Part shown: in pieces, positions 1 through 64,000 of the stretch | Position numbering within the stretch: position 1 is the first letter of the stretch | Layout of the letters: each line of letters begins with the position of its first letter | Program-made: the position numbers and the translations under genes | Assembly (NCBI GenBank): GCA_003058495.1 | Contig: QBVC01000008.1 | Span: forward strand, 19,164-83,163 | DNA length: 64,000 bases | Reading direction: 5' to 3' | Source of the DNA: a gamma proteobacterium symbiont of Ctena orbiculata | Lineage (GTDB): Bacteria; Pseudomonadota; Gammaproteobacteria; Chromatiales; Chromatiaceae | The notes under the pieces: model-generated | Databases searched by the model: none | What the model saw: the letters and a program-made list of their open reading frames with translations, nothing else | What the model was told of the DNA's origin: nothing

Positions 1-556
1 CGGCATCGGCTCTCCCCATCTTCGCGATCGTGACGCAATGCCGGACCTGGCGAAGCTGCACTACGCCGGACGGCTCGCCGATCATAACCACAATGCCGAG
101 GGCCTGGAGGCCATCCTGGAGGATTTCTTCCACCTCCCGGTGCGGATCGAGGAGTTTATCGGAACCTGGATCGATCTACCGGACAACAGCCGCTGCCGCT
201 TGGGCGAGTCGACGGATATCAGCAGCCTGGGAATGACCATCATCCTCGGCGACCGGGTCTGGCAGGGACAGCAGAAGTTCCGCATTGTCATGGGCGCGGT
301 CGACTTCGCCGATTACCAGCGGATGCTGCCGGGGGGCGAAAGCCTGAAACGCCTGATCGCAATCGTGAAAAACTATATCGGGGATGAACTGGACTGGGAA
401 TTGAACCTGATACTGCAGGAGCAAGAGGTTCCGCCACTCAGTCTCGACGGCGAAAGCCGCCTCGGCTGGACGACCTGGCTTGCGCAGCAGCCACTGGGGC
501 GGGACGGTGATGACCTGTTCCTCCATCCGCTTGAAATTAGAGGGCTTGAGAGATGA
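1..556 (+). CDS. tssG: T6SS baseplate subunit TssG (5'-truncated by window edge)
   Basis: Frame is open from the window edge. Contains HNAEGLEAILEDFF..PVRIEEFIGTW and the C-terminal LGWTTWL motif typical of TssG/VasB; stop overlaps the clpV start. Confidence 0.9.
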   Translation, partial: GIGSPHLRDRDAMPDLAKLHYAGRLADHNHNAEGLEAILEDFFHLPVRIEEFIGTWIDLPDNSRCRLGESTDISSLGMTIILGDRVWQGQQKFRIVMGAVDFADYQRMLPGGESLKRLIAIVKNYIGDELDWELNLILQEQEVPPLSLDGESRLGWTTWLAQQPLGRDGDDLFLHPLEIRGLER

Positions 557-3303
557 GCGAGATTAATCGTGCCGCACTGTTTGGGAAACTTAACAGCCTT
601 GGCTACAAGGCCATCGAAAGTGCGACCGTGTTCTGCAAAATGCGCGGCAATCCCTATGTCGAGCTGGTCCACTGGTTGCACCAGATACTGCAGCTGCAGG
701 ATTCCGACCTCCACCGCATCATCAAGCAGTTCAACCTGGACCCCTCCCACCTGGCGAAGGATATCACCGAAACCCTCGATGATCTGCCCCGCGGATCGAC
801 CTCGATCTCCGACCTCTCCTCCCATGTGGAGGAGGCCACCGAACGCGGCTGGGTCTACGGCACCCTGATGTTCGGTGACAGCCAGGTGCGCACCGGCTAT
901 CTGGTCATCGGCATCTTGAAGACCAACAGCCTGCGCAACGCCCTGCTGCGGATCTCCGATCAGTTCAAGAAGCTCAGTATCGACACCCTCACCGACCGTT
1001 TCAACGAGGTGGTCGAGGGCTCTCCCGAGCAGGCCCTGCGCTCCAGCGACGGCTTCCAGGTCGGTGGCGGCGCCGCACCCGGCGAGGCCAGCGACGCCAT
1101 CGCCCCGGCCCAGATGGGCAAGCAGCAGGCGCTGCAGCAGTTTTCCGTCGACCTCACCGAAAGGGCGCGAAATGGAGAGATCGACCCGATCGTCGGTCGC
1201 GACGAGGAGATCCGCCAGATTGTCGATATCCTGATGCGCAGGCGCCAGAACAACCCGATCCTCACCGGCGAGGCGGGTGTGGGCAAGACCGCGGTGGTGG
1301 AGGGTTTCGCCCTGCGCATCGCCCGCGGCGACGTCCCCCCCTCGCTGCAGGACGTCAACCTGCGGGTGCTCGATGTCGGCCTGCTGCAGGCCGGCGCCAG
1401 CATGAAGGGCGAGTTCGAAAATCGCCTCAAGCAGGTGATCGAAGAGGTCCAGTCCTCCGAGAAGCCGATCATCCTCTTCATCGACGAGGCCCATACCCTG
1501 ATCGGCGCCGGCGGCAGTGCCGGCACCGGAGACGCGGCCAACCTGTTGAAGCCCGCCCTCGCCCGCGGCACCCTGCGCACCCTGGCCGCCACGACCTGGG
1601 CGGAGTACAAGAAGTATATCGAGAAAGACCCGGCCCTCACCCGTCGCTTCCAGGTGGTTCAGGTGGATGAACCGGACGAGGATCGGGCGATCCGCATGAT
1701 GCGCGGGGTGGCCTCGACCCTGGAGGATCACCACCAGGTACAGATCCTCGACGAGGCCCTCGATGCCTCGGTCCGACTCTCACACCGCTATATCCCCGCC
1801 CGCCAGCTGCCGGACAAATCGGTCAGCCTGCTCGATACCACCTGTGCAAGGGTGGCCATCAGCCAGGCCGCCGTCCCCGCCGAGGTCGATGACAGTCAAC
1901 GCCGGATCGAGGCCCTGGAGACGGAACTGGAGATTATCGACCGGGAGAAGGCCATCGGCATGGACACCGATGAGCGCGAAAGCGCCGCCCGCGAGAGACT
2001 GGCCGAGGAGCGTGATCGCCTGGACCGGCTCAATGAGCGCTGGGAGACCGAAAAGGCGCTGGTGGAGGAGCTGTTGCAGATTCAACAGCGGCTGAAGGGA
2101 TTGAATGCCGGCGATGAAGCCGCGGCCGCCGAGGATGAAAGCGACGGGGAAGGCGTTGCGCAAAGCGAAAACGAGGCAGCCGATACGCCATCAACCCCCA
2201 GTCCAGAGCTGAGCGCGGAGGAGCTGGTGCCGCGCCTGGCCGAGCTCAAGTCGAAGTTGAGCGATCTCCAGGGCGAGAGCCCCCTGATCCTGCCCAGCGT
2301 GGATGCCCAGGCGGTCGCCTCCGTGGTCGGTGACTGGACCGGCATCCCCGTAGGGCGGATGGTGAAAAACGAGATCGAAACCATTCTCAACCTCAGCGAC
2401 ACCCTGGCGAAACGGGTGATCGGCCAGGACCATGCCCTGGAGATGATCGCCCGGCGCATCCAGACCTCGCGGGCCAACCTGGACAATCCCAACAAGCCGA
2501 TCGGCGTCTTCATGCTCTGCGGACCCTCCGGCGTGGGCAAGACCGAGACCGGGCTGACCCTGGCCGAATCCCTCTACGGGGGCGAGCAGAACGTCATCAC
2601 CATCAACATGAGCGAGTTTCAGGAGGCGCACACGGTCTCCACCCTGAAGGGGGCGCCTCCCGGCTATGTCGGCTACGGCGAGGGCGGCATATTGACCGAG
2701 GCGGTACGGCGCAAGCCCTACAGCGTGGTGCTGCTGGACGAGGTGGAGAAGGCCCATCCCGATGTGCACGAGATCTTCTTTCAGGTCTTCGACAAGGGCT
2801 GGATGGAGGATGGCGAGGGCCGCCATATCGACTTCAAGAACACCCTGATCCTGCTCACCTCAAACGTGGGCACGGAGATGATCGACAATCTCTGCAAGGA
2901 CCCGGAGCTGATGCCCGAGCCGGATGCCATCGCCGGCTCCCTGCGCGATCCGCTGCTGAAGGTCTTTCCCGCCGCCCTGCTCGGCAGGCTGGTGGTGATC
3001 CCCTACTATCCGTTGAGCGACGAGATCCTGGCCAGGGTGGTACGCCTGCAGTTGGGCCGCATCGAATCCCGCATAGAAGAGAACCACGGCATACCGCTCA
3101 GCTACGACGACAGTGTCGTGACCCTGATCATCGACCGCTGCACCGAGGTGGAGAGCGGTGCGCGCATGGTGGATGCCATCCTCACCAACACCCTGCTGCC
3201 GGAGATCAGCCGGCATGTATTGATCGAGAAGATGGAGTCGCGTCCGATTGGAAAAATCCACATCGGTGTGGAGAATGATGAATTCAGCTATAACTTTTCT
3301 TAA
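553..3303 (+). CDS. tssH: T6SS AAA+ ATPase ClpV/TssH
   Basis: 916 aa. N-terminus MSEINRAALFGKLN..GNPYVELVHW; two Walker A motifs (GEAGVGKT, GPSGVGKT); PPGYVGYGEGG; located in the T6SS cluster. Confidence 0.97.
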   Translation: MSEINRAALFGKLNSLGYKAIESATVFCKMRGNPYVELVHWLHQILQLQDSDLHRIIKQFNLDPSHLAKDITETLDDLPRGSTSISDLSSHVEEATERGWVYGTLMFGDSQVRTGYLVIGILKTNSLRNALLRISDQFKKLSIDTLTDRFNEVVEGSPEQALRSSDGFQVGGGAAPGEASDAIAPAQMGKQQALQQFSVDLTERARNGEIDPIVGRDEEIRQIVDILMRRRQNNPILTGEAGVGKTAVVEGFALRIARGDVPPSLQDVNLRVLDVGLLQAGASMKGEFENRLKQVIEEVQSSEKPIILFIDEAHTLIGAGGSAGTGDAANLLKPALARGTLRTLAATTWAEYKKYIEKDPALTRRFQVVQVDEPDEDRAIRMMRGVASTLEDHHQVQILDEALDASVRLSHRYIPARQLPDKSVSLLDTTCARVAISQAAVPAEVDDSQRRIEALETELEIIDREKAIGMDTDERESAARERLAEERDRLDRLNERWETEKALVEELLQIQQRLKGLNAGDEAAAAEDESDGEGVAQSENEAADTPSTPSPELSAEELVPRLAELKSKLSDLQGESPLILPSVDAQAVASVVGDWTGIPVGRMVKNEIETILNLSDTLAKRVIGQDHALEMIARRIQTSRANLDNPNKPIGVFMLCGPSGVGKTETGLTLAESLYGGEQNVITINMSEFQEAHTVSTLKGAPPGYVGYGEGGILTEAVRRKPYSVVLLDEVEKAHPDVHEIFFQVFDKGWMEDGEGRHIDFKNTLILLTSNVGTEMIDNLCKDPELMPEPDAIAGSLRDPLLKVFPAALLGRLVVIPYYPLSDEILARVVRLQLGRIESRIEENHGIPLSYDDSVVTLIIDRCTEVESGARMVDAILTNTLLPEISRHVLIEKMESRPIGKIHIGVENDEFSYNFS

Positions 3304-3333
3304 ACCTCAGAGATATCGGCGGATAGCGGCATC

Positions 3334-4839
3334 ATGAAGATCACCCTCACAGTCAACCAGGTTGCCGGGGCTCCCCCCGCGCAACCCATGACAGTGACTT
3401 TCGATGACCAGGGCGGCAGCATCGGCCGCAGGGGAGAGAACGACTGGGTGTTGCCCGATCCGGAGCGCTTCATATCGGGACGTCATGCGCTGATCGATTT
3501 CAGCGACGGCGCCTTCCATATAACCGATCTCAGCTCCAATGGGATCTTCATAAACCGCTCCGCCCAACCCATGGGCAAGAACAACCGCGTCGCCCTGCAT
3601 CATGGCGACAGCCTTACCATCGGCGACTACGAGATCGGCGTAGCGATCGAGGAACCGGTCAACCAGATCCTGCAAGGCAACAGCTTCGAGGGATTGGACG
3701 ATCCCTTTGCGAAGATGGTCGATGAGCAGGCGGGGCAGAAATTGGAGGGGGGATTCCCAGCCCCCTTGGAGCCTCAACCCGAGCCGTTGATCGATGAGGG
3801 CTACTCCCTGGAAGAGGCGGAGACACCCAGTCTTGAAACGGATGAATCATCCCCTGAAACAGGGGAGGCGGAAGGCCTGCCCTCACAGGCGGATCATGTC
3901 CCCGATCTGAATGCCTATTTCAACCAGCCGAGTCCGATCCCTGAGGATTGGGACCAGGAAGAAAACAGCCTGGTCCAGGGTGGCGGGCCAGAGGCAGCGC
4001 CACCCGCTGAACCTTTGCCGCCCCTCGATGATGTGCCTTTACCCGGCGCCCCCGAGCAGCCTGCGCTGATCCCTGATACGGAGCCGTCTGAAGAGCCGGC
4101 GCCCTTCGCCATCCAGGAACCGACGCCCACGGCGGAGCAACAACAGCCGGGCATGGCAACGGCTGCAGCGACCCAAATGCCCGCGGAGCCCCCTGCGGCT
4201 GCTGTCGCCTACTCGGGAGACGAGGCGGTCCTGCGCCGCACCTTGGCTGAAAGCATGGGGATAGACGAAAGCCACTTTGCCGATCTTCCGCTCACGACCC
4301 TGTTGCAGAACCTCGGCCAGGTGATGCGGGTCAGCGTCAGCGGAACCATGTCGATGCTGCGTGCAAGAGCGCAGATGAAGGGCGAGTTCCGCATGTCCCA
4401 GACCATGATCCAACCGGTCGAGAACAATCCGCTGAAGTTTTCCATCAATATCGAGGAGGCACTGCGCCATATCATCAATCCAAATCCCAGCAGCGGTTAC
4501 CTCTCTCCCCTCGCCGCGTTTGAGGAGGCCCACGAGGATATCGAGGCGCATATGCTGGCGGTCATGGTAGGCATGCAGGCCGCTTTGCATGCCGTTTTGC
4601 AACGCTTCAAACCAGAGATACTGGAACAACGTCTCGGCCAGCAGGCGCTGTTGGAAAAACTGCCGCTCTACCGCCAGGCCAAGACCTGGGAGCTGTTCAC
4701 GGAACTCTATAGCGAGATCGCCGACGAGGCCGAGGACGATTTTCATCAACTCTTCGGGCGTACCTTTTCCCAGGCCTATGAGGAACAGATCCGCCGCCTG
4801 GAGTCGCTGAAAGACCCCGCCCCCGGTTCACCCAACTGA
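3334..4839 (+). CDS. tagH: T6SS-associated FHA domain protein TagH/Fha
   Basis: N-terminal FHA domain (IGRRGENDWVLPDPERFISGRHA, DLSSNG), Pro/Glu-rich linker, C-terminal ENNPLKFS motif. Confidence 0.93.
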   Translation: MKITLTVNQVAGAPPAQPMTVTFDDQGGSIGRRGENDWVLPDPERFISGRHALIDFSDGAFHITDLSSNGIFINRSAQPMGKNNRVALHHGDSLTIGDYEIGVAIEEPVNQILQGNSFEGLDDPFAKMVDEQAGQKLEGGFPAPLEPQPEPLIDEGYSLEEAETPSLETDESSPETGEAEGLPSQADHVPDLNAYFNQPSPIPEDWDQEENSLVQGGGPEAAPPAEPLPPLDDVPLPGAPEQPALIPDTEPSEEPAPFAIQEPTPTAEQQQPGMATAAATQMPAEPPAAAVAYSGDEAVLRRTLAESMGIDESHFADLPLTTLLQNLGQVMRVSVSGTMSMLRARAQMKGEFRMSQTMIQPVENNPLKFSINIEEALRHIINPNPSSGYLSPLAAFEEAHEDIEAHMLAVMVGMQAALHAVLQRFKPEILEQRLGQQALLEKLPLYRQAKTWELFTELYSEIADEAEDDFHQLFGRTFSQAYEEQIRRLESLKDPAPGSPN

Positions 4840-4853
4840 CAGGAATCAAGCAG

Positions 4854-5312
4854 ATGAGAGCAAGCATAAGAAACCTACTGCATATCTTGGGACTTCTCTA
4901 CCTGTTATTGCTGATGGGCTGTTCCAGTGTCTCCACGATTACCGTGACCATGAGTGCCGCCAGCGGCGTCAATCCGGACATCAACAGCCGCCCCTCGCCC
5001 ATCGTTGCCCGCATCTATGAGTTGAAGTCGTTGAGCGTCTTCAACAATGCCGACTTCTTCAATCTTTTCGAACAGGACGTGGCCCTGCTGGGAGAAGAGA
5101 TGCTGATGCGTGATGAGCTCCACTTCCAGCCCGGCGAGGTGAAGATGCTGGAGCGGGATCTGCAACCCGATACACGCTATGTGGGTGTCATCGGCGCCTA
5201 CCGGGATATAGAGAATGCGGCATGGCGCCGCTCCATCGAGATCGACCTGCACGATGAAACAACCTTTGTGATAGAGTTTGGAAAGAACGGCATCGTGCTT
5301 CAGAAAAAGTAG
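4854..5312 (+). CDS. tssJ: T6SS outer-membrane lipoprotein TssJ
   Basis: Lipobox LLMGC; VNPDINSRPSPIVARIYELK and GVIGAYRDIENAAWR motifs; lies upstream of tssK. Confidence 0.92.
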   Translation: MRASIRNLLHILGLLYLLLLMGCSSVSTITVTMSAASGVNPDINSRPSPIVARIYELKSLSVFNNADFFNLFEQDVALLGEEMLMRDELHFQPGEVKMLERDLQPDTRYVGVIGAYRDIENAAWRRSIEIDLHDETTFVIEFGKNGIVLQKK

Positions 5313-5338
5313 CTAACTGATTATAAAGAGCCGAACAC

Positions 5339-6673
5339 ATGTCTTGGATGTCTAGGATCGTCTGGTCGGAGGGAATGTTCCTCAGACCGCACCATTTTCA
5401 GCAACAGGAGCGCTTCCTGGAGCATATGGTCGAGGCGCGCTGCGCCGATCTAATCCCATACAGTTGGGGCTTCACCCACCTTAAGATCGACAGGCAGGCA
5501 CTGGCCCTCGGCAGACTGGCCATCGAGTCCTGCCGCGGCGTACTCCCAGACGGCACAACCTTCGACATACCGGGCAACGACAATCCACCACCGCCGCTGG
5601 ATATCGGCGCTGACCACAAGGGCGACATCGTCTACCTCGCCCTGCCGCTGTCGCGCCAGGGTACCGCGAGTGTCCGCTTCGCCGATCAGGAAGAGGGCCT
5701 GGAGCGGTATATCGCCGAAGAGATCGAGATCAAGGACGGGATTGCCGGCTCGACAAACAGCTCCACCCTGCAGGTGGCGCAGCCGACGATGCGACTCTTG
5801 ATCGGTGACTCCGAACTGGAGGAGTTCGCCCATCTCGCGGTGGCCAAAATCGTCGAGCGCCGCTCCGACGACATGCTGGTATTGGATGAGGATTTTATTC
5901 CTCCCTGCCTCGACTGCCAGGTCTCTCCCCGGCTGGATGGCTATGTGAAGGAGATCGAGGGCCTGCTGCACCACCGCGCCGACGCCATCGCCTCACGCCT
6001 GGTCGACGGCGGCAAGGGCATCGCCGAGGTCGCCGATTTTCTGATGCTGCAGGTGGTGAACCGCTTCGAGCCGCTGTATACCCATTTCAGCGAGACGACA
6101 CCGCTGCACCCGATCTCGTTTTACCAGGCATCGCTGCAGCTTGCCGGGGAACTGGCCACCTTCACCAGCAGCAACAAGCGCCCCCCTGACTTTGCAATCT
6201 ATCAGCATCAGGAGCTGCAGTTGACCTTCATACCGCTGATGCGCGAACTGCGCCGTTCCCTGAGCATGGTTCTGGAACAGAAGGCGGTGGCGATACCCCT
6301 GGAAGAGCGAAAGTACGGCATCCGTGTCGCCGTGGTATCCGATCGTTCATTGCTCAGCGATGCGATATTCGTCCTCGCCGTGAATGCCAGTATGACGGCC
6401 GATGTGCTGCAACGCCGCTTTCCCAGCCAGACCAAGATCGGCCCGGTGGAAAAGATCCGCGATCTGGTGAACCTTCAGCTCCCCGGCATCGGCCTGCGTA
6501 TCCTCTCGGTGGCGCCAAGACAGATACCCTACAACGCGGGCTTCAGTTACTTCGAACTCGATAAGAACAACGAGTACTGGAACCTGCTTGAAACCTCGGG
6601 AGGATGTGCCATACATATAGGAGGCGACTTCCCTGGGCTGGAACTCGAACTCTGGGCAATAAAAGGTAGTTGA
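5339..6673 (+). CDS. tssK: T6SS baseplate subunit TssK
   Basis: 444 aa; WSEGMFLRPHHFQQQERF and APRQIPYNAGFSYFEL..LELELWAI motifs. Confidence 0.96.
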   Translation: MSWMSRIVWSEGMFLRPHHFQQQERFLEHMVEARCADLIPYSWGFTHLKIDRQALALGRLAIESCRGVLPDGTTFDIPGNDNPPPPLDIGADHKGDIVYLALPLSRQGTASVRFADQEEGLERYIAEEIEIKDGIAGSTNSSTLQVAQPTMRLLIGDSELEEFAHLAVAKIVERRSDDMLVLDEDFIPPCLDCQVSPRLDGYVKEIEGLLHHRADAIASRLVDGGKGIAEVADFLMLQVVNRFEPLYTHFSETTPLHPISFYQASLQLAGELATFTSSNKRPPDFAIYQHQELQLTFIPLMRELRRSLSMVLEQKAVAIPLEERKYGIRVAVVSDRSLLSDAIFVLAVNASMTADVLQRRFPSQTKIGPVEKIRDLVNLQLPGIGLRILSVAPRQIPYNAGFSYFELDKNNEYWNLLETSGGCAIHIGGDFPGLELELWAIKGS

Positions 6674-6675
6674 CC

Positions 6676-8001
6676 ATGGATCATGACGACCCATTTGGCA
6701 TGAAGCCCAACGACGCCGGCGACCGCACCGTGATCCGACCCCGCCCCGGCGGCAAGGGACCCGCTTCGCAACCCCAGTCACCGCCACAGCCCAGCCAACC
6801 GGCGCCGCCTCCGCAGCGCTCAGGTCCGGCCCCGAGGCTGCCGACCCGCCAGGGGGCGAACAAGCTGGAGATCGCCGCCACTGCCCTGCTCTCCCTGCTG
6901 GGCCGCCTGCGTGAAACCCCATCCCATCCCGATCCGGCTGCCTTGAAGAGCAGCATCATCGAGAAGATCCGGGGGTTCGAACGCAATGCACAGGACCTTG
7001 GCGTGGACAAGGAGACCATCTTCTGGACCCGCTACGTATTGTGTACCGCCCTCGACGAGACCGTACTCTCCACACCCTGGGGCAACCAGAGCCTATGGCG
7101 GGACCAGAGTCTTCTGGTGACCCTGCACAACGAGGCCTGGGGTGGTGAAAAGTTCTTCCAGCTGCTGCAGAAACTGCTGCAGAATCCGGCCAAGAACATC
7201 GAACTGCTTGAAGTCATGTATATCTGTCTCTCGTTTGGATTCGAGGGACGCTTCAAACCCCTGCCGGACGGTTACGCACAGCTGCAGACCCTGCGCGACA
7301 ACCTCTATCGCACCATCCGCAACCACCACGAAGAGTATGAGCGCGACCTCTCCGGCAACTGGCAGGGTGTCTACCTGAAGCAGAATGCCCTGGTGCAATA
7401 TGTTCCGCTCTGGGTCGTGTTGGCCGTTTCCGGTGTGATCCTGCTGTTGATGTATTCGGGTTTCAATCTCAGCCTGAACGTGAAATCGGATCCGGTGCAT
7501 GCCGAACTGCACAACATTGCACGCAATGTGAAAACCGTTGTCGAGCGCAAGCCGCCACCGGCACCGGAACCTGAACTGACGCTGCGCGTCCTGCTGGCGA
7601 ATGAGATAACCCAGGGCAGTGTCGACGTGGTGGAGGATTACAGCGAAGGCCGGGTGCGAATTGCCGGAGACGGTCTGTTCGCCTCGGGCAGCGGCGCCGT
7701 GAAGGCGCAGTTTCTACCGCTGCTGAGCAAGATCGCGGCCGCCATGGACCAGCTGCAGGGGGAGATTGTGGTCGAAGGCCATACCGATAACGTGCCGATA
7801 CGCAGCCTGCGCTTCCCCTCCAACTGGCACCTCTCCCGGGCCCGCGCCGAATCGGTGGCGAAGATAATGGCAAGCGACCTTGCCAGTCCGAGCCGCATCC
7901 AGAGCCTGGGCAGAGGCTCGGCGGAACCCTTGACCTCCAACAACACCAACGAGGGTCGAGCACGCAACCGGCGTGTGGAGATCACCCTGATAAAACCATA
8001 G
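6676..8001 (+). CDS. tssL: T6SS TssL/DotU with C-terminal OmpA-like peptidoglycan-binding domain
   Basis: RYVLCTALDETV, GGEKFF and CLSFGFEGRF DotU motifs, one TM segment, then GHTDNVP..NWHLSRARA..NRRVEI (OmpA). ATG at 6676 follows the tssK stop. Confidence 0.95.
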   Translation: MDHDDPFGMKPNDAGDRTVIRPRPGGKGPASQPQSPPQPSQPAPPPQRSGPAPRLPTRQGANKLEIAATALLSLLGRLRETPSHPDPAALKSSIIEKIRGFERNAQDLGVDKETIFWTRYVLCTALDETVLSTPWGNQSLWRDQSLLVTLHNEAWGGEKFFQLLQKLLQNPAKNIELLEVMYICLSFGFEGRFKPLPDGYAQLQTLRDNLYRTIRNHHEEYERDLSGNWQGVYLKQNALVQYVPLWVVLAVSGVILLLMYSGFNLSLNVKSDPVHAELHNIARNVKTVVERKPPPAPEPELTLRVLLANEITQGSVDVVEDYSEGRVRIAGDGLFASGSGAVKAQFLPLLSKIAAAMDQLQGEIVVEGHTDNVPIRSLRFPSNWHLSRARAESVAKIMASDLASPSRIQSLGRGSAEPLTSNNTNEGRARNRRVEITLIKP

Positions 8002-8011
8002 GCGTCGACGC

Positions 8012-11000
8012 ATGCGAGCAATAATGGGCATCATAAAAAATCGCTGGTTCGTTGCCATCCTGGGATTGATCGCCATCTCGATCATCATCTGGTTGGTGGG
8101 GCCTCTGATCGCCATTGCCGGCATTGAGCCCCTGGGCTCTGTGCTGGGACGCCTGATCGCCATTCTCCTGGTGGTGCTGATCTGGCTCGGCATGGAGCTG
8201 CGCCGTTTTCTCACCGCGCGCAAGAAAAACCAGCAGATGCTGGAGAGCGTGGTGGGGCAGAAGGATCAACCGCAAATTCACGCCCGCGAGTCCGACGAGG
8301 AGGTGGCGATTCTCAGCCAGCGTCTCGACGAGGCGATCCGGATCCTCAAGGAGTCGAAGATCGGCGGCAAACAGGATCGCCAATTCCTCTATCAACTCCC
8401 CTGGTATATGTTTATCGGTCCACCGGGCAGCGGCAAGACCACCGCCCTGCTCAACTCGGGTCTCCACTTCCCCCTGGCGGACAAGCTGGGTAACGATGCC
8501 GTCCAGGGCATCGGCGGCACCCGCAACTGCGACTGGTGGTTCACCGACGATGCGGTGCTGCTCGATACCGCGGGGCGCTACACCACCCAGGACAGCTACG
8601 AGGAGGTCGACCGGGCGGCCTGGATGGGATTCCTCGACCTGCTGAAACGGCATCGCAAGCGCAGGCCGATAAACGGCGCCCTGGTGGCGATCAGCGTGGA
8701 GGACATCCTGCAGCTCACCGAGCTGGAGCGTCTCAGTCACGCCAAGGCGATCCGCATGCGGGTCAAGGAGCTGATCGATCATTTCGGCATCCGCTTCCCC
8801 ATCTACATCCTGTTCACCAAATGCGATCTCCTGGCGGGATTCAATGAATTCTTCGAGAACATGGGGCGGGAGGAGCGCAGCCAGGTCTGGGGGATGACCT
8901 TCCCCCTCACCGACAAGGCCGACGAGGATGGCGGCATCAGCCGCTTCCAGGATGAGTTCAGGGCGCTCGAAAAGCGCATCGATGTGCGTCTCATGGATCG
9001 CCTGGAGCAGGAGCGGGACACCAAGCGCAGGATCCTGATCTACTCCTTCCCCCAGCAGTTCAGCGCCCTGCGCGAGGCGGCAGAGAGTTTTCTCTATGAG
9101 GCCTTCAGCGCCAACCGCTTTCAGGAGACCCCCATGGTGCGGGGTATCTACTTCACCAGCGGCACCCAGGAGGGTACCCCCATCGATCGGCTGCTCGGCT
9201 CCATGGCCCAGGAGTTCGGCCTCAACCGGCAGATCGCACCCGCCTTTTCCGGCAGCGGACGCAGCTTTTTCATCAACCGGCTGTTCAAGGACCTGATATT
9301 TCCCGAGGCCCATCTGGCCGGGGTAAACACCCGGGTCGAGAAGCGGCGCGCCTGGCTGCAGCGCATGGCCTATGTCGGCGCCATCTCTCTCGCCGTGCTG
9401 GCCGGGGTCGCCTGGTTCACCAGTTACAGCCGCAATCAGAGCTATATCGATCAGGTGGCGATACAGGCGAACGCCGCGGAAGAGAAGGTCAACGCCGTGG
9501 CGCCGGACGACCTGACCCTGGCCAACGTGGTGCCGGCCCTCGACTCGGTGCGCCGGATCCCCGGGGGCTACGCCGACCAGGAGGCCGAGATCCCCTGGCT
9601 GATGGGGCTGGGCCTCTATCAGGGCGACAAGCTCGGCAGCGAGGCCGTCAGCGCCTACCGCACCAGCCTGAAGAACCTGTTCCTGCCGCGCATCATCCTC
9701 AGCCTGGAAAACCAGCTCACCCGGCCGGGGAACAATCCCGACTATCTCTACGAGGCCCTCAAGGTCTACCTGATGTTCGACGACAGCGAGCATTTCGATG
9801 CCGAAACCGTCAAGACCTGGATGCTGCTGCAGTGGCAGCTGAACCTCCCCGGTGCCGAGAACGCCCAGGCAAGGCAGGCCCTGGCCGGTCATCTCGATGC
9901 GCTGCTGGAGATGTTGCCGATGACCCCGACCCTGCCCCTGGATCAGGACCTGATCGCCCATGTCCGCGGCAACCTGTTGCGGGTACCCCTGGCAGACCGG
10001 GTCTACAACCGCATGAAAAGGACCACCGCGAGCGGATCCGTACCGCCGATCCGGCTCACCCAGGCCATCGGCGCGGATGCCGACCAGGTATTCAGCCGCC
10101 GCTCCGGGGAACCCCTGGACAAGGAGATCCCCGCCCTTTTCACCTACGAGGGCTATCACAAACTGTTTCTCAAGGATCATCTCGAGATCGCCAACAAGCT
10201 GCTGGAGGAGAAGTGGATACTCGGCCCCGAACTGGAGAAGATCGTGGGCGAAACCGACCTGGTCAAGCTCAGCGCCCGGGTCAAGGAGCTCTACTACGAG
10301 GAGTATATCCGCACCTGGGAGCAACAACTGGCCGATATCCGGGTCAAGCCCTTCGCCAACATGCGCCAGGCGGTGGATATCCTCAATATCATCTCGGGTC
10401 CGAGCTCCCCCCTGCGGCGCTACCTGAAACTGGTACAGGAGCAGACCAGCCTCTCCCGTCTTCCCGGCGGCGCCAAGAAGGCCGCCGAACTGGTGGAGAG
10501 AAACACCTCGGGGATCACCCGCAGGCTCGCCTCCATCCTGCAGGTGGCCCCGGACGCTTCGGAGGCGGCCTCCGAGGACTCCCTGCTGACCACCCCGGTG
10601 GATCAGCATTTCGCCAGCCTGAACAGAATGATCCAGGCCCAGGAGGGTGAGCAGGCGCCGCTGGAAAGGACCATGGAGATGCTCAACGAACTCTACGCCC
10701 ATATGAGCTCCATCGCCTCTGCCGGCAATCAGTCCAACCAGGCCTTCAACGTGGCCCGGGATCCCTCCGCGGGGGGCAGTGTCATCAGCCGGCTCAAACT
10801 TGAGGCGAAACGCCAGCCGGGTCACTTGGCGGCGATGCTCAACACCCTGGCGGACGGCAGCTCCAATCTGACCATATCCGGGGTCAGGGCCCACCTGAAC
10901 TCGGTCTGGACCACCCAGGTCCTGCCCTTCTGTCAACGCAGCCTCACGGGGCGCTATCCCCTCGACCGCGACAGCAGCCGCGAGGTCACCATCGGCGACT

Positions 11001-11593
11001 TCGGACGCTTTTTCGGTCCCGGCGGCATGATGGACAACTTCTTCAACAGCTATCTGCAGGATTTTGTCGATACCTCCCGCCGCAGCTGGCGCTGGAACGC
11101 GGCGGGCAACCGCGCCCTCGGCATACCCACCGGCACCCTGAGGCAGTTCCAGCGGGCGGCGGTTATCCGCGACGCCTTCTTCAGCGGCTCCGCCCAGGAT
11201 CCGAAGATCAACTTCGAGGTCAAACCGCTGAGCATGGATACCACCATCACCCAGATCACCCTGCTGCTCAATCAGCAGCGCGTCAGGTATAACCACGGCC
11301 CCGCCCGCTGGAACCGTATGATCTGGCCCGACGACTCCGGGATCAGCGACACCAAGATCCTGTTGGCGCCTCCCGCCGGAAACAAGCCTTCCGGACTGAC
11401 CGAGGATGGTCCATGGGGCTGGTTCCGAATCATCGACCAGGCAAAGACCGAGGCCACCGACTCACCCGAGACCATTAAGGTCGAGTTCAACGTGGGCGGA
11501 CGCAAATCCCGTTTTATGTTGCGTGCCAGTGGCGCCCTCAATCCCTTCAAGCTCAAAGAATTGGCAGATTTCCGGTGTCCGAACAGACTCTGA
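8012..11593 (+). CDS. tssM: T6SS membrane subunit TssM/IcmF
   Basis: 1193 aa; N-terminal TMs, LPWYMFIGPPGSGKTT Walker A, GGTRNCDWWFT, DTAGRY, and GPWGWFR near the C-terminus. Confidence 0.97.
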   Translation: MRAIMGIIKNRWFVAILGLIAISIIIWLVGPLIAIAGIEPLGSVLGRLIAILLVVLIWLGMELRRFLTARKKNQQMLESVVGQKDQPQIHARESDEEVAILSQRLDEAIRILKESKIGGKQDRQFLYQLPWYMFIGPPGSGKTTALLNSGLHFPLADKLGNDAVQGIGGTRNCDWWFTDDAVLLDTAGRYTTQDSYEEVDRAAWMGFLDLLKRHRKRRPINGALVAISVEDILQLTELERLSHAKAIRMRVKELIDHFGIRFPIYILFTKCDLLAGFNEFFENMGREERSQVWGMTFPLTDKADEDGGISRFQDEFRALEKRIDVRLMDRLEQERDTKRRILIYSFPQQFSALREAAESFLYEAFSANRFQETPMVRGIYFTSGTQEGTPIDRLLGSMAQEFGLNRQIAPAFSGSGRSFFINRLFKDLIFPEAHLAGVNTRVEKRRAWLQRMAYVGAISLAVLAGVAWFTSYSRNQSYIDQVAIQANAAEEKVNAVAPDDLTLANVVPALDSVRRIPGGYADQEAEIPWLMGLGLYQGDKLGSEAVSAYRTSLKNLFLPRIILSLENQLTRPGNNPDYLYEALKVYLMFDDSEHFDAETVKTWMLLQWQLNLPGAENAQARQALAGHLDALLEMLPMTPTLPLDQDLIAHVRGNLLRVPLADRVYNRMKRTTASGSVPPIRLTQAIGADADQVFSRRSGEPLDKEIPALFTYEGYHKLFLKDHLEIANKLLEEKWILGPELEKIVGETDLVKLSARVKELYYEEYIRTWEQQLADIRVKPFANMRQAVDILNIISGPSSPLRRYLKLVQEQTSLSRLPGGAKKAAELVERNTSGITRRLASILQVAPDASEAASEDSLLTTPVDQHFASLNRMIQAQEGEQAPLERTMEMLNELYAHMSSIASAGNQSNQAFNVARDPSAGGSVISRLKLEAKRQPGHLAAMLNTLADGSSNLTISGVRAHLNSVWTTQVLPFCQRSLTGRYPLDRDSSREVTIGDFGRFFGPGGMMDNFFNSYLQDFVDTSRRSWRWNAAGNRALGIPTGTLRQFQRAAVIRDAFFSGSAQDPKINFEVKPLSMDTTITQITLLLNQQRVRYNHGPARWNRMIWPDDSGISDTKILLAPPAGNKPSGLTEDGPWGWFRIIDQAKTEATDSPETIKVEFNVGGRKSRFMLRASGALNPFKLKELADFRCPNRL

Positions 11594-12375
11594 ACAGCAC
11601 ATTGAACGAGGATGTCCCCGGGTTCTACGGCAAGATACCCTCCCTCGGGGATTTCGTAACGAGACGCCTGCCGCGCGGGTTTATCGCGCCCTGGGAGACC
11701 TGGATGCAGGAGGCGATAGCCAACAGCCGCGAACAGCTTGGTGATTTCTGGCTGGACAACTATCTCACCAGCCCCCTGTGGCGATTTGCCCTCACCCCCG
11801 GGATCTGCGGAGAACACGGCTGGGCGGGCGTGCTGATGCCGAGCGTCGACCGGGTCGGACGCTACTATCCCTTTACCCTGGCGGCGAGGCTCGATCCGAA
11901 ATTCAATCTCTTCCTCTTCATGGAGGAGTCCGAGCCCTGGTTTGCCAGGATGGAGGAGCTCGCGCTCTCCTGCCTTGAAGACGGCTTCCAGATGGAGTCG
12001 TTCGAGCAGCAGCTGCGCGCTGTCGGTCTGCCCAGTGCCGAACGCGAACCCCACCCGCCGCAACCGGAGGCCGCGACCACGGCACTCAACAACGCCTGGC
12101 ACGCCAAACTGGAGGAGCAGTCATCCCTGCGCAGCATCTATCCGCTGTTCCTTCCCCATCTGATGAAGAAGCTGCTCTTCGCCTACAGCCTCTGGTGGAC
12201 CCAGGGATCCGAGCGCATCTCGCCCTCTCTGCTGCTGTGCCAGGGTCTGCCCCAGATCAAGGGCGCCAGCGCCTTGATCGACGGCGCCTGGAGCCAGCAC
12301 GGCTGGGAGGAGATCGAAACCGGGACCTACGCACTGGGGGGGTTGTCCAATATCGAAGCCTCGCAGTCTCAATGA
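11575..12375 (+). CDS. tagF: T6SS-associated protein TagF
   Basis: GFYGKIPSLGDFV and LMPSVDRVGRYYPFT motifs. Start uncertain (GTG 11575 or TTG 11602). Confidence 0.92.
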   Translation: MSEQTLNSTLNEDVPGFYGKIPSLGDFVTRRLPRGFIAPWETWMQEAIANSREQLGDFWLDNYLTSPLWRFALTPGICGEHGWAGVLMPSVDRVGRYYPFTLAARLDPKFNLFLFMEESEPWFARMEELALSCLEDGFQMESFEQQLRAVGLPSAEREPHPPQPEAATTALNNAWHAKLEEQSSLRSIYPLFLPHLMKKLLFAYSLWWTQGSERISPSLLLCQGLPQIKGASALIDGAWSQHGWEEIETGTYALGGLSNIEASQSQ

Positions 12376-13127
12376 GCCTCAACAGCTTCTACTGGGTCTC
12401 GGCGCACATGAGCGACAAGGGAAAGGTGCGCTCAATCAACGAAGACGCCTGTCTCGATCGGGCCGACCTGGGGATCTGGGCGGTGGCTGACGGCATGGGC
12501 GGGCATGCCGCCGGCGACATGGCCTCGGAAATGATCGTCAATGAGCTCAAATCGATCACTCCGGGGGATTCGCTGGGGGCGCTGGCCAGCGATGTGGAGC
12601 AGCGGCTGCAGCATGTCAACCAGCAGCTGCTGCTTGAGTCGCAGCGACGCGGTGGCGAGATCATCGGGTCCACCGTGGTCACCCTGCTCACCTACCAGGG
12701 CTACTGTATCTACCAATGGGCGGGAGACAGCCGGATCTACCTCTACCGCCGCGGCAGACTCAAACAACTCAGCCGCGACCACAGCCAGTTGGAAGAGCTG
12801 ATCGAACAGGGTCTGGTCACCCTGGACCAGGCGGAACAATCCCCGATCGCCAACTACATCACCCGCGCCGTGGGCGCCAGTGAGGAGTTGGAGCTGGATG
12901 CGGAGATCTTCGAGCCTTGCGACAGCGACCTGTTCCTGCTCTGCAGCGACGGCCTGAACAAGGAGGTCAGCGACGGGGAGATTGCCGAGATCCTGGGCGG
13001 CTACAGCTTTCAGCAAGCGGCGCAACAGCTGATCCAGCTGGCGATGGAGCGCGGCGCACGGGACAACGTAACCCTGGTACTGGTGCAGGCGAGTTCGACC
13101 CAGGCAAACGGGCCTGAACAGGAATGA
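12372..13127 (+). CDS. pppA: PP2C-family Ser/Thr phosphatase (PppA/TagG-like)
   Basis: GKVRSINEDA, VADGMGGH, AGDSR, LLCSDGL and GARDNVT PP2C motifs; ATG 12372 overlaps the tagF stop (ATGA). Confidence 0.9.
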   Translation: MSLNSFYWVSAHMSDKGKVRSINEDACLDRADLGIWAVADGMGGHAAGDMASEMIVNELKSITPGDSLGALASDVEQRLQHVNQQLLLESQRRGGEIIGSTVVTLLTYQGYCIYQWAGDSRIYLYRRGRLKQLSRDHSQLEELIEQGLVTLDQAEQSPIANYITRAVGASEELELDAEIFEPCDSDLFLLCSDGLNKEVSDGEIAEILGGYSFQQAAQQLIQLAMERGARDNVTLVLVQASSTQANGPEQE

Positions 13128-13167
13128 TCTGCTATATTGGCTTACAAACTACCGATAGGACGGCAGT

Positions 13168-14568
13168 ATGCTGGAATCTAACATGTTCACCATGAGACAT
13201 AACGTTGTGAAACCGGGCCGCGAGAACATAGAAGATTTCACCAAACTCCTCCTCATCACCCTGTTGGCAATAAGCATCTCCGCCTGTGTTGCCCTGGGAC
13301 CGCAGCAGGAACCGGAACCGGTCGATGCGGAGGAACCAGAGGAGGAGGTAGTGACCATTCCTCCGCCGCCTGACTCACTGACCCCTTCACAGCGGGTACG
13401 CAAGGCGCTGCAGCAGTTGGAGCAGGGCGACTACGGGAACGCCCGGTTGCAACTCACCTGGGCATTACAGGAGAAGCCCACATTGCAGATCGCCGCCAAT
13501 CTGCTGCAACAGATGGATGTCGATCCCATCGACCATCTCGGCATGAAGAGTTTCTTCTACGATGTGGAGCCGGGTGACTCGCTCTCCATAATCGCCAAAA
13601 AATTCCTCAACGATCCGCTAAAGTTTGTCGTTCTGGCCCGCTACAACAAACTGGAGAATCCCAGCAAACTGGCCCCGGGTCAGCGTATCCGCGTGCCAGG
13701 TGTGATGCCGGAGAGAAAAAGAGCAAAACCCAAGCCAAAGCCACAACGATCAGAACCTGTTGCCCTGCCGCAAGCGTCCGTCGAAGCAACACCACCCCCT
13801 GCCACCACTGCCGAGCAGACAGCCTTGACGGCCGAGCCCGTGATGGAAGAGAGCGAGCCAGAACCGACCCAATCACCCGCCATGGAGGCAATCCCCATGG
13901 CAGCTACGGAGGTGACCGAGGAGCCGCCGCAACAGCAAGCGGAACAGCCTGTCGAAGAGGCGCCGGTAGCGATGACCGTCGAGGAGGCGCTCAGCTCTGC
14001 GCGAGGCCTGCATGGAGAAGGAAACCTCAGCGCGGCGATCTATCTGCTGGAAAACGAGAGCAGCCAGCATCCCGATTCAAAGGAGCTGCAGAAACTGCTT
14101 GCCGATTATTACAATGAGCATGCAGATCAACTCATCAACCGGGGCGAGCTGAACGATGCGCGGACAACCTTGGAAAAACTGATCATCCTTGACTCATCCG
14201 ATGATCAAGCGATCAATAAACTGATCCTGGTAGAGGACAGTATCGAGGCAGGAAAATTAATGCTGGCCGCACAGGATCAGCAAAACGCAGGCAACCTGGA
14301 ACAGGCCTACCAGACCTATGGTCAAGTCCTCACCTACGACCCGGAGAACCAAATCGCGAAGGATTCGCGACTGGTTGTCCGCGATCAGCTGACTGACAGC
14401 TATCATCGCCGCGCCATGCAGCTTTTCAGAAAGCAGGAGCTGGATGATGCGATTGGATTCTGGAACAAGATCCTGGAGTTGAATCCGAACCACTCCCTGG
14501 CCCCGGGTTACAAGGCACGGGCGTTGGAGATGAAACAGCAGCTGCAGAAGATCGAACCCGGCGGATGA
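13168..14568 (+). CDS. LysM and TPR domain lipoprotein
   Basis: Hydrophobic signal ending ISAC; LysM (YDVEPGDSLSIIAKKFL..NKLENPSKLAPGQRIRVP); Pro/Glu-rich linker; C-terminal TPR-like helices (AIGFWNKILELNPNH). Start may be 13183 or 13192. Confidence 0.8.
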   Translation: MLESNMFTMRHNVVKPGRENIEDFTKLLLITLLAISISACVALGPQQEPEPVDAEEPEEEVVTIPPPPDSLTPSQRVRKALQQLEQGDYGNARLQLTWALQEKPTLQIAANLLQQMDVDPIDHLGMKSFFYDVEPGDSLSIIAKKFLNDPLKFVVLARYNKLENPSKLAPGQRIRVPGVMPERKRAKPKPKPQRSEPVALPQASVEATPPPATTAEQTALTAEPVMEESEPEPTQSPAMEAIPMAATEVTEEPPQQQAEQPVEEAPVAMTVEEALSSARGLHGEGNLSAAIYLLENESSQHPDSKELQKLLADYYNEHADQLINRGELNDARTTLEKLIILDSSDDQAINKLILVEDSIEAGKLMLAAQDQQNAGNLEQAYQTYGQVLTYDPENQIAKDSRLVVRDQLTDSYHRRAMQLFRKQELDDAIGFWNKILELNPNHSLAPGYKARALEMKQQLQKIEPGG

Positions 14569-15009
14569 TATCGCCTTCTCTGTAATTACACGCCAAGCCA
14601 GTCACACATCGGTCAACCCTGGCTGGAAAACCGGTTACTACAACGTAAGCCTGTTCGATATCAACGACAATCAAAGACTCGTGGCAAGCAGTCGTTATCT
14701 CATTGACAGTGTAAGTGAGACTGAGAGTCAGGCATCGCAGGTAGACCGGGATGTCATTCACAACCTCATTTCCAATGGGCTTGCCATATCCAAGCCATAC
14801 TGAAATACCACTTTAATTCATAATTCATGCTGGCAATAATTCCACATGTTTTCGTCAAAGGTTGATATTTGGTAGCGCGATATCAGCGTCTTTCTTGGCT
14901 ATACGGTGATCACAATGCAGTTACGATTTTGAGCGTTATAGTTGCCTCTCCCCCCCAAAGAAGTTATATAACCTGTTGGTCCATATGCAACGATATGATG
15001 GTGGGTTAT

Positions 15010-15393
15010 ATGCTCAAATCACTGTTCAAGCAATTCCTGATATACCTTCTCTCCCTAAACATGGCAATCATCGGCTTTCCCGCCATTTCGCTAGCGGCTC
15101 CAATAGATACCATGACCGTCATCCAGCTGGATGACAGGCAAAAGAGTATCGACCAAATCCGTTCAACCATGGCCCGTGACGAGGTTCGCAGTTCCTTGCT
15201 GGAAATGGGCGTCGATCCTCAGGCAGTTGAACTACGCCTGGATGCGCTCACTGACCATGAGCTGTATGTACTCAATCAACAAATAGATGAACTGCCTGCC
15301 GGCGGCAGCGTCCTGGGTGTACTCGGCGCACTACTGATCGTGCTAATCGTATTGGAACTGCTGGGCGTCACTAATGTATTCACCAAGCTTTAA
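15010..15393 (+). CDS. PA2779-family protein
   Basis: Signal-like N-terminus, LLEMGVDPQAVELRLDALTDHEL, LPAGG plus C-terminal TM; directly upstream of a PA2778-like peptidase. ATG 15010 preferred over the ORF-track start. Confidence 0.8.
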   Translation: MLKSLFKQFLIYLLSLNMAIIGFPAISLAAPIDTMTVIQLDDRQKSIDQIRSTMARDEVRSSLLEMGVDPQAVELRLDALTDHELYVLNQQIDELPAGGSVLGVLGALLIVLIVLELLGVTNVFTKL

Positions 15394-15446
15394 GTCTGGA
15401 TGATATCAGCTGGGTTAAGGACCGACCCACTGATATTCAATCCGCA

Positions 15447-16463
15447 TTGAACGCGATCCCGGGCAAACCGAACGAGGTGGCCAAGCCATACCTCGCTTCG
15501 TTACTGTTATTGCTGCTTAGTGGTTGCGCAAGTCATCCACCCCTACTCTCTCCTTTGCTCCCCTCGGCGTCAACGCATGCCATGCTGGAGTTGGAGGCCA
15601 CCCCGTTCCATGCGCAAGAGAAGTATCAGTGCGGTCCGGCGGCTCTCGCCACCCTGCTTGAAGATTCAGGGGTTCCGGTGACTGCCGAATCCCTGGTGCC
15701 GCTGGTCTACCTGCCGGAGAAAAAGGGCAGCCTTCAAATGGAGATGGTGGCGGTCAGCCGTCGTTACCAGCGGATCCCCTACGTTATCAGACCCGATCTG
15801 AACTCACTGCTCGCGGAGTTGCAGGCAGGCCGACCCGTGCTGGTGCTGCAGAACCTCGGATTCACCCAATTCCCTGTCTGGCACTACGCGGTGGTGATCG
15901 GCTACTCGGCAGAGAGGGATGAGATGATCCTGCGTTCCGGGGTCACCCGACGCGAGGTCCTCGACGCGCATCGCTTTCTCGCTACCTGGAAACAGTCGGG
16001 CCACTGGGCCATGGTGCTGCTGAGACCCGGTGATTTACCCGCTGTGCCAGACCAGCTGCCCTACTTGAAGGCAGTGGCCGCCATGGAACGATCGGCCCCC
16101 GCCGAGCACCTCATCGCGGCTTACCGTGCAGCCCTGGATCATTGGCCGGAGAGTGCAATCGCAATGTTCGGTTTGGCGGTCGCCCAGCACGCCAAGGGGG
16201 ACCTGGCGGCGGCTGAACTGAACTATAGGAGGCTCCTGGAGGCAGCGCCTGACTTTATCGCAGCCCACAACAACCTGGCCGAGGTATTGGCCGACAGGGG
16301 TTGCTATAGCGAGGCCAGGGCAGTGATTCAACAGGCATTGCAGAAAGAGAGCGGCGCCTTGCAGCAGGAGCTGAGGCAAACTGAACACGAAATCGTGAGA
16401 AGAATAAACAATCATCCGTCACAACCCTCTCCCTGCCGACGGCCGAGGATTCCGCATGAATAG
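15447..16463 (+). CDS. PA2778-family C39-like cysteine peptidase lipoprotein with TPR
   Basis: Lipobox LSGC, catalytic QCGPAALA (Cys) and WHYAVVIGY (His), C-terminal TPR (AHNNLAEVL). Alternative start GTG 15477. Confidence 0.85.
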   Translation: MNAIPGKPNEVAKPYLASLLLLLLSGCASHPPLLSPLLPSASTHAMLELEATPFHAQEKYQCGPAALATLLEDSGVPVTAESLVPLVYLPEKKGSLQMEMVAVSRRYQRIPYVIRPDLNSLLAELQAGRPVLVLQNLGFTQFPVWHYAVVIGYSAERDEMILRSGVTRREVLDAHRFLATWKQSGHWAMVLLRPGDLPAVPDQLPYLKAVAAMERSAPAEHLIAAYRAALDHWPESAIAMFGLAVAQHAKGDLAAAELNYRRLLEAAPDFIAAHNNLAEVLADRGCYSEARAVIQQALQKESGALQQELRQTEHEIVRRINNHPSQPSPCRRPRIPHE

Positions 16464-17096
16464 ATGATCTCTTCAAATACCCGCGAGAAGAGTGACCCAT
16501 GAGTCGTGGATCTCCCGCTATCCAGTTGCCGAATTTGACGGAGAAAAAACCCAGTTAAATCCTATGTTTCTGACATAAAATCGAACATGTCAACTTGATG
16601 GATTGGTTGTCTCGTCTACTATTGATCTGTAATATGGCGGGCAAGAATTAGCAGTAGCATGCCAAACGGATCGATTGGCTAAGTTTTGTGGTTTTTTTAC
16701 CACTAAGATGATGGATCATCATCGACATCGGGGCTGTCAAGCATAGGTTAAAACCTCACTGCAACCGATTTATACCTTGGGTAGTACCTGCAGATATCCC
16801 TGTCTCATGCAGCGGAGAGATACGGTACTGCTTGAATACAATGGAACAATAGGGAACTACAGCATTGCCGGGAAAGACAATGGCACAATGGATACCACTC
16901 TGTGACAGCGCTGCTGCCCAGCTGCCGTCAACCAATCACACCCTATCAGCGATTTGCATCCCTGGGCGCATTTGTCCATCAAATCGCCGACAGGATCCCA
17001 AAAAACTCAGGATATATTGCTTTCGATCAATGATCTAGTTAATTAAACATGGAAGATTACGCCGCATGGACATAATTGAACAAAGCATAATAATTC

Positions 17097-17840
17097 ATGG
17101 AAGCCGTGATTGAGTCTCTTACCCTGACCCATCTTCTCTTTGCTGCAGTTGTCATCAGCCTGGCCTACCTGGTGCGGGGTATCGCCGGCTTCGGCTCCGG
17201 CCTTATTGCGATCCCACTGCTGGCCCTGATATTGCCGCTGACCACGGCTGTACCGCTGATCGTCTTTCTCGATTACATGGCCTCGGCCAGTCATGGCATC
17301 AAACACCGGGAGGCGATTAAATGGAATGAGATCCTCTCCCTGTTGCCCTTCGCGGTGGTCGGTGTCTTAACCGCCCTCTTTATTTTCAAATCAGTGGACA
17401 TGGAGGCCCTGAAAATAGGCTTGGGCGCCTTTATTTTGGTATTCGCCGTCTATTCGCTCTTCTCCTTTTCCGGCAAGGAACTGATCTCTTCGGTTTGGTC
17501 GGTACCCGCAGGCAGCATGGGCGGATTGATCGGCACCCTGTATGGGACCGGCGGCCCCTTTTATGTCCTCTACCTGAAATTCCGCAAGATAGAGAAAACC
17601 CAGTTCAGGGCCACCTTCGCCACCATCTTTCTGCTCGATGGCGCAGGTCGCCTCGCGGGCTATCTGTTTACCGGCTTTTTCACCCTCGACCTGGTGTTGA
17701 TGATGGCGGTGGCCATTCCGTTGATGGTAATCGGGATGTTCATCGGCGGCCGCATCCATACCAACATGTCACAGCAAACCTTCCAGCGCGCTATCAGCAT
17801 GCTGCTGGTCTTCAGTGGCTTGGCGCTGTTGCTGAAGTAG
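17097..17840 (+). CDS. TauE/SafE family sulfite exporter-like membrane protein
   Basis: Multi-TM protein with GIAGFGSG and GTLYGTGGP repeats typical of TauE/SafE. Confidence 0.85.
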   Translation: MEAVIESLTLTHLLFAAVVISLAYLVRGIAGFGSGLIAIPLLALILPLTTAVPLIVFLDYMASASHGIKHREAIKWNEILSLLPFAVVGVLTALFIFKSVDMEALKIGLGAFILVFAVYSLFSFSGKELISSVWSVPAGSMGGLIGTLYGTGGPFYVLYLKFRKIEKTQFRATFATIFLLDGAGRLAGYLFTGFFTLDLVLMMAVAIPLMVIGMFIGGRIHTNMSQQTFQRAISMLLVFSGLALLLK

Positions 17841-17897
17841 CCTCGAAATAGGATTGCTGAATGGTTTTTGAACCGACTGGACTCGTCTCAACAGGCC

Positions 17898-18671
17898 CTA
17901 GTTAAACTCATTCACCAAGGCCCCGATACCTTCGATCACCACCTCCACGGTACAACCCCGTTCCATCGGCCCCGCTCCAATGGAAGTGCCGCAAGCGATG
18001 ATATCGCCAGGCCGCAGCGGCATGTCATGGGAAATACGACTAACGATCTGGCGCGGCTTGAAGAACATATCGGTCACGGGATAGTTTTGTAATTCTGCGC
18101 CGTCAACCAGGGTCCTGACCGACAATGTTTCCGCATCCAGACCCGTTGCAATAACCGGCCCGACGGCGCTAAAGGTGTCAAAGCTCTTTGCCCTGGTCCA
18201 ATGCACGAACAAGGGGTCCTCCCGCAGCAGGCCGCGGGCAGTGACATCATTGACACAGGTGTAGCCGAACACATAATCATCGACATCGTCCTCACTGATA
18301 TTATGGCACTGCTTGCCGATGACGATGCCGAGCTCACCCTCGTAGACCACTGGACCGTCATATCCCTCCGGTCGCCTGATTGTCCCACCCGGGGGGAGAA
18401 AGGATGTGCCTGCCTTCATGAAATAGAGAGGATGGTTGGGTCTAGACCAGCCCTCCTTCGCCGCCCTGGAATGAAAGTTGTTCCACAGGGCGATCATCGT
18501 TGTAGGTTCACAGGGGGTCAACAGCTTGACTGCCTCCAGGGGCAGTGTCTGTTCTGTCGCTACCGCCCCGTTGTACATGTCCCCCTGGTAGGTGGTTATT
18601 AGATTCTCGCTCAAGACGCCGAAGCCCCTCTCTCCCTGATAGTCATAACGAACCCACTGTTTCATTCCCAT
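17898..18671 (-). CDS. Fumarylacetoacetate hydrolase family protein
   Basis: YEGELGIVIGK, GYTCVNDVTAR, KSFDTFSAVGP and PGDIIACGT FAH motifs. Confidence 0.92.
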   Translation of the reverse strand: MGMKQWVRYDYQGERGFGVLSENLITTYQGDMYNGAVATEQTLPLEAVKLLTPCEPTTMIALWNNFHSRAAKEGWSRPNHPLYFMKAGTSFLPPGGTIRRPEGYDGPVVYEGELGIVIGKQCHNISEDDVDDYVFGYTCVNDVTARGLLREDPLFVHWTRAKSFDTFSAVGPVIATGLDAETLSVRTLVDGAELQNYPVTDMFFKPRQIVSRISHDMPLRPGDIIACGTSIGAGPMERGCTVEVVIEGIGALVNEFN

Positions 18672-18886
18672 TTAGCTCCTCTAATTCCTATTTGAGTAAT
18701 ATTATTCCTCTATTGCCTTCAAATAAAGGCTTTCCGCTCAAGAACATACCCCCAGTGCCACTATAGAGTTTGATGATCGACAGACTCAATCAGAGGTACT
18801 CAAGATTGTTACCGTCAGGATCCCTACAAGCAGCAGTTGCCGCCATAAACAGAACAAGCAGGAAGCCAAATCCTTCATCCGATGAC

Positions 18887-19114
18887 ATGATGATTCAGAA
18901 ATTCAGTCTCCTATTGACAGGTTTTACGATCGGCGCCCTCTATTCGCCGCTGCTGGTCTATGCCCTCTATCTTCGGCACCAATATACCGGGGCCACGAAC
19001 CTGGTGGCGCTGCATTGGTATGAGCTGATACTGGTTCTCACCCTTATGCTGCTGCCGTTGGCGGCGTTGAAGCTGCTCAAGATCGACTGGACTTCGCGAG
19101 ACATACCTGGCTGA
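18887..19114 (+). CDS. Small hypothetical membrane protein (2 TM)
   Basis: 75-aa ORF with two hydrophobic stretches; no recognisable family; start uncertain. Confidence 0.4.
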   Translation: MMIQKFSLLLTGFTIGALYSPLLVYALYLRHQYTGATNLVALHWYELILVLTLMLLPLAALKLLKIDWTSRDIPG

Positions 19115-19126
19115 AGCGGGTTCGGT

Positions 19127-20053
19127 CTACATGGATTGAAAGTTACGCAGCCTCAGGCGGCTCTTCTTGTCGTCCGGATCGAACTTGAGGGCATACTCCC
19201 AATACTTTATCGCATGCTCAGGCTCATTGCGGGAACTCCTCACCCCTTTGAGGTAGAGCGCCCTGCCATACGCCTTGCGCTGTTGCTGAATTTTATCAAG
19301 CCTGTCGGCATCGCTGGTGAAAACGCGCTCCGCCCGTTGCAGATAGTCCAGGGCATCCTTGTAGTTTTCCGCATCGAAAGCGGCGCCTGCCTGATCGAGA
19401 AGAATCTTCGAGAGAAGATCACGCACCTCCCTGTCCTTGGGGAATTTCTTTAAATGCGTCTCGATCTCCTTGAGATATTCCCCTAGGTTTGCCTGCCTCC
19501 CTTCCGCCTGCAGTATCTCCTGACGCGAGTAGATATAGGCCTCTTCGTGAAAACCCTTGGCCAGCTTTTTCTTTTTTGTTCTATTGTTGTAATTGCTGTT
19601 TGAACGCGCAACCTTCTTTTTCATTGCTGCCTTGGATGCCCGCTTGTCGAGTTCCCGCATGGCCTCTAGCGCCGATTTGTGCTTTGGATTGAGACTGAGG
19701 GCTTTTAGGTAGTAGCGCCGAGCCTTGGTTAACCGGCCCTGGCTGACGGCCTGCTTTCCCTGCCTCATCATTTTCTCGCTTTGCCGGTTTATCTTCGCTT
19801 CAACACGCTTGATCGCGGCGTTGATCTTGCTATCCCGTCGCGATACTGTCCTCGCCACCTTGAGATTGTACAGGGCGCCTTGCAGATCACCCTTTTTCTC
19901 CCGGGCTTCGGCGCTACGCAACCAGGTGGCCGGTCTGCCATAGTCGCCCGATATCACGCCCTTGGCCGACTGGGTGGATGAACAACCGCTGCCAAGCACC
20001 AGCAGCAATATGCCAAGTAGACTGAATAGCGACGCCGGTGGACGCATCATCAA
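19127..20053 (-). CDS. TPR-repeat lipoprotein
   Basis: Signal peptide ending LGSGC; TPR-like units (YLKALSLNPKH, YWEYALKFDPDD); Lys-rich linker; start overlaps the deacetylase stop. Confidence 0.75.
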   Translation of the reverse strand: MMMRPPASLFSLLGILLLVLGSGCSSTQSAKGVISGDYGRPATWLRSAEAREKKGDLQGALYNLKVARTVSRRDSKINAAIKRVEAKINRQSEKMMRQGKQAVSQGRLTKARRYYLKALSLNPKHKSALEAMRELDKRASKAAMKKKVARSNSNYNNRTKKKKLAKGFHEEAYIYSRQEILQAEGRQANLGEYLKEIETHLKKFPKDREVRDLLSKILLDQAGAAFDAENYKDALDYLQRAERVFTSDADRLDKIQQQRKAYGRALYLKGVRSSRNEPEHAIKYWEYALKFDPDDKKSRLRLRNFQSM

Positions 20054-21036
20054 CGCAATGCCTTGAAGGTCACCAGGCTCTTCTTGAATGCCTGCATGTC
20101 CCTGTCGCCAAAGATCATGGTGCGGTGAAGAAGATAGGGGTAGCTGAAGGCGGCATTGGATTGCCGCTGCACGGTCAATCCCAACAACAAGCCGTTCGCC
20201 TGCAGCTGTTCGATCACCAGATCATTGCTGTCACCGAACGGGTAGGCGTAATAGAGCGGTCTCTCCCCCAGGTACTTCACCAATCTCTCATTCGGTATCG
20301 AGATCTCCTGGCGCACCCTGCGTCGATATTGGCCGGGGCTCTCACCCGCCTGCCTGACAGTCAGGTTGCTGTGGGTCTTGGAGTGGGGCTGGATATTGAT
20401 CAAGCCGCTTTTTATCATGGCGTCGAGTTCTTGTGTCTTCAGGCCGCCGTTGTTTAGGTAGTCGCTGTAGACAAACACGGTAGCGGGATAACCATACTCC
20501 TTGAGAATGGGGAAGGCCTCTTTGTAGATAGAGCGGTGGCCATCATCGATGGTCAACACCACGGCACGTTTTGGCAGTTGTTTTTCCCCCTTGAGAAATC
20601 CGACCAGGTCGCTCAGCGGTATCACCCGATAGTCATTTTTATCCAGGTACTCCATCTGCTTTCTGAACATCGCCGGCGTCACTTCCATGCGGTCGCTGCG
20701 CCTGCCGAAACGGTGATAGCAGAGGATAGGTACAGTCTGGTAGCCTTTGTATTCGATCCCGGTCGGATTCTCCATCTTCAACGGAATGACAATCTCACGG
20801 CCTTCGGCCACCGGATTGGGATGATTGGCATCCTCGATCAACCAATACAGGCTCTCATCACGGAGGTAACGCCTGGCCAGCGAGCGCGCATCATCGCTAC
20901 CGACGCGCAGAACGATGAAATCCCTGTCTTTCGCGATAACCTGGCTGCCGGAGGAACGAAGCACGGGAGAGGAACAAGCGGTAAACAGCAATGCAAAAAT
21001 GATCAGTGGCGTGATTTTCGTCAACAGTGCTCGCAT
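20050..21036 (-). CDS. Polysaccharide deacetylase (CE4/NodB) lipoprotein with degenerate LysM-like N-domain
   Basis: Lipobox LFTAC; SLARRYLRDESLYWLIEDAN..GREIVIP (LysM-like); CE4 motifs TIDDGH, HSKTH, YAYPFG. ATG 21036 gives a canonical signal peptide. Confidence 0.85.
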   Translation of the reverse strand: MRALLTKITPLIIFALLFTACSSPVLRSSGSQVIAKDRDFIVLRVGSDDARSLARRYLRDESLYWLIEDANHPNPVAEGREIVIPLKMENPTGIEYKGYQTVPILCYHRFGRRSDRMEVTPAMFRKQMEYLDKNDYRVIPLSDLVGFLKGEKQLPKRAVVLTIDDGHRSIYKEAFPILKEYGYPATVFVYSDYLNNGGLKTQELDAMIKSGLINIQPHSKTHSNLTVRQAGESPGQYRRRVRQEISIPNERLVKYLGERPLYYAYPFGDSNDLVIEQLQANGLLLGLTVQRQSNAAFSYPYLLHRTMIFGDRDMQAFKKSLVTFKALR

Positions 21037-21120
21037 TGAGGTATACCTCGGCATTTGCGGTTGCAAACCTCCTGTATTGACAACTCCCAGGTTCCTTTCA
21101 TTGAAGATGCCAACAGACAA

Positions 21121-22908
21121 CTAGGTGTTGTTCTGCTTGGGCGGCATGATTCTTGTGGCATCATCGAACTCAGGGTCCGGCGCACTGAGTTCCTGTTCAT
21201 CCTGTGCCGGCGCCGGGGACGCTTGGATCTCCTGCTCATGCGCCATGTTGGTGGTATCGTCATCCCCATCGGTGATCTGCGTTACGGTCTGCTGCTGCAG
21301 CTGATGCTGGCACTCATCGCGCTGTTTCAGAAGCGTATCCGCCATTCTGTTGTATTCCGAAAAGAGCAATCCCAGTTCATCGTTTCGCTCCTTGTGGATC
21401 CGGTATCCCAGATTGCCATGATGCACATGGGCGATGGCCCGCCTGAGGATTCTTATCGGCACGGTAATACCGGTTGCCAGCAGATAAGCGACGATAACGA
21501 CCGTCAACACCACCGCAACCAGCAATCCCAGCATGGTGTAGAAAGTAAGGTCGGCTGCGGCGATAAGGGGTGTCTGGGAGAGGCCAAGCTGAACCATGCC
21601 GACCTGCTTTTTTTGGAAAACCAGAGGCGCCTGAAAATCGAACACCATCTCATCGTTCAGCTCTTTTTCTGATATCACCATGCCTTCGTCTTCGCGCAAC
21701 AGCTTCATCCCCTCCGCCGCCTCCTGTTTTTTGCCGACCTCTTCAATAGAGGTGCTGGCGCGCAGAACCTGCTTGTGATCGACAATCTTCAGGTAGCTGA
21801 TCTGTTGCCGCTGCTTGATCTCATGGACAAACGTCTCCAGCGCCACCCAGTCCTGGATCAATACCGCCTCGACGCTCTCCACCGCGATGAATTCCGCCAG
21901 CGAGCCCCCTGAATCCAGGGCCAGCTCGATCATCGCATCCACCTGTTTTCGATAAACCAGGTAGGACCCTAGAATCATCGCAATCGAGACCACGGCCGCC
22001 ATCACGGCGGTCCATTTGATACGCAGCGGCAGGATCTTCGATTCGCTGAGATGCTGCTGCTTCTCATCGATTTCGTGGACCACGCTGCGCAGTTCCGATG
22101 CAACCTCCTTGCCTGTCTGAAAGCGCTGCTCGGGTTTCTTGTTGAGCAGTTTTTCGACGATCTTTATCAGGCTGTGGGGGATCTCACCCTTCTTGTCCTT
22201 GATCGGCGCAGGATCCTCCTGCACGATCTTCATCAACAGCGAGGTGAGGGTCTCGGAGACAAATGGCTTCTCCCCGGTAATCAGCTGATAGAGAATGACA
22301 CCGAGGGAGAAGAGGTCGGAGCGTCCATCGACGGGAAAACCCTCGACCTGCTCGGGGGACATATACTGCGGGGTACCCAGGACCGCCCCCATCCGGGTGC
22401 GGTGCTCCTTGTTGGGTGAGTCCACATGGGCGATGCCGAAGTCGGTGATGCGGATGGTGTGGCCGTCGTCCGGGGAGATGATGTTGCCCGGTTTCACATC
22501 CCGGTGGACGATCCCGCGGTTGTGGGAGTAGTCCAGGGCCTCCGCCAATTGAATGCCGTAGACCACCGCCTCTCTGATGGAGATGGGGGCTTTGGATTCC
22601 ATCATCTCCTCGAGCGTCCTGCCCTCGAGGAATTCCATCGCTATGTAGGGCCCCTGCTCGACCTCCCCGACATCGAAAATGGTGACGATATTGGGATGGG
22701 TGAGCTTTCCCGCGGCCTTCGCCTCCTGCAGGAAGCGGTAGCGATACTCCGGATCCGTGGCAACCTCCCCGCGCAGGAGTTTGATCGCCAGGGTGCGGTT
22801 GATCTCGGGGTCGAAAGCCTTGTAGACAATTGACATCGCCCCCTCGCCGATCTCCTCGATGAGATTGAATCGGCCTATGGTATCCGGCATGGGCTGTTGG
22901 TTCTCCAA
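21121..22908 (-). CDS. Membrane Ser/Thr protein kinase (Hanks type) with periplasmic domain and HAMP; PpkA-like candidate
   Basis: GEGAMSIVY, AIK, HRDVKPGN, DFGIA, GTPQYMSPEQ all intact; TM-periplasmic-TM; HAMP (PIRILRRAI..RNDELGLLFSEYNRM); acidic tail. Confidence 0.93.
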   Translation of the reverse strand: MENQQPMPDTIGRFNLIEEIGEGAMSIVYKAFDPEINRTLAIKLLRGEVATDPEYRYRFLQEAKAAGKLTHPNIVTIFDVGEVEQGPYIAMEFLEGRTLEEMMESKAPISIREAVVYGIQLAEALDYSHNRGIVHRDVKPGNIISPDDGHTIRITDFGIAHVDSPNKEHRTRMGAVLGTPQYMSPEQVEGFPVDGRSDLFSLGVILYQLITGEKPFVSETLTSLLMKIVQEDPAPIKDKKGEIPHSLIKIVEKLLNKKPEQRFQTGKEVASELRSVVHEIDEKQQHLSESKILPLRIKWTAVMAAVVSIAMILGSYLVYRKQVDAMIELALDSGGSLAEFIAVESVEAVLIQDWVALETFVHEIKQRQQISYLKIVDHKQVLRASTSIEEVGKKQEAAEGMKLLREDEGMVISEKELNDEMVFDFQAPLVFQKKQVGMVQLGLSQTPLIAAADLTFYTMLGLLVAVVLTVVIVAYLLATGITVPIRILRRAIAHVHHGNLGYRIHKERNDELGLLFSEYNRMADTLLKQRDECQHQLQQQTVTQITDGDDDTTNMAHEQEIQASPAPAQDEQELSAPDPEFDDATRIMPPKQNNT

Positions 22909-23130
22909 ATCCCTTCTCCTACCTTACTACGCTGTCCGGGACATGCAGATCTGTCTCGAAACGTGCATATTTTCATGTCTCGTCTATGCTACCCCTGATA
23001 GAGTGTAGCAAATGGTGTTAATTTAAAGAAAATTGTATTGACGATCTGAGCGCCATTGATTAGCGTTCATGGAGTAGCGGAAAATCCACCCGACAGATGG
23101 ACTGGACAGACAAAAACAGCAGGCAAGCAG

Positions 23131-23922
23131 ATGAACGAAACCTTCGATATCCCAAGAATCCTTGAATTACGCAAACTGACAAGGTCAATATCGGAAAAGA
23201 TCGAAACCGACTTAAGTGGCTACTTAACCACCCTTGCCCCAATCTTCTCGCCCGCACCGATCCTGGGTGAGTATGTCCGGGGCGGCTCCAAGGCACCTGT
23301 GAAGGGAGCGGAAATCGCTTTTCGCGACCTGAAGAACCGGTATCAAACCATCGCCGGAAAAAAACCGTTTCTGCTGGAGAGAGAGCTCTCCACCCCGCTG
23401 GATGTCTTCGCGGCCACGCCGACCCTGACCGCCGTGGAGTACCCCTATAGCGCGGAACAGGGGAGCAAGTCCGCATCGCTCACGGTGACATCCCCATTGA
23501 AGTGGTATCTCTCCTATCCGGACCAGCACCCTAAAAAGCTGCTGGAAATGCTCGGGGGCAATCGCAACCAGCTGAAAGATGAATTATCCCATGCCTTGCT
23601 GCAGTGCCTGACACTGAGCCTGGTGCTGGAGAAGCGCCCAGGACTCGCAAGCATACTCCAAGGCCTGCGCTTCGAGCTGCAGACAAGCCATCATGAGGGG
23701 CTGGGCGAACTGCCGGTGGTTATGATCTCCTGCCCCCTGAAGACCCTGTTGCCGCCTGACGACATCATTATTCAAAATACCGAGATCTCCGGTATTCCAT
23801 CCTTCGAAGAGATCATCAATATCAACGATATCCGGGAACTCTCCGATCCCATGCAGCAAGGCATCCTTGCGATCACGAAAGAGGTCTCGCCAGCGATCTA
23901 CCGGGAGATCGCTGCTGCTTGA
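23131..23922 (+). CDS. Hypothetical protein divergent from the kinase
   Basis: 263-aa soluble-looking ORF (MNETFDIPRILELRKLTR...); no family recognised with certainty. Confidence 0.7.
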   Translation: MNETFDIPRILELRKLTRSISEKIETDLSGYLTTLAPIFSPAPILGEYVRGGSKAPVKGAEIAFRDLKNRYQTIAGKKPFLLERELSTPLDVFAATPTLTAVEYPYSAEQGSKSASLTVTSPLKWYLSYPDQHPKKLLEMLGGNRNQLKDELSHALLQCLTLSLVLEKRPGLASILQGLRFELQTSHHEGLGELPVVMISCPLKTLLPPDDIIIQNTEISGIPSFEEIININDIRELSDPMQQGILAITKEVSPAIYREIAAA

Positions 23923-24073
23923 AACTCCAACCGGTTTCATGGCTCAAGCCGTACAGAGATGATAGCCGGAGAAGTAACTTTAACAATTCAGGGTTTTTCA
24001 CGCTCACGGTTGTCAATACAATCACCCTGTTCAGTATTGATGACTCTCTTTAGATCAAGAATAGGAAATACAC

Positions 24074-24574
24074 ATGGCTACAATCACCCTTGAAGGCAAT
24101 CAAATCAACACCAATGGCGACCTCCCTGCCGTGGGCTCGGATGCGCCCGATTTCTCCCTGGCCGCTGCCGACCTTTCAGATGTCTCTTTAAGTAACTATG
24201 CAGGCAAGAGGAAACTGCTCAACATCGTACCGAGCCTCGATACGGGTGTCTGCGCGACTTCAACTGTCAAATTCAATCAGGCAATGGGCGATAAGGGCAA
24301 TTCAGTCGCACTGGTGATCTCGGCGGATCTCCCTTTTGCCCAGGGACGTTTCTGCAGCGCCGAGGGAATCGATAATGTCGTCTCGCTGTCGATGATGCGC
24401 AACCGAAATTTCGCAAAGGATTATGGCGTCCTGATAACCGACGGCCCATTGGCCGGTATCTGCGCCCGAGCCGTGGTGGTTCTGGATGAGAACAATAAGG
24501 TCCTCTATACCCAGTTGGTGCCGGAAATCGTACAGGAACCCGACTACGATCAGGCCCTGGCCCATCTCAACTAA
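24074..24574 (+). CDS. tpx: Thiol peroxidase Tpx
   Basis: [12 protein letters not shown] and [13 protein letters not shown] motifs. Confidence 0.97.
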
Positions 24575-24575
24575 T

Positions 24576-24606
24576 AAAAAAAACCCCGGTGCTGATACCG
24601 GGGTTT
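24576..24606 (-). terminator. Intrinsic terminator between convergent tpx and downstream gene (possibly bidirectional)
   Basis: 10-bp stem AAACCCCGGT/ACCGGGGTTT with 6-nt loop, flanked by an A-run that reads as a U-run on the minus strand. Confidence 0.85.
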
Positions 24607-24649
24607 GTCTTCACCATGACTACGGGCGCCAGGCGCCCGCTTTCATTTT

Positions 24650-25756
24650 TCAGCGCGGGTAGTAAGGAGTATAGCCTTGCTGCGACGGGGGGTAGCCGCC
24701 ATAGGGCGTATAGCCCCTGCCAGGCCATGCCGGACGCGGTGGCGGGGAAGCCATGGCTTCCTGTAGCTCGCGCTCGGCCTGCATCAGGTTCCGCATCGCC
24801 TCCATCTCCGCCCTCGCGGCGTCCCGGAGCTCATCAAACTCCTTGAGGATCTTACTCACCGACTCCGCATGCAGATCGCGGATGGACTGGGGCACCTGCT
24901 GATCTCCAGTTGCCGGGGCCGCGCCCTGAGCGGCATCCGCTGTTGTCTCAGCTCCAGCTGCAGCCGTCGTCTGCCCGGAGGATTGATCGGAACCGGATGC
25001 GGTCTCGGTCGCGGCTGCAGCCTGCTCCTCGTCGACAGCCGGCGCCGACACCATCGGGGCCTGCTGTTCCACTTCGCTGACACTGGCAGCGGATCCAGCA
25101 CCAGCCTCCGCCGCTGCTTCAGCCGCCGTTTCCGCATCATCTCGCGCTGTAGCGCTCTGTTCCGCCGCGCCCTCCTCCGCTGCTGTTGCGGGTGCCGTGG
25201 ATGCACTCTCAACGACCTCCTGCTCCACCGCGCTCGTCGAGGCGGTGTCCTCCGCTTGCGGGTTTTTGGCCAACGATCTGATGTACATGAAGGCCAGTAT
25301 GATGATGACGAGCCAGAAAATGACTTTTAACCCGAAGCCACCTGCGCCCTTAGATTGAGTTGTCATCGAGGAATCCTCCGCTGTTGTTTCTTTTTTAAGC
25401 TCAGTACGAACAACGACATTCGAAGTGTCCGGCTTGCCAGCGGTCGATGCGGCGACTTTTGCCGGCGCCGGTTTCGCGGCCATGGCGCTTGCGGCTGCGA
25501 CGGCCGTCGGGGTCGCCGACTTCGATTCCGTCTTGGCGGCGGAAACGGGAGGCGTCTTCGCCGAAGCGGCCGCTGCGGGAGTTTTCACCGCCGCCGCACT
25601 CTTTTTTGCCGCAACCTTTTTCTTCGTCGTTGCCTTTTTCTTTGCAACCTTCTTTTTTGCGCTCTTTTTCTTGGCAACCTTCTTCTTGACTGCCGCTGTC
25701 TCTGTCGCCGGTTCCTTCCCTGCCTTGTCATCTGTATTGGTTGTCTCATCAGCCAT
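24650..25756 (-). CDS. Low-complexity single-TM protein: Lys/Ala-rich N-terminus, acidic Ala-rich domain, Pro/Gly/Tyr tail
   Basis: KKKVAKKK repeats, TM FGLKVIFWLVIIILAFMYI, coiled-coil-like segment, PPRPAWPGRGYTPYGGYPP tail; ends just before a terminator. Confidence 0.75.
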   Translation of the reverse strand: MADETTNTDDKAGKEPATETAAVKKKVAKKKSAKKKVAKKKATTKKKVAAKKSAAAVKTPAAAASAKTPPVSAAKTESKSATPTAVAAASAMAAKPAPAKVAASTAGKPDTSNVVVRTELKKETTAEDSSMTTQSKGAGGFGLKVIFWLVIIILAFMYIRSLAKNPQAEDTASTSAVEQEVVESASTAPATAAEEGAAEQSATARDDAETAAEAAAEAGAGSAASVSEVEQQAPMVSAPAVDEEQAAAATETASGSDQSSGQTTAAAGAETTADAAQGAAPATGDQQVPQSIRDLHAESVSKILKEFDELRDAARAEMEAMRNLMQAERELQEAMASPPPRPAWPGRGYTPYGGYPPSQQGYTPYYPR

Positions 25757-25838
25757 TATAATTCCCCTCTGGCATGCATTTTATGTCGCAACTATTGTAA
25801 CCCAATCCACGATTGGGTCTCAAAAACTATCTAGCGAA

Positions 25839-26103
25839 TTAGTTATTTAGCACTAATCGACTGGCAACCCAGGCCAGCCCAGAGTCTTGCGGGTCAATGA
25901 TCCTCTACCAATCTCCCTGGCGATCCATGACGATCGGGGATTGTCCCATGCCGAGCTGTTCGAAAACAACACTATCGACACTTGGCCCGGAGCGCAAATT
26001 AATCCTCCCCCCGGAGACGGTGACCCGATCCCCAAGCCAGGGCCCCGGTAAAAAGCTCGCCAATCAGAGAGCGTACCACCGGTTCGTTATCGCGAAGTTT
26101 CAT
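25839..26103 (-). pseudogene. Disrupted bacterial SH3 (SH3_3-like) domain gene
   Basis: One minus frame reads VTVSGGRINLRSGPSVDSVVFEQLGMGQSPIVMDRQGDW*RIIDPQDSGLAWVASRLV. Internal TAG at 25907-25905, TGA at 26066-26064, and ATG 26103 is out of frame. Confidence 0.65.
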
Positions 26104-26435
26104 CCCGATGATCGCGCGGATATCCGCATCACCCAGGCGAGTGAAATCTATTTGCCCATCGACCAGCCGCTGTGATACCGGCACCCAGGCCTTTGGCATG
26201 GCATCAGCAAACGGAAGCCTGCCCCACTCTCTCCCGGCATCGCCAAAGGCCCCGGCGATAAATTCGCCCCCGCCTGGTTGCCGGCCCGCAATGATGCCAT
26301 GTCCGGTTTGACCGCTGCTCCGTGAAGTGGGCGATCAGAAATTATATTTAACATGAGAAATATTATATTAACTATTGTTTTTTACTTATTATTTTTAGTT
26401 TTTTAATCTATCGGATAACGCCCTCGAACAAGCAC

Positions 26436-27182
26436 TTACCAGGCATCCAGCCTGAGCAGTTCCACGAACAGCGATTTGACCTGTTCCATACCCTTTACCA
26501 GGTTCTTTTCGATCTCACTCATATCGATCGTCGAATCCATTTTTCCCGCAGCCCAGTTGGATATGACGGCACATGACGCATAACAGAGGTTGAACTCTCT
26601 TGCCAAAGCCGCCTCCGGCATCCCTGTCATGCCGACGATATCACACCCATCCCTCTCCATCCTCAGGATCTCGGCGGCCGTCTCCAATCTCGGCCCCTGG
26701 GTCGCGCCGTATGTGCCCCCCGCCACCGGATTCACACTGCTGAGCCGGCCCGCCTCAAGCAGCGCCTGTCGCAATCCCTCGCAATAGGGTTTGGTGAAAT
26801 CGATGTGGGTCACATGGCTCAGATCGTTATCGAAAATGGTGTGGTCGCGGCCGAAGGTATAGTCGATGATCTGGTCGGGAATTACGATACGCCCCGGCGC
26901 CATGGCCGCGCTTATCCCCCCCACCGCCGCGACGCCGAGGATGGTCTGAATGCCCACATGCCGCAACGACCAGAGATTCGCCCGATAGTTGACGAGATGC
27001 GGAGGAATCATATGGGAGGCGCCATGGCGGGGTAGAAACACCACCTGATGCCCGGAGATAGTACCATGAGTCAGCGCCGCCGAAGGTTCGCCGAACGGGG
27101 TGTGGCAGACCTCTCGATGGGTGATCTCCAGGTCCGGGATCTCGTCCAACCCGGTGCCGCCGATGATGGCCAGTTTTGTCAT
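26436..27182 (-). CDS. S-methyl-5'-thioinosine/MTA phosphorylase (PNP/MTAP family)
   Basis: AIIGGTG, PRHG, NYRANLWSL, GPRLETAAEI and GMTGMPEA motifs; SNWAAG suggests the MTI-specific type. Confidence 0.92.
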   Translation of the reverse strand: MTKLAIIGGTGLDEIPDLEITHREVCHTPFGEPSAALTHGTISGHQVVFLPRHGASHMIPPHLVNYRANLWSLRHVGIQTILGVAAVGGISAAMAPGRIVIPDQIIDYTFGRDHTIFDNDLSHVTHIDFTKPYCEGLRQALLEAGRLSSVNPVAGGTYGATQGPRLETAAEILRMERDGCDIVGMTGMPEAALAREFNLCYASCAVISNWAAGKMDSTIDMSEIEKNLVKGMEQVKSLFVELLRLDAW

Positions 27183-27474
27183 TATTGAATGCTGTATCGC
27201 TTCCTGATCAAGCCTGCATTGTACATCGAGCGATTAAGTAAAAAAACGCCGGCGGGGCAGACAAAGGCAAAGTCGAGCGGATAGGAGAACAGCACTGCAT
27301 ATCCATCCTTGGTAGGCTCTCACTTCATCTCCACATGGGCTGCCGCCAAACGGGATGAATCGGATCCGATTCGGGGAGGTAGCATAGTTCTTCCATGGAC
27401 AGGATGCCATGCGAGAAAAGGGCAGACATACACGAGCGGATTCAGTGCGAGATCAGGCTGGCTGTCGCGGCGGC

Positions 27475-27503
27475 AAAAAAAAAGGGGCGAACCAATCACC
27501 CCC
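27475..27503 (-). terminator. Intrinsic terminator of the hemerythrin gene
   Basis: Minus strand GGGGTGA-TTGGT-TCGCCCC followed by T9. Confidence 0.8.
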
Positions 27504-27535
27504 TCCAGAGTCTCCTCCAATTATCCTGATAGATC

Positions 27536-27976
27536 TTATACAGCCCGGGCAAAGACCCCTGACTTTTCTAGTGTTGGAATCAGGATCGTCTCTTCGCGCT
27601 GTATGCGGTCCTCGATCATGTCAAAGATCTCGAATGTATCGGCGATAAACTCATCGGTGAAGTTAAAGTCACAGTTTTTAAGCCAGCGGCCTTGGTACTG
27701 CTCGAACTGCTTTCGCATCGGTTTCTGGCCATTCAGGAATCCCCACGCCATCGACTTCAGCTTCGGGTCATGATGAGTCAGCAAATCTGGGTAGATACCT
27801 CTATCCTGCTCGGACATGTGGAGCTTCATCTTATCTGCAAGATCACAGATCATCTTGTGAGCCGTCATCGCGTTCGGACGTATACTCAACTGCTCCCTGG
27901 TCATCATAGCCCGTAGATCACTGATGATTTCCTGCATATCAGTATGACTGCCTTTCAGGCTTTCTAAATTAGTCAC
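27536..27976 (-). CDS. Hemerythrin/HHE cation-binding domain protein
   Basis: H..., LHMSEQDRGIYP and RIQREETILIP pattern of the four-helix HHE family. Confidence 0.7.
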   Translation of the reverse strand: MTNLESLKGSHTDMQEIISDLRAMMTREQLSIRPNAMTAHKMICDLADKMKLHMSEQDRGIYPDLLTHHDPKLKSMAWGFLNGQKPMRKQFEQYQGRWLKNCDFNFTDEFIADTFEIFDMIEDRIQREETILIPTLEKSGVFARAV

Positions 27977-28199
27977 GTTCCACCCTCCATTTAATCGTTA
28001 GCCCCCTGCCCTGTGTCACAGGTACAAGCAACGCCTAAAACAAAATACGCCACCCGATCTTCGTCGGATTGGGCATACTACACTCAAGCTTGCACCATTA
28101 CTTGAGAAATGGCAATAGATACAGGTCATTAGAAGCTTATTATTCCAAACCTCAGGGGGATTACCCTTTAGTGTAAAGATCGCGAGTTAGGGTAATTAC

Positions 28200-28751
28200 C
28201 TAATCATTGGCCACCGCATAAATACCGGGTAGATTCCTATGGTATTCCATGTAGTCCATACCATAGCCAAAGACATATCGATCCTCGACCGTCAGGCCGA
28301 CGAAATCGGGCGCAAACCCAACCTTGCGCTCACGTAGCTTCTCGACCAATACCACACTGTATACCGACTTCGCCCCGGCGGCCTGGCAGGCCTCAACAAT
28401 AGCCGAGAGGGTGACACCTTCATCGAAAATATCATCCACCACCAACACCGTCTCGCCGGCCAGCGTGGTACTGGGTCGTCCAATCCACTCCAATGCGGCA
28501 CCACTGGTTTTGCCCCGGTATCGGGTCACGTGGATGTAGTCATGCCGCAGCGGGAAGCTGAGCCGTGTCAACAGCTGTCCGGTTGGGATGAGTGCGCCGT
28601 TCAACACGCAGAGAACCAGCGGATCCTCGCCGGAGAGTTTACCGGTAATCTCCAACGCCAGACGATCGAGTGCCTGTTCGACCTCGACCGTTGAATAGAT
28701 CTGTTCAGCGGCAGCCAGCACTTCGGCCGCTTGTCGTGCGGTTATCGCCAT
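28200..28751 (-). CDS. hpt: Hypoxanthine-guanine phosphoribosyltransferase
   Basis: PRPP motif VLVVDDIFDEGVT; DRYVFGYGMDY..RNLPGIY. Confidence 0.92.
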   Translation of the reverse strand: MAITARQAAEVLAAAEQIYSTVEVEQALDRLALEITGKLSGEDPLVLCVLNGALIPTGQLLTRLSFPLRHDYIHVTRYRGKTSGAALEWIGRPSTTLAGETVLVVDDIFDEGVTLSAIVEACQAAGAKSVYSVVLVEKLRERKVGFAPDFVGLTVEDRYVFGYGMDYMEYHRNLPGIYAVAND

Positions 28752-28796
28752 TGCGGTTTCCGTCCCATATATCAACTCAGCTCAGGTGTAACAAAT

Positions 28797-29846
28797 CTAT
28801 TCCGTGCCCAGATCGAGGCTGATCACTTCCGGCGCCACGGACAACCGATTAACGGCACGCTTCCACTGGGGGTCCTGGTGGAGCTGTTGAATCGTCTTCT
28901 GCTTGCGGCCATGCATTCTAACCAGGCGCACATGGGCGGCCGGATCTGCGTAATCCTTCAAGCGCTCCAATACTACCGTGGCGGCCTTTCGGTTATTGCA
29001 GATCAAAACCATGTCACAGCCGGCAGAGAGTGCCGCCGCCGCCCTGTCGCCATAACCGCCTGCCTCCTCGGCGGCGGCCATATTCAGATCATCGCTGAAG
29101 ATCACCCCTTGAAATCCCAACTGCCGCCTTAGCACCTTCTTCAGCCAGAATGGCGAAAAACCGGCAAGTTCCCTGTCGATATGGCTATAGATCACATGCG
29201 CCGGCATTATCGCCTCCATGCCGGCATGGATCATGGATTCAAACGGCCGTAGATCCTCCATTTCAAGATCCTCGAACCGGCGTTGGTCAATGGGCAGTGC
29301 CAAGTGGGAATCGGCCTTCACCCCTCCATGGCCAGGAAAATGCTTGCCGACCACCGCCATTCCTGCACCATGCGCCCCCTGCATCCAGGCCTTGGCCAAT
29401 CGAGCAACAATATCGGGTTGCGGGGAGAAGGCCCTGTCGCCAATCACCTCACTGACACCGAAACCGATATCGAGTACCGGGGCAAAACTGAAATCCACTC
29501 CGCAGGCCCTCAGTTCGGACGCCATCAACCAACCACCCAGCTGCGCCAACTTCAAGCCCTGTTCCGGACTTTTCCGATATTGCTCGCCATACCAGGCTGG
29601 CGGTGGAAGCGGTGTGAATCCATCTCGAAATCGCTGTACCCGGCCACCCTCATGGTCGACGGCGATAAGCAGGTGGGGATTTCTTATGCCGTGGATTTCA
29701 CTGCAGAGTCGTTCCAGCTGGCCGGGGGATTCGAAATTTCGGGTGAACAGAATCACACCCCCCACGGCGGGAAGACTCAACAGCCGTTTCTCATCCGCGC
29801 TGAGGGATCTCCCCTCGAGATCGAGCATGACCGGCCCCAGGCTCAT
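28797..29846 (-). CDS. nagZ: Beta-N-acetylhexosaminidase NagZ
   Basis: AVDHEGGRVQR, KHFPGHG..DSH and IFSDDL GH3 motifs. Confidence 0.97.
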   Translation of the reverse strand: MSLGPVMLDLEGRSLSADEKRLLSLPAVGGVILFTRNFESPGQLERLCSEIHGIRNPHLLIAVDHEGGRVQRFRDGFTPLPPPAWYGEQYRKSPEQGLKLAQLGGWLMASELRACGVDFSFAPVLDIGFGVSEVIGDRAFSPQPDIVARLAKAWMQGAHGAGMAVVGKHFPGHGGVKADSHLALPIDQRRFEDLEMEDLRPFESMIHAGMEAIMPAHVIYSHIDRELAGFSPFWLKKVLRRQLGFQGVIFSDDLNMAAAEEAGGYGDRAAAALSAGCDMVLICNNRKAATVVLERLKDYADPAAHVRLVRMHGRKQKTIQQLHQDPQWKRAVNRLSVAPEVISLDLGTE

Positions 29847-29992
29847 CCGGCCACCCCGCAAACAGGGGATATCGCAGAACAGTCCGTCGCCGATGTAGCC
29901 CCCATATCAGACCCCGTCAGACTCAATATTTCAGTCAGTATGCCGTAAACATAGGTGGAGTGGAAACCAAGCACAGCCCTGAAGGTATAAAC

Positions 29993-30406
29993 ATGCGCTC
30001 ATTCAAGCTACTACTTGCATTGTTGATGCTCCTTGCCATGCCGCTTCTCGCCGAGGATGAAAAGGACGAAGAGGAGGTCGAAGAGGCACCTCCGACCATC
30101 AGCTACTATCAGGTCAAACCCTCCCTGATCGCCAATCTGTCGAGCGGCGGCAAATATATTCGCTGCGATGTGCAACTGATGACCAATGACGAGCTCTTCC
30201 TCGAAGCGCTCAATATACATGGTCCGGCGATCCGCCATGCCCTGCTGCTTCTGCTCTCGGAACAGGATGGGAGGGACATCAAGACACCCAACGGCAAAGA
30301 GGCGCTACGCAAAAAGGCGCTCTCCACCATTGGCGAGCTGATGCAGGAACTGAGTGGCAAGAATGAACTGAAAGCCCTCTTCTTCACCACCTTTTTGGTT
30401 CAGTGA
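29993..30406 (+). CDS. fliL: Flagellar basal body-associated FliL family protein (orphan)
   Basis: N-terminal hydrophobic segment; IANLSSGGKYIRCDVQL, PAIRHALLLLLS and LFFTTFLVQ C-terminus. Confidence 0.85.
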   Translation: MRSFKLLLALLMLLAMPLLAEDEKDEEEVEEAPPTISYYQVKPSLIANLSSGGKYIRCDVQLMTNDELFLEALNIHGPAIRHALLLLLSEQDGRDIKTPNGKEALRKKALSTIGELMQELSGKNELKALFFTTFLVQ

Positions 30407-31206
30407 GCCGCCTTTGGCAGGCGTATATCGAGATAGTCCCGCAGACGATCGCCAAGCAGGTTGAGAGACAACACCACCAGCATAATGGTCACCCCCGGCG
30501 CCAGCACCATATGCGGCGCCATCAGCATGTAGCCGGCGCCATCGCGAATCATGCTTCCCCAGGATGCCTGGGGCGGCTGAATCCCCAATCCCAGAAAAGA
30601 GAGACCCGCCTCGGCGATGACCATCCCGGCCATGCCGAAGGTTGCCTCCACGATCAAGGGGGCCATCAACAGGGGCAACAGATGTTTTCTCAGGATCGTC
30701 AAGCGGGAACTGCCCAGGGCCACGGCCGCCATGACATGGTCTCGACGCTTCAATGACAACACCTGGCCGCGGGCGAGGCGCGCATAGCCGACCCAACCCA
30801 CCACAGACAGCGCGATGATCAAATTGTCGATTCCCGGACCCATGACGCCGGCCAGGGCGATGGCCAGCAAGATACCCGGAAAGGCAAGAAAGATATCGAT
30901 CACCCTGACCAGCAGCAGATCCAGCCAGCCCCCGTGATAACCGGCCAGCAGACCGACCAGGCTGCCTGCCAGGGCGGAGAAGCCGACCACGCCAACCGCA
31001 ACCATGAAGGAGGTCTGCGCCCCCGCCACCAGGCGCAGGAGGATGGACCGTCCGAGATCATCGTGGCCCAACAGGGCGGTGGGGCCGGGCGGCTGAAGAA
31101 TCCTTTCGAGATCGATAGCATTTCCCGCCTCGCCGAACCAGGGGCCGATTAATGCGGCAATGCCCCAGAGGGCGATCAGCAGATAGGGGATCCAGCGCCG
31201 GATCAT
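30400..31206 (-). CDS. Peptide/nickel ABC transporter permease (DppC/OppC-like)
   Basis: LGHDDLGRS, AFPGILLA, EAGLSFLGLG..SWG and NLLGDRLRD motifs. Confidence 0.93.
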   Translation of the reverse strand: MIRRWIPYLLIALWGIAALIGPWFGEAGNAIDLERILQPPGPTALLGHDDLGRSILLRLVAGAQTSFMVAVGVVGFSALAGSLVGLLAGYHGGWLDLLLVRVIDIFLAFPGILLAIALAGVMGPGIDNLIIALSVVGWVGYARLARGQVLSLKRRDHVMAAVALGSSRLTILRKHLLPLLMAPLIVEATFGMAGMVIAEAGLSFLGLGIQPPQASWGSMIRDGAGYMLMAPHMVLAPGVTIMLVVLSLNLLGDRLRDYLDIRLPKAAH

Positions 31207-32132
31207 CGCCCACCGCCGCCGTGGATCCGGGGATCGACCAGGCCATAGATCAGATCCGTCAGGGTATTGACCAGCACATAGGCAAGGCTGATGAAGAGCA
31301 CGCAACCCTGCACGACCGGGTAATCCCGTTTCTGGATCGATTCAATCATCAGGGAGCCGATACCGGGCCAGTCGAACACCACCTCGGTCACTACCGCACC
31401 TCCCAGCAAGGCCCCCAGCTGCAAACCAACCAGGGTGATCACCGGCAGCCATGCGTTGCCCATGGCGTGACGCCATATTACCCGTTTCTCATCCAGCCCC
31501 TTGGCCCTTGCGGTGCGCACGAAATCCTCGTCCAGCACCTCCAGCAGGCTGCTGCGAACCATTCTTGCGAGTATGGCGGCAAAGGACATGCCCAGGGTCA
31601 CCGCGGGCAGAATAAGGCTGCTCATGCCCTCCCTGCCGCTAACCGGCGTCCAGCCCAGCCAGAGTGAAAAACAGAGGATCAGCATCGGGCCCAGCCAGAA
31701 ATTGGGGATCGACAGACCCAGCATGGAGAAGCCCATGGCACCCCAATCCGCCGCGCGACCCCGGTTGACGGCGGCAACTATTCCCAGGGGAATGGCGATC
31801 AGCAGGGTGATGACCAGGGCGGCAAGGGCCAGCTCCAGGGTGGCGGGAATGCGCTCGGCAAGCAGCTCAGCCACCGCCTGTTTGGCATGCAGCGAGCGCC
31901 CCAGATCGAATCTGACGACGCCCTTCAGGTACTCCGCCAATTGCACCGCCAGGGGGCGGTCGAGCCCCAGACTGCTGCGCAGGGCCTCACGGTCCGCCGG
32001 CAGCGCCGACTCGCCCAGCATCACGTCCACCGGATCCCCCGGGACCAGGTGGATCAGCATGAAGACCAGACAGACGACGCCGACGATGACAACCAGGGCG
32101 CTGATGAGGCGGGAGAAGAGGAATCTGCCCAC
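31203..32132 (-). CDS. Peptide/nickel ABC transporter permease (DppB/OppB-like)
   Basis: PGDPV, FDLGRS, SIPNFWLG, RTARAKGL and DLIYGLVDPRI motifs; GTG start overlaps the upstream stop. Confidence 0.93.
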   Translation of the reverse strand: MGRFLFSRLISALVVIVGVVCLVFMLIHLVPGDPVDVMLGESALPADREALRSSLGLDRPLAVQLAEYLKGVVRFDLGRSLHAKQAVAELLAERIPATLELALAALVITLLIAIPLGIVAAVNRGRAADWGAMGFSMLGLSIPNFWLGPMLILCFSLWLGWTPVSGREGMSSLILPAVTLGMSFAAILARMVRSSLLEVLDEDFVRTARAKGLDEKRVIWRHAMGNAWLPVITLVGLQLGALLGGAVVTEVVFDWPGIGSLMIESIQKRDYPVVQGCVLFISLAYVLVNTLTDLIYGLVDPRIHGGGGR

Positions 32133-32617
32133 TATTCGACGATCTCCACCAGGGTGCCGTTCTCGACCCGCTCGAAAAGATCGATCAGATCCCGGTTGCG
32201 CATCCGGATGCAACCATGAGAGGCGGTGCTTCCCATCGGTTCCGTATCCGGGGTGCCGTGAATGTAGATGAAGCGGCGCAGGCTATCCACCTCCCCTCCC
32301 CTGTTCCTGCCCTTTTCGATGCCGGTCAGCCAGAGAATTCGGGTCAGGATCCAATCCCGCTGGGGCGCGGAGGCCGCGAGCCGGCGGCTAAAGCGCTCAC
32401 CGGTGGGACGGCGCGCGACGAACACCGTGTTCTCCTCGCAACCCTCGCCGATTTTCAACCGGATCCGGTGTCTTCCCCTTGGGGTGCATTCGCTTCCACT
32501 GACCTCCCCGGGGCCGTTTGCCGCGGTGGAGACCGGGTAGGTCTTTACGACCCGGCCCTCCTCGTGACAGAGCAGGCGCTGCTTCGACAACTCAATACGC
32601 AACTGCAATATGGCCAT
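32132..32617 (-). CDS. YkuD-family L,D-transpeptidase/carboxypeptidase, ElsL-like, no signal peptide
   Basis: IYIHGTPDTEPMG..SHGCIRM catalytic motif; RDWILTRILWL motif recalled from Acinetobacter ElsL; N-terminus lacks a hydrophobic signal. Confidence 0.88.
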   Translation of the reverse strand: MAILQLRIELSKQRLLCHEEGRVVKTYPVSTAANGPGEVSGSECTPRGRHRIRLKIGEGCEENTVFVARRPTGERFSRRLAASAPQRDWILTRILWLTGIEKGRNRGGEVDSLRRFIYIHGTPDTEPMGSTASHGCIRMRNRDLIDLFERVENGTLVEIVE

Positions 32618-34118
32618 CTTCCATCCCCTGTTGCCGCCGGACTCTTACCTGCTCAAGACCATCATAGTTCCCATCCCGCATCAATCGATAGCCGCTGATC
32701 CTGGGGCTCGACGCCACTACCTGCCCCTCATACCAGAGGGGCAAATAGGGCAGATCGGCATGCAGTTGTCGCTGTATCCGATGATAGAGCTGCGCTTGCC
32801 GCTCGAGTGAATCGGCTGACTCAAGCTGTTGCAGCAACCGATCGACAGCTACACTGGCATAGCGTCCACGGTTGGCGCCGGCCGGCGGCAGTGAGTCGCT
32901 GGCGAAGACATAGTTGAATATATCGGGGGTACGTATACCGACCCAGCTCAGGCTGTAGAGTTGAAAGTTGCCCGCCTTGATATCGCCGAAAAAGGTGCCC
33001 CAGTCGTAGCTGCGCAGTTCAACCTCTATTCCCACTGCCTTGAGCTGACTCTGGACCACGGTGGCAAGCCGGATCCGAAACGGATCGCTGGAGGTCTTGT
33101 AGACCAGGCGCAACGGGTTGGCGGCGCCGTATCCTGCCTCCCGCAACAGCGAGACCGCCCGCTGCGGATCGTAGGCATGGGCCTTCAATGCGTCTGCCCC
33201 CGCCCAATGCTCCGGCGGCAAGAGGGCCTCGGCCCTGCGCGCCGCACCCTGCATCAGGTGATGGATGATAGCCTGGCGGTCGATGGCATGGGCGATTGCC
33301 CTGCGCAGCCTCGGATCAGCTGTCTGGGGATCCCGGAGGTTGAAGCCGATGTAGGTAAAATTGCTGCCGTCGCGACGCTCGATTCCGATCCCCGCCTGCG
33401 CTTGGAGATAGTCGATCAGTTCAGGCGAGAGGTCGTTCTGCAGCATATCGATCTCCCCCCGCAGCAGCTTCAACACCCTGACCGTGGGATTTTTCACCTC
33501 CACGAACTCGAACCGTCGATTGTCCTCCCTGCGCTTCAATATCAGCCTTCCCGGCAGCGGCCAGGCATTAAAGGAGAAGGGGCCGCTGCCCACCGGGTTG
33601 CGGGCAAAGTCGTGATCGCTGTTGATCAGATCCGCGGGCAGGATATCCAGGGTCAGGTAGGCGGGAAAGAGGGGGTCTGAACGGGAGAGCTTAAAATCGA
33701 CGGTCAGGTCGTCCACCTTGACGATCTCTTCGATCATTGTGATTCCCGAACGTCGCGGCGAGGCATTGTTCGGATCCAGTACATAACGATAGGTTGCGAT
33801 TACATCGTCCGCATCCAGCCTTCGGCCCTGGAGGAAACGGCCCGCGCTTTGATTGAGGCGAACGCGGTAGCGGCGCGGCGACAGGCGTTGCCAATCGGCG
33901 ACAGCGGGTATCGGCATGCTCCGCTCGTCGAATGCCACCAGGCGTTGATAGAGGAGCCGGTTGATGCGTTCCGATGTGGCATCGGTGGCGTAGCGGGGAT
34001 CAAGCGTGATAGGTGCCGAGGCCAGGCCCATGCGAATCGAATCCTCCTCATACGCCGTGGAGCAGGCCAGGCTGGAGAGGGTGACCCAGAGGAGGAGTAG
34101 AGGCTGGCGCCATCCCAC
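32592..34118 (-). CDS. Peptide ABC transporter substrate-binding lipoprotein (family 5)
   Basis: Lipobox SLAC after GTG 34118; TLDPRYATDA, PVGSGPF, LRRAIAHAIDR and YDWGTFF motifs. Confidence 0.92.
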   Translation of the reverse strand: MGWRQPLLLLWVTLSSLACSTAYEEDSIRMGLASAPITLDPRYATDATSERINRLLYQRLVAFDERSMPIPAVADWQRLSPRRYRVRLNQSAGRFLQGRRLDADDVIATYRYVLDPNNASPRRSGITMIEEIVKVDDLTVDFKLSRSDPLFPAYLTLDILPADLINSDHDFARNPVGSGPFSFNAWPLPGRLILKRREDNRRFEFVEVKNPTVRVLKLLRGEIDMLQNDLSPELIDYLQAQAGIGIERRDGSNFTYIGFNLRDPQTADPRLRRAIAHAIDRQAIIHHLMQGAARRAEALLPPEHWAGADALKAHAYDPQRAVSLLREAGYGAANPLRLVYKTSSDPFRIRLATVVQSQLKAVGIEVELRSYDWGTFFGDIKAGNFQLYSLSWVGIRTPDIFNYVFASDSLPPAGANRGRYASVAVDRLLQQLESADSLERQAQLYHRIQRQLHADLPYLPLWYEGQVVASSPRISGYRLMRDGNYDGLEQVRVRRQQGMEDGHIAVAY

Positions 34119-34129
34119 GACAGGTTCCC

Positions 34130-34597
34130 CTACCAGTCGCAATAGGGATGAGAAACCAGACTCGCGTTGTAATAGCGGCTGTCCGTGGAGACCTCCTCTC
34201 CCGCCCACTCGGGCATTTGGAAAGCCTCATCCTCCGAACCCAGCTCCACCTCGGCGATAACCAGGCCGCGATTGGCGCCATCAAAGACATCGAGATCCCA
34301 GACATGGTCACCGCACCTCACCCGATAGCGCACCTTTTCGATCAATGCCCCCGCGCTATGGCTGTCCAGCAGCTCCTGCGCATCCTGCAGGGGAATGGGG
34401 TACTCGTACTCGCTTCTGCGGATGCCCCTGCTCCTCCCTTTGATGGTCAGCCGGGCCTCGCTGCCTGACACCCGTACGCGCACGGTGGCGTTGGGTTGAC
34501 TGGCCAGATAGCCCTGTTTCATGACCGATTCCCTGATCACACTGTCACGCCACTTATCGTTTATAACCAGATATTTACGCTCAATTTCTAATGCCAT
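34130..34597 (-). CDS. CYTH domain protein
   Basis: EIERKYLV, TVRVR, LTIKG, EYEYPI and AEVEL motifs. Confidence 0.93.
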   Translation of the reverse strand: MALEIERKYLVINDKWRDSVIRESVMKQGYLASQPNATVRVRVSGSEARLTIKGRSRGIRRSEYEYPIPLQDAQELLDSHSAGALIEKVRYRVRCGDHVWDLDVFDGANRGLVIAEVELGSEDEAFQMPEWAGEEVSTDSRYYNASLVSHPYCDW

Positions 34598-34630
34598 ACC
34601 TTATTTACCTGCAGGCAGCCGATGCGAGCA

Positions 34631-35965
34631 TCAACGCCTCTCGAACAGCGCGATGGATTCCACGTGCGCCGTGTGCGGGAACATATCCATGACACCTGCA
34701 CTGAGCAGGCGATAGCCCGCTTCGTGCACCAGTATACCGGCATCCCGCGCCAGGGTTCCTGGATAGCAGGAGACATAGACGATTCGCTCTGCGCCCAACT
34801 TGGGCAGATGCTCCAGCACCTCCTGGGCGCCGCTCCTGGGCGGATCGAGCAAGACCTTGTTGAAACGATGCATGAGCCAGGGTTCATTCTCCAGGCTATC
34901 GTAGAGATTGGCAGTATAGAACGCCACATTCTCGATTGCGTTGGCTATTGCATTCTCCCTGGCGCGGGCAACCAGTCCGCCATCGCCTTCAACCCCCGTG
35001 ACATGAGCCGCGGTCCGCGCCAACGGTAGGGTGAAATTACCCAACCCGCAGAACAGATCCAGCACCCTGTCGTGCGCCTCTAATTCAAGCAGCGAGATCG
35101 CCCGGCTGATCATCCTTCGATTGATATCGCTGTTGACCTGGGTGAAGTCGCTGGGCAAAAAAGAGAGCCGGAGATCGAAGTCCGGCAGTGAATAACTCAG
35201 GGATGTGGCTTCGAAATCCAATGGGCGGACGGTTTCGGGGCCGCCCTGCTGCAGGTAGATGGCCAACTGATGCTGCGGACCGAAGATGGAAAGCTTCAGC
35301 AGATCCTCCTCCGTGGGAGGCGAGAGCATGCGGAAGATCAGAATGCAGTCGTCATCACCCATCGCCATCTCGATCTGCGGTATTTGATCGCGGATCGAAA
35401 GCCGATCGATCAGCGCACTCAACGCCGGCAGCAGATCGCCTACCCGGGGATGCAGTATATGACACCGATCGATATCGGCAACGAACGAGGAACCCCGTTC
35501 ACGAAAGCCGACCAGCGTCCCGCCCTTCTTCGGCACATGGCGCACGCCGAGCCGGGCTTTGCGTCGATAGCCCCAGACCGATTCACCCACGAGGGGGCTG
35601 AGAATCTCATCGGGGATCACCTTGCCTATGTGTTTCAGGGCATCCAGCATTGCCTGTTGCTTGCCGGCAACCTGCGCCTCCGGTTTTTGATGCTGCAGGC
35701 TGCAGCCACCGCAAATGCCGAATTGGCTGCAGCGTGGCTCGATGCGCTGCACTGACGGCTCGAGCACCTCGACCACCCTGCCCTCGTCATAGCTGCGTCG
35801 GCGGCCGGTATAGATGAAACGCACCCGCTCCCCGGGCAGTGATCCATGAACGAAAGTCGCCTTGCCATCGATATGGGTCACGCCCTTGCCGTCATGGGTC
35901 AGGGATTCAATCTCCGCCTCAACCGGCTCCGCGGGGAGCGGCTTTCGCTTGCGTCTGCGCCCCAT
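34631..35965 (-). CDS. rlmD: 23S rRNA (uracil1939-C5)-methyltransferase RlmD
   Basis: TRAM domain, CGGCSLQH, DFTQVN, DLFCGLGNF, LDPPRSG, YVSC and DMFPHTAHVE motifs. Confidence 0.96.
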   Translation of the reverse strand: MGRRRKRKPLPAEPVEAEIESLTHDGKGVTHIDGKATFVHGSLPGERVRFIYTGRRRSYDEGRVVEVLEPSVQRIEPRCSQFGICGGCSLQHQKPEAQVAGKQQAMLDALKHIGKVIPDEILSPLVGESVWGYRRKARLGVRHVPKKGGTLVGFRERGSSFVADIDRCHILHPRVGDLLPALSALIDRLSIRDQIPQIEMAMGDDDCILIFRMLSPPTEEDLLKLSIFGPQHQLAIYLQQGGPETVRPLDFEATSLSYSLPDFDLRLSFLPSDFTQVNSDINRRMISRAISLLELEAHDRVLDLFCGLGNFTLPLARTAAHVTGVEGDGGLVARARENAIANAIENVAFYTANLYDSLENEPWLMHRFNKVLLDPPRSGAQEVLEHLPKLGAERIVYVSCYPGTLARDAGILVHEAGYRLLSAGVMDMFPHTAHVESIALFERR

Positions 35966-35966
35966 C

Positions 35967-36860
35967 TCAGGCCGCAGGGAAGACGTCGGTGGAGAGGTAG
36001 CGGTCGCCTCTGTCGCAGATGATGCAGACGATCACGGCATCTTCAACCATGCGCGACAGCCTCAAGGCCGCGGCCACCGCACCCCCGGAGGAGATGCCGG
36101 CGAAGATCCCCTCTCTGGCCGCCAGCTGCCGGGTGGTCTCTTCCGCCTCCTCCTGAGCGATATCGATGATACGATCGACCCTGGACGGATCGTAGATTTT
36201 CGGTAGGTAGGCCTCAGGCCAGCGTCGAATACCGGGAATACTCGAACCCTCCATGGGCTGTACACCGACAATCTCTATCCGCGGATTCTGTCTCTTCAGA
36301 TAGCTGGAGGTGCCCATGATGGTGCCGGTGGTGCCCATGGCGCTGACGAAATGGGTTACCTCGCCGTCGGTATCCCGCCAGATTTCCGGCCCGGTACCCT
36401 CGATATGGGCTTGAGGGTTATCCGGATTGGAGAATTGATCCAGGATCAACCCCCTGCCGGATGCCTCCAGTTCCCTGGCCTTGTCGATGGCGGCCTCCAT
36501 GCTCCCCTCTTTAGGGGTCAACAGCAGCTCGGCGCCGAACGCCTTCATCACGGCCCGCCGCTCATGGCTCATATTCTCCGGCATCACCAGTATCAGGTGA
36601 TAACCCTTGATTGCGGCCGCCATGGCAAGCGCTATTCCGGTATTTCCGCTGGTTGCCTCGATCAGGGTGTCACCCGGCCCTATCTCGCCGCGGGATTCGG
36701 CGTGGCTGATCATGCTGACGGCTGCCCTGTCCTTTACCGATCCGGCAGGATTGTTTCCCTCCAGCTTCACCAGCAGGGTATTGCTGCTGTCGCCGGGCAG
36801 ACGCTGGAGCCTGACCAACGGTGTATTGCCGACGAACTCTTCAATGGATTTATATTTCAT
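35967..36860 (-). CDS. cysM: Cysteine synthase B
   Basis: KLEGNNPAGSVKDR PLP motif, GIRRWP, CDRGDRYLS; adjacent to rlmD. Confidence 0.96.
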   Translation of the reverse strand: MKYKSIEEFVGNTPLVRLQRLPGDSSNTLLVKLEGNNPAGSVKDRAAVSMISHAESRGEIGPGDTLIEATSGNTGIALAMAAAIKGYHLILVMPENMSHERRAVMKAFGAELLLTPKEGSMEAAIDKARELEASGRGLILDQFSNPDNPQAHIEGTGPEIWRDTDGEVTHFVSAMGTTGTIMGTSSYLKRQNPRIEIVGVQPMEGSSIPGIRRWPEAYLPKIYDPSRVDRIIDIAQEEAEETTRQLAAREGIFAGISSGGAVAAALRLSRMVEDAVIVCIICDRGDRYLSTDVFPAA

Positions 36861-37217
36861 GGAGGGAATTCTACCCTGATTCTTCAAACGATCGCAGCAC
36901 CGAATTACCCGGCCCGTAAAAGGCTGATCCCGGACGGCTGATCGACATGGGCATTCAGGGATCTTTCGAATCTATCTGCCGGACCGGGATAGGGATTTTT
37001 CCGGAGATTCAAGTGATTTCATCTTCGCTCAGCCTGTCATCCTCCGGCCAGGTGTAAAAAGATGGTCTCGATGTTCTATTATTATGGGAACTCCGGTACG
37101 GAATCAGCTAACCCTATAGTCACATAGGCTCGCCTAGCGGACTGTTAAACATTCCGATCCAAGCCCCCGGGGTTTTATCGGAACTTACCCAAATAAAAAA
37201 ACACAGGAGGCATCGGC

Positions 37218-37646
37218 ATGCAAACGGTCAACCAGCTTTTACAACGCAAGGGATTTGATGTCGCAACCATCGATTCCAAGGCATCGGTATTCGAGGCTTT
37301 GGAGTTGATGGCTGATAAGGGCATCGGCTCACTTGTCGTAATGGAGGAGAACGATATCGCCGGGCTCTTTTCCGAACGCGACTATGCGCGCAATATCATT
37401 CTCAAAGGCCGCACCTCGAAGGATACGCAGGTTGAGGAGATCATGACCAGTCAGGTAATCGTGGTCAGCCCCGACCAGACGGTGGAGGAGTGCATGGCGA
37501 TCATGACCGACAAACGCGTCCGTCACCTGCCTGTGATGCGAAACGATGAACTGGTTGGAATCATCTCCATCGGAGATCTCGTAAAGGCAATCATTGAAGA
37601 GCAGCAGTTTGTCATAGACCAGTTGGTCAGCTACATAAACGGCTGA
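37218..37646 (+). CDS. CBS domain pair protein
   Basis: GLFSERDYAR, VRHLPV..GIISIGDLVK; RBS AGGAGG upstream. Confidence 0.93.
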   Translation: MQTVNQLLQRKGFDVATIDSKASVFEALELMADKGIGSLVVMEENDIAGLFSERDYARNIILKGRTSKDTQVEEIMTSQVIVVSPDQTVEECMAIMTDKRVRHLPVMRNDELVGIISIGDLVKAIIEEQQFVIDQLVSYING

Positions 37647-38369
37647 TCACAACAACGCCTTCATATCCCTGACCGCACGGTCAAGACCGGAGAAAAGTGC
37701 ACGACAGATTATGGCGTGTCCTATATTCAGCTCCCTGATCCCCGCGATGGCCGCTATCTGCTTGACGTTGTGGTAGTCAAGGCCATGCCCCGCGTTGACC
37801 TGCAGTCCGAGGCTGTTGCCATAGTCGACAGCATTGATGATCCGTTCCAGTTCAGTGCGCCTGGCCCGTTCCGATGTTGCATCCGCGTAGTGGCCGGTAT
37901 GAATTTCCACGACAGGCGCGGCTGTCTCCTTTGCGGCCTCCAGCTGCTTGCTGTCGGCATCGATAAAGAGTGAAACACGAATACCGGCGTCGATAAGTTC
38001 GCTGCAGTAGTCGGTCATGTAATCCAGATTGGCCGCCACATCCAGCCCGCCCTCGGTCGTCAGCTCTTCGCGCTTTTCCGGCACCAAACAACAATCATGG
38101 GGCCTGAAACGCGTGGCAATGGCCGCCATCTCCGAAGTTGCCGCCATCTCCAGGTTCATTCGTGTCTGCAGCATGCCGCTCAATATCTCAACATCTCTGT
38201 CCTGGATGTGCCTGCGATCCTCCCTTAAATGCAGGGTGACGGCATCCGCACCTGCCTGTTCAGCGACCAGGGCCGCCTGCACCGGATCCGGATAAGGGGT
38301 TCCCCGCGCCTGGCGCAGGGTGGCGACATGATCGATATTGACGCCAAGTAATATCTCGTTTTCGTCCAT
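37647..38369 (-). CDS. pdxJ: Pyridoxine 5'-phosphate synthase
   Basis: [33 protein letters not shown] and NIGHAII motifs. Confidence 0.97.
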
Positions 38370-38425
38370 TTCTATCAAAGCCTGGAAAATGTGATTTGAA
38401 ATACTCAACAGCGAAATACAATTCA

Positions 38426-38637
38426 CCGCAATTAAACGCTAATCACCGCAAATTCACGCGAATTTTCTACTATGAGGCTGGCAATGACAAACTAGCCACA
38501 AGCCTAGGGTAATGCACCCTAATGTCCCAGGGAGAATATCCGAAAAAGCGAATAAAAATGCATTAGGTGAAAACCATGCATATGCTTATACCTTTATTTA
38601 TTTGCGTTAATTTGCGGTGATCAGCTTTCATTTGCGG
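38426..38637. repeat. MITE-like element with ~38-bp imperfect terminal inverted repeats
   Basis: 38426-38463 and the reverse complement of 38600-38637 match at 32 of 38 positions by manual alignment; AT-rich non-coding interior. Confidence 0.6.
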
Positions 38638-38694
38638 CTTGTTCTTCTTCAGTATACTACCCACTGAATCAGTGGAAGAACCCTTTTTCATAAT

Positions 38695-39393
38695 CTACTT
38701 CATGGACTGGAATAGCTCCCTGCTTTTTAGGGGTCTGTCGCCTAGATAGTGGCCGATGACCCGGCGCATCAGTCGCTTTGCCTCCGCCTCGCCACGCTCA
38801 TCCAGTCTCTCGCCCCGATGCAAGCTGAGAAGTGTACGCCCATGAATTCCCTCTCCGGATCCACCGCCGGGCATCCTCACGGGACCCTGCTCAAGGCGAT
38901 AATCATAGACCCGATCCGCCTCGATCTCTTCATTCGTATCCGCTGTGCGGTCCAGCAGCAATCCATACCCCAACTCCCTCATCAGCGAGATCTCGAACTC
39001 CCGCAAGCACTGGCTTGCGGATTCACCGCTGGCGAGTCCGCTCAACGCATGTTGATAGTGTACGTAGAGTGACGGGTAGGGATCACCTCTTTGCAACAGA
39101 CGCATCAACAGCTCATTCAGGTAGATGCCGCAATAGATCGTCTCTCCCTGAAGGCGGTAGGGACGGCCATCCGGCTCCACCCCGGTGAGACTCTTGACCT
39201 CGCCCCTGCCACTGAGGCCGAGCAGCAGCGGGGAAAAGGGCTGTAACAGCAGGGCGCGCGAAGAGCGAGCGGATTTGGCACCTCGCGCTATCGCCGGCAG
39301 CCTTCCCTGATTGAGCAAGAAAAGCTCCAACAACAGGCTGCTGTTGCGATAGTCGCGCCGATGGATGACAAATGCCGGTATCAGTTCATGCAT
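38695..39393 (-). CDS. recO: DNA repair protein RecO
   Basis: AFVIHRRDYRNSSLLLELF, CGIYLNELL and LKSRELF motifs; follows era. Confidence 0.95.
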   Translation of the reverse strand: MHELIPAFVIHRRDYRNSSLLLELFLLNQGRLPAIARGAKSARSSRALLLQPFSPLLLGLSGRGEVKSLTGVEPDGRPYRLQGETIYCGIYLNELLMRLLQRGDPYPSLYVHYQHALSGLASGESASQCLREFEISLMRELGYGLLLDRTADTNEEIEADRVYDYRLEQGPVRMPGGGSGEGIHGRTLLSLHRGERLDERGEAEAKRLMRRVIGHYLGDRPLKSRELFQSMK

Positions 39394-39400
39394 CAATTCA

Positions 39401-40300
39401 CTACTGAGTTTCTCCGTATCCCAAACGGACCATGGCAGCCTCATCGCTGGACCAGCTCTTTTTCACCTTGACCCAGAGTTCCAAGTGGACCTTGCATTCA
39501 AAAAACTGCTGCATGGCCTTGCGCGCCTGGGTCGCCACCTCCTTGAGCGCCCGCCCATCCTTACCGATCAGGATTCCCTTCTGTCCCGTCTTTTCGACCC
39601 AGATCACGGCATTGATTCGATAGAGCCCCGAGAGTTCTTCAAAACGCTCTATCTCGATCGATACCGCATACGGCAGCTCTTTCGCGTAGCGCCTGGTAAT
39701 CTGCTCGCGGATCAGCTCGGCGGCAAAGAACTTTTCAGGTCGATCCGTGAGTTGATCCTGCGGAAAGAAGTTCTCGCCGACAGGCAGCGCGCGCAGCACC
39801 AGTTGCTCGAGGGTCTCCAGGTTTTTTCCGGTTTTGGCGGAGAGCGGGACGATCTCGACAAAGGAGTGGCGCGCTGCCATTTCTGACAGATAGGGCAGCA
39901 GCTGCTCCTTCTGCCTGATTCGATCCACCTTGTTGACGGCAAGTATGGCCGGGGTTTCGATCTGTTTGATCAGCCGCAAAACCTTTTCATCCTCCCGGGT
40001 CCAGCTCAATGCCTCAACCACGAAGATCAGCAGATCGACATCCGCCAAGGCGGTCTGGGCGGTTCGATTGAGATAGCGGTTCATGGCATTGTCGCTGCGC
40101 TCGTGGATCCCGGGTGTATCCACATAGATCACCTGTCCCGAGCTGAGGGTATTGATGCCGAGAATGGTATGGCGCGTCGTCTGTGCCTTGTGCGAAGTAA
40201 TCGCAAGCCTTACGCCCAGGAGTCGGTTTAGCAGCGTCGACTTGCCCACGTTGGGGCGGCCGACGATGGCGGCATATCCGCAGTGGTTATTGTCGCTCAT
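39401..40300 (-). CDS. era: GTPase Era
   Basis: GRPNVGKS, TTRH, DTPG, NKVD and LELWVKVK motifs. Confidence 0.98.
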   Translation of the reverse strand: MSDNNHCGYAAIVGRPNVGKSTLLNRLLGVRLAITSHKAQTTRHTILGINTLSSGQVIYVDTPGIHERSDNAMNRYLNRTAQTALADVDLLIFVVEALSWTREDEKVLRLIKQIETPAILAVNKVDRIRQKEQLLPYLSEMAARHSFVEIVPLSAKTGKNLETLEQLVLRALPVGENFFPQDQLTDRPEKFFAAELIREQITRRYAKELPYAVSIEIERFEELSGLYRINAVIWVEKTGQKGILIGKDGRALKEVATQARKAMQQFFECKVHLELWVKVKKSWSSDEAAMVRLGYGETQ

Positions 40301-40970
40301 TCTTCAGCAGCGCCAGCATCCTCGATGCGGCATCCTGTTCAGCCTTTCTCCTGCTCGCACCCTGGCCGCTTGTGGATTTGTCCAGCGCGGAAACCATGCA
40401 GGTTACGGTAAAGAGCTGATTGTGCGGATCGCCATTGATGCTCACGATCTCATAACCGGGTAGATCAATCTTTTTCGCCTGCAAATGCTCCTGCAACTCG
40501 GTCTTGGGATCCTTGCGGTGACGATCCAGGCTCATCGTCCGCAGGCGTGGCAGGAATATCCCCCGTATGACGCCGCGACAGACATCATAACCACCATCCA
40601 GGTAGATCGACGCGAAGATCGCCTCCAGGCCGTCGGCCAGGATAGAGTCCCTGCTTTGACCGCCGCTGCGCAACTCGCCCTGACCCAGGTGGAGATAGTC
40701 ACCCAAATTGAATTCACGCGCGACGTCGGCCAGCGTGTCGCGCTTGACCAGACTTGAACGCAACCGACTGAGCTGCCCCTCGGTTGCCTTGGGGAAGTGT
40801 TCAAACAGCTCATCAGCGACGACGAATCCCAAAATGGCGTCACCGAGGTATTCCAGACGTTCATTGTTTTTTCCACCGGCACTGCGGTGAGTCAGCGCCT
40901 GCTCAATCAGCTGCGGATCTGCGAAGCTGTAGCCCAGCTCACGACACAGCTTATTGATATCGGCTTTCAA
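40287..40970 (-). CDS. rnc: Ribonuclease III
   Basis: NERLEYLGDAILG signature and C-terminal dsRBD; TTG start. Confidence 0.98.
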   Translation of the reverse strand: MKADINKLCRELGYSFADPQLIEQALTHRSAGGKNNERLEYLGDAILGFVVADELFEHFPKATEGQLSRLRSSLVKRDTLADVAREFNLGDYLHLGQGELRSGGQSRDSILADGLEAIFASIYLDGGYDVCRGVIRGIFLPRLRTMSLDRHRKDPKTELQEHLQAKKIDLPGYEIVSINGDPHNQLFTVTCMVSALDKSTSGQGASRRKAEQDAASRMLALLKNERQ

Positions 40971-41341
40971 TTGGCGGTTAACTCGATGCTTTCATCAAAA
41001 GTCATAACCAAAGAAATATTGTAAACAATGGGCCTGGATTCCACATAGGCGACATTGATCGTCGTCACCTTGCCGCTGCGTTGAATCTTGATGTGATCCC
41101 GATTGACATGGCGGATGTTGTTTACATACAGCCTCTTGGTGATCATTTCACGAATCTCTTTTTTCGATTTTCGCGCCGACAGCGGATCTTCCTGTACCGT
41201 TTTCAGTGTTGACACAACCGCATAATGATCGATATAGACAGGTGTGATCTTGATGCCGACATAGACCAGGAAACCCACGATGATGAAGATCACTAACCAG
41301 CTGATAGTGGTGAGGCCTTTTTGTTTCTTCAATGATTGCAT
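40967..41341 (-). CDS. DUF4845-family protein
   Basis: KQKGLT plus TM N-terminus; conserved position between lepB and rnc. Confidence 0.8.
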   Translation of the reverse strand: MQSLKKQKGLTTISWLVIFIIVGFLVYVGIKITPVYIDHYAVVSTLKTVQEDPLSARKSKKEIREMITKRLYVNNIRHVNRDHIKIQRSGKVTTINVAYVESRPIVYNISLVMTFDESIELTAN

Positions 41342-41424
41342 ACGACAAACCTCGATAATATATTAATGTTATGAACAGATAGTTGATAAACAGTGATTCA
41401 GCAAGCTGCCATTCACCAAAATGT

Positions 41425-42270
41425 CTATTCGATTCCCTTTCCAAGGCGCTCCCATGCTATCGGCGGGAAAGCGTCAATTTCAGAATCCCAATTCATCCAA
41501 ATACCGAAGGCCTTGCCAACAAGGTTCTCGTCGGGAACCAGGCCCCAACAGCGGCTGTCGTTACTGTTGTCCCGATTGTCCCCCATCACGAAATAGTGCC
41601 CTTGGGGAATTGTAATCGGACCCTGGCTCAATACCCGGCAGCCTGTGGGCAGGTCCGGCGCGAGGGGGTTTATCAGCACTGAGTGTTCAATGCCATCCAG
41701 GTTTTCAGCGGCCATGATGGCGCCGGTCATGCGCACGCCGCTGCCAACCCCGGTGTAACGGCCGAGGGGGGTTTGCGGCATAGCCTCGCCATTTACATAG
41801 AGGGTCTTATTGCGGTAGTAGACCCTATCGCCCGGTACCGCGACCACGCGTTTGATGTAATCCACCCAGGGTTGTTTCGGATAACGGAAAACCACGGGGT
41901 CGCCGCGTTGCGGATCACCCAGCTCAATGACTTTCTTATTGAGCACAGGCAGCCGTATGCCATAGCTGAATTTGTTCACCAGAATGAAATCCCCGACCAG
42001 CAGCGTCGGCATCATGGAACCCGAAGGTATGCGAAACGGTTCCACCAGAAAGGAGCGAAGGATCAACACGGCGAATATGACCGGAAAAAACGACCGCGAA
42101 TATTCAACGATCAGCGGTTCTTTTGTTGCCGCTGACACCGCTTCCCCGTCGACACCTCGTTCAGTCGCCACCTGACGCCGCTTCGGCGCCAGAAAGATGC
42201 TGTCCAACAGCCAGATACCGCCTGTCAGGGCACTGGCAACGACAAGAAAAGTAGGAAAATCAAAATTCAT
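41425..42270 (-). CDS. lepB: Signal peptidase I
   Basis: EPFRIPSGSMMPTL, DYIKR and GDNRDNSNDSR motifs. Confidence 0.98.
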   Translation of the reverse strand: MNFDFPTFLVVASALTGGIWLLDSIFLAPKRRQVATERGVDGEAVSAATKEPLIVEYSRSFFPVIFAVLILRSFLVEPFRIPSGSMMPTLLVGDFILVNKFSYGIRLPVLNKKVIELGDPQRGDPVVFRYPKQPWVDYIKRVVAVPGDRVYYRNKTLYVNGEAMPQTPLGRYTGVGSGVRMTGAIMAAENLDGIEHSVLINPLAPDLPTGCRVLSQGPITIPQGHYFVMGDNRDNSNDSRCWGLVPDENLVGKAFGIWMNWDSEIDAFPPIAWERLGKGIE

Positions 42271-42296
42271 CTGTTTCTTCTTCCTCTCCCGGAGAG

Positions 42297-44102
42297 CTAA
42301 TTATCCTTACCCACTTGCAGCACGGCAAGAAAGGCATCCTGCGGGATTTCGACTTTACCAACCTGCTTCATGCGCTTTTTACCCGCCTTCTGCTTTTCCA
42401 GAAGCTTGCGCTTGCGGGTTATATCGCCGCCATAGCATTTGGCCGTGACGTTCTTCCTCAGCGCCTTGACCGTTGTGCGCGCGATGATCTTATTGCCGAT
42501 GGCCGCCTGGATGGCCACTTCAAACATCTGGCGTGGGATGATCTCCTTCATCTTGGAGGTCAACTCGCGTCCCCGGCCTTGCGCCTGATCCTTGTGTACG
42601 ATAAGTGAAAGGGCATCCACCCTCTCCCCGTTGATCAGGACATCGAGCTTTACCAGCGGGGCCGCCTGGAAGTGGGTGAACTCATATTCGAACGAAGCGT
42701 ATCCCCGGCTTACCGACTTCAGCCGATCAAAGAAATCGAGCACAACCTCATTCATCGGCAATTCAAAGCTCAACTGAACCTGGCCGGCGAGGTACTGCAT
42801 GTTTTTCTGCACGCCACGCTTTTCTATGCAGAGGGTGATCACGTTGCCCAGATAGTCCTGGGGAACCAGGATGGTGGCAACGATCACCGGTTCGCGAACC
42901 TCGTCGATCTGGCTGGGATCGGGGAGCGCGGCGGGATTCTCGATATGAATCAGCTCACCGTTGTTCAGCAATACCTGGTAGACCACCGAGGGCGCGGTGG
43001 TGATCAAATCGAGATCGTACTCGCGCTCCAGGCGTTCCTGGACGATCTCCATGTGCAGCATACCGAGGAATCCGCAGCGGAAGCCGAATCCCAACGCCTG
43101 CGAGGTTTCCGGCTCGTAGTGCAGCGCAGCATCATTGAGACGCAGCTTCTGCAGCGCATCCCGCAGATCCTCGTAATCATCGGAACTCACGGGATAGAGC
43201 CCGGAAAACACCCTTGGACGCATCTCCTCGAAACCGGGCAGAGGCGCCTCCGCCTGACGATTCTCGAGGGTGATGGTGTCGCCAACGGGGGCGCCGTCGA
43301 TCTCCTTGATGCCCGCGATGAGGTAACCGACCTCCCCGGTCGTCAGCTGCGGCTTGTCCAGCTGTTTCGGTGTGAACACCCCGACCTTCTCGACCTGGTA
43401 GACCCGCCCGGTGGACATGATGCGCATCTTGTCCTTCGGTTTGATGGAGCCGTTCACCACCCGGATAAGGGAGATGACACCGACATAGGAGTCAAACCAT
43501 GAGTCGATGATCAGCGCCTGCAGCGGCGCCCCGGCATCCCCCGAAGGCGGCGGTATGGTCGCCACCAACTGATCCAGCAACTCCTCGATGCCGGTCCCGG
43601 TCTTGGCGCTGACACGGATGGCGTTTTCGGCATCCAGCCCGATGATCTCCTCGATCTCCTTGATCACCCGCTCCGGTTCCGCCGACGGCAGATCGATCTT
43701 GTTCAGTACCGGCAGCACTTCCAGCCCCTGCTCGATGGCGGTATAGCAGTTGGCAACACTCTGCGCTTCCACCCCCTGGGCCGCATCCACGATCAGCAAC
43801 GCACCTTCGCAGGCCGATAGCGAGCGCGAGACCTCATAGGAGAAATCCACATGACCTGGGGTATCGATAAAGTTGAGTTGGTAGATTTCGCCATCCCCGG
43901 CAGGGTAGTCGAGGGTGACGCTCTGCGCCTTGATGGTGATTCCCCGCTCCCGTTCCAGCTCCATGGAATCACACACCTGATCCGCCATTTCGCGGTCGCT
44001 CAGCCCCCCACACTTCTGGATGAATCGATCCGCAATCGTCGATTTACCATGATCGATATGGGCGATGATCGAGAAATTACGGATATGTTGCAAATCAGCC
44101 AT
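42297..44102 (-). CDS. lepA: Elongation factor 4
   Basis: [26 protein letters not shown] and [18 protein letters not shown] motifs. Confidence 0.99.
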
Positions 44103-44124
44103 AGGGTCCTGAAGATGTCACCGA

Positions 44125-44156
44125 ATAAATAGAAACGCCCCATTTCGGGGCGTTTC
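44125..44156 (-). terminator. Probable intrinsic terminator after the degQ-glutaredoxin genes
   Basis: 10-bp stem GAAACGCCCC/GGGGCGTTTC followed on the minus strand by TATTTATT. Confidence 0.7.
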
Positions 44157-44195
44157 AATTGTTGCTTGATGCCGCAAACGGGGAATGATACCAAA

Positions 44196-44438
44196 TCAAG
44201 CGCCCTGCAAATAGCTCAGAAGCGACGCCTGGTCGAGAAAATACTCGCTCAGGCACCTCCCCTGATTGTCTTCCAAGAGCGGTATCCGGGTGTCGTAGCT
44301 ATCCCGAATCTCAGGATAGCGGTCGATATCTATCTCGATCAGCTCGAATCGCCACTCCGTCTGCAATCGCTTAAGCTCCTGCAGCATGTCATCGCAGAGA
44401 TGACACCCCTCCCGGTAGTAGAAACGTAAGGGGCTCAC
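44196..44438 (-). CDS. Glutaredoxin-like protein (DUF836-type)
   Basis: YREGCHLCDD CxxC motif; typical position downstream of degQ/mucD. Confidence 0.85.
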   Translation of the reverse strand: MSPLRFYYREGCHLCDDMLQELKRLQTEWRFELIEIDIDRYPEIRDSYDTRIPLLEDNQGRCLSEYFLDQASLLSYLQGA

Positions 44439-45871
44439 TCTTCGGGAACGCGTAATGCCAGGAAGATCGGCCCGGTATTGCGGTGTACCAGCAGAGGCAC
44501 TGTCTTATCAGCAGGTAACTCCTTGACCAGCTGATTAAAATGTTCCACCCCCTCTACCTCCCGCTGGTTGATCATGACGATGATGTCACCCTGCTGAATG
44601 CCGGCTTCCCGGGCCGCCTGGCCCGTGGCCGAGTCGACCACCACCCCGCGCTGACTGGACAGGCGCAGCTGTTTGCGCAACTGAGGGCTGACCTTGGAGA
44701 CCATCAGCCCGAGACGGTTTTCCGAAACCTTCGGCGCCTGATTGCTGGCCAATTCCAGCTCGTCTTCCGCCGGCAGTTCGCCGATATTGACCTGGATCTC
44801 CCTGGTCTTGCCGTTACGCAGGATCTTCAGCGACGCGGGCTTATCCACATTGCTGCTGCCGACCAGCGGCGGCAGTTCTGAAGAGGTGGCGATTCGGGTG
44901 CCGTTAAACTCCAAGATGACGTCGCCGACCTGCAAGCCGGCCGCCTCCGAAGGGCTGTCAGGCAACACCCGCGCGATCAGCGCGCCGCGGGGATGTCTCA
45001 TGCCGAAGCTTTCCGCGAGATCGTTGGTGACATCCTGGATCAACACCCCAAGCCAGCCGCGGGTGACCCGCCCCCGGGTCTTCAGCTGTTCCGCGACATC
45101 GATCGCCATCTCGATGGGAATGGCGAAGGAGAGGCCCATAAAACCACCTGAACGGCTGTAGATCTGGGAGTTGATGCCCACAACCTTGCCGTCGAGATTG
45201 AACAGCGGTCCTCCGGAATTCCCCGGGTTGATGGCGACGTCGGTCTGGATAAAAGGCACGTAGTTTTCACTCGGCAGGTTGCGTCCCTTGGCGCTCACTA
45301 TGCCTGCGGTGACCGAGTGGTCGAAGCCGAAGGGTGAACCGATTGCCAGCACCCACTCGCCTACCCTGAGTTGCTTGGAATTGCCGATCTCCACAACCGG
45401 AAGATCCTCGGCATCGATCTTGATCAGGGCTATGTCGCTGCGTTCATCCTTACCCACGACCTCGGCGACAAACTCCCGGCGATCATTCATGCGCACCAGG
45501 ATCTGGTCCGCTTCATCGACGACATGGTTGTTGGTGAGAATATAGCCATCCCCGGAAATGATGAATCCGGACCCGAGCGAGCGCTTTTCGGGCCCCTCAT
45601 CCGGCATCGGAAAGCCGTGGTTGCCAAAGAACTTCTTCATCAGCTCTCCAAGCGGGCTGCCCTCAGGCAACTCTTCCAATTCGGGAATGTTGAAGCGCTG
45701 CAGATTGCGCCCCAGCGACTTCTGCTTGGTGCTGATGTTGACCACGGAGGGTGCATTCTCTTCGGCCAAATCGGCGAAGTTCGGCAGATCCCGAGCCTGT
45801 ATCGATACAGGCAAGAGGAGTCCCAGCATTACCAGGGATACGAAGTGTACAAGGATTTTATTGGCTCTCAT
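44435..45871 (-). CDS. degQ: DegQ/MucD-family periplasmic serine endoprotease
   Basis: LTNNHVV, DIAL, AINPGNSGGPL catalytic motifs and two PDZ domains. Confidence 0.95.
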   Translation of the reverse strand: MRANKILVHFVSLVMLGLLLPVSIQARDLPNFADLAEENAPSVVNISTKQKSLGRNLQRFNIPELEELPEGSPLGELMKKFFGNHGFPMPDEGPEKRSLGSGFIISGDGYILTNNHVVDEADQILVRMNDRREFVAEVVGKDERSDIALIKIDAEDLPVVEIGNSKQLRVGEWVLAIGSPFGFDHSVTAGIVSAKGRNLPSENYVPFIQTDVAINPGNSGGPLFNLDGKVVGINSQIYSRSGGFMGLSFAIPIEMAIDVAEQLKTRGRVTRGWLGVLIQDVTNDLAESFGMRHPRGALIARVLPDSPSEAAGLQVGDVILEFNGTRIATSSELPPLVGSSNVDKPASLKILRNGKTREIQVNIGELPAEDELELASNQAPKVSENRLGLMVSKVSPQLRKQLRLSSQRGVVVDSATGQAAREAGIQQGDIIVMINQREVEGVEHFNQLVKELPADKTVPLLVHRNTGPIFLALRVPEE

Positions 45872-45952
45872 GAAACAGCTCCTGGAGGAAACTCAAAGAA
45901 AATGCACCGAACTTGTGTGAGTGAAAAACTTCAGTTAGCTGCAGGTTGATGA

Positions 45953-46438
45953 TTAACCGACGTACTCCCTGGATAACTCCACGGTGTTGCTATTGGCTAA
46001 ACGTAAAATGACTGCTTGATAATCTGGTTTATCCCGTCGCTGCCCGGCGACACGCCTGAGCAGAAAAAATCCGGCCATCAGGCCAAATAGACCACCGGCC
46101 ACTTGCGGGAGTTCCCCGGCCTGCCATGCAAAGTGGCTCGCCAAAAGCTGCATCAACAGGGCCAGCAGAATCATGCTCAGCAAAGGTAGCAGATAGGCCA
46201 TGAAGGAGATTTTCAGCAGCGCACCTTCCGCCAGGCCGATAATCACCCGTTCGCCCGCTTTGGCATCGATTGGATTCGAGACTCTGAGCCGGGTATGGCG
46301 TCGTTTGAACAGACCGCTCAGAACCGAGGTGGAGCAGCCGCCGGCGCTGCTGCAGGCGCCGCAGGCTGGACTTTGACGTGTCTCGACTAGGGCGTAGCCA
46401 TCATCAACGCTGATGACGGTGGCAGGCTCTTCAATCAT
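45953..46438 (-). CDS. rseC: RseC/MucC family protein
   Basis: CGACSSAGGC, AYLLPL and TM segments; downstream of rseB. Confidence 0.9.
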   Translation of the reverse strand: MIEEPATVISVDDGYALVETRQSPACGACSSAGGCSTSVLSGLFKRRHTRLRVSNPIDAKAGERVIIGLAEGALLKISFMAYLLPLLSMILLALLMQLLASHFAWQAGELPQVAGGLFGLMAGFFLLRRVAGQRRDKPDYQAVILRLANSNTVELSREYVG

Positions 46439-47429
46439 CGGCCCGTTTGAGCTGCATGCCTTGCACCACGCCGAGAATTGTAACCGCCGGCACTTCACCA
46501 ACCGCAGTCACCTGATAGCCGTGAACCTGGCCGCCCCAGGCATTGATGGCGCCCAACCGGGATACACCGCTGAACGCCTCTTCCCTGGTTTCCGGCTCGA
46601 CGAACACCGAAAGCGAACTCAGTCCGTCGCTGAACACATACTGATCGATGGGATCGCTGCCTTGTTGATCGATCAGTTGATGCTGCATGCTGAGCTTGAA
46701 GCCGCTCGGCAATCCGCTGAAATTCCATTTGTTCGGATCCAGCAGAGGAACCTTGTTCGTCGTATCGGGGTGACTTTTCAAGCGGTAGGTAAACAGCGAC
46801 TCCCTGTGGTGAAGCTCGCTGATCTCGGCGACGCCTATCTGCAGGTCGGTGAACATTGTCTGTTCCACCAGTTCGCCATGCTCATTCAATAGATCTGATT
46901 TCAACGGCAGGCCGCTCTCCATGTCGAGTGCGAAGCGGTAGCCGTAGCGTAGACGGTCATTCGGCAGGATCACCACCAGCTGGGCCTGACGATTGGCGAT
47001 CCGGGTCCTGCCCAGATTTTGAAAGCTGTAGTGATTGTCGAGCCGGCCCAGGTCGTGGGGCAGGATATTGAGGAACTTGGCGCTCGGTGTACGCTTGTCC
47101 ACCGAAACCTCATGCGAATCGGGCAGTACGCAGGTCACCGACTCCTCATCGCGGATCACCTCCCGAGGTGCGCCGTTTAGCGAGATCAGACTCTCTCGGA
47201 CACGATCCCCATTCACCGCGTGGGCGATTCTCATGCTCTCGAGCTGGTTGTCGTGGAGATAGATGAAGGTGCCCTGGTAATTCAGTTTCTGCACCGCTTC
47301 CATCATGCGCTCAAGCCAGGCCTTTGGGGACAGCTCCTCTTCGGCGAGCGCGGAGTGGGAAATCAGCAAACCGAGAAAGAGGATCAAACAGCTCTTGCTG
47401 AGGCGGTGAATAGTCGGCTCTGAACGCAT
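46431..47429 (-). CDS. rseB: Sigma-E regulator RseB/MucB
   Basis: LNYQGTFIY, SLNGAPREV, FSDGLSSLSVFVE and VGEVP motifs. Confidence 0.94.
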   Translation of the reverse strand: MRSEPTIHRLSKSCLILFLGLLISHSALAEEELSPKAWLERMMEAVQKLNYQGTFIYLHDNQLESMRIAHAVNGDRVRESLISLNGAPREVIRDEESVTCVLPDSHEVSVDKRTPSAKFLNILPHDLGRLDNHYSFQNLGRTRIANRQAQLVVILPNDRLRYGYRFALDMESGLPLKSDLLNEHGELVEQTMFTDLQIGVAEISELHHRESLFTYRLKSHPDTTNKVPLLDPNKWNFSGLPSGFKLSMQHQLIDQQGSDPIDQYVFSDGLSSLSVFVEPETREEAFSGVSRLGAINAWGGQVHGYQVTAVGEVPAVTILGVVQGMQLKRADD

Positions 47430-47455
47430 TCCGTGTGGGTCCCTGTCACCAATTA

Positions 47456-48052
47456 TTACTGCTTGTTCTCATCATAGCTGACGAATGTCGCGTAGGGCAT
47501 GATACCCTTTATGTTACTTGAAGGCGAAAGGTCCTGGTGATTCAACAGGTAGGCGTTCAAACGGGATTCAACCTTGGGCTTTTTCAACAATTTCCAGCGC
47601 GTGCCGTCTTCCGCCACGTAGACTGTCCTGCTCTCCTGCGGTTGATTGCGGTTCTCGAACTGATTGCCCGAGAGCAGCTGACTGGGTGCCTCGGAACTCC
47701 CCGGGTTGATCATCTGCGGCGCCATGACCACCGCCACGGCAGTCAGCGAGGCCGCAACCGCCACCCCGGTCAAGGTACGTTTCCGGATCGGACGCCTGCG
47801 CTTCAGCGCGGCGGGTGCCAGCACTACCGGCTCACTCTCAATCTGCTGACTGATGGAATGCGCCATGCCGGTGTCATGGATCCGGCCAAGCTCGTTACGC
47901 ATCGCATCGCCGATCAAATGGTAGCGCGACCAGACACCCAGACTCTCCTGGCTAGTCTTCAGCTTGTTGATTTCTCCAGAAATTTCATCTCCTGAAATCT
48001 CGTCGTCAACCAGTGCGGACAATCTCTCGAACTCTTGCTCAGTCATCTTCAT
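47456..48052 (-). CDS. rseA: Anti-sigma-E factor RseA/MucA
   Basis: ERLSALVDDE..WSRYHLIGDAMR, TM, RLNAYLLNH motifs. Confidence 0.93.
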   Translation of the reverse strand: MKMTEQEFERLSALVDDEISGDEISGEINKLKTSQESLGVWSRYHLIGDAMRNELGRIHDTGMAHSISQQIESEPVVLAPAALKRRRPIRKRTLTGVAVAASLTAVAVVMAPQMINPGSSEAPSQLLSGNQFENRNQPQESRTVYVAEDGTRWKLLKKPKVESRLNAYLLNHQDLSPSSNIKGIMPYATFVSYDENKQ

Positions 48053-48062
48053 ATGCCTGACA

Positions 48063-48641
48063 TTAAGGTTTTAACAGTGGTCTCAGTTTTTTGTCGATCG
48101 CCTCACGCGCCCTGAAAATGCGGGAACGCACGGTCCCGACCGGGCAGGACATGGCATTGGCGATCTCCTCGTAGCTCATACCCTCGAGCTCTCGCAGAAC
48201 AATGGCTGTACGCAGATCCTCGGGCAGATCGTCGATCGCCTTCTGTACAGTCATGCTGATCTCATCGGTCAATACATGATTCTCCGGTGTACCTGTCTCC
48301 TTTAGACGCGTCCCGACGTCCATTTGTTCAGCCACCTCGGCCTCCACGTCATCCGACGGCGGGCGGCGACCCTGGGCCACGAGGTAGTTTTTTGCCGTAT
48401 TGATGGCGATCCGATAGAGCCAGGTGTAAAAAGCGCTGTCTCCACGGAATTTCGGGATCGCCCGGTAGGCCTTGATGAAGGCCTCCTGGGTCACATCCAG
48501 CACCTCATGAGGATCCCGGATATAGCGTGAGATCAGATTGGTGATCTTCTGCTGGTATTTGAGCACCAACAGGTCAAACGCCTTTTTATCACCCTGTTGA
48601 ACTCGTGCAACGAGCTCCTGATCGATTAACCGCTCGCCCAT
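48063..48641 (-). CDS. rpoE: ECF sigma factor RpoE/AlgU
   Basis: DQELVARVQQGDKKAFDLLV, FYTWLYRIAINTAKN and GTVRSRIFRAR motifs. Confidence 0.98.
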   Translation of the reverse strand: MGERLIDQELVARVQQGDKKAFDLLVLKYQQKITNLISRYIRDPHEVLDVTQEAFIKAYRAIPKFRGDSAFYTWLYRIAINTAKNYLVAQGRRPPSDDVEAEVAEQMDVGTRLKETGTPENHVLTDEISMTVQKAIDDLPEDLRTAIVLRELEGMSYEEIANAMSCPVGTVRSRIFRAREAIDKKLRPLLKP

Positions 48642-48687
48642 CCGGGCCGTTACCTCCTCGCGACGGGCACATCCTGTGCTCAGTCCC

Positions 48688-48714
48688 ATTGACAGTCTCT
48701 GTATTGATTAGTTC
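48688..48714 (-). promoter_or_regulatory. Sigma-E autoregulatory promoter of rpoE
   Basis: Minus strand GAACTA-N16-TCAAT, close to the sigmaE consensus GAACTT-N16-TCAAA, 47 bp upstream of the rpoE ATG. Confidence 0.7.
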
Positions 48715-48822
48715 TCGCAATCCCCCAGCTTCAATTGATCTAGTTCAACGAAAGGGCAAATTAAGCTAGGATGCGCTACATCTGGATGCGCATTATCACC
48801 GTAACGACCCGACCCCGCAAAT

Positions 48823-50442
48823 ATGACGACAGATCATCAGCATGACGTTCTTATCATCGGCAGCGGCGCCGCCGGTTTGAGCCTGGCCCTGCACCTTGAC
48901 AGCGGCCTGAAAATAGCCGTCATCTCCAAGCGAGAACTCAAAGAGACCAATACCTACTATGCCCAGGGCGGGATCTCCGCGGTCCTGGACGAAGAGGACA
49001 GCATTGCATCCCACGTAAAGGACACCCTTGACGCTGGGGTGGGACTCTGCGATGAAAAAATAGTTCAGCTGGTGGTGGAACAGGGTCCGATGAATATCGA
49101 CTGGCTGCTCAAGGGCGGGGTCAATTTCACCCGCGATGACAACTCGGAATCCAGCAGCGGCTATCACCTGACCCGGGAGGGGGGGCACTCCCATCGGCGC
49201 GTCATCCACGCCGCCGACGCCACCGGTAAGGAGGTGGAAACCACGCTGCAGGCTCAGGTAATGGCGCAATCCAATATCGACCTCTTCGAACACCACATCG
49301 CGATCGACCTGATCACCAGCGAACGCAGCCAGGAGAAACAGCAAAAGCGCTGTTACGGCGCCTATATCCTCGATCACAAAAACAGCCGCGTCGAGACCTT
49401 TGCGGCCCGTTTCATCGTACTCGCGACGGGGGGTGCGAGCAAGGTCTATCAATACACCAGTAATCCTGATGTCGCCACCGGCGATGGGATCGCCATGGCC
49501 TGGCGGGCCGGCTGCCGGGTCGCCAATATGGAGTTCATCCAGTTCCACCCCACCTGTCTCTACCATCCCGAGGCCAAGAGCTTCCTCATTTCGGAGGCCG
49601 TGCGGGGCGAAGGGGGGCAGCTGAAGCTCCCGGACGGCAGCCGTTTCATGCATCACTTCGATACGCGCGAGGAGTTGGCGCCCCGTGATATCGTCGCCCG
49701 CGCCATCGACCATGAGATGAAGCGCATCGGCGCCGACTGCCTCTACCTGGATATCAGCCATAAACCCGCCGATTTCGTCCAGGAGCACTTTCCCACCATC
49801 TACCGGCGCTGCCTCGACTTCGGCATCGATATGACGAAGCAGCCGATACCGGTGGTTCCCGCCGCCCACTACACCTGTGGCGGGGTGATGGCCGACGAGA
49901 AGGCACGTACCGACATAGCCGGTCTCTACGTCATCGGTGAAAGCGCCTACACCGGTCTCCACGGCGCAAACCGCATGGCCAGCAATTCACTCCTGGAGTG
50001 TCTGGTGTTCGCCAATCTCGCAGCCGAGGATATCCATGCCCTGGACGCAGAGACCCCCGAACCACCCGCACTGCCGCCCTGGGACGAGAGCCGGGTTACC
50101 GAACCCGATGAGGAGGTGGTGGTCTCCCACAACTGGGATGAGCTGCGCCACTTCATGTGGGACTATGTCGGCATCGTACGCAGCAATAAACGTTTGATGA
50201 GGGCCTGTCGGCGTATCGACCTGCTGCGCCGGGAGATCGTCGAGTATTACAGCAACTTCCGGGTCAGCATCGACCTGCTCGAACTGCGCAACCTGGTCGA
50301 TGTCGCCGATATGATCATCCGCTCGGCCCAATCCCGCCGCGAGAGCCGAGGACTCCACTTCATCATCGACTATCCCTACCTGGATGACCGGGTTCAACAG
50401 AGACCCACGATACTGATACCCGATAACTACTCCCCATACTGA
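48823..50442 (+). CDS. nadB: L-aspartate oxidase
   Basis: [34 protein letters not shown] and [13 protein letters not shown] motifs; divergent from rpoE. Confidence 0.98.
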
Positions 50443-50497
50443 TCTAGCGCTGGATTGTATTGACCTGCCCGGATATCGACAGATATCCAGCGCCAAA

Positions 50498-50560
50498 TGG
50501 TGGGGCAGGGCCCCACCCTACCCAATCTAACAGACCCTAGGGTGGGGCCCTGCCCCACCA
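50498..50560. repeat. REP-like inverted doublet (GTAG family)
   Basis: Perfect 23-bp inverted repeat (50498-50520 / 50538-50560); each arm is (G/C)TAG plus the GGTGGGGC-CCT-GCCCCACC hairpin. Confidence 0.75.
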
Positions 50561-50598
50561 ATGTTGGCCTTTCGCTTTAACTCCTCAGTGGATGAGCA

Positions 50599-51282
50599 TT
50601 AATTTCGCACTGGTTTTGGGCTCATTTGCGGTTTGAATAGTTCACCTAATTCAAAACATTTATAGGGATTGTGGTCACTGATCTCCAATACCCTGGGCAA
50701 CCGGGGCTGGGTAATACGCTTGCGGCGCCAGAATCCTGGGAGCTGCATCGCCTGATTCAGGGCCTGTACCCGGGTATCGCCCTGGTAGCGCTCGGCCAGC
50801 CGCTGTTGACAGGATGCGAAGTGCTGCAGCGGAAGACCCTCGACCAGCCAATAGAAGTGGTTGTGCCCCACCGAGGTTTGCACCCGGAGATGGGGCTTGA
50901 GGGGGAAGCGGCCGGGATCGGATCCCCGGTCATCGTCCAGAAACAGGGCCCTGACCCGACGGATATCGGCACTGCGCCTCCCTCGGCCGTTGCCATGATT
51001 GATGGTGACGGCGATCACCGCGCCCTGGCGGTTGAGGGCAACGAGACGGTGCCAGCAGGCATCGAGGGAGCCATGGATCTCCTGCTGCAGGGGATCTCCA
51101 GTGCTTGACCGCGTATAACCCGTGTCGGAAAAGGTGCGGAACGAGAAATAACCGGCCTCGGGATCCAAGCGCATCAGAAAGCGCTCCGACTCTTCCCTCT
51201 GCGCTTGCAGTTCGCGACCCTGGAACTCGATCCAACGAGCGATATGGCTGGTATTGGGGTCCCGCTTGAAGAGACGCTTCAC
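50599..51282 (-). CDS. Stand-alone RepB DNA-primase (AEP superfamily) domain protein
   Basis: YFSFRTFSD, VTINHGNGRGRRSADIRRVRALFLDDD, QTSVGHNHFYWLV and MQLPGF match the RepB'-type primase pattern; GTG start 5 nt after the upstream stop. Confidence 0.72.
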   Translation of the reverse strand: MKRLFKRDPNTSHIARWIEFQGRELQAQREESERFLMRLDPEAGYFSFRTFSDTGYTRSSTGDPLQQEIHGSLDACWHRLVALNRQGAVIAVTINHGNGRGRRSADIRRVRALFLDDDRGSDPGRFPLKPHLRVQTSVGHNHFYWLVEGLPLQHFASCQQRLAERYQGDTRVQALNQAMQLPGFWRRKRITQPRLPRVLEISDHNPYKCFELGELFKPQMSPKPVRN

Positions 51283-51287
51283 GCAGC

Positions 51288-52079
51288 CTAGGCACCGGTG
51301 AAGGCGTAGGCGCCGTAGCCGACCACCTGCTCCTTGCTGCCCGCGGTGTCGCCGGAGTTGCGCAGATCGATCAATTCGCCCTGCAGACCGAGGCGCTTCG
51401 CCTCCAACAACAGGCCCTGCACCGGTATTCGACCACAGGCATCCTCATAGTCGAGACGCTCGGGATGCAGGGTAAGGATGGCGTCACTGGTCGCCCTGTC
51501 CATGCGCTGTGCGGTGGCATAGTCGTGATAGTGGCTGAGATCGGAACTGATCACGATCAGGGTCTCCTGCCCGCCCCAGAGCTTGGCCAGCACCTCCGCC
51601 ACCTGCTCACCAGAGGCATCACCCACCACCAGGGGAACAAGATTGAAGTCCTGCAGCACGCTCTGCAGAAACGGCAACTGCACCTCCAGGGAGTGCTCCT
51701 GGGCATGCGCCGCCTCGAGACGAGCCACCTGAGGCAAGGCCTCCAGGGCCTCGAGCGCCTGCCGGTCGATGGGGATATCGCCCAAGGGTGTACGGAAGTA
51801 GTCCGCCTCGCTGGTGGCCAGTCCGTAGAAGGGAACCCGGTGAGAGGGTCCCAGAAGCACCACACGGCTGATGCGACCGGCCGCGGCGGCCAGCCTTGCG
51901 TAGGCACTGGCGGCAATCGGGCCCGAATAGATATAGCCTGCATGGGGGACGATCACAGCCTTCGGCGGATTCCCGGGCCCTGCGACCGAGTCGAGATACC
52001 CGCCTACCATCGACTGCAGGCTGTCCGCATCCCCGGGATAAAAAAGATCTGATACCGCGGGATTTCTGATCATCGTCAT
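51288..52079 (-). CDS. amrB: AmmeMemoRadiSam system protein B (MEMO1 family)
   Basis: IRNPAVSDLFYP, IVPHAGYIYSG, LGPSH, EHSLEVQLPFLQ, ISSDLSHY and VVGYGA motifs. Confidence 0.95.
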   Translation of the reverse strand: MTMIRNPAVSDLFYPGDADSLQSMVGGYLDSVAGPGNPPKAVIVPHAGYIYSGPIAASAYARLAAAAGRISRVVLLGPSHRVPFYGLATSEADYFRTPLGDIPIDRQALEALEALPQVARLEAAHAQEHSLEVQLPFLQSVLQDFNLVPLVVGDASGEQVAEVLAKLWGGQETLIVISSDLSHYHDYATAQRMDRATSDAILTLHPERLDYEDACGRIPVQGLLLEAKRLGLQGELIDLRNSGDTAGSKEQVVGYGAYAFTGA

Positions 52080-52102
52080 AACAACCACCTCGATACTCTA
52101 AG

Positions 52103-52180
52103 AGTTTTGAGTTTTGAGTTGTTAAGACCTAATCAATAAGTCGTGAGCGAAGCGAACCCATCAACTAAAAACTCAAAACT
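52103..52180. repeat. Short inverted-repeat element with heptamer (GTTTTGA) units
   Basis: AGTTTTGAGTTTTGAGTTG matches the reverse complement of CAACTAAAAACTCAAAACT at 18 of 19 positions, around a GAGCGAAGCGA core. Confidence 0.6.
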
Positions 52181-52194
52181 TTGTAATATCCTAT

Positions 52195-53268
52195 TCAATA
52201 ACTCATCCTGACCGCCTGCCGCCTGCTCCCCCAGGCGCCGGGTTTTGACTCGAAGTGACCGGCCAGGCGGGTGCCGCACTGTTCGCAACAGCCCTGATCG
52301 TCGAGATGCCATTGACCCAGTTGGTACCAATCCCGCTCGATCAGGAGCCTGCTGCAATGGTGGCACCAGGTGCTCGACTCCTGGCTGTCATGCACATTGC
52401 CCACATAGGCATAGCGTACGCCGTTGTCTATCGCGATCTTGCGTGCCCGACTGAGGGTGGCGTGGGGGGTGGGCGGGTGGTCGCGCATCTTCCAATCGGG
52501 ATGAAAGGCGGTGAAATGGAGGGGAACCTCCGAACCCAGATTCTCCACAACCCATCGGCTAAGCGCGTCGAGCTCCTGATCCGAGTCGTTCTCTCCGGGA
52601 ATCAGCAGCGTTGTTATCTCCACCCAGACCCCGGTCTCCCGCTTCAGGTATTTCAGGGTATCGAGTACCGGCTCAAGATGGGCGCCCGTCAGCTTGTGAT
52701 AGAACGCCTCGTCGAAGGATTTCAAATCCACGTTTGCCGCATCCATGTGGCGATAGAACTCCTCTCTCGGCTCGGCACAGACATAGCCTGCCGTCACCGC
52801 GACCGACTTGATGTCATACTCGGCGCAGGCCTTGGCGACATCGATGGCGTATTCATGGAAAATCACCGGATCGTTATAGGTATAGGCGACGCTCCTGCAG
52901 CCCAGCTGCCTGGCTGTCTGCGCTATCGCCTCCGGTGATGCCTCATCGGCCAGGGTGTCCATCTCGCGGGATTTGCTGATATCCCAGTTCTGACAGAACT
53001 TGCAGGCCAGATTGCAACCGGCGGTACCGAAGGAGAACACGGGGGTGCCGGGCAAAAAGTGATTGAGCGGCTTTTTCTCGATGGGATCGACGCAGAAGCC
53101 GCTCGATCTGCCATAGGTGTTCAGCACAATGGCGCCCTGATGATTCTCCCTGACATAACAGAATCCCTGCTTCCCCTCCTTGACCCGGCAATAGCGTGGG
53201 CATAGATCGCACTGGATCCGCTCAGCATCGACTCTGTGCCAATATCTGGTGGGAAAATAGGGCTTCAT
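52195..53268 (-). CDS. amrS: AmmeMemoRadiSam system radical SAM enzyme
   Basis: QCDLCPRYC, DPIEKKPLNHF, CNLACKFC (CxxxCxxC), AFHPDWKM and YAYVGN motifs; ATG 53268 preferred. Confidence 0.95.
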   Translation of the reverse strand: MKPYFPTRYWHRVDAERIQCDLCPRYCRVKEGKQGFCYVRENHQGAIVLNTYGRSSGFCVDPIEKKPLNHFLPGTPVFSFGTAGCNLACKFCQNWDISKSREMDTLADEASPEAIAQTARQLGCRSVAYTYNDPVIFHEYAIDVAKACAEYDIKSVAVTAGYVCAEPREEFYRHMDAANVDLKSFDEAFYHKLTGAHLEPVLDTLKYLKRETGVWVEITTLLIPGENDSDQELDALSRWVVENLGSEVPLHFTAFHPDWKMRDHPPTPHATLSRARKIAIDNGVRYAYVGNVHDSQESSTWCHHCSRLLIERDWYQLGQWHLDDQGCCEQCGTRLAGHFESKPGAWGSRRQAVRMSY

Positions 53269-53303
53269 GGCGACCTCTGGAATAGGAACTCCTACTGTTA
53301 AAT

Positions 53304-55652
53304 TTAGTCCGACATCAGGCTTCTTGCAGCACCGATCGCGGCCTGGCCGAGGGCCAAACCGCCGTCGTTGGCGGGAACACGGCGCTGTGACAAGACCCGG
53401 AAACCGGCCTCCCGCAGCCGAGCCGTAACGAGTTCGAAGAGGGTCAGGTTCTGGAAAACACCCCCTGACAGGGCGATGGTATCCAACCCCTGTTGACGCG
53501 CCAGATCGATCGCCGTCTGGCACAGGCCCGCTGCCAGGCCGAGGTGAAAACGCCAGCCGATCTCACCCCTGTCGCGTCCCTGGCGCAGATCCTCCAGCAG
53601 GCCCGTCCACAGGGTTGCACAATCGAGCAGACAATCCCTCCCATCGATCCTCCTATGCAGCGCGTAGGGCCTCAGGCCGCTGTTGCGATGGATCGATGCC
53701 ACCGCTTCGAGCTCGATCGCGGCCTGGCCCTCGTAGCTGATCGCCTCCCGGCAGATCCCCAAGAGCGCCGCCACGGCGTCGAAGAGGCGCCCGCAGGAGC
53801 TGCTCAGGGGCGAATTGACACCACCCTCGATCATCCTCCCGAGCAGATCCACCTGTTGACCTCCAAGCCACTCAATCGGCTCCAGATCCCCCCACTCGGC
53901 CATCACCCGCTGCCAGCCCAGGTAGTGATTCAATTGACTGAAGCTGTTTCGCCAGGGCTGCAGGATCGCCTGGGTGCCTCCGGGCAGGGGTATGGGGGTC
54001 AACCAGGCGACACGCCGGTAGTCGATGTAGTCGGCAACCAGGAACTCGCCGCCCCAGACCGTGCCGTCAGCGCCGTAACCGGAACCGTCGAGGGCGATCC
54101 CGAGCACCCTGCCGCCCCGCAGCGGCCAATCGTTTTCCGCCAGCACACTGGCGATGTGGGCGTGGTGATGCTGCACCAGGACCAGCGGCACGCCCAGCTG
54201 CTCGCTCAGCTTCCCGGCGTGTTGGGTGGAGCGGTAGTTGGGATGCAGGTCAGCGATCAGCCGTTGCGGCCGGTGGTCAAACAGCTTGCCATAGAGTTCC
54301 AGATTCTTCAGATAGTCCTGATAGGAGACCAGATTCTCCAGATCGCCGATGTGCTGGGAGAGTATCGCCTCCCCCTCACGGGTCAGACAGAAGGTATTCT
54401 TCAGTTCGCCCCCCAGCGCGAGCAGCGGCGGGACCCGATCGAATCCCTGCGGCAGTCTGAGAGGTGCCGGCGCATAGCCCCGGGCGCGCCGCAGCACTCT
54501 CGGCCTGCCGTCCATGATCCGCACCACCGAGTCGTCGACCCGGTTGATGATCTCCCTGTCGTGCAGCAGAAAGAGATCGGCCAGCGGCTGAAGACGCTGC
54601 GCCGCCTCCTGGTTGTCGATGCACTGGGGTTCCTCGACACGGTTGCCGCTCGTCATCACCAGGGGTCTCTCCCAGCCGGCCAACAGCAGCTGGTGAAGCG
54701 GCGAATAGGGCAACATGAAGCCGAGCGTTGTCTGCCGCGGTGCTATGTTCTCCGGCAGCGTGCACTCCGGATTGCGGGGGAGCAGGAGTATCGGTGCGGC
54801 GGTGGCTTTCAACAGCTCCTCCCCTGCGTCGTCCAGCTGACAATAGCGTCTGATGATGCCGCAATCCCTCGCCATCAAGGCAAAGGGCTTGTGGTAACGC
54901 CCCTTGCGCTCACGCAGACGGGCAACCGCCGCTTCATTGCCGGCATCACAGGCGAGGTGAAATCCGCCGATCCCCCTGATCGCGAGAATCGCACCTTCGG
55001 CCAGGCGCCGTTGCGCCACCGCTATCGCATCCTCACCCTCCCGCTCGGCGCCGACCGCCCTGCCCGTCCCGTCGCTGAGCCAGACCCGCGGTCCGCATAC
55101 CGGACAGGCGTTGGGTTGGGCATGAAAGCGCCTGTCCGCCGGATCCCCATACTCCGCCTCGCAGGCATCGCACATGGGAAAATGGCGCATGCTGGTATGG
55201 CTGCGGTCGTAGGGTATGCCCTCGACAATGGTCAGACGCGGTCCGCAATGGGTGCAGTTGGTGAAGGGGTAGCGATAGCGGCGGTTATGGGGATCGGCGA
55301 TCTCCTCCCGACAGGCCTCGCAGGTCGCCGCATCGGGGACGACGCCGGTCTGCACCTGGCCCGAACGGCTCTCCGTGATGATGAACTCGAGCTGCGCGGG
55401 CAGCCGCTCCGTGGGATGGCGTTTCAGGGCATCGATTCTCGCCAGCGGCGGCGGCTGAGACAGCAGCTGCTCGCAGAAGCGATCGATCCGAACCTGTTCC
55501 CCGCAGACATGGATCTCCACCCCACGGCTGTCGTTCCAAACCGCGCCGCGAAGTCCATTATCCCTTGCCAGGCGCCAGACAGTGGGGCGGAAACCCACCC
55601 CCTGCACCAGACCCTGAACCCGGATCTGTTCGGCGACCTCCAAACCAGACAT
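53304..55652 (-). CDS. hypF: Carbamoyltransferase HypF
   Basis: Acylphosphatase GLVQGVGFRP, zinc fingers (NCTHCGPR, CPVCGPR), QHHHAH, DGSGYG, SSCGRLFD and NDGGLALGQ motifs. Confidence 0.97.
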   Translation of the reverse strand: MSGLEVAEQIRVQGLVQGVGFRPTVWRLARDNGLRGAVWNDSRGVEIHVCGEQVRIDRFCEQLLSQPPPLARIDALKRHPTERLPAQLEFIITESRSGQVQTGVVPDAATCEACREEIADPHNRRYRYPFTNCTHCGPRLTIVEGIPYDRSHTSMRHFPMCDACEAEYGDPADRRFHAQPNACPVCGPRVWLSDGTGRAVGAEREGEDAIAVAQRRLAEGAILAIRGIGGFHLACDAGNEAAVARLRERKGRYHKPFALMARDCGIIRRYCQLDDAGEELLKATAAPILLLPRNPECTLPENIAPRQTTLGFMLPYSPLHQLLLAGWERPLVMTSGNRVEEPQCIDNQEAAQRLQPLADLFLLHDREIINRVDDSVVRIMDGRPRVLRRARGYAPAPLRLPQGFDRVPPLLALGGELKNTFCLTREGEAILSQHIGDLENLVSYQDYLKNLELYGKLFDHRPQRLIADLHPNYRSTQHAGKLSEQLGVPLVLVQHHHAHIASVLAENDWPLRGGRVLGIALDGSGYGADGTVWGGEFLVADYIDYRRVAWLTPIPLPGGTQAILQPWRNSFSQLNHYLGWQRVMAEWGDLEPIEWLGGQQVDLLGRMIEGGVNSPLSSSCGRLFDAVAALLGICREAISYEGQAAIELEAVASIHRNSGLRPYALHRRIDGRDCLLDCATLWTGLLEDLRQGRDRGEIGWRFHLGLAAGLCQTAIDLARQQGLDTIALSGGVFQNLTLFELVTARLREAGFRVLSQRRVPANDGGLALGQAAIGAARSLMSD

Positions 55653-55695
55653 AAAAATTACACCCTTACACTGTTAGTATTGGCAGCGATACATG

Positions 55696-55712
55696 CTGTT
55701 ACCCCGTAACAG
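55696..55712. promoter_or_regulatory. Candidate operator palindrome upstream of hypF
   Basis: CTGTTAC-CCC-GTAACAG perfect 7-bp inverted repeat about 45-60 bp before the hypF start. Confidence 0.4.
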
Positions 55713-55966
55713 TCGAGCCGGATATGAGTTGATCGATCTACAACGCCCTTTAGACCGGATAGATGTTCGAGGTTATCTCTCCTCTCTACTTTGAAAGCCG
55801 AGGAAAGTAAAGCTCATATCTAATTTAATACATTATATATACAATCTAAGATACTATTATTAATAGTAATTTAATATTTCCAGATCTGCTTGACAGGCTC
55901 CATAGCGAGGCATCTCGTCAGCGCCACAGGTCCCTCCTGGTAATCGCCGGAGAGCCTGCCTGGTGT

Positions 55967-58090
55967 TTGGGTCAGGCCGCCGCGGCGCTGCATCGTCTCG
56001 ACATCGGGGATTACCTTTGGATAGGGGAGCCGGCCGCAGATGGCATACGGGTCCTGAGCAACGATCAGGCACTGGGATACCTGGGGCAGGAGTGCGGACT
56101 ACTGGTCTACAACGCCTTTGCCGGTTTCGACCCGGACGCCTTCGGCGCTGTGAGCGGGACCCTGCGCGGCGGCGGGCTGCTGCTGTTGCTGACGCCCCCC
56201 CTGTCCCGGTGGCATGCCTACCCGGACCCCCAGGCCGAACGGATCAGGGTCGCCGGCTTCGAAACGGCCGAACTCGAGGGGCGATTTCTGCGACGGATTG
56301 CGACCCTCCTCGAGGGCGACCCAAGCGCGCTGATAGTGACCCGGGAGGCCGTACCCCCACCACCCGGCCACAGCGGAGCAAGCGCCCAACGACTGCCCCC
56401 CTTCACCCATCCACTCTGCCGCACCCGGGATCAGCTTACGGCCGTCGAAGCCATCGTCCGCGTCGTCACGGGGCACAGAAAAAGACCCTTGGTACTCACC
56501 TCCGATCGAGGCAGAGGCAAGTCCTCCGCCCTGGGCATAGCCGCGGCGCAGCTGATCAAGGCGGGTTACCGGAAGGTCCTGGTCACGGCCCCGAGACAAG
56601 GCGCCGTTGCATCACTCTTTGAACTGGCGGCCCGCGCCCTGCCCACGGCCGACAGCTCACCCTTCTCTCTCCATTGCGATGGAGGCCGTATAGACTATCA
56701 CGCGCCGGACCATCTGCTGTCGGATCCTCAGTCGGCGGATCTCCTGCTTGTGGACGAAGCGGCGGCGATCCCGACGGTCATACTCCAGGGTCTGCTCGCC
56801 CGCTATCCCCGCATCGCCTTCGCCACCACGGTGCATGGTTATGAGGGGACCGGGCTGGGATTCAACATCCGCTTCAAGCGTCATCTCGATCGGAAGAGGC
56901 CCCAATGGCGGGAGCTAACCCTTTCCGAACCCATCAGATGGGCACAGGACGATCCCCTCGAGCGGTTGATCTTCCGCCTGCTCGCCCTTGACGCAACCCC
57001 CGCGCAAAACAGCCTGGTCGGGGACGCCCAAGCGCACAATACAAGCCTCGAATTTCCAACCCGGGATCAGTTGCTGGCCCGGGAGTCCGACCTCAAGCAG
57101 CTGTTCGGCCTGCTGGTCACGGCCCACTACCGAACCACCCCCCTCGATCTGCGTCATCTGTTGGACGGCCCGAATCTGAAGATCGCCACACTGCGCCATC
57201 GCGGACTCATCGTTGCCGTTGCACTGCTCGCCGGCGAGGGCGGATTCAGCACGGAGCTGGCGGAGCAGATCTGGTCGGGCCGGCGCAGACCCCGCGGTCA
57301 TCTGCTGGCCCAATCCCTTGCTGCTCACCTGGGGCTCGCCAATGCGGCCACCCTCAAAGGCATGCGTATCATGCGTATCGCGGTCCATCCCGCGGCACAG
57401 GGCAGAGGCCTTGGCCGCCTGCTGGTGGAGTCGATACGGGAGGACGCCGGCAAAGCTGGCCTTGACTACCTCGGGACAAGCTTTGGCGCGACACCCGGCT
57501 TGATCGGCTTCTGGAGGCGTTGCGGGCTGCAGGCCGTGCGCATCGGCCTTCGTCCCGGCGCCAGCAGCAGCCACCCTTCAGCCATCTTTCTGCAACCGCT
57601 GAGCTCGTCCGGGGCGGCGATGGCAGGGGAGGCCAGAGGGTGCTATTCAAAGCAGCTCCCCGCCCAATTGGGCGATGGTTCAAACCGGCTCTCCAGCAGC
57701 CTGGCAAGCCTGTTGCTGCTGCATATCGACCATCCCTCGCCCACCAGGCTGGCATCCCAGGATTGGCTCGATCTGGTCGCCTTTGCCTTCGCCCGGCGGG
57801 GATACGACCTTAGCCTCTATGGGATCGAACGCATCACCCTCGCCGCCCTGGCCGAGGGGCTTGTCACGGGTGAGGATGCCAGGCTGCTTATCAAGCGCGT
57901 CATCCAAAAACAGTCGTGGCGGAGGTGCGCTTCTGACTTGAAGCTCTCGGGCCGCGGCGCCCTGGTAAGGCAGATCCGTCGGCTCATCGGCAACCTGGTG
58001 CTTCACTATGGCGATGATGAGGTTCTCGGGCTTGTCCGCCGCACCCGGGCAGGCGCGGACCGGTCGGAGCAGGATAGATCCTTGCCCTAG
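55967..58090 (+). CDS. tmcA: tRNA(Met) cytidine acetyltransferase TmcA
   Basis: SDRGRGKSSALG, LVDEAAAI, TTVHGYEGTGLGF, AHYRTTPLDL and GNAT RIAVHP motifs. The true start probably lies upstream (see findings). Confidence 0.93.
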   Translation: MGQAAAALHRLDIGDYLWIGEPAADGIRVLSNDQALGYLGQECGLLVYNAFAGFDPDAFGAVSGTLRGGGLLLLLTPPLSRWHAYPDPQAERIRVAGFETAELEGRFLRRIATLLEGDPSALIVTREAVPPPPGHSGASAQRLPPFTHPLCRTRDQLTAVEAIVRVVTGHRKRPLVLTSDRGRGKSSALGIAAAQLIKAGYRKVLVTAPRQGAVASLFELAARALPTADSSPFSLHCDGGRIDYHAPDHLLSDPQSADLLLVDEAAAIPTVILQGLLARYPRIAFATTVHGYEGTGLGFNIRFKRHLDRKRPQWRELTLSEPIRWAQDDPLERLIFRLLALDATPAQNSLVGDAQAHNTSLEFPTRDQLLARESDLKQLFGLLVTAHYRTTPLDLRHLLDGPNLKIATLRHRGLIVAVALLAGEGGFSTELAEQIWSGRRRPRGHLLAQSLAAHLGLANAATLKGMRIMRIAVHPAAQGRGLGRLLVESIREDAGKAGLDYLGTSFGATPGLIGFWRRCGLQAVRIGLRPGASSSHPSAIFLQPLSSSGAAMAGEARGCYSKQLPAQLGDGSNRLSSSLASLLLLHIDHPSPTRLASQDWLDLVAFAFARRGYDLSLYGIERITLAALAEGLVTGEDARLLIKRVIQKQSWRRCASDLKLSGRGALVRQIRRLIGNLVLHYGDDEVLGLVRRTRAGADRSEQDRSLP

Positions 58091-58101
58091 GCCAGGCCGA
58101 A

Positions 58102-64000: not shown

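Follow-up and report, generated by a model that had tools for sequence, protein, structure and literature searches.

A type VI secretion threonine-phosphorylation gate in Candidatus Thiodiazotropha may have exchanged its usual kinase for a LysM-TPR lipoprotein and Cache-HAMP kinase pair

In the H1 type VI secretion system (T6SS) of Pseudomonas aeruginosa, the block fha-tssJ-K-L-M-tagF-pppA is followed by the kinase gene ppkA, and tagQRST is also present. A 2026 review lists TagQRST for Pseudomonas H1 and Rhodobacter only (PMC13584744). Besides TagQRST, precedents for envelope partners of PpkA are RtkS (PMC13584744) and TssW. The latter is an outer-membrane accessory of Acidovorax citrulli whose gene belongs to the T6SS cluster; it binds both PpkA and TssM and determines where the machine assembles and whether it does so (PMC12607579). 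In Agrobacterium tumefaciens, Thr14 of TssL is both the target of PpkA and the docking site of Fha (PMC3953482).

We analyzed a 64,000-nucleotide stretch of DNA, hereafter the window, from a Candidatus Thiodiazotropha genome and identified its genes from Pfam and NCBIfam profile matches (Table 1). In this clam symbiont T6SS locus the order is tssG-clpV-fha-tssJKLM-tagF-pppA, followed by a gene for a LysM-TPR lipoprotein, all on the + strand. This bears out the order fha-tssJ-K-L-M-tagF-PP2C-LysM-TPR given in the initial annotation and matches the P. aeruginosa H1 block from fha to pppA. TssM and TagH each occur once in the genome, and the cluster in the window is its sole T6SS. As in P. aeruginosa H1, TagJ (ImpE) lies between hcp and tssE, and having TagJ, Fha, TagF and PppA, the cluster is an H1-like T6SS. 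The ATG at 12372 is the true start of pppA, overlapping the stop codon of tagF in the sequence ATGA.

Table 1. Features of the T6SS cluster and the neighboring kinase operon (window coordinates)
Feature	Position	Strand	Basis
tssG, 3' part (gene begins upstream of window)	2..556	+	PF06996 / TIGR03347
clpV / tssH	553..3303	+	TIGR03345, 1276 bits
fha / tagH, FHA scaffold	3334..4839	+	PF00498 + PF20232 (FHA + T6SS_FHA_C), TIGR03354
tssJ, lipoprotein	4854..5312	+	PF12790 / TIGR03352
tssK	5339..6673	+	PF05936 / TIGR03353
tssL, long form with own OmpA peptidoglycan-binding domain	6670..8001	+	PF09850 + PF00691, TIGR03350
tssM	8012..11593	+	TIGR03348, 1326 bits
tagF, switch repressor	11575..12375	+	PF09867 / TIGR03373
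pppA, PP2C phosphatase	12372..13127 (ORF 12195-13127)	+	PF13672 / NF033484
LysM-TPR outer-membrane-type lipoprotein	13168..14568	+	PF01476 + TPR families; alignment with homologues
Variable spacer between two convergent operons	14569..19126	.	PA2779/PA2778 (C39 peptidase) pair, TauE, FAA-hydrolase gene
TPR lipoprotein, lipobox LGSGC, last gene of kinase operon	19127..20053	-	TPR families
CE4 polysaccharide/peptidoglycan deacetylase lipoprotein, lipobox FTAC	20050..21120	-	PF01522
Hanks Ser/Thr kinase	21121..22908	-	PF00069, PF17203, PF00672; TM scan
Conserved cytoplasmic protein, divergent from kinase gene	23131..23922	+	co-conserved with kinase module

The initial annotation held that the phospho-switch is retained, and the individual parts agree. 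The phosphothreonine-binding motif GR...SxxH...NG is present in Fha, and the PppA motifs DGMGGH, SDG and DN are all intact; the catalytic motifs of PppA and the phosphothreonine-binding residues of Fha are kept across about 30 species. TagF matches P. aeruginosa PA0076 (2qnu; E = 7e-43), a further likeness to the H1 system. The TssL N terminus carries the motif DDPF...GDRTVIRPRPGG, which is kept in all relatives, and its threonine-containing GDRTVIRP is invariant.

Neither ppkA nor tagQRST follows pppA, as the initial annotation had claimed, and a search for a canonical ppkA-tagQRST block elsewhere in the T6SS locus found none. Two intervals, from pppA to 19 kb in the window and the 19 kb of contig preceding the window, contain no genes for a Hanks kinase, a TagR-type FGE-sulfatase or an ABC transporter. 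The idea that tagQRST is a general canon did not hold up against the review cited above; TagQRST is restricted mainly to Pseudomonas H1, and its absence here is therefore normal. The place of ppkA varies among sister genera, being either behind pppA or divergent from fha. In the relatives examined the usual kinase follows pppA, with a TagR-type FGE-sulfatase domain in at least two of them. The proposal that the sensor arm had been replaced was right in part: the PppA and kinase trees fit an exchange, but a kinase is not missing, since 6.5 kb downstream the window contains an operon for a Cache-HAMP Hanks kinase, convergent with the fha-pppA operon. The search for ppkA homologues found none after pppA, but a second, PpkA-clade kinase (on contig C37) flanks the other side of the cluster.

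The Cache-HAMP kinase consists of an N-terminal kinase domain with intact HRDVKPGN, DFG and GTPQYMSPE motifs, a first TM segment, a periplasmic sCache_3_2-like domain of ~130 residues, a second TM segment, a HAMP domain and an acidic tail ending in DDATRIMPP. The PF17203 match of the window kinase (27.6 bits) falls just under the Pfam cutoff of 28.4, which its orthologues exceed. The deacetylase has the metal-binding motifs TIDDG and HSxxH, and its PDB relatives are IcaB/PgaB-type deacetylases. Its gene is overlapped by 4 nt by that of the TPR lipoprotein, which is co-conserved with the kinase. The divergently encoded cytoplasmic protein gave no Pfam or NCBIfam match, and its AF2 model (pLDDT 78) no PDB match; wherever a T6SS-linked locus has sufficient flank, a homologue adjoins the kinase.

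The LysM-TPR protein has the lipobox ISAC with its cysteine, a helical N-terminal domain, one LysM domain, a Pro/Glu-rich spacer of ~120 residues and a TPR C-terminal domain ending in an invariant HxLAPGY. The 40 bp initially reported between pppA and this gene applies if the ATG at 13168, with AGGA 9 nt upstream, is taken; the start used by homologues (13183) gives 55 bp. No terminator or promoter match was found at the junction, and a weak hairpin lies at the end of the gene (14560-14575). Synteny and conservation of the gene were upheld, as it stands directly behind tagF-pppA on the same strand in 30/30 species-representative loci, with a gap of 44 to 372 bp as measured from HSPs and 0 to 66 bp by called genes.

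Of the 18 full-flank loci, 13 have the kinase operon in convergent orientation no more than 10 kb away. In four loci the kinase lies 22 to 35 kb downstream on the same contig, and in another the deacetylase gene of the operon runs to the locus end, so that the kinase is probably just beyond. In three loci of distant lineages the operon adjoins the LysM-TPR gene with a gap of 40 to 90 bp, and in one locus the operon is followed by vgrG-Rhs. The alphaproteobacterial MAG locus L071 has the order tssL-tssM-tagF-pppA-kinase-deacetylase, with the kinase in the ppkA slot and LysM-TPR convergent; its kinase is 42% identical to the window kinase over residues 3 to 526 and has sCache_3_2 (30.2 bits) and HAMP domains. 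Among 81 family genomes, one per genus, full-length orthologues of the kinase and of LysM-TPR occur in the same three (G000, G009 and G056), all TagF positive. LysM-TPR is also convergent with the kinase in Thioalkalivibrio and Halothiobacillus, where a PP2C gene is adjacent, and in Lysobacterales and L072, where none is. TssM was absent from all five genomes searched from this set with the stand-alone cassette. By these distributions, the LysM-TPR/kinase pair forms a self-standing cassette.

In the PppA tree, the window PppA is nested in the T6SS PppA clade (support 97/94), and the cassette PP2Cs are separate from the T6SS PppAs (100/97). In the kinase tree, the window kinase groups with that of L071 (95/94) and falls into none of the clades formed by PpkAs whose genes adjoin a T6SS in relatives. 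Taken together, the two trees indicate that the kinase/sensor arm was exchanged while the rest of the T6SS stayed ordinary, as expected if a non-orthologous kinase displaced the original one. Most T6SS-linked kinase orthologues carry D-[DE]-x-T-R-[IVL] in an otherwise variable C-terminal tail, a few distant ones having a looser version, for example DEPTRIL or DPTRVV. PpkAs encoded next to T6SS clusters in relatives share this motif, which the non-T6SS cassette kinases lack and which resembles the conserved TssL N terminus.

From gene content, conservation, synteny, phylogeny and motif distribution, we lean toward the reading that this T6SS has a threonine-phosphorylation gate whose usual kinase was displaced, in the Thiodiazotropha lineage, by a portable pair of LysM-TPR lipoprotein and Cache-HAMP kinase. 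The H1-like T6SS would be gated post-translationally by the threonine-phosphorylation pathway, the LysM-TPR lipoprotein would now close the fha-pppA operon, and the replacement kinase would travel with the CE4 deacetylase lipoprotein, the TPR lipoprotein and the small cytoplasmic protein. The gene complement suggests that the system answers to a different signal than usual, as the initial annotation reasonably proposed, and one probably related to the cell wall. The LysM domain would bind N-acetylated glycan (peptidoglycan), and the TPR end would report the state of the cell wall to the periplasmic domain of the kinase, in broadly the way that TagQ/TagR, RtkS or TssW influence PpkA. For its part, the CE4 deacetylase may alter the N-acetyl groups recognized by LysM. 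Once activated, the kinase would autophosphorylate its DDATRI tail and phosphorylate TssL (at GDRTVIRP) and/or Fha, the FHA domain of Fha would dock on the phosphothreonine, leading to assembly, and PppA would undo the phosphorylation while TagF would repress independently. Against this reading count the 4.6 kb of unrelated genes in the spacer (whose length and content vary between relatives, from 0.1 to 35 kb), the HAMP domain that follows the sensor without an output domain, the Cache match of the window kinase just short of the cutoff, and the fact that adjacency inside one genus could be plain inherited synteny. Moreover, the cassette operates without a T6SS elsewhere, and its primary role may therefore be cell-envelope homeostasis.

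It is unlikely that the T6SS kinase is instead the short PpkA-clade kinase on C37, the Cache-HAMP operon being an unrelated neighboring envelope unit to which LysM-TPR belongs or is loosely coupled. Synteny places the C37 kinase some 13 kb or more to the left of vgrG. It groups (100/100), at 44 to 54% identity, with PpkAs of four sister genera whose genes stand behind pppA, and has DDGATRIS at its N terminus. Its orthologues, found in 11 of the 81 family genomes, all TagF positive, mostly share a contig with fha, from which they lie 7 to 22 kb upstream, and in G081, G083 and G009 the gene is colinear with the T6SS left flank. Its clade, its motif and its restriction to TagF-positive genomes mean that it could be a true or parallel Fha/TssL kinase. 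However, five genomes carry it alongside a canonical ppkA, which suggests an extra kinase more than one filling the lost slot. Of two genomes with a LysM-type T6SS and the Cache-HAMP kinase, one has it on a different contig, and in the other it was not found. Assigning the switch to the C37 kinase also leaves two things unexplained: the fixed position of LysM-TPR, which pairs with the Cache-HAMP kinase in genomes lacking a T6SS, as the last gene of the fha-pppA operon, and the presence of the Cache-HAMP kinase in the ppkA slot of L071.

LysM-TPR might alternatively stand outside the sensing arm, as a structural peptidoglycan anchor or spacer for the membrane complex akin to TagL, TagN and TagP. 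Its LysM domain, long Pro/Glu spacer and lipid anchor would suit such a role, as would its place as the last gene of the operon encoding TssJLM, and peptidoglycan-binding accessories are common among T6SS loci (PMC13584744). We nevertheless consider this improbable: TssL here is of the "evolved" long type and brings its own OmpA domain, so that a compensating anchor is unneeded, and the steadiest partner of LysM-TPR across phyla, T6SS-free genomes included, is the kinase. We see very little chance that the switch is kinase independent, with Fha as scaffold only and TagF and PppA as relics or protein binders, like systems in which Fha works without PpkA. The fha-pppA operon itself contains no kinase gene, and TagF is reported to be able to repress via Fha without phosphorylation (PMC5995506), but the conserved PppA and Fha residues, the invariant threonine motif of TssL and the two flanking kinases with FHA-type threonine motifs speak against this reading.

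Displacement of the usual kinase, the reading we prefer, can be set against known systems. With P. aeruginosa H1 the locus shares, as judged from its genes, a logic in which an outer-membrane lipoprotein and an inner-membrane kinase act on an FHA scaffold and a PP2C reverses the effect. The lipoprotein partner here is LysM-TPR, and the kinase has two TM segments, Cache and HAMP, whereas H1 PpkA has one TM segment and a periplasmic C-terminal domain; the kinase gene here also runs convergently, in an operon with the CE4 deacetylase and TPR lipoprotein genes. The H1 fha operon is divergent from tssA-clpV, and here the two are codirectional. The RtkS-PpkA-PppA-Fha pathway of Serratia marcescens offers a precedent in which, without TagQRST, another periplasmic/envelope protein is the upstream activator of the kinase (PMC13584744), although RtkS is not a LysM-TPR lipoprotein and ppkA stays in the cluster with the standard architecture. 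Like the role proposed for LysM-TPR, TagL, TagN and TagP are T6SS-locus accessories that bind the cell wall, but they do so through OmpA/Pal/MotB domains and compensate for a TssL without one; here TssL has OmpA, and the accessory combines LysM with TPR and covaries with the kinase. The Agrobacterium PpkA-TssL(pThr14)-Fha relay resembles the pairing of the invariant GDRTVIRP at the TssL N terminus with DDATRIMP in the kinase tail. The Thr14 region is reported as conserved only among Rhizobiaceae (PMC3953482), and we infer an equivalence of GDRTVIRP to it from this resemblance, not from an alignment. In Acidovorax citrulli, tssW lies between ppkA and fha, unlike LysM-TPR, and PpkA has a single-TM architecture, unlike the kinase here; the text of the TssW paper does not contain LysM and mentions peptidoglycan once (PMC12607579). 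In function, TssW offers the nearest parallel to the role proposed for the LysM-TPR lipoprotein.

The gene order proposed in the initial annotation for the plus strand, fha-tssJ-tssK-tssL-tssM-tagF-PP2C followed by a LysM-TPR lipoprotein gene, was matched by an ORF listing and by Pfam and NCBIfam scans, and the features are collected in the table below. The window corresponds to G000:C12:19164-83163, and protein names assign it to Candidatus Thiodiazotropha, which are chemosynthetic symbionts living in lucinid clams. Within the 19 kb of contig C12 that lies upstream of the window, the plus strand encodes a VipA/B-like protein, TssA, TssB, TssC, Hcp, TagJ (ImpE), TssE, and TssF, and the minus strand encodes DUF2169 and DUF922 proteins, a PAAR-C39-like putative effector, and VgrG. 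The window TagF matched PA0076 of P. aeruginosa (E = 7e-43). On account of this match and of the gene content, including tagJ, the system is, as judged from sequence, an H1-like cluster. Genome searches returned one TssM and one TagH, indicating that the source genome (G000) has a single T6SS. Two components of the T6SS threonine phosphorylation pathway (TPP) were recognized in it: an Fha scaffold that is encoded within the cluster and has all of the GR, SxxH, and NG residues, and a PP2C phosphatase that adjoins tagF and belongs to the T6SS PppA lineage. Just before tssA, C12:9893-11332 (locus L017) encodes a protein of 479 aa that shows weak N-terminal VipA and VipB matches and is additional to the regular tssB and tssC. 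Downstream of vgrG in the same locus, the PAAR protein with a C39-like peptidase domain (C12:6330-7358) is likely a T6SS effector, and the small genes after it may encode immunity proteins.

Genes of the T6SS cluster and the convergent kinase operon (window coordinates), with a further kinase from contig C37 of the same genome
Feature	Coordinates	Strand	Remarks
tssG	2-556	+	Cut by window edge; Pfam/NCBIfam
clpV	553-3303	+	Pfam/NCBIfam
fha/tagH	3334-4839	+	PF00498 and PF20232; TIGR03354, 338 bits
tssJ	4854-5312	+	Pfam/NCBIfam
tssK	5339-6673	+	Pfam/NCBIfam
tssL, long form with OmpA domain	6670-8001	+	PF00691 / TIGR03350
tssM	8012-11593	+	Pfam/NCBIfam
tagF	11575-12375	+	Pfam/NCBIfam
pppA, PP2C phosphatase	12372-13127	+	PF13672 / NF033484; ATG start overlaps tagF stop
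LysM-TPR lipoprotein, 466 aa	13168-14568	+	Lipobox ISAC; LysM and TPR families
TPR lipoprotein	19127-20053	-	Same strand as kinase gene, after deacetylase
CE4 polysaccharide deacetylase lipoprotein	20050-21120	-	After kinase gene, same strand
Hanks kinase (Cache-HAMP kinase)	21121-22908	-	Pfam and TM scan
Conserved gene, cytoplasmic protein	23131-23922	+	Divergent from kinase gene; without family match
C37 kinase, 488 aa	C37:5342-6808, outside window		PpkA-clade Hanks kinase; DDGATRIS at N-terminus

The LysM-TPR lipoprotein consists of the lipobox, a helical N-domain, one LysM, a Pro/Glu-rich spacer of ~120 aa, and C-terminal TPRs. A consensus scan gave no promoter or terminator match at the junction between pppA and this gene (13127-13168) and located a weak hairpin at its stop codon. 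The protein differs from the TagL/TagN anchors, in which an OmpA/Pal/MotB protein offsets a TssL that lacks a peptidoglycan-binding domain; it carries LysM rather than OmpA, and the window TssL is of the long form and has its own PF00691 domain.

Converging on the T6SS operon, at a distance of 4.6 kb in the window, is an operon headed by a Hanks kinase that was absent from the initial annotation. From N to C terminus, this kinase comprises an intact kinase domain, a first transmembrane segment (residues 295-320), a periplasmic domain of ~130 aa, a second transmembrane segment (to about 489, from about 447), a HAMP domain on the cytoplasmic side, and an acidic tail. Its two transmembrane segments set it apart from the PpkA/TagE architecture of a kinase, one such segment, and a periplasmic C-terminal domain. 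The periplasmic domain resembles sCache_3_2 at 27.6 bits, below the cut-off, with orthologues scoring above it. Pfam revealed no LysM-like N-domain in the CE4 protein encoded next. The conserved gene on the other side of the kinase is divergent from it in all T6SS-linked loci whose flank is long enough, and its homologue directly follows the LysM-TPR gene in the Sedimenticola MAG L068. The AF2 prediction for its product had a pLDDT of 78 (one of five models good), and Foldseek identified no PDB fold for it (best E = 0.34, TM-score <0.2).

A whole-genome Pkinase search placed six Hanks kinases of the source genome above the Pfam cut-off. None of them lies between tssA and the LysM-TPR gene, and no kinase that could be a PpkA/TagE of the cluster is encoded from tssG to 19 kb or in the contig segment (19 kb) that precedes the window; nearest to the cluster are the convergent kinase and one on contig C37. 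The vWA and FGE-sulfatase domains of the Pseudomonas-type PpkA were absent from the five of the six kinases that were scanned with Pfam. Likewise, no FGE-sulfatase or ABC component of a TagQRST module was present among the annotated ORFs of C12:1-43 kb, and the 11 FGE-sulfatase (TagR-family) matches of the genome fall on contigs C6, C9, C24, and C49, which carry neither a Hanks kinase nor a T6SS. Thus, the Pkinase and FGE-sulfatase searches, both covering the whole genome, bore out the initial claim that a canonical ppkA-tagQRST block is missing. The premise that such a block is canonical fared less well, as a 2026 review of T6SS accessory genes gives TagQRST for Pseudomonas H1 and Rhodobacter only, with RtkS taking its place in Serratia (PMC13584744). 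For comparison, 20 T6SS loci were taken from elsewhere in the family, all in other genera; six of them have ppkA after pppA and five have it divergent from fha, so that the position of the kinase is fluid in the family.

The LysM-TPR protein has ~100 cluster-level homologues, almost all in Thiodiazotropha and its relatives, and the sensor half of the kinase has ~70 in the same taxa. Scanning the LysM-TPR alignment against GTDB species representatives gave 57 loci, whose synteny was mapped by tblastn. The placement of the LysM-TPR gene after pppA that had been noted in the window was kept in relatives, on the same strand, in 30 of 30 loci having tagF-pppA upstream. Where the downstream flank was complete to 10 kb, the convergent TPR-deacetylase-kinase operon was found in 13 of 18 loci. 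L044, L054, L058, and L061 have the kinase on one contig with the T6SS, 22-35 kb downstream and in the same orientation, and in L056 the kinase is probably just past the end of the locus, because the deacetylase gene runs to that end. Three distant lineages (L012, L016, and L063; LysM-TPR ~44% identical) have just 40-90 bp between the two operons. This close arrangement is probably ancestral, the spacer having later become an insertion site. In L015, vgrG-Rhs comes after the kinase operon. The alphaproteobacterial MAG L071 has the order tssL-tssM-tagF-pppA-kinase-deacetylase with LysM-TPR convergent, and there the canonical ppkA slot is filled by the Cache-HAMP kinase. In a sample of 81 genomes of the family, one per genus, full-length kinase orthologues occurred in the same three genomes as full-length LysM-TPR, all of them TagF-positive.

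The spacer of the window contains a PA2779/PA2778 pair, TauE, and an FAA-hydrolase gene. Of the pair (14869-16463, plus strand), the PA2779-family member is a small membrane protein and the PA2778-family member a C39 cysteine peptidase/TPR lipoprotein; the pair is missing at the spacer in Ca. T. endoloripes and more distant relatives. A stop-free frame without a convincing start codon runs on from the LysM-TPR stop (14569-14803, plus strand; …WKTGYYNVSLFDINDNQRLV…KPY); L038, the closest relative, is the only one in which it is conserved (82% DNA identity), and it may be a gene remnant. In another Thiodiazotropha species, the spacer at G083:C1:839500-856000 (L101 and L102) holds an auxiliary hcp-vgrG-DUF2169 module and also encodes a 1107-aa Hanks kinase with TPRs.

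The same two proteins are also encoded together apart from T6SS genes. In seven species of Thioalkalivibrio and in Halothiobacillus, LysM-TPR is convergent with a Cache-HAMP kinase that is 37-41% identical to the window kinase over its full length, including the sensor, and a PP2C gene different from the T6SS pppA lies ahead of LysM-TPR. The Lysobacterales and locus L072 have the convergent pair without an adjacent PP2C. No T6SS genes were present near the cassette in any of these four sets of loci, and TssM was found in none of the five genomes searched that bear the cassette at a T6SS-free locus. In total, at least 13 T6SS-linked loci have the pair, as do 15 loci that lack tagF upstream. The features by which we delimited the cassette, a neighboring convergent pair and a kinase-TM-Cache-TM-HAMP order, were both observed; the order was verified in L079 and L071, and in the window the pair is separated by the 4.6-kb spacer. 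The sensor-half family extends from ~50 clusters (E <= 1e-30) to ~300 (E <= 1e-10) when clustered at 50% identity, and its matches mostly begin at residue 285-300, that is, with the same kinase-first architecture. In L079 (Thioalkalivibrio sp. AKL19), the PP2C gene is preceded by another (L079:8067-9017) whose 316-aa product matches dCache_1 weakly, so that the stand-alone module may have a fourth component.

In the PP2C tree, the window PppA and every other LysM-type PppA formed one clade (support 100/99), which was nested (97/94) among T6SS PppAs from clusters with an ordinary ppkA, and the cassette PP2Cs were separate from it (100/97). An arrival of pppA together with the cassette, by recombination at the PP2C gene, was rejected, since pppA is T6SS-type and the cassette PP2Cs form another clade. 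In the kinase-domain tree, one group (95/94) united the window kinase, the kinase of L071, and every LysM-type T6SS kinase. This group lay close to the cassette kinases, and the T6SS-adjacent PpkAs of sister genera fell into three clades apart from it; a PpkA/TagE orthologue would be placed with kinases whose genes adjoin a T6SS, following pppA or flanking fha, and the window kinase was not. Its identity was 29-39% to the sister-genus PpkAs, compared with 44-51% to Cache-HAMP kinases of other groups. The simplest reading of these trees would be that the T6SS backbone was vertically inherited and that the sensor kinase was displaced by the LysM-TPR/Cache-HAMP pair.

PpkAs of 1150-1540 aa are encoded after pppA in sister genera (L018:11321-15934 in genome G040 and L028:5210-8662 in G010). 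These two, the long PpkAs of relatives that were domain-scanned, have one transmembrane segment, long TPR/helical periplasmic repeats, and then a C-terminal FGE-sulfatase domain, which amounts to a TagR-like domain fused to the kinase; in L020, the slot of the long PpkAs holds a short one of 408 aa. Elsewhere in the source genome (C34:65000-71200, L096), an ECF sigma factor (PF07638) lies between two Hanks kinases of 338 and 696 aa; the 696-aa kinase branches in the kinase-domain tree as the sister of one PpkA clade. The arrangement recalls the ECF/kinase pairs of Xanthomonas, which regulate T6SS transcriptionally.

The C37 kinase is a rival for the role of T6SS kinase and may, by itself or in parallel, phosphorylate Fha or TssL. 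It sits in a PpkA clade, in a group (100/100) with far longer PpkAs encoded after pppA in four sister genera (44-54% identity), and it carries the DDGATRIS motif. Synteny in genomes G081, G083, and G009 shows C37 to be an extension of C12 on its left flank, with the kinase roughly 13 kb or more left of vgrG; the C37-type kinase occupies a separate contig in G091, and none was found in G085. Orthologues were present in 11 of the 81 family genomes, all TagF-positive. Some of these genomes also have a canonical ppkA, and this co-occurrence suggests that the C37 kinase is associated with the T6SS as an additional kinase and did not take over the vacated slot.

A linear threonine motif, D-[DE]-x-T-R-[IVL], occurs in the C-terminal tail of most T6SS-linked Cache-HAMP kinases, including those of L071 and L015, in a tail that is otherwise variable. 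Its form in the window is DDATRIMPP, and relaxed forms occur in a few distant copies (DEPTRIL in L016, DPTRVV in L012 and L063). The motif is also present, N-terminally or in the juxtamembrane region, in T6SS-adjacent PpkAs of relatives and is absent from the T6SS-free cassette kinases, Thioalkalivibrio having GDRTQEL. In TssL, DDPF...GDRTVIRPxPGG is invariant in all relatives. In Agrobacterium, an N-terminal Thr of TssL is phosphorylated by PpkA and then bound by Fha (PMC3953482). We infer that the threonine motifs of the kinase tail and of TssL are candidate FHA docking sites.

Taken together, gene order, phylogeny, and motif distribution lead us to lean, by a modest degree, toward the Cache-HAMP kinase as the functional PpkA of the window T6SS, with the LysM-TPR lipoprotein as its envelope partner; the CE4 and TPR lipoproteins would be accessories to this pair. 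LysM domains recognize N-acetylated glycans, and hence a dedicated deacetylase could tune the ligand. A bolder proposal, which we regard as rather unlikely, is that a portable envelope sensor made up of LysM-TPR and the Cache-HAMP kinase was put into the T6SS phospho-switch, replacing a TagR-domain PpkA. Such a sensor would use outer-membrane LysM-TPR to read peptidoglycan N-acetylation or integrity, or periplasmic GlcNAc oligomers, with the ligand tuned by the dedicated CE4 enzyme. If this were true, the symbionts' only T6SS would fire on cell wall attack or host-derived glycan cues and not on membrane damage, and the cassette would drive other outputs in Thioalkalivibrio, Halothiobacillus, and the Lysobacterales.

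The LysM-type T6SS locus is widespread in Ca. Thiodiazotropha, in whose pangenome T6SS genes are reported to be ubiquitous (PMC12278820), and hcp ranks in the top 100 by expression within the host (PMC13137333, the supplement giving hcp only). Therefore, the input signal bears on symbiont competition and interaction during colonization of the lucinid host. In the Thiodiazotropha papers found, T6SS genes and hcp expression were the only T6SS mentions, and neither a LysM-TPR accessory nor a Cache-HAMP PpkA was found in the review of T6SS accessory factors or in the literature searched. As a class, T6SS TPPs that use an alternative upstream sensor are known; the LysM-TPR/Cache-HAMP module and its T6SS-independent cassette appear to be undescribed. 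The DDATRIMP and GDRTVIRP peptides, together with the candidate protein pairs, are a concrete and testable outcome.

The control of the timing and place of T6SS firing is understood in few models, namely TagQRST in Pseudomonas, RtkS in Serratia, and TssW in Acidovorax, an outer-membrane protein that binds PpkA and TssM (PMC12607579). The proposed LysM-TPR envelope partner would be analogous in role to TagQ/TagR, RtkS, and TssW. To these models the locus would add a well-conserved and phylogenetically supported swap of the kinase/sensor arm for a module of cell-wall-binding parts, one that is also an independent signaling cassette in free-living sulfur oxidizers.

Follow-up and report, generated by a model that had tools for sequence, protein, structure and literature searches.

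A LysM-TPR lipoprotein gene at the end of a T6SS operon travels with a membrane Ser/Thr kinase and is likely part of a sensor

To our knowledge, the only periplasmic inputs to the PpkA/PppA/Fha switch of T6SSs that have been described so far are TagQRST, RtkS and TssW, which are mutually unrelated. In the sensor module of the P. aeruginosa H1-T6SS, where TagQ and TagR work together with TagST, PpkA, PppA and Fha1, the outer-membrane lipoprotein TagQ, with TagR, contacts PpkA and has been proposed to bring about its dimerisation (PMC13713981). In the TssW-PpkA-Fha axis of Acidovorax citrulli, the outer-membrane protein TssW binds both PpkA and TssM at their periplasmic domains, and it determines the site of PpkA/T6SS assembly (PMC12607579). 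It is encoded beside ppkA and fha and has been described only in T6SS-bearing Betaproteobacteria. In Serratia marcescens, PpkA is activated from upstream by the periplasmic regulator RtkS, which takes the place of TagQR (PMC13584744, PMC6082577). A peptidoglycan-binding domain is found in another set of T6SS-cluster-encoded proteins, TagL, TagN, TagP and TagW (PMC13584744). The domain in question is OmpA/Pal/MotB (PF00691), and these proteins make up for its absence from their TssL.

The LysM-TPR lipoprotein described here shares with TagQ/TagR that a lipoprotein-containing periplasmic module is encoded with a kinase, a phosphatase and an FHA switch, and in logical terms both sit at the same point, ahead of the Thr-phosphorylation switch. 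No homology between them was detected, and they are set apart by domain content, the only domains of the LysM-TPR protein in Pfam and NCBIfam being LysM and TPR, without FGE-sulfatase/COG1262. Moreover, between VgrG and the LysM-TPR gene the T6SS cluster contains no TagST-type ABC pair, and the kinase has an sCache-HAMP architecture, whereas PpkA has a single transmembrane helix and a periplasmic C-terminus. The cue would probably be the cell wall rather than the membrane damage sensed through TagQ/TagR. For a positioning or scaffolding role, TssW comes closest in function, but no LysM or TPR domain is reported for it (PMC12607579, with 0 mentions of TPR and 1 of peptidoglycan). RtkS, by its description, is not a LysM/TPR protein and has another taxonomic range. 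In contrast to the TagL/TagN type, the LysM-TPR protein lacks PF00691 and uses LysM, the TssL encoded in this cluster has a PF00691 domain (residues 336-434), and it is the kinase, not the membrane complex, that the family follows. An N-terminal lipobox or LysM is also found in other envelope proteins, among them the amidase activators NlpD and ActS as well as Kbp/YgaU, but the LysM-TPR protein is without their LytM/M23 (Peptidase_M23) or BON domain, and its NCBIfam scores are far under the cut-offs (ActS, 17.9 against 375; PRK11198, 28.6 against 134). Literature searches on T6SS with LysM, PpkA, deacetylases and TPR turned up no description of the family, and a 2026 review of T6SS accessory factors is silent on LysM, tetratricopeptide and deacetylase.

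The window, the whole 64,000-nt stretch of DNA that was analysed, derives from a Ca. Thiodiazotropha genome with a complete T6SS cluster, of which the LysM-TPR gene is the final gene. The ORF (13168-14568, +) encodes 466 aa and has AGGA 7 nt upstream of its ATG at 13168; a database copy of the protein (P0001) is 461 aa long and fits ATG 13183 as an alternative start. The gene order is tssG-tssH-tagH-tssJ-tssK-tssL(OmpA)-tssM-tagF-pppA followed by the LysM-TPR gene. The FHA protein TagH, with a T6SS_FHA_C domain (3334-4839, +), is presumed to be a substrate or reader of the kinase. The PP2C phosphatase gene pppA (12372-13127, +), with an ATG that overlaps the stop codon of tagF (11575-12375, +), ends 40 nt before the LysM-TPR gene, in keeping with the first-pass annotation, which had this lipoprotein closing the T6SS operon. 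Downstream of it are a spacer of at least 300 nt and then an unrelated PA2779/PA2778 pair, TauE and an FAA hydrolase. As for a terminator, only a weak 5-bp stem overlapping the stop codon was seen 3´ of the gene, where terminator-like sites are no more numerous than in shuffled sequence.

The signal peptide (13168-13287, +) ends in the lipobox ISAC (...LLAISISAC), which conforms to the pattern [LVI][ASTVI][GAS]C of bacterial lipoproteins, the substrates of Lgt and LspA, acylation itself being predicted. Cys40 (codon 13285-13287) does not vary among the 20 aligned homologues, and 31 of the 33 distant homologues taken from other loci have a lipobox. The +2 residue, Val, predicts sorting to the outer membrane by the E. 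coli rule. A Glu/Pro-rich tether of 29 aa with a net charge of -9 and low pLDDT (13288-13374, +) connects Cys40 to a 113-aa module (residues 70-182; 13375-13713, +) composed of a helical hairpin and a LysM domain. The helical part has helices at 73-85, 89-102, 107-117 and 120-124, all with pLDDT >88. LysM itself (13558-13698; residues 131-177) matches PF01476 with 33.8 bits against a gathering score of 20.9 (E 3e-8) and keeps the canonical motif GDSLS...LARYN, in which LARYN is invariant. In an AF2 model of the module (pLDDT 96.8), E59-63, H70-78, H81-90 and E104-108 make up the beta-alpha-alpha-beta LysM fold, and the LysM half superposes on Kbp and other solved LysM domains with 1-2 Å rmsd over ~50 residues (Foldseek). 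The length of the module is 112-116 aa, and 113 aa in most homologues, across all 19 lineages sampled. Contractile-injection baseplate proteins are among its closest matches in Foldseek, and structures of CEBiP and Ecp6 are matched as well. No PDB counterpart of the hairpin fused to LysM was found at E up to 0.001.

The module is followed by an 87-aa linker (residues 183-269; 13714-13974, +), a basic KPKPKP stretch and then an acidic Pro/Ala/Glu-rich one (P17 A15 E15 T8 Q8), with pLDDT <50 as expected of disorder. The C-terminal, TPR-like superhelical domain of ~195 aa (13975-14565, +) has nine helices at residues 270-462 with pLDDT 94-98 and matches TPR_2 with 38.4 bits against 27 and TPR_1 with 33.9 against 27.8 (Pfam). 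It has the best-conserved motif of the family, YHRxAMxxFRxQxLxxAIxxWxKxLxxxPxH, near the C-terminus. In Foldseek, it matches the TPR domains of BamD, SPINDLY and OGT with probability 1.00, as well as designed CTPR, and the solved-structure matches of the protein by sequence profile and Foldseek are confined to generic TPR and generic LysM. The lipobox, the short helical domain, the intact LysM and the TPR C-terminus that had been read from the sequence at the outset are thus confirmed, and so is the presence of a Pro/Glu-rich spacer, the length of which had been overestimated at ~120 aa.

The kinase is encoded in the same window, ~6.5 kb away and on the opposite strand, this distance arising because four unrelated genes are inserted. 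It is a Hanks Ser/Thr kinase with periplasmic sCache and HAMP domains (21121-22908, -), accompanied by a CE4 polysaccharide deacetylase (20050-21120, -) and a second TPR lipoprotein (19127-20053, -). Nearby is a 288-aa ORF without a Pfam family (orf288; 23056-23922, +), orthologues of which follow the kinase gene in one locus (L037) and come directly after the LysM-TPR gene in Sedimenticola (L042, L097). Paralogy between the TPR domain of the LysM-TPR protein and the neighbouring TPR lipoprotein was considered and rejected (direct within-genome BLASTP, E 0.21); LysM-TPR proteins were among the matches of the TPR-lipoprotein profile in its second round, which we treated as generic TPR similarity.

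Across lineages, the sCache-HAMP kinase, the CE4 deacetylase, the second TPR lipoprotein and a PP2C phosphatase are the usual company of the family. A gene for PppA, the kinase or CE4 lies within 10 kb of the LysM-TPR gene in 59 of 67 family loci, and the exceptions are mostly short contigs. Homologues without linkage to T6SS or kinase loci had been named beforehand as the finding that would overturn the original reading, which withstood this count. The LysM-TPR gene follows (tagF-)pppA in 30 of 34 Sedimenticolaceae-like loci, with a gap of 44-372 bp, and all Thiodiazotropha loci have it as the final gene of the tssJKLM-tagF-pppA operon; its place in Sedimenticola is beside tssH-G-F-E, at that end of the T6SS cluster. 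In 17 of 20 other loci, from alpha- and gammaproteobacteria and Deferrisomatales, it adjoins a kinase, CE4 or PppA gene. In most non-Thiodiazotropha loci, the LysM-TPR gene is directly followed by the TPR-lipoprotein gene in convergent orientation, and convergent neighbours of this kind are likewise seen in most loci outside the sphingomonads. In L037, the arrangement is contiguous, with pppA and the LysM-TPR gene on one strand, the TPR-lipoprotein, CE4 and kinase genes on the other, and then orf288. The operon-end position is a lineage-specific rearrangement of this older convergent layout, in which the LysM-TPR gene faces the TPR-lipoprotein, CE4 and kinase genes. Sphingomonads have a short form of the LysM lipoprotein, the gene of which precedes that of the kinase by 220-370 bp in 12 of 13 loci (the thirteenth has a partial kinase at a contig end), and here the kinase is accompanied by genes for a TagH-like FHA protein and a PP2C phosphatase.

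The family tracks the sCache-HAMP kinase cassette and not the T6SS machine as such. Among 151 genomes of the family to which this clam symbiont belongs, LysM-TPR is present in 9, the kinase orthologue in 8 and both in 7. TssK is present in 46, but the LysM-TPR gene in only 8 of these. Furthermore, TssC, TssK and TssM had no match in sphingomonad genomes and a Minwuiaceae MAG that carry the LysM lipoprotein and kinase genes. Because it occurs in T6SS-free sphingomonads and is absent from 38 of 46 TssK-positive genomes, we consider the protein a partner of the kinase cassette rather than of the T6SS. It is conserved inside T6SS clusters, as a T6SS-associated (Tag) protein would be, but is not confined to genomes with a T6SS. 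The original reading is supported in part, needing correction as to the partner and as to the origin of the operon-end position. The hairpin-LysM module extends to 328 clusters at 50% identity (E up to 1e-30), some multi-LysM proteins included. No Rosetta-stone fusion of the module to a kinase was seen among the ten longest or oddest proteins of the 150 best representatives; the ten comprise lysozymes with several LysM domains and LysM-TPR proteins that carry a CHB_HEX_C_1 insert.

Because the gene travels with one membrane Ser/Thr kinase across many bacteria, the LysM-TPR protein is most likely part of a previously undescribed sensor that tells the T6SS when to assemble. Within this, we lean somewhat towards a kinase co-receptor or scaffold that is anchored in the outer membrane and bound to peptidoglycan, a counterpart of TagQ/TagR, RtkS and TssW in function rather than, as far as domain content shows, by homology. 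Lipid-anchored in the outer membrane, the protein would be held on peptidoglycan by its hairpin-LysM module, and the C-terminal TPR domain, on a flexible Pro-rich linker, would dock periplasmic partners: the sCache domain of the kinase, joined in the long forms by the CE4 deacetylase and the second TPR lipoprotein. As a group these would constitute the periplasmic input of a Thr-phosphorylation switch (kinase, PppA, TagH and TagF) that licenses T6SS assembly, such that the state of the cell wall sets where or when the kinase is active. The first-pass annotation had a protein that spans the periplasm, binds peptidoglycan and acts in place of TagQ/TagR, all of which may hold; linker length varies between 25 and 155 aa among homologues, so no fixed spanning distance would seem to be required. 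Counting against a co-receptor are that some LysM folds serve protein contacts instead of glycan binding, that no kinase fusion was seen among the ten proteins scanned, that a few members (L044, L050) are remote from any kinase, and that the kinase of this genome is ~6.5 kb away on the other strand.

Other explanations were weighed against the same neighbourhoods. LysM recognises N-acetyl groups, and CE4 enzymes remove them; the LysM-TPR protein could be a peptidoglycan-remodelling adaptor that recruits or activates CE4 or other wall enzymes on the sacculus, editing the wall or marking a site where the T6SS membrane complex inserts, with the kinase reading the product and no signalling by the LysM protein itself. 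Of the 20 non-Sedimenticolaceae loci, 15 have a CE4 gene within 6 kb, TPR domains of at least 160 aa occur with both CE4 and the TPR lipoprotein while the 56-aa sphingomonad forms occur without either, and the LysM lipoproteins NlpD and ActS activate wall hydrolases, weak matches to ActS and DipM being found. Yet what is minimally conserved is the pairing of LysM lipoprotein and kinase, as in the sphingomonads and in two loci (L049, L073) with no CE4 gene between or near them, and Pfam finds no LytM or enzyme domain in the LysM-TPR protein, which makes the adaptor an unlikely account. Less likely still is a structural role in the T6SS membrane complex, with the protein stabilising TssJLM as an additional peptidoglycan anchor or spacer in the manner of TagL, TagN, TagP and TagW. 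The operon-end position in Thiodiazotropha, the peptidoglycan-binding type of domain and the lipoprotein nature shared with TssJ would fit, but T6SS core genes are within 10 kb in only 5 of the 20 non-Sedimenticolaceae loci against 17 for kinase-cassette genes, and the TssK-positive genomes without the gene and the carriers without TssC, TssK and TssM argue in the same direction. TssL, moreover, already has its own OmpA domain, and the earlier remark that pure anchoring looks redundant holds.

Similarly doubtful is a sensor of soluble periplasmic GlcNAc oligosaccharides, either muropeptides from wall damage or chito-oligosaccharides of host or environmental origin, that would be passed to sCache by a protein not seated on the intact sacculus. 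LysM domains bind chitin oligomers besides peptidoglycan, as in the matched CEBiP and Ecp6 structures, CE4 enzymes include chito-oligosaccharide deacetylases, and a CHB_HEX_C_1 domain replaces the linker in some homologues. However, the binding of short oligomers by one LysM alone is usually weak, and the carriers, free-living sphingomonads, Kiloniellales and Deferrisomatales, have no evident common chitin niche. That the protein is an unrelated envelope lipoprotein that happens to lie beside T6SS and kinase genes is very improbable. Its annotations are generic only (‘LysM peptidoglycan-binding domain-containing protein’, ‘tetratricopeptide repeat protein’), and a few members (L044, L050) are away from any kinase with unrelated neighbours; against this, the same adjacency to kinase and phosphatase is kept in Gammaproteobacteria, Alphaproteobacteria and Deferrisomatales despite changes of order and strand, and 7 of the 9 genomes with the gene in the family sample also have the kinase.

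The co-receptor or scaffold that we favour would make the LysM-TPR family a candidate fourth periplasmic input, widely distributed and with the cell wall as the obvious candidate ligand, and it bears on how T6SSs outside P. aeruginosa choose the time and place of firing. We know of no T6SS study of the sCache and HAMP kinase architecture, to which the family links T6SS control. As the set of lipoprotein, kinase, TagH-like FHA protein and PP2C exists in sphingomonads without a detectable T6SS, the ‘T6SS’ phospho-switch is suggested to derive from, or double as, a more general envelope-sensing pathway. One intriguing, though rather unlikely, extension is that the hairpin-LysM lipoprotein and the sCache-HAMP kinase are a general proteobacterial pair for sensing wall integrity, wired to T6SS firing in several lineages. 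The LysM of the long forms would then read the N-acetylation or damage of CE4-edited peptidoglycan, and damage by an attacker's muramidase or amidase would activate the kinase locally and elicit retaliatory T6SS assembly, a peptidoglycan-based counterpart of the membrane-damage ‘tit-for-tat’ of P. aeruginosa. In lucinid symbionts, the protein may bear on the control of T6SS-mediated competition in gill colonisation. A homologue (P0259) is also present in the cultured Wenzhouxiangella sediminis, and in some homologues the chitobiase-type CHB_HEX_C_1 domain stands where the linker would be.

The gene that closes the T6SS operon (13168-14568, + strand) encodes a LysM-TPR lipoprotein of 466 aa, and its nearest relatives in a database protein search all belong to Candidatus Thiodiazotropha, gill symbionts of lucinid clams. 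The genome carrying it is 4.5 Mb in size and 99% complete. An AGGA lies 7 nt 5´ of ATG 13168, and the database copy of 461 aa agrees with ATG 13183 as the start. The features named in the first-pass annotation are all present by Pfam, lipobox alignment and an AlphaFold2 model from 20 homologues, but its spacer of ~120 aa measures ~87 aa. The model starts with a signal-peptide helix. Its lipobox, ISAC, ends in Cys40, which all 20 aligned homologues share; Val at +2 predicts outer-membrane anchoring by the E. coli rule. Then come a Glu/Pro-rich tether modelled with low confidence (residues 41-69), a compact domain of four short helices and the LysM strand-helix-helix-strand unit (70-180, pLDDT 88-93; Pfam LysM at 131-177, 33.8 bits against a cut-off of 20.9), a disordered linker (183-269, pLDDT 36-49) and a TPR superhelix of nine helices (270-462, pLDDT 94-98). 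The 87-aa linker is rich in Pro (17), Ala (15) and Glu (15), with a basic RKRAKPKPKPQR stretch first and acidic sequence after. Weaker TPR matches run from residue 282 on, TPR_2/TPR_1 exceed their cut-offs at 410-442, and conservation in homologue alignments peaks in the C-terminal repeats.

On the same strand, the gene is preceded by tssG, tssH (clpV), tagH (fha), tssJ, tssK, tssL, tssM, tagF and pppA, the last encoding a PP2C phosphatase and ending 40 nt before the LysM-TPR start. The 19 kb 5´ of the window hold tssA, tssB, tssC, hcp, an ImpE/TagJ gene, tssE and tssF, and the cluster is completed by a divergent vgrG together with one PAAR and one DUF2169 gene. Within this T6SS cluster, neither a kinase gene nor TagQRST-like genes were found. 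Downstream, a spacer of at least 300 nt is followed by a PA2779/PA2778 pair, TauE and an FAA hydrolase (14869-18671), and then by a minus-strand operon encoding a Pkinase-sCache-HAMP kinase (21121-22908), a CE4 deacetylase (20050-21120) and a TPR lipoprotein (19127-20053). Beyond it lies a plus-strand 288-aa ORF without a Pfam family (23056-23922).

A pattern scan with one genome per species gave 77 LysM-TPR loci, on which neighbours were located by tblastn, the queries being T6SS and cassette proteins of the window. In 30/34 Sedimenticolaceae-like loci, pppA precedes the gene by 44-372 bp and the gene closes a tssJKLM-tagF-pppA operon. The exceptions are two contig fragments, one divergent paralogue and one Sedimenticola locus, where, on a longer contig, the gene flanks the tssH-G-F-E end of the T6SS cluster. 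Outside this group (Kiloniellales, Rhodospirillales, Micropepsaceae, Cellvibrionales, Minwuiaceae, Deferrisomatales, unclassified Gamma- and Alphaproteobacteria), a kinase, CE4 or PppA gene adjoins the gene in 17 of the 20 loci, and a T6SS core gene lies within 10 kb in only five. A profile search placed a TPR-lipoprotein orthologue convergent with and adjacent to the gene in most of these loci, including L054, at first an apparent exception.

Only Thiodiazotropha has the genes at 14869-18671 between the LysM-TPR gene and the kinase cassette. When this interval was compared with three other loci (L037, L022 and L023), none of these genes was found between the LysM-TPR gene and the cassette in L037, from a member of the Chromatiaceae. 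Its contiguous unit has pppA and LysM-TPR on the plus strand, followed on the minus strand by genes for the TPR lipoprotein, CE4 and the kinase, with the 288-aa ORF last; Thiodiazotropha accordingly has an L037-type unit split by inserted genes. Some Thiodiazotropha species have TauE and the FAA hydrolase alone and others also PA2779/PA2778, and the pattern suggests that they entered an ancestral convergent cassette step by step. The 288-aa ORF comes after the kinase in the window and L037 but straight after the LysM-TPR gene in Sedimenticola (L042:10308-11102; L097:9231-10025), and may be an additional part of the cassette that only Sedimenticolaceae and Chromatiaceae have.

Among 151 genomes drawn evenly from the family of the window, where counts are a description and not a statistical test because the genomes are mutually related, the LysM-TPR protein occurs in nine, a full-length kinase orthologue in eight and both in seven. 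TssK was present in 46, and only eight of these had the LysM-TPR protein. The two genomes with LysM-TPR and without the kinase hold divergent partial matches; the one with the opposite pattern has a match 33% identical, at a contig end.

Sphingomonads carry a short form (~220 aa mature: a 113-aa hairpin-LysM module, a short linker and one TPR repeat) 220-370 bp upstream of the orthologous sCache-HAMP kinase, which is followed by an FHA protein with T6SS_FHA_C (E 2.7e-33) and a PP2C gene. This same-strand set occurs in Sphingomonas sp. EC-HK361 (L063:9914-14176), where an EAL-domain gene lies directly 5´ of it, and in L064-L071, L074, L076 and L084. TssC, TssK and TssM had no match in four sphingomonad genomes, one of them recorded as a complete Sphingopyxis, or in a Minwuiaceae MAG. 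TssC is present in 6/15 non-Sedimenticolaceae carrier genomes; most of the others are MAGs, where absence is weaker evidence. What accompanies the LysM-TPR protein invariably is the kinase, along with its phosphatase, and not the secretion apparatus. The first annotation is therefore supported in part: this evidence fits a sensor or scaffold acting in the kinase pathway but not specificity for T6SS, since genomes with no detectable T6SS carry the gene. Wall binding and spanning of the periplasm are putative roles.

The module is 112-116 aa long, mostly 113, in all 19 aligned lineages and is modelled with a pLDDT of 96.8. Among 1.84 billion representatives, a profile search matched 328 clusters at E<=1e-30 and 4,808 at E<=1e-10, some top scorers being multi-LysM proteins and not module-bearers; full-module matches mostly occupy the N-terminal region of proteins 160-530 aa long. 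A PDB structure search with the module gave no match at E<=0.001. Counterparts exist for the LysM half only (Kbp, CEBiP, Ecp6 and contractile-injection baseplate proteins; ~50 residues, 1-2 Å), and, as the baseplate matches indicate, a LysM fold can also mediate contacts with proteins, so that glycan binding by the module stays a prediction. The metagenomic homologue P0096 (613 aa) has three tandem modules ahead of its TPR domain, and the 113-aa unit thus behaves as a duplicable module. The linker can be as short as 25 aa or as long as 155 aa, so the family conserves no set distance to be spanned. In a few homologues, P0141 and P0155 among them, a chitobiase-type CHB_HEX_C_1/Fn3_assoc domain between LysM and TPR replaces the disordered linker; the homologue at L052:9468-10934 has a structured insert at this position.

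A 2026 review of accessory factors names TagQRST, RtkS, TslA/TagM1 and the OmpA-type anchors TagL/N/P/W, and mentions no LysM, tetratricopeptide or deacetylase. The complex of the lipoprotein TagQ with TagR contacts PpkA and is proposed to dimerise it (PMC13713981), and TssW, an outer-membrane protein, determines where the kinase is placed and binds both PpkA and TssM through their periplasmic domains (PMC12607579). The LysM-TPR protein occupies the same logical place as TagQ/TagR and TssW. However, it has no detectable domain in common with TagR or the OmpA-type anchors; for RtkS and TssW, the review and the paper describe no LysM or TPR domain, and the architecture of PpkA differs from that of the cassette kinase. 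Database names are limited to "LysM peptidoglycan-binding domain-containing protein" or "tetratricopeptide repeat protein". The LysM-TPR protein represents an undescribed accessory family, which would add to the periplasmic inputs already known for the T6SS phospho-switch.

A purely structural anchor would suit a lipoprotein with a predicted wall-binding module, but TssL of this cluster carries its own OmpA domain and most T6SSs of the family lack the gene. Taken with the tie to the kinase, these points argue against such an anchor and favour a role where the Thr-phosphorylation switch receives its periplasmic input. The protein would then act as a tethered adaptor, in which a lipid anchor and acidic tether carry the wall-binding module, and a flexible Pro-rich linker leads to a TPR docking platform. 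We lean slightly towards this mechanism. Long TPR domains (~160-196 aa) accompany CE4 and TPR-lipoprotein genes, and sphingomonad forms (56 aa) occur without both; across a handful of lineages, this pattern may mean that CE4 and the TPR lipoprotein dock on the extended TPR, with the module and last repeat serving the kinase.

On the upstream part of the contig, directly 5´ of tssA, a 479-aa ORF (L011:9893-11332, +) matches T6SS_VipA (26-102) as well as the VipB N-terminal domain (208-464). It resembles a second, divergent sheath-like gene formed by fusion, in addition to the regular tssB and tssC. Two C39-like peptidases flank the cluster: a domain of this type in a PAAR protein adjoining vgrG (L011:6330-7358, -), and a PA2778-family peptidase with TPR repeats just 3´ of the operon (window 15447-16463, +).

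Follow-up and report, generated by a model that had tools for sequence, protein, structure and literature searches.

The threonine-phosphorylation pathway (TPP) of the P. aeruginosa H1-T6SS comprises TagQRST, the kinase PpkA (TagE), the phosphatase PppA (TagG), the FHA protein Fha1 (TagH) and TagF. PpkA has one transmembrane (TM) helix and a periplasmic vWA domain, and the input of the TagQRST arm is outer-membrane damage. Outside of the T6SS, the sensor kinase WalK (YycG) reads cell-wall cleavage products and works with the extracytoplasmic accessory proteins YycH and YycI, while the PgaB/IcaB subgroup of CE4 de-N-acetylases is best known for acting on exopolysaccharide, not peptidoglycan. 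Envelope accessories encoded beside ppkA and fha, which act on the periplasmic side of the kinase and control T6SS activation or positioning, are RtkS in Serratia and TssW in Acidovorax citrulli, both upstream activators of the T6SS PpkA (PMC12607579 for TssW). Each of these is one protein, for which neither an enzymatic nor a LysM domain has been reported, and the PpkA proteins of their systems have one TM helix and a periplasmic C-terminus. Beyond Pseudomonas (TagQRST), Serratia (RtkS) and Acidovorax (TssW), little is known about the signals that enter T6SS phosphorylation pathways, and a 2026 review of T6SS accessory factors names no deacetylase, LysM/TPR lipoprotein or HAMP kinase (PMC13584744). 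Here, we describe a cassette encoding a Ser/Thr kinase, a CE4 deacetylase, a TPR lipoprotein and a LysM-TPR lipoprotein, a combination for which a preliminary description of this DNA knew no precedent and for which we likewise found no published description in the literature. In a clam symbiont, it most likely serves the T6SS as a hitherto undescribed sensor arm. The features concerned, in a window of 64,000 nucleotides (the whole stretch of DNA that was analysed), are as follows.

553 to 11593, forward strand: T6SS genes clpV, fha, tssJ, tssK, tssL (with an OmpA domain) and tssM, from domain matches
3334 to 4839, forward strand: Fha (TagH), with an FHA domain (PF00498, 2.8e-16) and T6SS_FHA_C (PF20232, 7.7e-58)
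11575 to 12375, forward strand: TagF, post-translational T6SS repressor (TagF_N 7.1e-49; TIGR03373)
12195 to 13127, forward strand: PP2C phosphatase, the PppA/TagG equivalent (NF033484 Stp1_PP2C 3.7e-61; PF13672)
13168 to 14568, forward strand: LysM-TPR lipoprotein, last gene of the T6SS operon (LysM 3.3e-08; TPR_2 9e-10)
14869 to 19114, no strand assigned: insert (about 4.5 kb) interrupting the cassette, from comparison with relatives
19127 to 20053, reverse strand: TPR lipoprotein (TPR_2 3.1e-11; lipobox LGSGC)
20050 to 21036, reverse strand: CE4 de-N-acetylase lipoprotein of PgaB/IcaB type and outer-membrane type, with a LysM-like domain (PF01522, PDB profiles, fold model)
21121 to 22908, reverse strand: Hanks-type Ser/Thr kinase, 595 residues (Pfam and NCBIfam matches)
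23056 to 23922, forward strand: divergent gene of no known Pfam or NCBIfam family

The T6SS cluster occupies 553-14568 on the forward strand (ClpV, Fha, TssJ, TssK, TssL-OmpA, TssM, TagF, PP2C, LysM-TPR) and continues upstream of the window on the same contig with vgrG, a TssC-like paralogue, tssA, tssB, tssC, hcp, tagJ, tssE, tssF and tssG; it is the single T6SS of this genome (Ca. Thiodiazotropha). With the H1-T6SS it shares the order fha-tssJ-K-L-M-tagF-pppA, the genes tagJ and clpV, and the logic of kinase, PP2C phosphatase and FHA protein. The phosphatase, the FHA protein with T6SS_FHA_C and TagF of the TPP are thus all present, Fha presumably being both the reader of the kinase and its substrate; because the PP2C domain match begins at residue 72, the true start of the phosphatase probably lies downstream of 12195. 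No kinase gene lies inside the cluster. Past pppA, the genes run LysM-TPR, insert, TPR, CE4 and kinase, so that a membrane Hanks-type kinase is genetically linked to the T6SS. The preliminary description had placed a module of three co-oriented genes, with a divergent fourth, 6-10 kb from a kinase-less T6SS phospho-cluster ending in a LysM-TPR lipoprotein, and this geometry is borne out: all four open reading frames exist, the kinase-CE4-TPR module lies 6.0-9.8 kb past the PP2C gene, and the kinase itself is 8 kb from pppA. A TagQ lipoprotein, an FGE-sulfatase-like TagR and TagTS ABC genes are not found next to pppA or the kinase; in place of TagR-, TagQ- and TagTS-like genes stand the CE4, TPR and LysM-TPR lipoproteins. 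In the unsplit layout seen in relatives, the H1-T6SS is matched further, by a membrane Hanks kinase with a periplasmic domain and lipoproteins that follow pppA. Another Hanks kinase of the genome as the true PpkA was considered and rejected, since the other five have neither a vWA domain nor proximity to the T6SS. Promoter and terminator scans of 12800-24200 gave no more hits than shuffled expectation and no operon boundaries. GC3 is 0.67-0.76 in the cassette genes and 0.72-0.85 in the T6SS core genes (genome GC 0.575), and the GC and GC3 comparison gives no clear sign of a separate cassette origin.

The kinase is a candidate PpkA equivalent of this T6SS, although one of different construction. 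Its assignment as a kinase with HAMP, made in the preliminary description, is upheld by Pfam (Pkinase 3.9e-52, HAMP 2.8e-08). From the N-terminus, a kinase domain (residues ~1-290) is followed by TM1 (~297-318), a periplasmic sCache-like domain (~319-458), TM2 (~459-477), HAMP (477-527) and an acidic/Gln-rich, unconserved tail (530-595); the sCache_3_2 match, at 27.6 bits, falls slightly below the Pfam cut-off of 28.4 bits. PpkA, in contrast, has neither the sCache domain nor the second TM helix and HAMP, and no vWA match is found in the cassette kinase. In a structure model of residues 290-535 (pLDDT 79), the best PDB fold for the sensor half is WalK (9a5d_A; E 3.4e-12, TMq 0.79), followed by further WalK, CitA, DcuS and DctB sensor domains, and the NCBIfam HK_WalK profile matches residues 356-548. 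The TM-sCache-TM-HAMP half of WalK is therefore the best structural match, and both kinases appear alongside extracytoplasmic accessory proteins. The output halves differ, however: WalK ends in a C-terminal DHp/CA histidine kinase, whereas the cassette protein carries an N-terminal Hanks kinase and lacks HisKA and HATPase_c domains. The cassette host is also Gram-negative, and its lipoproteins are unrelated to YycH and YycI.

The reading frame of the deacetylase is open up to a TTG at 21120 (20050-21120), and the true start is likely the ATG at 21036, giving a protein of 328 residues that matches its homologues. It carries a lipobox (LFTAC) and a Polysacc_deac_1 domain (PF01522, 4.5e-22); the NCBIfam PgaB and IcaB models match with scores far below their cut-offs, and PDB profile searches return IcaB (7e-31) and PgaB (6e-30). 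The fold model (pLDDT 89.3) has the NodB fold, and Foldseek retrieves PgaB, PplD, IcaB, BpsB and BA0330 at TMt 0.73-0.84, with E about 1e-17 for PgaB, PplD and IcaB. With these proteins it shares both the fold and the subgroup-specific catalytic set. The catalytic and metal residues are complete (CYH His, Asp-Asp, His-x3-His), H108, D164, D165, H218 and H222 being invariant, as is C21, across 19 homologues of 40-80 % identity, so the metal-binding motifs reported in the preliminary description are indeed intact; the individual roles of these residues we take to be those known from PgaB. The enzyme class proposed there stands as far as the CE4 fold and catalytic set are concerned, but the subgroup is PgaB/IcaB, not the PgdA type. 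Judged by these residues, the protein is apparently active as a de-N-acetylase, and peptidoglycan would be one conceivable substrate. In contrast to the enzymes retrieved by Foldseek, it has an added N-terminal LysM-like domain. Pfam detects LysM in this domain weakly and in only 3/19 homologues (best E 0.009), which marks it as divergent, but profile-profile alignment with the LysM domain of the LysM-TPR homologues is strong (hhalign 99.1 %, E 4.9e-19) and the modelled beta-alpha-alpha-beta core is consistent with LysM, in agreement with the earlier LysM-like call.

At the junction with the TPR lipoprotein gene (cgTTGATGATG), the start of the latter overlaps the CE4 stop by 4 nt if TTG is used, as first described, or by 1 nt with ATG. 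Its product is conserved only in the N-terminal 130-140 residues in distant loci, where the gene is in some cases short or absent; among the matches listed, tblastn places a homologue directly 3′ of CE4 in 28/52 loci, at 21-47 % identity. The CE4, TPR and LysM-TPR proteins, the partners of the kinase, are predicted to be periplasm-facing lipoproteins of the outer membrane. PDB sequence searches with the TPR protein, the LysM-TPR protein and the product of the divergent gene gave generic or designed TPR matches or none. The divergent gene would encode about 263 residues if translation starts at the Met near 23131, with neither a TM helix nor a signal peptide, and each of its 91 homologues is annotated 'hypothetical'; it adjoins the kinase in relatives down to 47 % identity and is T6SS-associated in distant genomes, and it is outside the widely conserved cassette. 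Within the insert are genes for a PA2779-family protein, a C39 peptidase of the PA2778 family with TPR, a TauE exporter and an enzyme of the FAA-hydrolase family, as well as a small ORF with two TM helices. Close Thiodiazotropha genomes (L013-L018) share the insert; it is missing in the relatives L115/L116 and in distant T6SS-embedded loci, and it is no part of the cassette system.

The kinase, CE4, TPR and LysM-TPR genes form one conserved four-gene cassette, as judged by gene order across metagenomes. Among the matches listed, the kinase gene immediately precedes CE4, in the same orientation, in 47/52 metagenome loci with enough sequence, and a convergent LysM-TPR homologue lies no more than 3 kb downstream of CE4 in 23/29. 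In L115/L116, the PP2C and LysM-TPR genes run in one direction and meet, end to end, the TPR, CE4 and kinase genes of the other strand; since the window has this same layout plus 4.5 kb, the cassette is split here by the insert. The T6SS operon therefore ends in the fourth cassette member, the LysM-TPR gene, which is convergent with the kinase-CE4-TPR operon. The cassette is widespread, and a metagenome scan confirms at least 575 relatives. Its range covers Gamma- and Betaproteobacteria, and Desulfobacterota have a variant form.

Gene-neighbourhood analysis, which the preliminary description had proposed as a check, places the trio within or directly beside Fha, PppA, TagF and TssJKLM genes in distant genera. 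In Sedimenticola, the order Fha-kinase-CE4-TPR-TssJKLM lies within the T6SS cluster; in Nitrosospira and one gammaproteobacterium, the cassette adjoins Fha, PppA, TagF and TssM; in L053, it stands between a tssJKLM-tagF operon and LysM-TPR-pppA-fha; G345 and G060 are likewise T6SS-linked, and many metagenome contigs carry the cassette inside T6SS clusters. Among the matches listed, T6SS genes lie within 10 kb in 8/15 non-redundant loci having at least 8 kb on both sides, and the T6SS-linked state appears in each major proteobacterial clade of the CE4 tree. Within the genus (24 genomes), kinase and CE4 are missing from the 3 genomes that have no TssK, and the kinase is present in 20/21 TssK-positive genomes, 11-43 kb from the T6SS on one contig where contigs allow; the exception, G006 (360 contigs), is T6SS-positive, and no kinase or CE4 was found in it. 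In the class sample, TssK is found in 5/7 cassette genomes vs 71/393 others (Fisher p = 0.003; p = 0.047 with the own genus left out). Occurrence mostly in genomes without a T6SS, which had been named as the contrary case, is not what was found. The circuit gating T6SS firing that was first proposed thus gains from physical linkage and from co-presence and co-absence in the genus, but the cassette is not exclusive to the T6SS. The T6SS switch is the most frequent partner of what would be a more general FHA-coupled envelope-sensor cassette.

Because the cassette sits among T6SS switch genes in many Proteobacteria, it is here most likely the T6SS sensor arm; specifically, we consider it probable, from gene content and conservation, that it supplies the sensor and kinase arm of the threonine-phosphorylation switch in place of PpkA-TagQRST. 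What it responds to is probably cell-wall state, likely wall glycan, as opposed to the outer-membrane damage read by TagQRST. We infer which proteins the kinase phosphorylates, which way the signal runs, what CE4 acts on and what kind of signal is involved. The LysM lipoproteins would sit on peptidoglycan or another GlcNAc glycan, on which the deacetylase would act, and the change in the glycan would be relayed, by protein contact or a small product, to the periplasmic sCache domain of the kinase. The activated kinase would then phosphorylate Fha and/or TssL, leading to T6SS assembly, with PP2C and TagF opposing it. Counting against this reading are the loss of contiguity between the kinase operon and the T6SS in this genome, a kinase without PpkA architecture and a CE4 subgroup known for exopolysaccharide, as well as T6SS-less carriers, unlinked loci, the Desulfobacterales contigs and G006.

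A narrower version, that the cassette is a peptidoglycan-state sensor through which wall damage, not outer-membrane damage, triggers T6SS assembly, is offered tentatively. Here, the LysM lipoproteins and CE4 would read or process wall glycan that is exposed or cut, perhaps by the cell-wall-degrading effectors of a neighbour or during host contact, and acetate or a de-N-acetylated muropeptide, as enzyme product, may serve as messenger to the WalK-like sCache domain. In bacteria without a T6SS, this enzyme-coupled sensor would serve other FHA outputs.

A rival, and unlikely, explanation for this genome takes the cassette to be a unit for envelope or cell-wall homeostasis in general, a Hanks-kinase analogue of WalK with accessory lipoproteins, signalling to any FHA protein encoded nearby, with the T6SS as one of several outputs; after its separation from the T6SS, the cassette may here control something else. 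In keeping with this, TssK was not found in two of five class-sample carriers, G244 (97 % complete) and G072 (86 % complete), and at 7 non-redundant loci the 10 kb on either side hold no T6SS gene, a result that covers these metagenome contigs and not the rest of each genome. One unlinked locus has an adenylate/guanylate cyclase-FHA fusion divergent from the kinase, another lies among housekeeping genes, a PP2C and a tandem-FHA protein adjoin the cassette in G336/L112 and L032, and FHA matches occur near 7 of about 20 unlinked loci; the WalK-like fold of the sensor half also fits. The presence of the cassette without a T6SS, in some cases beside other FHA proteins, does indicate a more general FHA-coupled envelope sensor, and at the level of the family this explanation agrees with the T6SS-arm reading. 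It differs only for this genome, where the fourth cassette gene still closes the T6SS operon, where the T6SS has Fha and PP2C but no alternative candidate kinase, and in whose genus the cassette is gained or lost along with the T6SS, on the same contig.

More doubtful still is that the lipoproteins are structural or wall-remodelling T6SS accessories, not sensors, and that the kinase is merely co-located. Local de-N-acetylation by CE4 would then aid insertion of the membrane complex or give the producer resistance to muramidase effectors; de-N-acetylation of peptidoglycan confers lysozyme resistance, the catalytic set of CE4 is intact and invariant, its N-terminal domain is putatively of the wall-binding LysM type, and in L094 the genes for CE4 and LysM-TPR adjoin T6SS structural genes, while no kinase is adjacent. 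The T6SS also requires wall remodelling, by MltE and TagX (PMC13584744). However, the tightest partner of CE4 among the matches listed is the kinase, not a vgrG, effector or membrane-complex gene, and the trio stays with the kinase even where no T6SS gene is near. In Desulfobacterales, where the variant cassette and tssK are on separate contigs, the trio is accompanied by a differently built sCache kinase, which points to an interaction with the sensor domain. The suggestion that the module protects or licenses the wall is less well supported than the sensor reading. Self-immunity and a PNAG operon were both considered and rated low. As to the latter, a kinase-controlled operon modifying a PNAG-like exopolysaccharide beside a T6SS by coincidence is very improbable. 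In its favour, PgaB, IcaB and BpsB are the nearest CE4 relatives that have been characterised, and genes for a GT4 glycosyltransferase and a hexapeptide acyltransferase stand close to the Desulfobacterales variant. Against it, the C-terminal domain of PgaB is absent, neither a synthase (pgaC/icaA-type) nor a porin gene adjoins the cassette in the window or the proteobacterial loci examined, CE4 belongs to no pgaABCD or icaADBC operon, its gene neighbours being a Ser/Thr kinase and T6SS switch genes, and the repeated embedding of the cassette in T6SS clusters of unrelated genera excludes coincidence.

As a T6SS sensor arm, the cassette is a concrete, testable sensor candidate with an enzymatic, wall-binding front end, set apart from RtkS and TssW as these are described, and it would be a rare case in which a WalK-like Cache-HAMP sensor is joined to a Hanks kinase. 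For lucinid symbionts, the cassette suggests a route by which competition among symbionts or contact with the host may be regulated. Hcp is among the top 100 expressed genes common to Ca. T. endolucinida in three host species (PMC13137333).

The genome of this Ca. Thiodiazotropha, a group of sulfur-oxidising gill symbionts of lucinid clams, encodes a single T6SS, whose genes run in the order vgrG, TssC-like, tssA, tssB, tssC, hcp, tagJ, tssE, tssF, tssG, clpV, fha, tssJ, tssK, tssL, tssM, tagF, PP2C, and LysM-TPR lipoprotein. Its T6SS gene content and fha-to-pppA order are shared with the H1 system of P. aeruginosa. In the H1-T6SS, pppA is followed by ppkA-tagTSRQ, whereas here the PP2C gene (the PppA equivalent) is followed by a LysM-TPR lipoprotein gene without a kinase, an order that agrees with the preliminary description of a kinase-less cluster ending in such a lipoprotein. 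Read from the GTG at 12195, the PP2C reading frame shares 181 nt (12195-12375) with tagF, but the PP2C domain match does not extend upstream of residue 72; the gene probably begins close to where tagF ends. In the threonine-phosphorylation switch of this T6SS, the part of sensor and kinase would fall to a cassette of four genes, a Hanks Ser/Thr kinase, a CE4 deacetylase lipoprotein and a TPR lipoprotein convergent with the LysM-TPR gene. The four open reading frames first proposed at the locus (the kinase, CE4 and TPR genes and a divergent neighbour) are all present in the sequence.

Genes of the cassette, its insert and its divergent neighbour
13168-14568, plus strand: LysM-TPR lipoprotein
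14869-19114 (ORFs), insert between the LysM-TPR and TPR genes: PA2779-family protein; PA2778-family C39 peptidase-TPR lipoprotein; TauE; FAA-hydrolase-family enzyme; small two-TM ORF
19127-20053, minus strand: TPR lipoprotein, its start codon overlapping the CE4 stop codon
20050-21036, minus strand: CE4 deacetylase lipoprotein
21121-22908, minus strand: Hanks kinase (Pkinase 3.9e-52, HAMP 2.8e-08, sCache_3_2 near threshold)
23056-23922, plus strand: member of a small family of ~263-aa proteins, divergent from the kinase

That the kinase, CE4 and TPR genes are associated with T6SS was borne out by the gene neighbourhoods, as tblastn placed the trio inside T6SS clusters of distant genera. These are arranged as Fha-kinase-CE4-TPR-TssJ-K-L-M in Sedimenticola, as kinase-CE4-TPR with a convergent LysM-TPR followed by Fha, PppA, TagF and TssM in Nitrosospira, and as TssL-M-TagF, PppA, Fha, kinase-CE4-TPR and LysM-TPR in an unclassified gammaproteobacterium. 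Fifteen non-redundant loci extend 8 kb or further to each side, and eight of these carry T6SS genes within 10 kb; by our own estimate, a gene placed at random in a 4-Mb genome that has a single T6SS cluster would do so in ~1 % of cases. In a tree of CE4 proteins the T6SS-linked state occurs in every major proteobacterial clade, with unlinked loci scattered among linked ones and at least four changes between the two states forced by well-supported branches. Within the genus (n = 24), both kinase and CE4 are missing from all three genomes that lack TssK and the kinase is found in 20 of the 21 TssK-positive genomes, a co-occurrence that represents few independent events because the genomes are kin; where contigs permit, kinase and TssK share a contig at distances of 11-43 kb. 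Of 400 genomes drawn evenly from the class, 19 % contain TssK and seven a CE4 orthologue, five of the seven being outside the genus. In these five, the cassette lies 12-15 kb from tssK in two and the T6SS is on a separate contig in one, while a search for TssK found none in the remaining two. TssK is present in 5/7 cassette genomes versus 71/393 of the rest (Fisher p = 0.003, or 0.047 excluding the genus itself). The genes very probably form a conserved cassette that is tied genetically to the T6SS switch. On one metagenome contig (L094:1-12375), the CE4 and LysM-TPR genes adjoin no kinase and are transcribed away from an immediately adjacent tssA-tssB-tssC-tssC-tagJ-tssF-tssG series, in which tssC occurs twice.

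In the kinase, hydrophobic helices at residues ~297-318 and ~459-477 flank a 140-residue periplasmic domain. AlphaFold, run with 32 orthologues, models residues 290-535 (pLDDT 79) as two long helices with a PAS/Cache-type sheet between them and HAMP after the second. The closest PDB structure to this model is that of the WalK sensor half (9a5d_A, E 3.4e-12, TMq 0.79), followed by the sensor domains of WalK, CitA, DcuS and DctB. The acidic, Gln-rich tail of the kinase, its C-terminal 65 residues, is conserved only in close relatives. The genome encodes five other Hanks kinases, all of them without a vWA domain and away from the T6SS. On balance we favor a kinase that would gate this T6SS through Fha or TssL, and more tentatively, its input could be the state of a wall glycan. 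Full-text literature searches found no description of a T6SS with a polysaccharide deacetylase, LysM, HAMP or Cache, and the same four are absent from a 2026 review of T6SS accessory factors, where TagQRST and RtkS are the only upstream kinase activators listed (PMC13584744). TssW of Acidovorax is another analogue (PMC12607579). In Ca. T. endolucinida, Hcp is within the top 100 expressed genes common to the symbiont in three host species (PMC13137333).

The cassette is not exclusive to T6SS. At one unlinked locus (L058) its four genes adjoin an adenylate/guanylate-cyclase-FHA fusion (6151-7035, minus strand) divergent from the kinase, at another (L077) they are surrounded by housekeeping genes and a GGDEF gene, and at two more (G336/L112, G336:C19:41503-42102, and L032) they occur with a PP2C, a tandem-FHA protein and two LysM-TPR copies. 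FHA-domain matches lie near seven of the ~20 unlinked loci, and because cassettes away from T6SS can adjoin other FHA proteins, the FHA outputs of the cassette are suggested to be interchangeable. A Desulfobacterales variant (L026-L028, e.g. L028:6884-12820) has a divergently transcribed kinase of reversed domain order, with sCache N-terminal and kinase C-terminal, followed by CE4 and a single 561-aa fused TPR-LysM-LysM-TPR lipoprotein; a GT4 glycosyltransferase, DUF4197 and a hexapeptide transferase are nearby, and tssK and the T6SS are on a different contig of the same genomes. Judged from these sequences, the constant partners are the sCache sensor and the lipoproteins, which argues that the lipoproteins would act on the sensor side. 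A rival reading, in which the cassette is an envelope sensor coupled to FHA proteins in general and controls some other process in this genome, is considered unlikely.

Translation of the CE4 enzyme most likely begins at the ATG at 21036, giving a protein of 328 aa like its homologues, and a lipobox (LFTAC) marks it as a lipoprotein. The model (pLDDT 89.3, pTM 0.82) matches PgaB, PplD, IcaB, BpsB and Bacillus lipoprotein deacetylases (E ~1e-17, TMt up to 0.84), and a profile search of the PDB concurs (IcaB 7e-31, PgaB 6e-30). Across 19 homologues of 40-80 % identity, the lipobox Cys, the His of CYH, which we take to be the counterpart of the PgaB catalytic acid, and the Asp-Asp and His-x3-His metal-binding motifs, reported as intact at the outset, are invariant, and the enzyme looks active because these catalytic residues never vary. 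The N-terminal 60 residues, earlier called LysM-like, form a divergent LysM domain, detected by Pfam in three of the 19 homologues and matching the LysM domain of the LysM-TPR family with 99.1 % probability in profile-profile comparison. A deacetylase of this kind would suit a cassette devoted to wall remodelling or self-protection, which seems improbable beside its pairing with a sensor kinase. Finally, an exopolysaccharide operon, suggested by the PgaB and IcaB matches, is very improbable at a locus so often linked to T6SS. The preferred role remains that of a putative sensor/kinase arm.

The CE4 protein retrieved 16 loci from species genomes, and an alignment of its homologues retrieved 80 further loci from metagenomes, with at least 575 relatives confirmed. 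Neighbourhoods were read by tblastn with the window proteins, a single query set that may miss divergent T6SS or FHA genes, and those on metagenome contigs are incomplete. In the 52 metagenome loci with enough sequence, the kinase lies immediately upstream of CE4 on the same strand in 47 and a TPR match follows CE4 in 28, the TPR gene being poorly conserved and at times short; LysM-TPR is convergent within 3 kb in 23/29. Because of these counts, the conserved unit is kinase > CE4 > TPR >< LysM-TPR. A common layout, kinase+ CE4+ TPR+ LysM-TPR- PppA- Fha-, is that of the window minus 4.5 kb (14569-19126), and a relative at 58 % identity (L115/L116) is unsplit, reading PP2C > LysM-TPR >< TPR < CE4 < kinase and then the divergent gene. 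The 4.5-kb block is kept in close Thiodiazotropha genomes and missing from that relative, and elsewhere in the genus the cassette is split by a wider gap of 30-43 kb.

The divergent gene contains no known domain in Pfam or NCBIfam. In relatives of at least 47 % identity it is divergent from the kinase, and in more distant genomes its homologues occur in T6SS-type loci (L114, L117, L118, L119 and L126); therefore, all four genes of the original finding are T6SS-associated somewhere. At four loci the homologue lies directly 5′ of a 537-655 aa VipA-VipB fusion-like protein, with PAAR and DUF4123 genes nearby in three, and FHA genes (two loci) or FGE-sulfatase genes (two loci) also in the vicinity. 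In one Planctomycetes MAG, the homologue and tssA-tssC-hcp point away from each other. In the genome of the window, a gene between vgrG and tssA encodes a protein homologous to the fusion-like one (G000:C12:9893-11332, L109; BLASTP 2e-36); the ~263-aa protein and the fusion-like protein may form a second undescribed accessory pair. Next to the locus, a Lys/Ala-rich membrane protein (24650-25756, minus strand) is syntenic in all close relatives and evolves fast, at 39-84 % identity versus 80-99 % for neighbouring genes.

Follow-up and report, generated by a model that had tools for sequence, protein, structure and literature searches.

Textbook accounts of cell wall recycling in Gram-negative bacteria have it depend on AmpG, and to our knowledge the only known ABC routes are MppA-Opp of enterics and YejBEF-YepA of some Alphaproteobacteria. 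In E. coli, the toxicity of an ldcA deletion is suppressed by loss of MppA/Opp (PMC10622912), which indicates that peptide import without trimming is harmful and provides a rationale for coupling the two. YepA is reported to be restricted to Alphaproteobacteria (PMC9790009). Acinetobacter baumannii ElsL is a cytoplasmic YkuD-fold L,D-carboxypeptidase with orthologues in many Gamma- and Betaproteobacteria (PMC8649774); the activity that defines this family is removal of the terminal D-Ala from tetrapeptide stems (M4 to M3), with pentapeptides left untouched.

In the window, by which we mean the whole 64,000-nucleotide stretch of DNA analysed, a gene for an ElsL-type YkuD enzyme (elsL) is embedded between the gene for a family-5 substrate-binding protein (SBP) and those for two permeases, with nagZ nearby. 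From comparative sequence evidence, we put the probability that this cluster serves to import and trim peptidoglycan fragments at roughly 0.6. The arrangement is kept in about one-quarter of the Gammaproteobacteria sampled, and AmpG is missing from about half of these, so the cluster probably represents a route, not described before, by which the cell takes back fragments of its own wall; we found no published description of this cluster in the literature.

Gene layout, binding protein and ATPase supply

An earlier note on this DNA had described an SBP, a YkuD protein and two permeases with overlapping stop and start codons, and this is indeed the arrangement on the minus strand (Table 1). Read from the sequence, elsL opens with an ATG set 26 nt inside the SBP gene at its 3′ end, its stop has one base in common with the permB GTG start (TAGTG), and the permB stop overlaps the permC start (ATGA); the CYTH gene ends 11 nt ahead of the SBP start. 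The nagZ gene had been placed about 0.55 kb past the last permease, and the distance is 0.54 kb, but the earlier note missed the opposite-strand fliL-like gene that fills this gap; as this gene converges on permC, nagZ lies outside the permC transcript in this genome. The hpt gene is a conserved neighbour downstream of nagZ, with no functional implication. A scan of positions 28000-37200 for promoters and terminators gave counts not above those for shuffled sequence.

Table 1. Positions in the window of the importer cluster and its neighbours
Feature	Position	Strand	Remarks
CYTH-domain protein gene	34130..34597	-	Pfam CYTH 63.7 bits; conserved upstream neighbour of the SBP gene
SBP gene (family-5 substrate-binding lipoprotein)	32592..34118	-	508 aa from GTG at 34118; Pfam SBP_bac_5 228 bits
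elsL (ElsL-type YkuD enzyme, predicted cytoplasmic L,D-carboxypeptidase)	32132..32617	-	161 aa; Pfam YkuD 85.6 bits; NF040925 192 bits
permB (permease B, DppB/NikB-like)	31203..32132	-	Pfam BPD_transp_1 160 bits and BPD_transp_1_N 57 bits
permC (permease C, DppC/NikC-like)	30400..31206	-	Pfam BPD_transp_1 110.8 bits
fliL-like gene (FliL-family membrane protein)	29960..30406	+	Pfam FliL 73.5 bits; not an importer part
nagZ (beta-N-acetylhexosaminidase, cytoplasmic recycling enzyme)	28797..29861	-	NF003740 461 bits
hpt (hypoxanthine-guanine phosphoribosyltransferase)	28200..28775	-	NF006605 244.6 bits

A family-5 SBP with two BPD_transp_1 permeases fits an importer of the PepT family (Dpp/Opp/Nik type). 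The GTG start at 34118 gives the SBP a signal peptide, MGWRQPLLLLWVTLSSLAC, and the lipobox Cys is kept in 82 of 84 orthologues. The protein reaches no NCBIfam equivalog; its best models are DppA (133 bits, cut-off 1005), GsiB and Opp4A. With 92.8 bits against the OppA model (cut-off 947) it does not class as an MppA/OppA orthologue, and MppA structures align with it only over residues 283-509, the C-terminal half, at 82 bits. Nor, judged by model scores, is it a YepA orthologue, since it scores 82 bits (cut-off 1098) against PRK09755, named 'ABC transporter substrate-binding protein', which we take to be a putative YejA-type model. The PDB holds no close structure, the best matches being DppA and HbpA types at ~130-140 bits. 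Overall, the SBP has its nearest relatives among the DppA, HbpA and GsiB types rather than with MppA or YejA; the genome encodes just one other family-5 SBP, 24-25% identical to this one, and has no Opp operon.

Because its nearest characterised relatives are of the DppA, HbpA, GsiB and NikA types, the SBP could serve an importer of an ordinary solute (dipeptides, glutathione-like peptides or a metal chelate), whose position would then reflect inherited order in a frozen housekeeping block. We consider this unlikely. The residues with which DppA clamps peptide termini, Arg355 and Asp408, have Thr and Ile as their counterparts in the SBP family, which argues against an ordinary dipeptide ligand, and the overlapping start and stop codons around elsL also speak against it; the bearing of gene order is taken up below.

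The cluster had been called a peptide ABC operon, a description that fits the SBP and the two permeases but not the motor: the two oligo_HPY ATPase subunits typical of the family are not encoded with the permeases, and no ATPase gene was found in this cluster or in any of ~160 related loci. The only oligo_HPY-type ATPases in the genome come from a couple of fused genes on contig C24 that adjoin another permease pair. Carriers of the cluster (n=25) have two permease-B genes and usually one fused oligo_HPY ATPase, located beside the second permease pair; the ATPase must therefore be shared, and we infer that it serves two importers. The second fused C24 ATPase (ATP2, 665 aa, DppD-DppF type) was considered as a dedicated motor for the cluster and rejected, because 11 genomes of the genus with the cluster have a YejF/GsiA-like ATPase only and because genome G007 holds ATP2 without the cluster. 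In one genus (G128, G311), an ATPase-like match in the interval from the SBP gene to elsL proved to be an unrelated inserted ABC-2 exporter pair.

The ElsL-type YkuD enzyme

The YkuD protein matches the NCBIfam ElsL model NF040925 with 192.2 bits (E 5e-57, positions 8-160 of 164). This is a narrow 'exception'-type model with a naming cut-off of 270 bits, which the protein does not reach, though the match is full length; the comparison with A. baumannii ElsL was made through this model. Pfam PF03734 matches residues 8-159 (85.6 bits). The earlier note's observation that the protein lacks a signal peptide and has intact HGT and SHGC motifs was confirmed, the motifs being IHGT (His120) and SHGCIRM (Cys136), in line with the catalytic His and the (S/T)xGC(I/V)R Cys motif of the ElsL family. 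The protein consists of one 161-aa domain, without a peptidoglycan-binding domain or a membrane segment; its N-terminus, MAILQLRIELSKQ, is non-hydrophobic, and in size, leader and domain content it falls within the description of the family in PMC8649774 (105-200 aa). An in-frame stop only 9 codons before the ATG (open frame 170 aa) leaves too little space for a signal peptide. A protein search returned close Chromatiales relatives with generic annotations, and PDB matches are confined to the catalytic motif, with no close structure. We therefore class the protein as ElsL-type, with a predicted L,D-carboxypeptidase activity.

Public annotations of close homologues read 'L,D-transpeptidase' or 'lipoprotein-anchoring transpeptidase ErfK/SrfK', as would suit an exported enzyme that cross-links peptidoglycan or anchors proteins and has nothing to do with the transporter. 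Such a role is hardly credible for this protein, given its compact build, the lack of space for a leader, and the fact that models of periplasmic L,D-transpeptidases cover just its last 45 residues (E 1e-6 to 1e-7), far behind the ElsL model. Its distribution, which is complementary to that of LdcA, also points away from export. ElsL occurs in 302 of 400 genomes sampled across the class, and the sole genome with LdcA among 41 relatives is one without ElsL.

Conservation of the cluster and its association with AmpG

Dozens of gammaproteobacterial families share the order SBP-elsL-permB-permC-nagZ. Among 400 evenly sampled Gammaproteobacteria genomes, 115 have an SBP orthologue, single-copy and 45-60% identical. 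Of the ~80 SBP-elsL pairs for which coordinates were listed, about 70 have the SBP gene as the immediate upstream neighbour of elsL on one strand, and nagZ directly follows permC (12-209 nt) in 24 of the 29 class-wide loci holding permeases. In most related loci the SBP gene, or elsL if the SBP gene is missing, is immediately preceded by the CYTH gene; a fliL-like gene takes the same position as here in loci of Sedimenticolaceae and of two other families. Within the genus, 23 of 24 genomes have SBP-elsL-permB-permC, and the exception (G007) has lost SBP, elsL and permB together while retaining fliL-nagZ-hpt.

The long surrounding housekeeping block, cysM-rlmD-CYTH ... hpt-mtnP, consists of functionally unrelated genes and is conserved equally widely, so adjacency alone could be inherited order, as import of an ordinary solute would have it. 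Two further observations lean the same way: where the cluster is split, the SBP gene often remains with CYTH and rlmD, and in another class SBP homologues adjoin an rlmD-like gene but have no recycling gene less than 9 kb away, although these homologues neither help nor hurt the recycling reading much. Against a mere inherited order stand the joint loss of the four genes in G007 and the split clusters themselves, in which every part is retained elsewhere in the genome.

A link with AmpG weighs further against an ordinary solute. AmpG is present in 63 of the 115 SBP-positive genomes and absent from 52 (no match even at E 1e-5; 31 families), against 248 present and 37 absent among the 285 SBP-negative genomes, an odds ratio of ~5.5-5.7 (Fisher p ~6e-12, kinship ignored). 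At least 16 of the AmpG-less carriers keep nagZ beside the permeases. In two lineages (G331 and G067) an AmpG paralogue even occupies the slot of the SBP, giving CYTH-AmpG paralogue-elsL(-nagZ).

A check of the genome for ldcA and ampG, suggested in the earlier note, found no LdcA (the assembly is 99.1% complete) and found AmpG, together with Mpl, AnmK and two Amidase_2 (AmpD-like) genes. The note had inferred that the transporter takes up muropeptides or stem peptides for trimming, as an alternative to AmpG or Opp/MppA; the comparative tests all agree with such a role, but in this genome it would be a second route beside AmpG rather than a replacement. AmpG would thus make the importer dispensable here for import, which counts against our reading, as do the place of nagZ outside the permease transcript, the ElsL score under the naming cut-off and the distance of the SBP from MppA and YejA.

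The retention of AmpG, which could handle disaccharide fragments here, would also suit an importer of free stem peptides only, as is MppA-Opp in E. coli, with ElsL the sole enzyme needed and the link to nagZ and AmpG indirect. The translationally coupled gene embedded in the cluster is elsL and not nagZ, the SBP is DppA-sized (~490 aa mature), and MppA/Opp, whose loss suppresses ldcA toxicity, carries freed peptides only (PMC10622912). We nevertheless think this restriction quite improbable: nagZ directly follows permC in AmpG-less carriers, and NagZ depends on a GlcNAc-anhMurNAc substrate that has to be imported; the Asp with which DppA clamps the free N-terminus of a peptide is replaced by Ile, so that an N-blocked ligand fits better; and some loci have SBP-permB-permC-nagZ without elsL in between.

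Proposed route and comparison with known systems

In the import and trimming reading that we prefer, the lipoprotein SBP would face the periplasm and capture products of wall turnover, either free stem peptides or anhydromuropeptides, which a PermB/PermC heterodimer would move across the membrane. Energy would be supplied by a double ATPase, fused and of the YejF/GsiA type, whose gene belongs to the one further peptide-type ABC operon of the genome, on C24. The ElsL-type enzyme, translated from the same message, would strip the terminal D-Ala from tetrapeptide stems in the cytoplasm and so deliver the tripeptide to Mpl, with the sugar part handled by NagZ, an AmpD-like amidase and AnmK. In many other Gammaproteobacteria the cluster appears to be the sole candidate importer. 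We tentatively suggest, as a possibility somewhat short of an even bet, that SBP-elsL-permBC(-nagZ) is the principal muropeptide importer of many AmpG-less Gammaproteobacteria (52 of the 400 sampled genomes, in 31 families), a functional counterpart of the alphaproteobacterial YejBEF-YepA with its own SBP and permeases, a built-in L,D-carboxypeptidase and an ATPase borrowed from a second peptide importer.

Import of wall fragments by the cluster, if true, would account for the keeping of NagZ, ElsL and Mpl without AmpG in a large set of Gammaproteobacteria, which includes many sulfur oxidisers and animal symbionts. It would also represent a transporter operon with its own detoxifying carboxypeptidase built in, and a clear case, in the peptide-importer family, of two permease pairs that depend on one ATPase. 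For Ca. Thiodiazotropha and similar symbionts, the amount of wall fragments recaptured would bear on the exposure of host immune receptors.

The enzyme resembles A. baumannii ElsL in being a stand-alone YkuD domain of ~160 aa without a leader, in the position of its catalytic Cys (Cys136 here, near the Cys138 mutated in PMC8649774), and in its occurrence in genomes without LdcA, beside NagZ, AmpD and Mpl. It differs in its score of 192 bits, under the 270-bit naming cut-off, and in being embedded in an ABC importer cluster, a context that PMC8649774 does not mention.

AmpG, the MFS anhydromuropeptide permease, shares the same proposed class of cargo; its paralogue takes the same slot (CYTH-x-elsL-nagZ) in two lineages, and its occurrence is largely complementary to that of the SBP system wherever a genome has lost either. 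It belongs, however, to an unrelated superfamily and is a single component driven by proton-motive force, and it is also encoded in this genome.

MppA-OppBCDF of E. coli is likewise an SBP-dependent ABC route for wall-derived peptides beside AmpG, and the tetrapeptides that it imports need an L,D-carboxypeptidase (PMC10622912). MppA, however, borrows the entire Opp transporter and has no chromosomal linkage to ldcA or nagZ, and our SBP aligns with MppA over the C-terminal half only (82 bits).

YejBEF-YepA of Agrobacterium tumefaciens (PMC9790009) is similarly an ABC system of the PepT family for which import of wall fragments has been proposed or shown, its hosts having NagZ and AmpD but no AmpG, and it has hardware in common with a broad-spectrum peptide importer (PMC9790009). 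YepA, however, is an orphan SBP that borrows YejBEF, whereas in the cluster described here the SBP, which is DppA-like, and both permeases are dedicated and the ATPase alone would be borrowed. A. tumefaciens has no cytoplasmic L,D-carboxypeptidase activity (PMC9790009), whereas here a predicted one is built into the cluster.

Organization of the elsL cluster

The gene for an ElsL-type YkuD protein (elsL) lies between genes for a family-5 substrate-binding protein (SBP) and two permeases (permB and permC), and the overlapping stops and starts described in the earlier note are borne out by the junctions read from the sequence: the elsL ATG lies 26 nt within the 3′ end of the SBP gene, the elsL stop and the permB GTG start have one base in common (TAGTG), and permB and permC overlap as ATGA. 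The description as a peptide ABC operon holds for the SBP and the two permeases, with the addition that an ATPase gene is missing from the cluster. Similarly, nagZ does follow the last permease gene, 0.54 kb beyond it, and the gap is filled by a plus-strand FliL-family gene that converges on permC and overlaps its stop by 7 nt; nagZ is therefore a separate transcription unit in the window. The CYTH gene may be co-transcribed with the cluster. Throughout the class, a CYTH gene is the constant upstream neighbor, whether the gene that follows it encodes the SBP, an AmpG paralogue, or ElsL. On the far side of hpt, a putative hemerythrin-like ORF precedes the MTA phosphorylase gene, a position kept in Sedimenticolaceae loci.

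Features of the cluster, its flanks, and the fused ATPases encoded elsewhere in the genome
Feature	Location	Strand	Remarks
CYTH-domain gene	34130-34597	-	155 aa; stop 11 nt ahead of SBP start
SBP gene	32592-34118	-	family-5 substrate-binding protein
elsL	32132-32617	-	YkuD; 161 aa
permB	31203-32132	-	DppB/NikB-like permease
permC	30400-31206	-	DppC/NikC-like permease
FliL-family gene	29960-30406	+	membrane protein; 73.5 bits; between permC and nagZ
nagZ	28797-29861	-	
hpt	28200-28775	-	
ORF	27536-27976	-	146 aa
ATP1	contig C24		542 aa; YejF/GsiA-like
ATP2	contig C24		665 aa; DppD-DppF fusion

The YkuD protein is a full-length match to the NCBI ElsL model (192 bits, E 5e-57), and we call the protein ElsL-type, not ElsL, because the score falls under the model's naming cut-off of 270 bits. 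His120 and Cys136 lie in the usual motifs, which are intact as first read; Cys138 is the residue mutated in the study of Acinetobacter baumannii ElsL (PMC8649774). Periplasmic L,D-transpeptidase models reach only the last 45 residues, and the open frame extends just nine codons further upstream, which excludes a leader peptide, so that an exported transpeptidase is very unlikely. The check for ldcA and ampG suggested in the earlier note found no LdcA in the symbiont's own genome (99.1% complete), and AmpG is present, together with Mpl, AnmK, and two AmpD-like amidases. Among 41 relatives, the occurrence of LdcA is complementary to that of ElsL, the sole genome with LdcA being without ElsL.

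The SBP starts at a GTG (34118, the end coordinate used in the earlier note) that gives a signal peptide with a terminal Cys, and this lipobox Cys is kept in 82 of 84 orthologues. No NCBIfam equivalog was reached for the SBP, and its nearest solved relatives are of the DppA and HbpA types. In a phmmer alignment, Escherichia coli DppA Arg355 and Asp408, which in the DppA structures hold the two ends of the bound dipeptide (carboxyl and amino, respectively), are replaced by Thr and Ile; the family consensus has KTSSDP and SWVGI(K/R). These replacements hint that the ligand is not an ordinary dipeptide, and one with a blocked N terminus, such as a MurNAc-peptide, might suit the site.

Gene order and the association with AmpG absence

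We propose, with a probability of roughly 0.6, that the cluster imports wall turnover products, and that tetrapeptide stems would be trimmed at once after import; the cargo could be either free peptide or whole anhydromuropeptide. Coupling importer to trimming would keep tetrapeptide, which is harmful there, out of the Mpl route: loss of MppA/Opp suppresses ldcA-deletion toxicity in E. coli (PMC10622912). The main rival explanation, which we consider less likely, is that the arrangement is inherited gene order. Of 24 genomes of the genus, 23 carry SBP-elsL-permB-permC; in G007 (98% complete), the exception, SBP, elsL, and permB are missing together and fliL-nagZ-hpt is retained. Such co-loss speaks against inherited order, as do the codon overlaps.

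In an even sample of 400 genomes of the class (240 families), 115 have a single-copy SBP orthologue (45-60% identical) and 302 have ElsL. Listed coordinates compared by hand place SBP immediately ahead of elsL, in the same orientation, in about 70 of the ~80 genomes for which both are listed. The usual order in 40 fetched SBP/elsL loci is (cysM)-rlmD-CYTH-SBP-elsL-permB-permC-nagZ-...-hpt-mtnP; permeases follow elsL in 29 of them, with nagZ 12-209 nt past permC in 24 of these 29. Eighty named loci agree (including Sedimenticolaceae, Thiorhodococcus, Imhoffiella, other Chromatiaceae, Ectothiorhodospiraceae, Ca. Tenderia, and tubeworm symbionts). Sedimenticolaceae loci typically carry the FliL-like insertion, which recurs in two unrelated families (G295, G414), and nagZ directly follows permC in most other families. 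Ten genomes without a permease after elsL have an orthologous permB elsewhere, usually followed by permC and nagZ; others separate CYTH-SBP from elsL-permB-permC-nagZ, and genomes without SBP have CYTH-elsL-nagZ-hpt-mtnP. Insertions of 0.9-5 kb separate elsL from permB in several other families, and in one genus (G128, G311; loci L080, L081) an unrelated ABC-2 exporter pair (ATPase and ABC2_membrane) lies between SBP and elsL.

Inherited order would account for the long surrounding block of unrelated housekeeping genes, which is equally conserved, and for the tendency of SBP to remain with rlmD and CYTH. Moreover, in f265, a family of another class of the phylum, nearly all sampled genomes have SBP homologues (36-44% identical; L213-L218) directly after an rlmD-like methyltransferase gene, with a glyoxalase-fold gene next and no elsL, permease, or nagZ within 9 kb.

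The distribution of AmpG, however, speaks against inherited order. AmpG (TIGR00901, E up to 1e-50) was detected in 310 of the 400 sampled: in 62 of the 115 with SBP (not found in 53) and in 248 of the 285 without (not found in 37), an odds ratio of 5.7 for SBP presence with AmpG absence (Fisher p 6e-12; cross-tabulated by hand and uncorrected for phylogeny). Re-searching these 53 SBP-positive genomes at E 1e-5 left 52 with no AmpG match, spanning 31 families and 42 genera; 45 of the 53 are at least 90% complete, and in at least 16 AmpG-less carriers nagZ lies beside the permeases. In each of families f76 and f141, one genome has SBP and no AmpG and another has AmpG and no SBP; no family with the opposite contrast was seen. 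Also against inherited order, in G331 (L200, C19) and G067 (L201, C162) the slot between CYTH and elsL, filled by SBP in other genomes, is taken by an AmpG paralogue with 34-38% identity to the symbiont's own AmpG; G067 has a canonical AmpG in addition.

ATPase supply

The symbiont genome encodes only two family-5 SBPs, and the oligo_HPY ATPases that it encodes are limited to a tandem pair of fused double ATPases, ATP1 and ATP2, at the end of its only other peptide-type ABC operon (C24:158836-167024). ATP2 is present in 13 of 24 genus genomes and was rejected as an obligate partner, since 11 with the cluster carry ATP1 alone. A survey of 25 carriers spread over many families, 10 of them with single-contig genomes, consistently found two permease-B genes, one being the cluster orthologue and the other (30-39% identical) lying 2.5-5 kb upstream of the usually sole fused ATPase gene. 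From these gene counts we infer that the ElsL-linked permeases must borrow the ATPase of the second pair.

Comparison with known systems

ElsL and ABC-mediated wall recycling, the latter in two forms, are already known. We found no published description of the SBP-elsL-permB-permC cluster in the literature searched; the ElsL study lists orthologues and not their neighboring genes (PMC8649774). New here are the link to AmpG absence, the positional replacement by AmpG, and the rule of one ATPase for two permease pairs. The same reasoning, from recycling enzymes retained where AmpG is absent, led to YejBEF-YepA in Agrobacterium, a system whose YepA component is reported to be confined to Alphaproteobacteria (PMC9790009).
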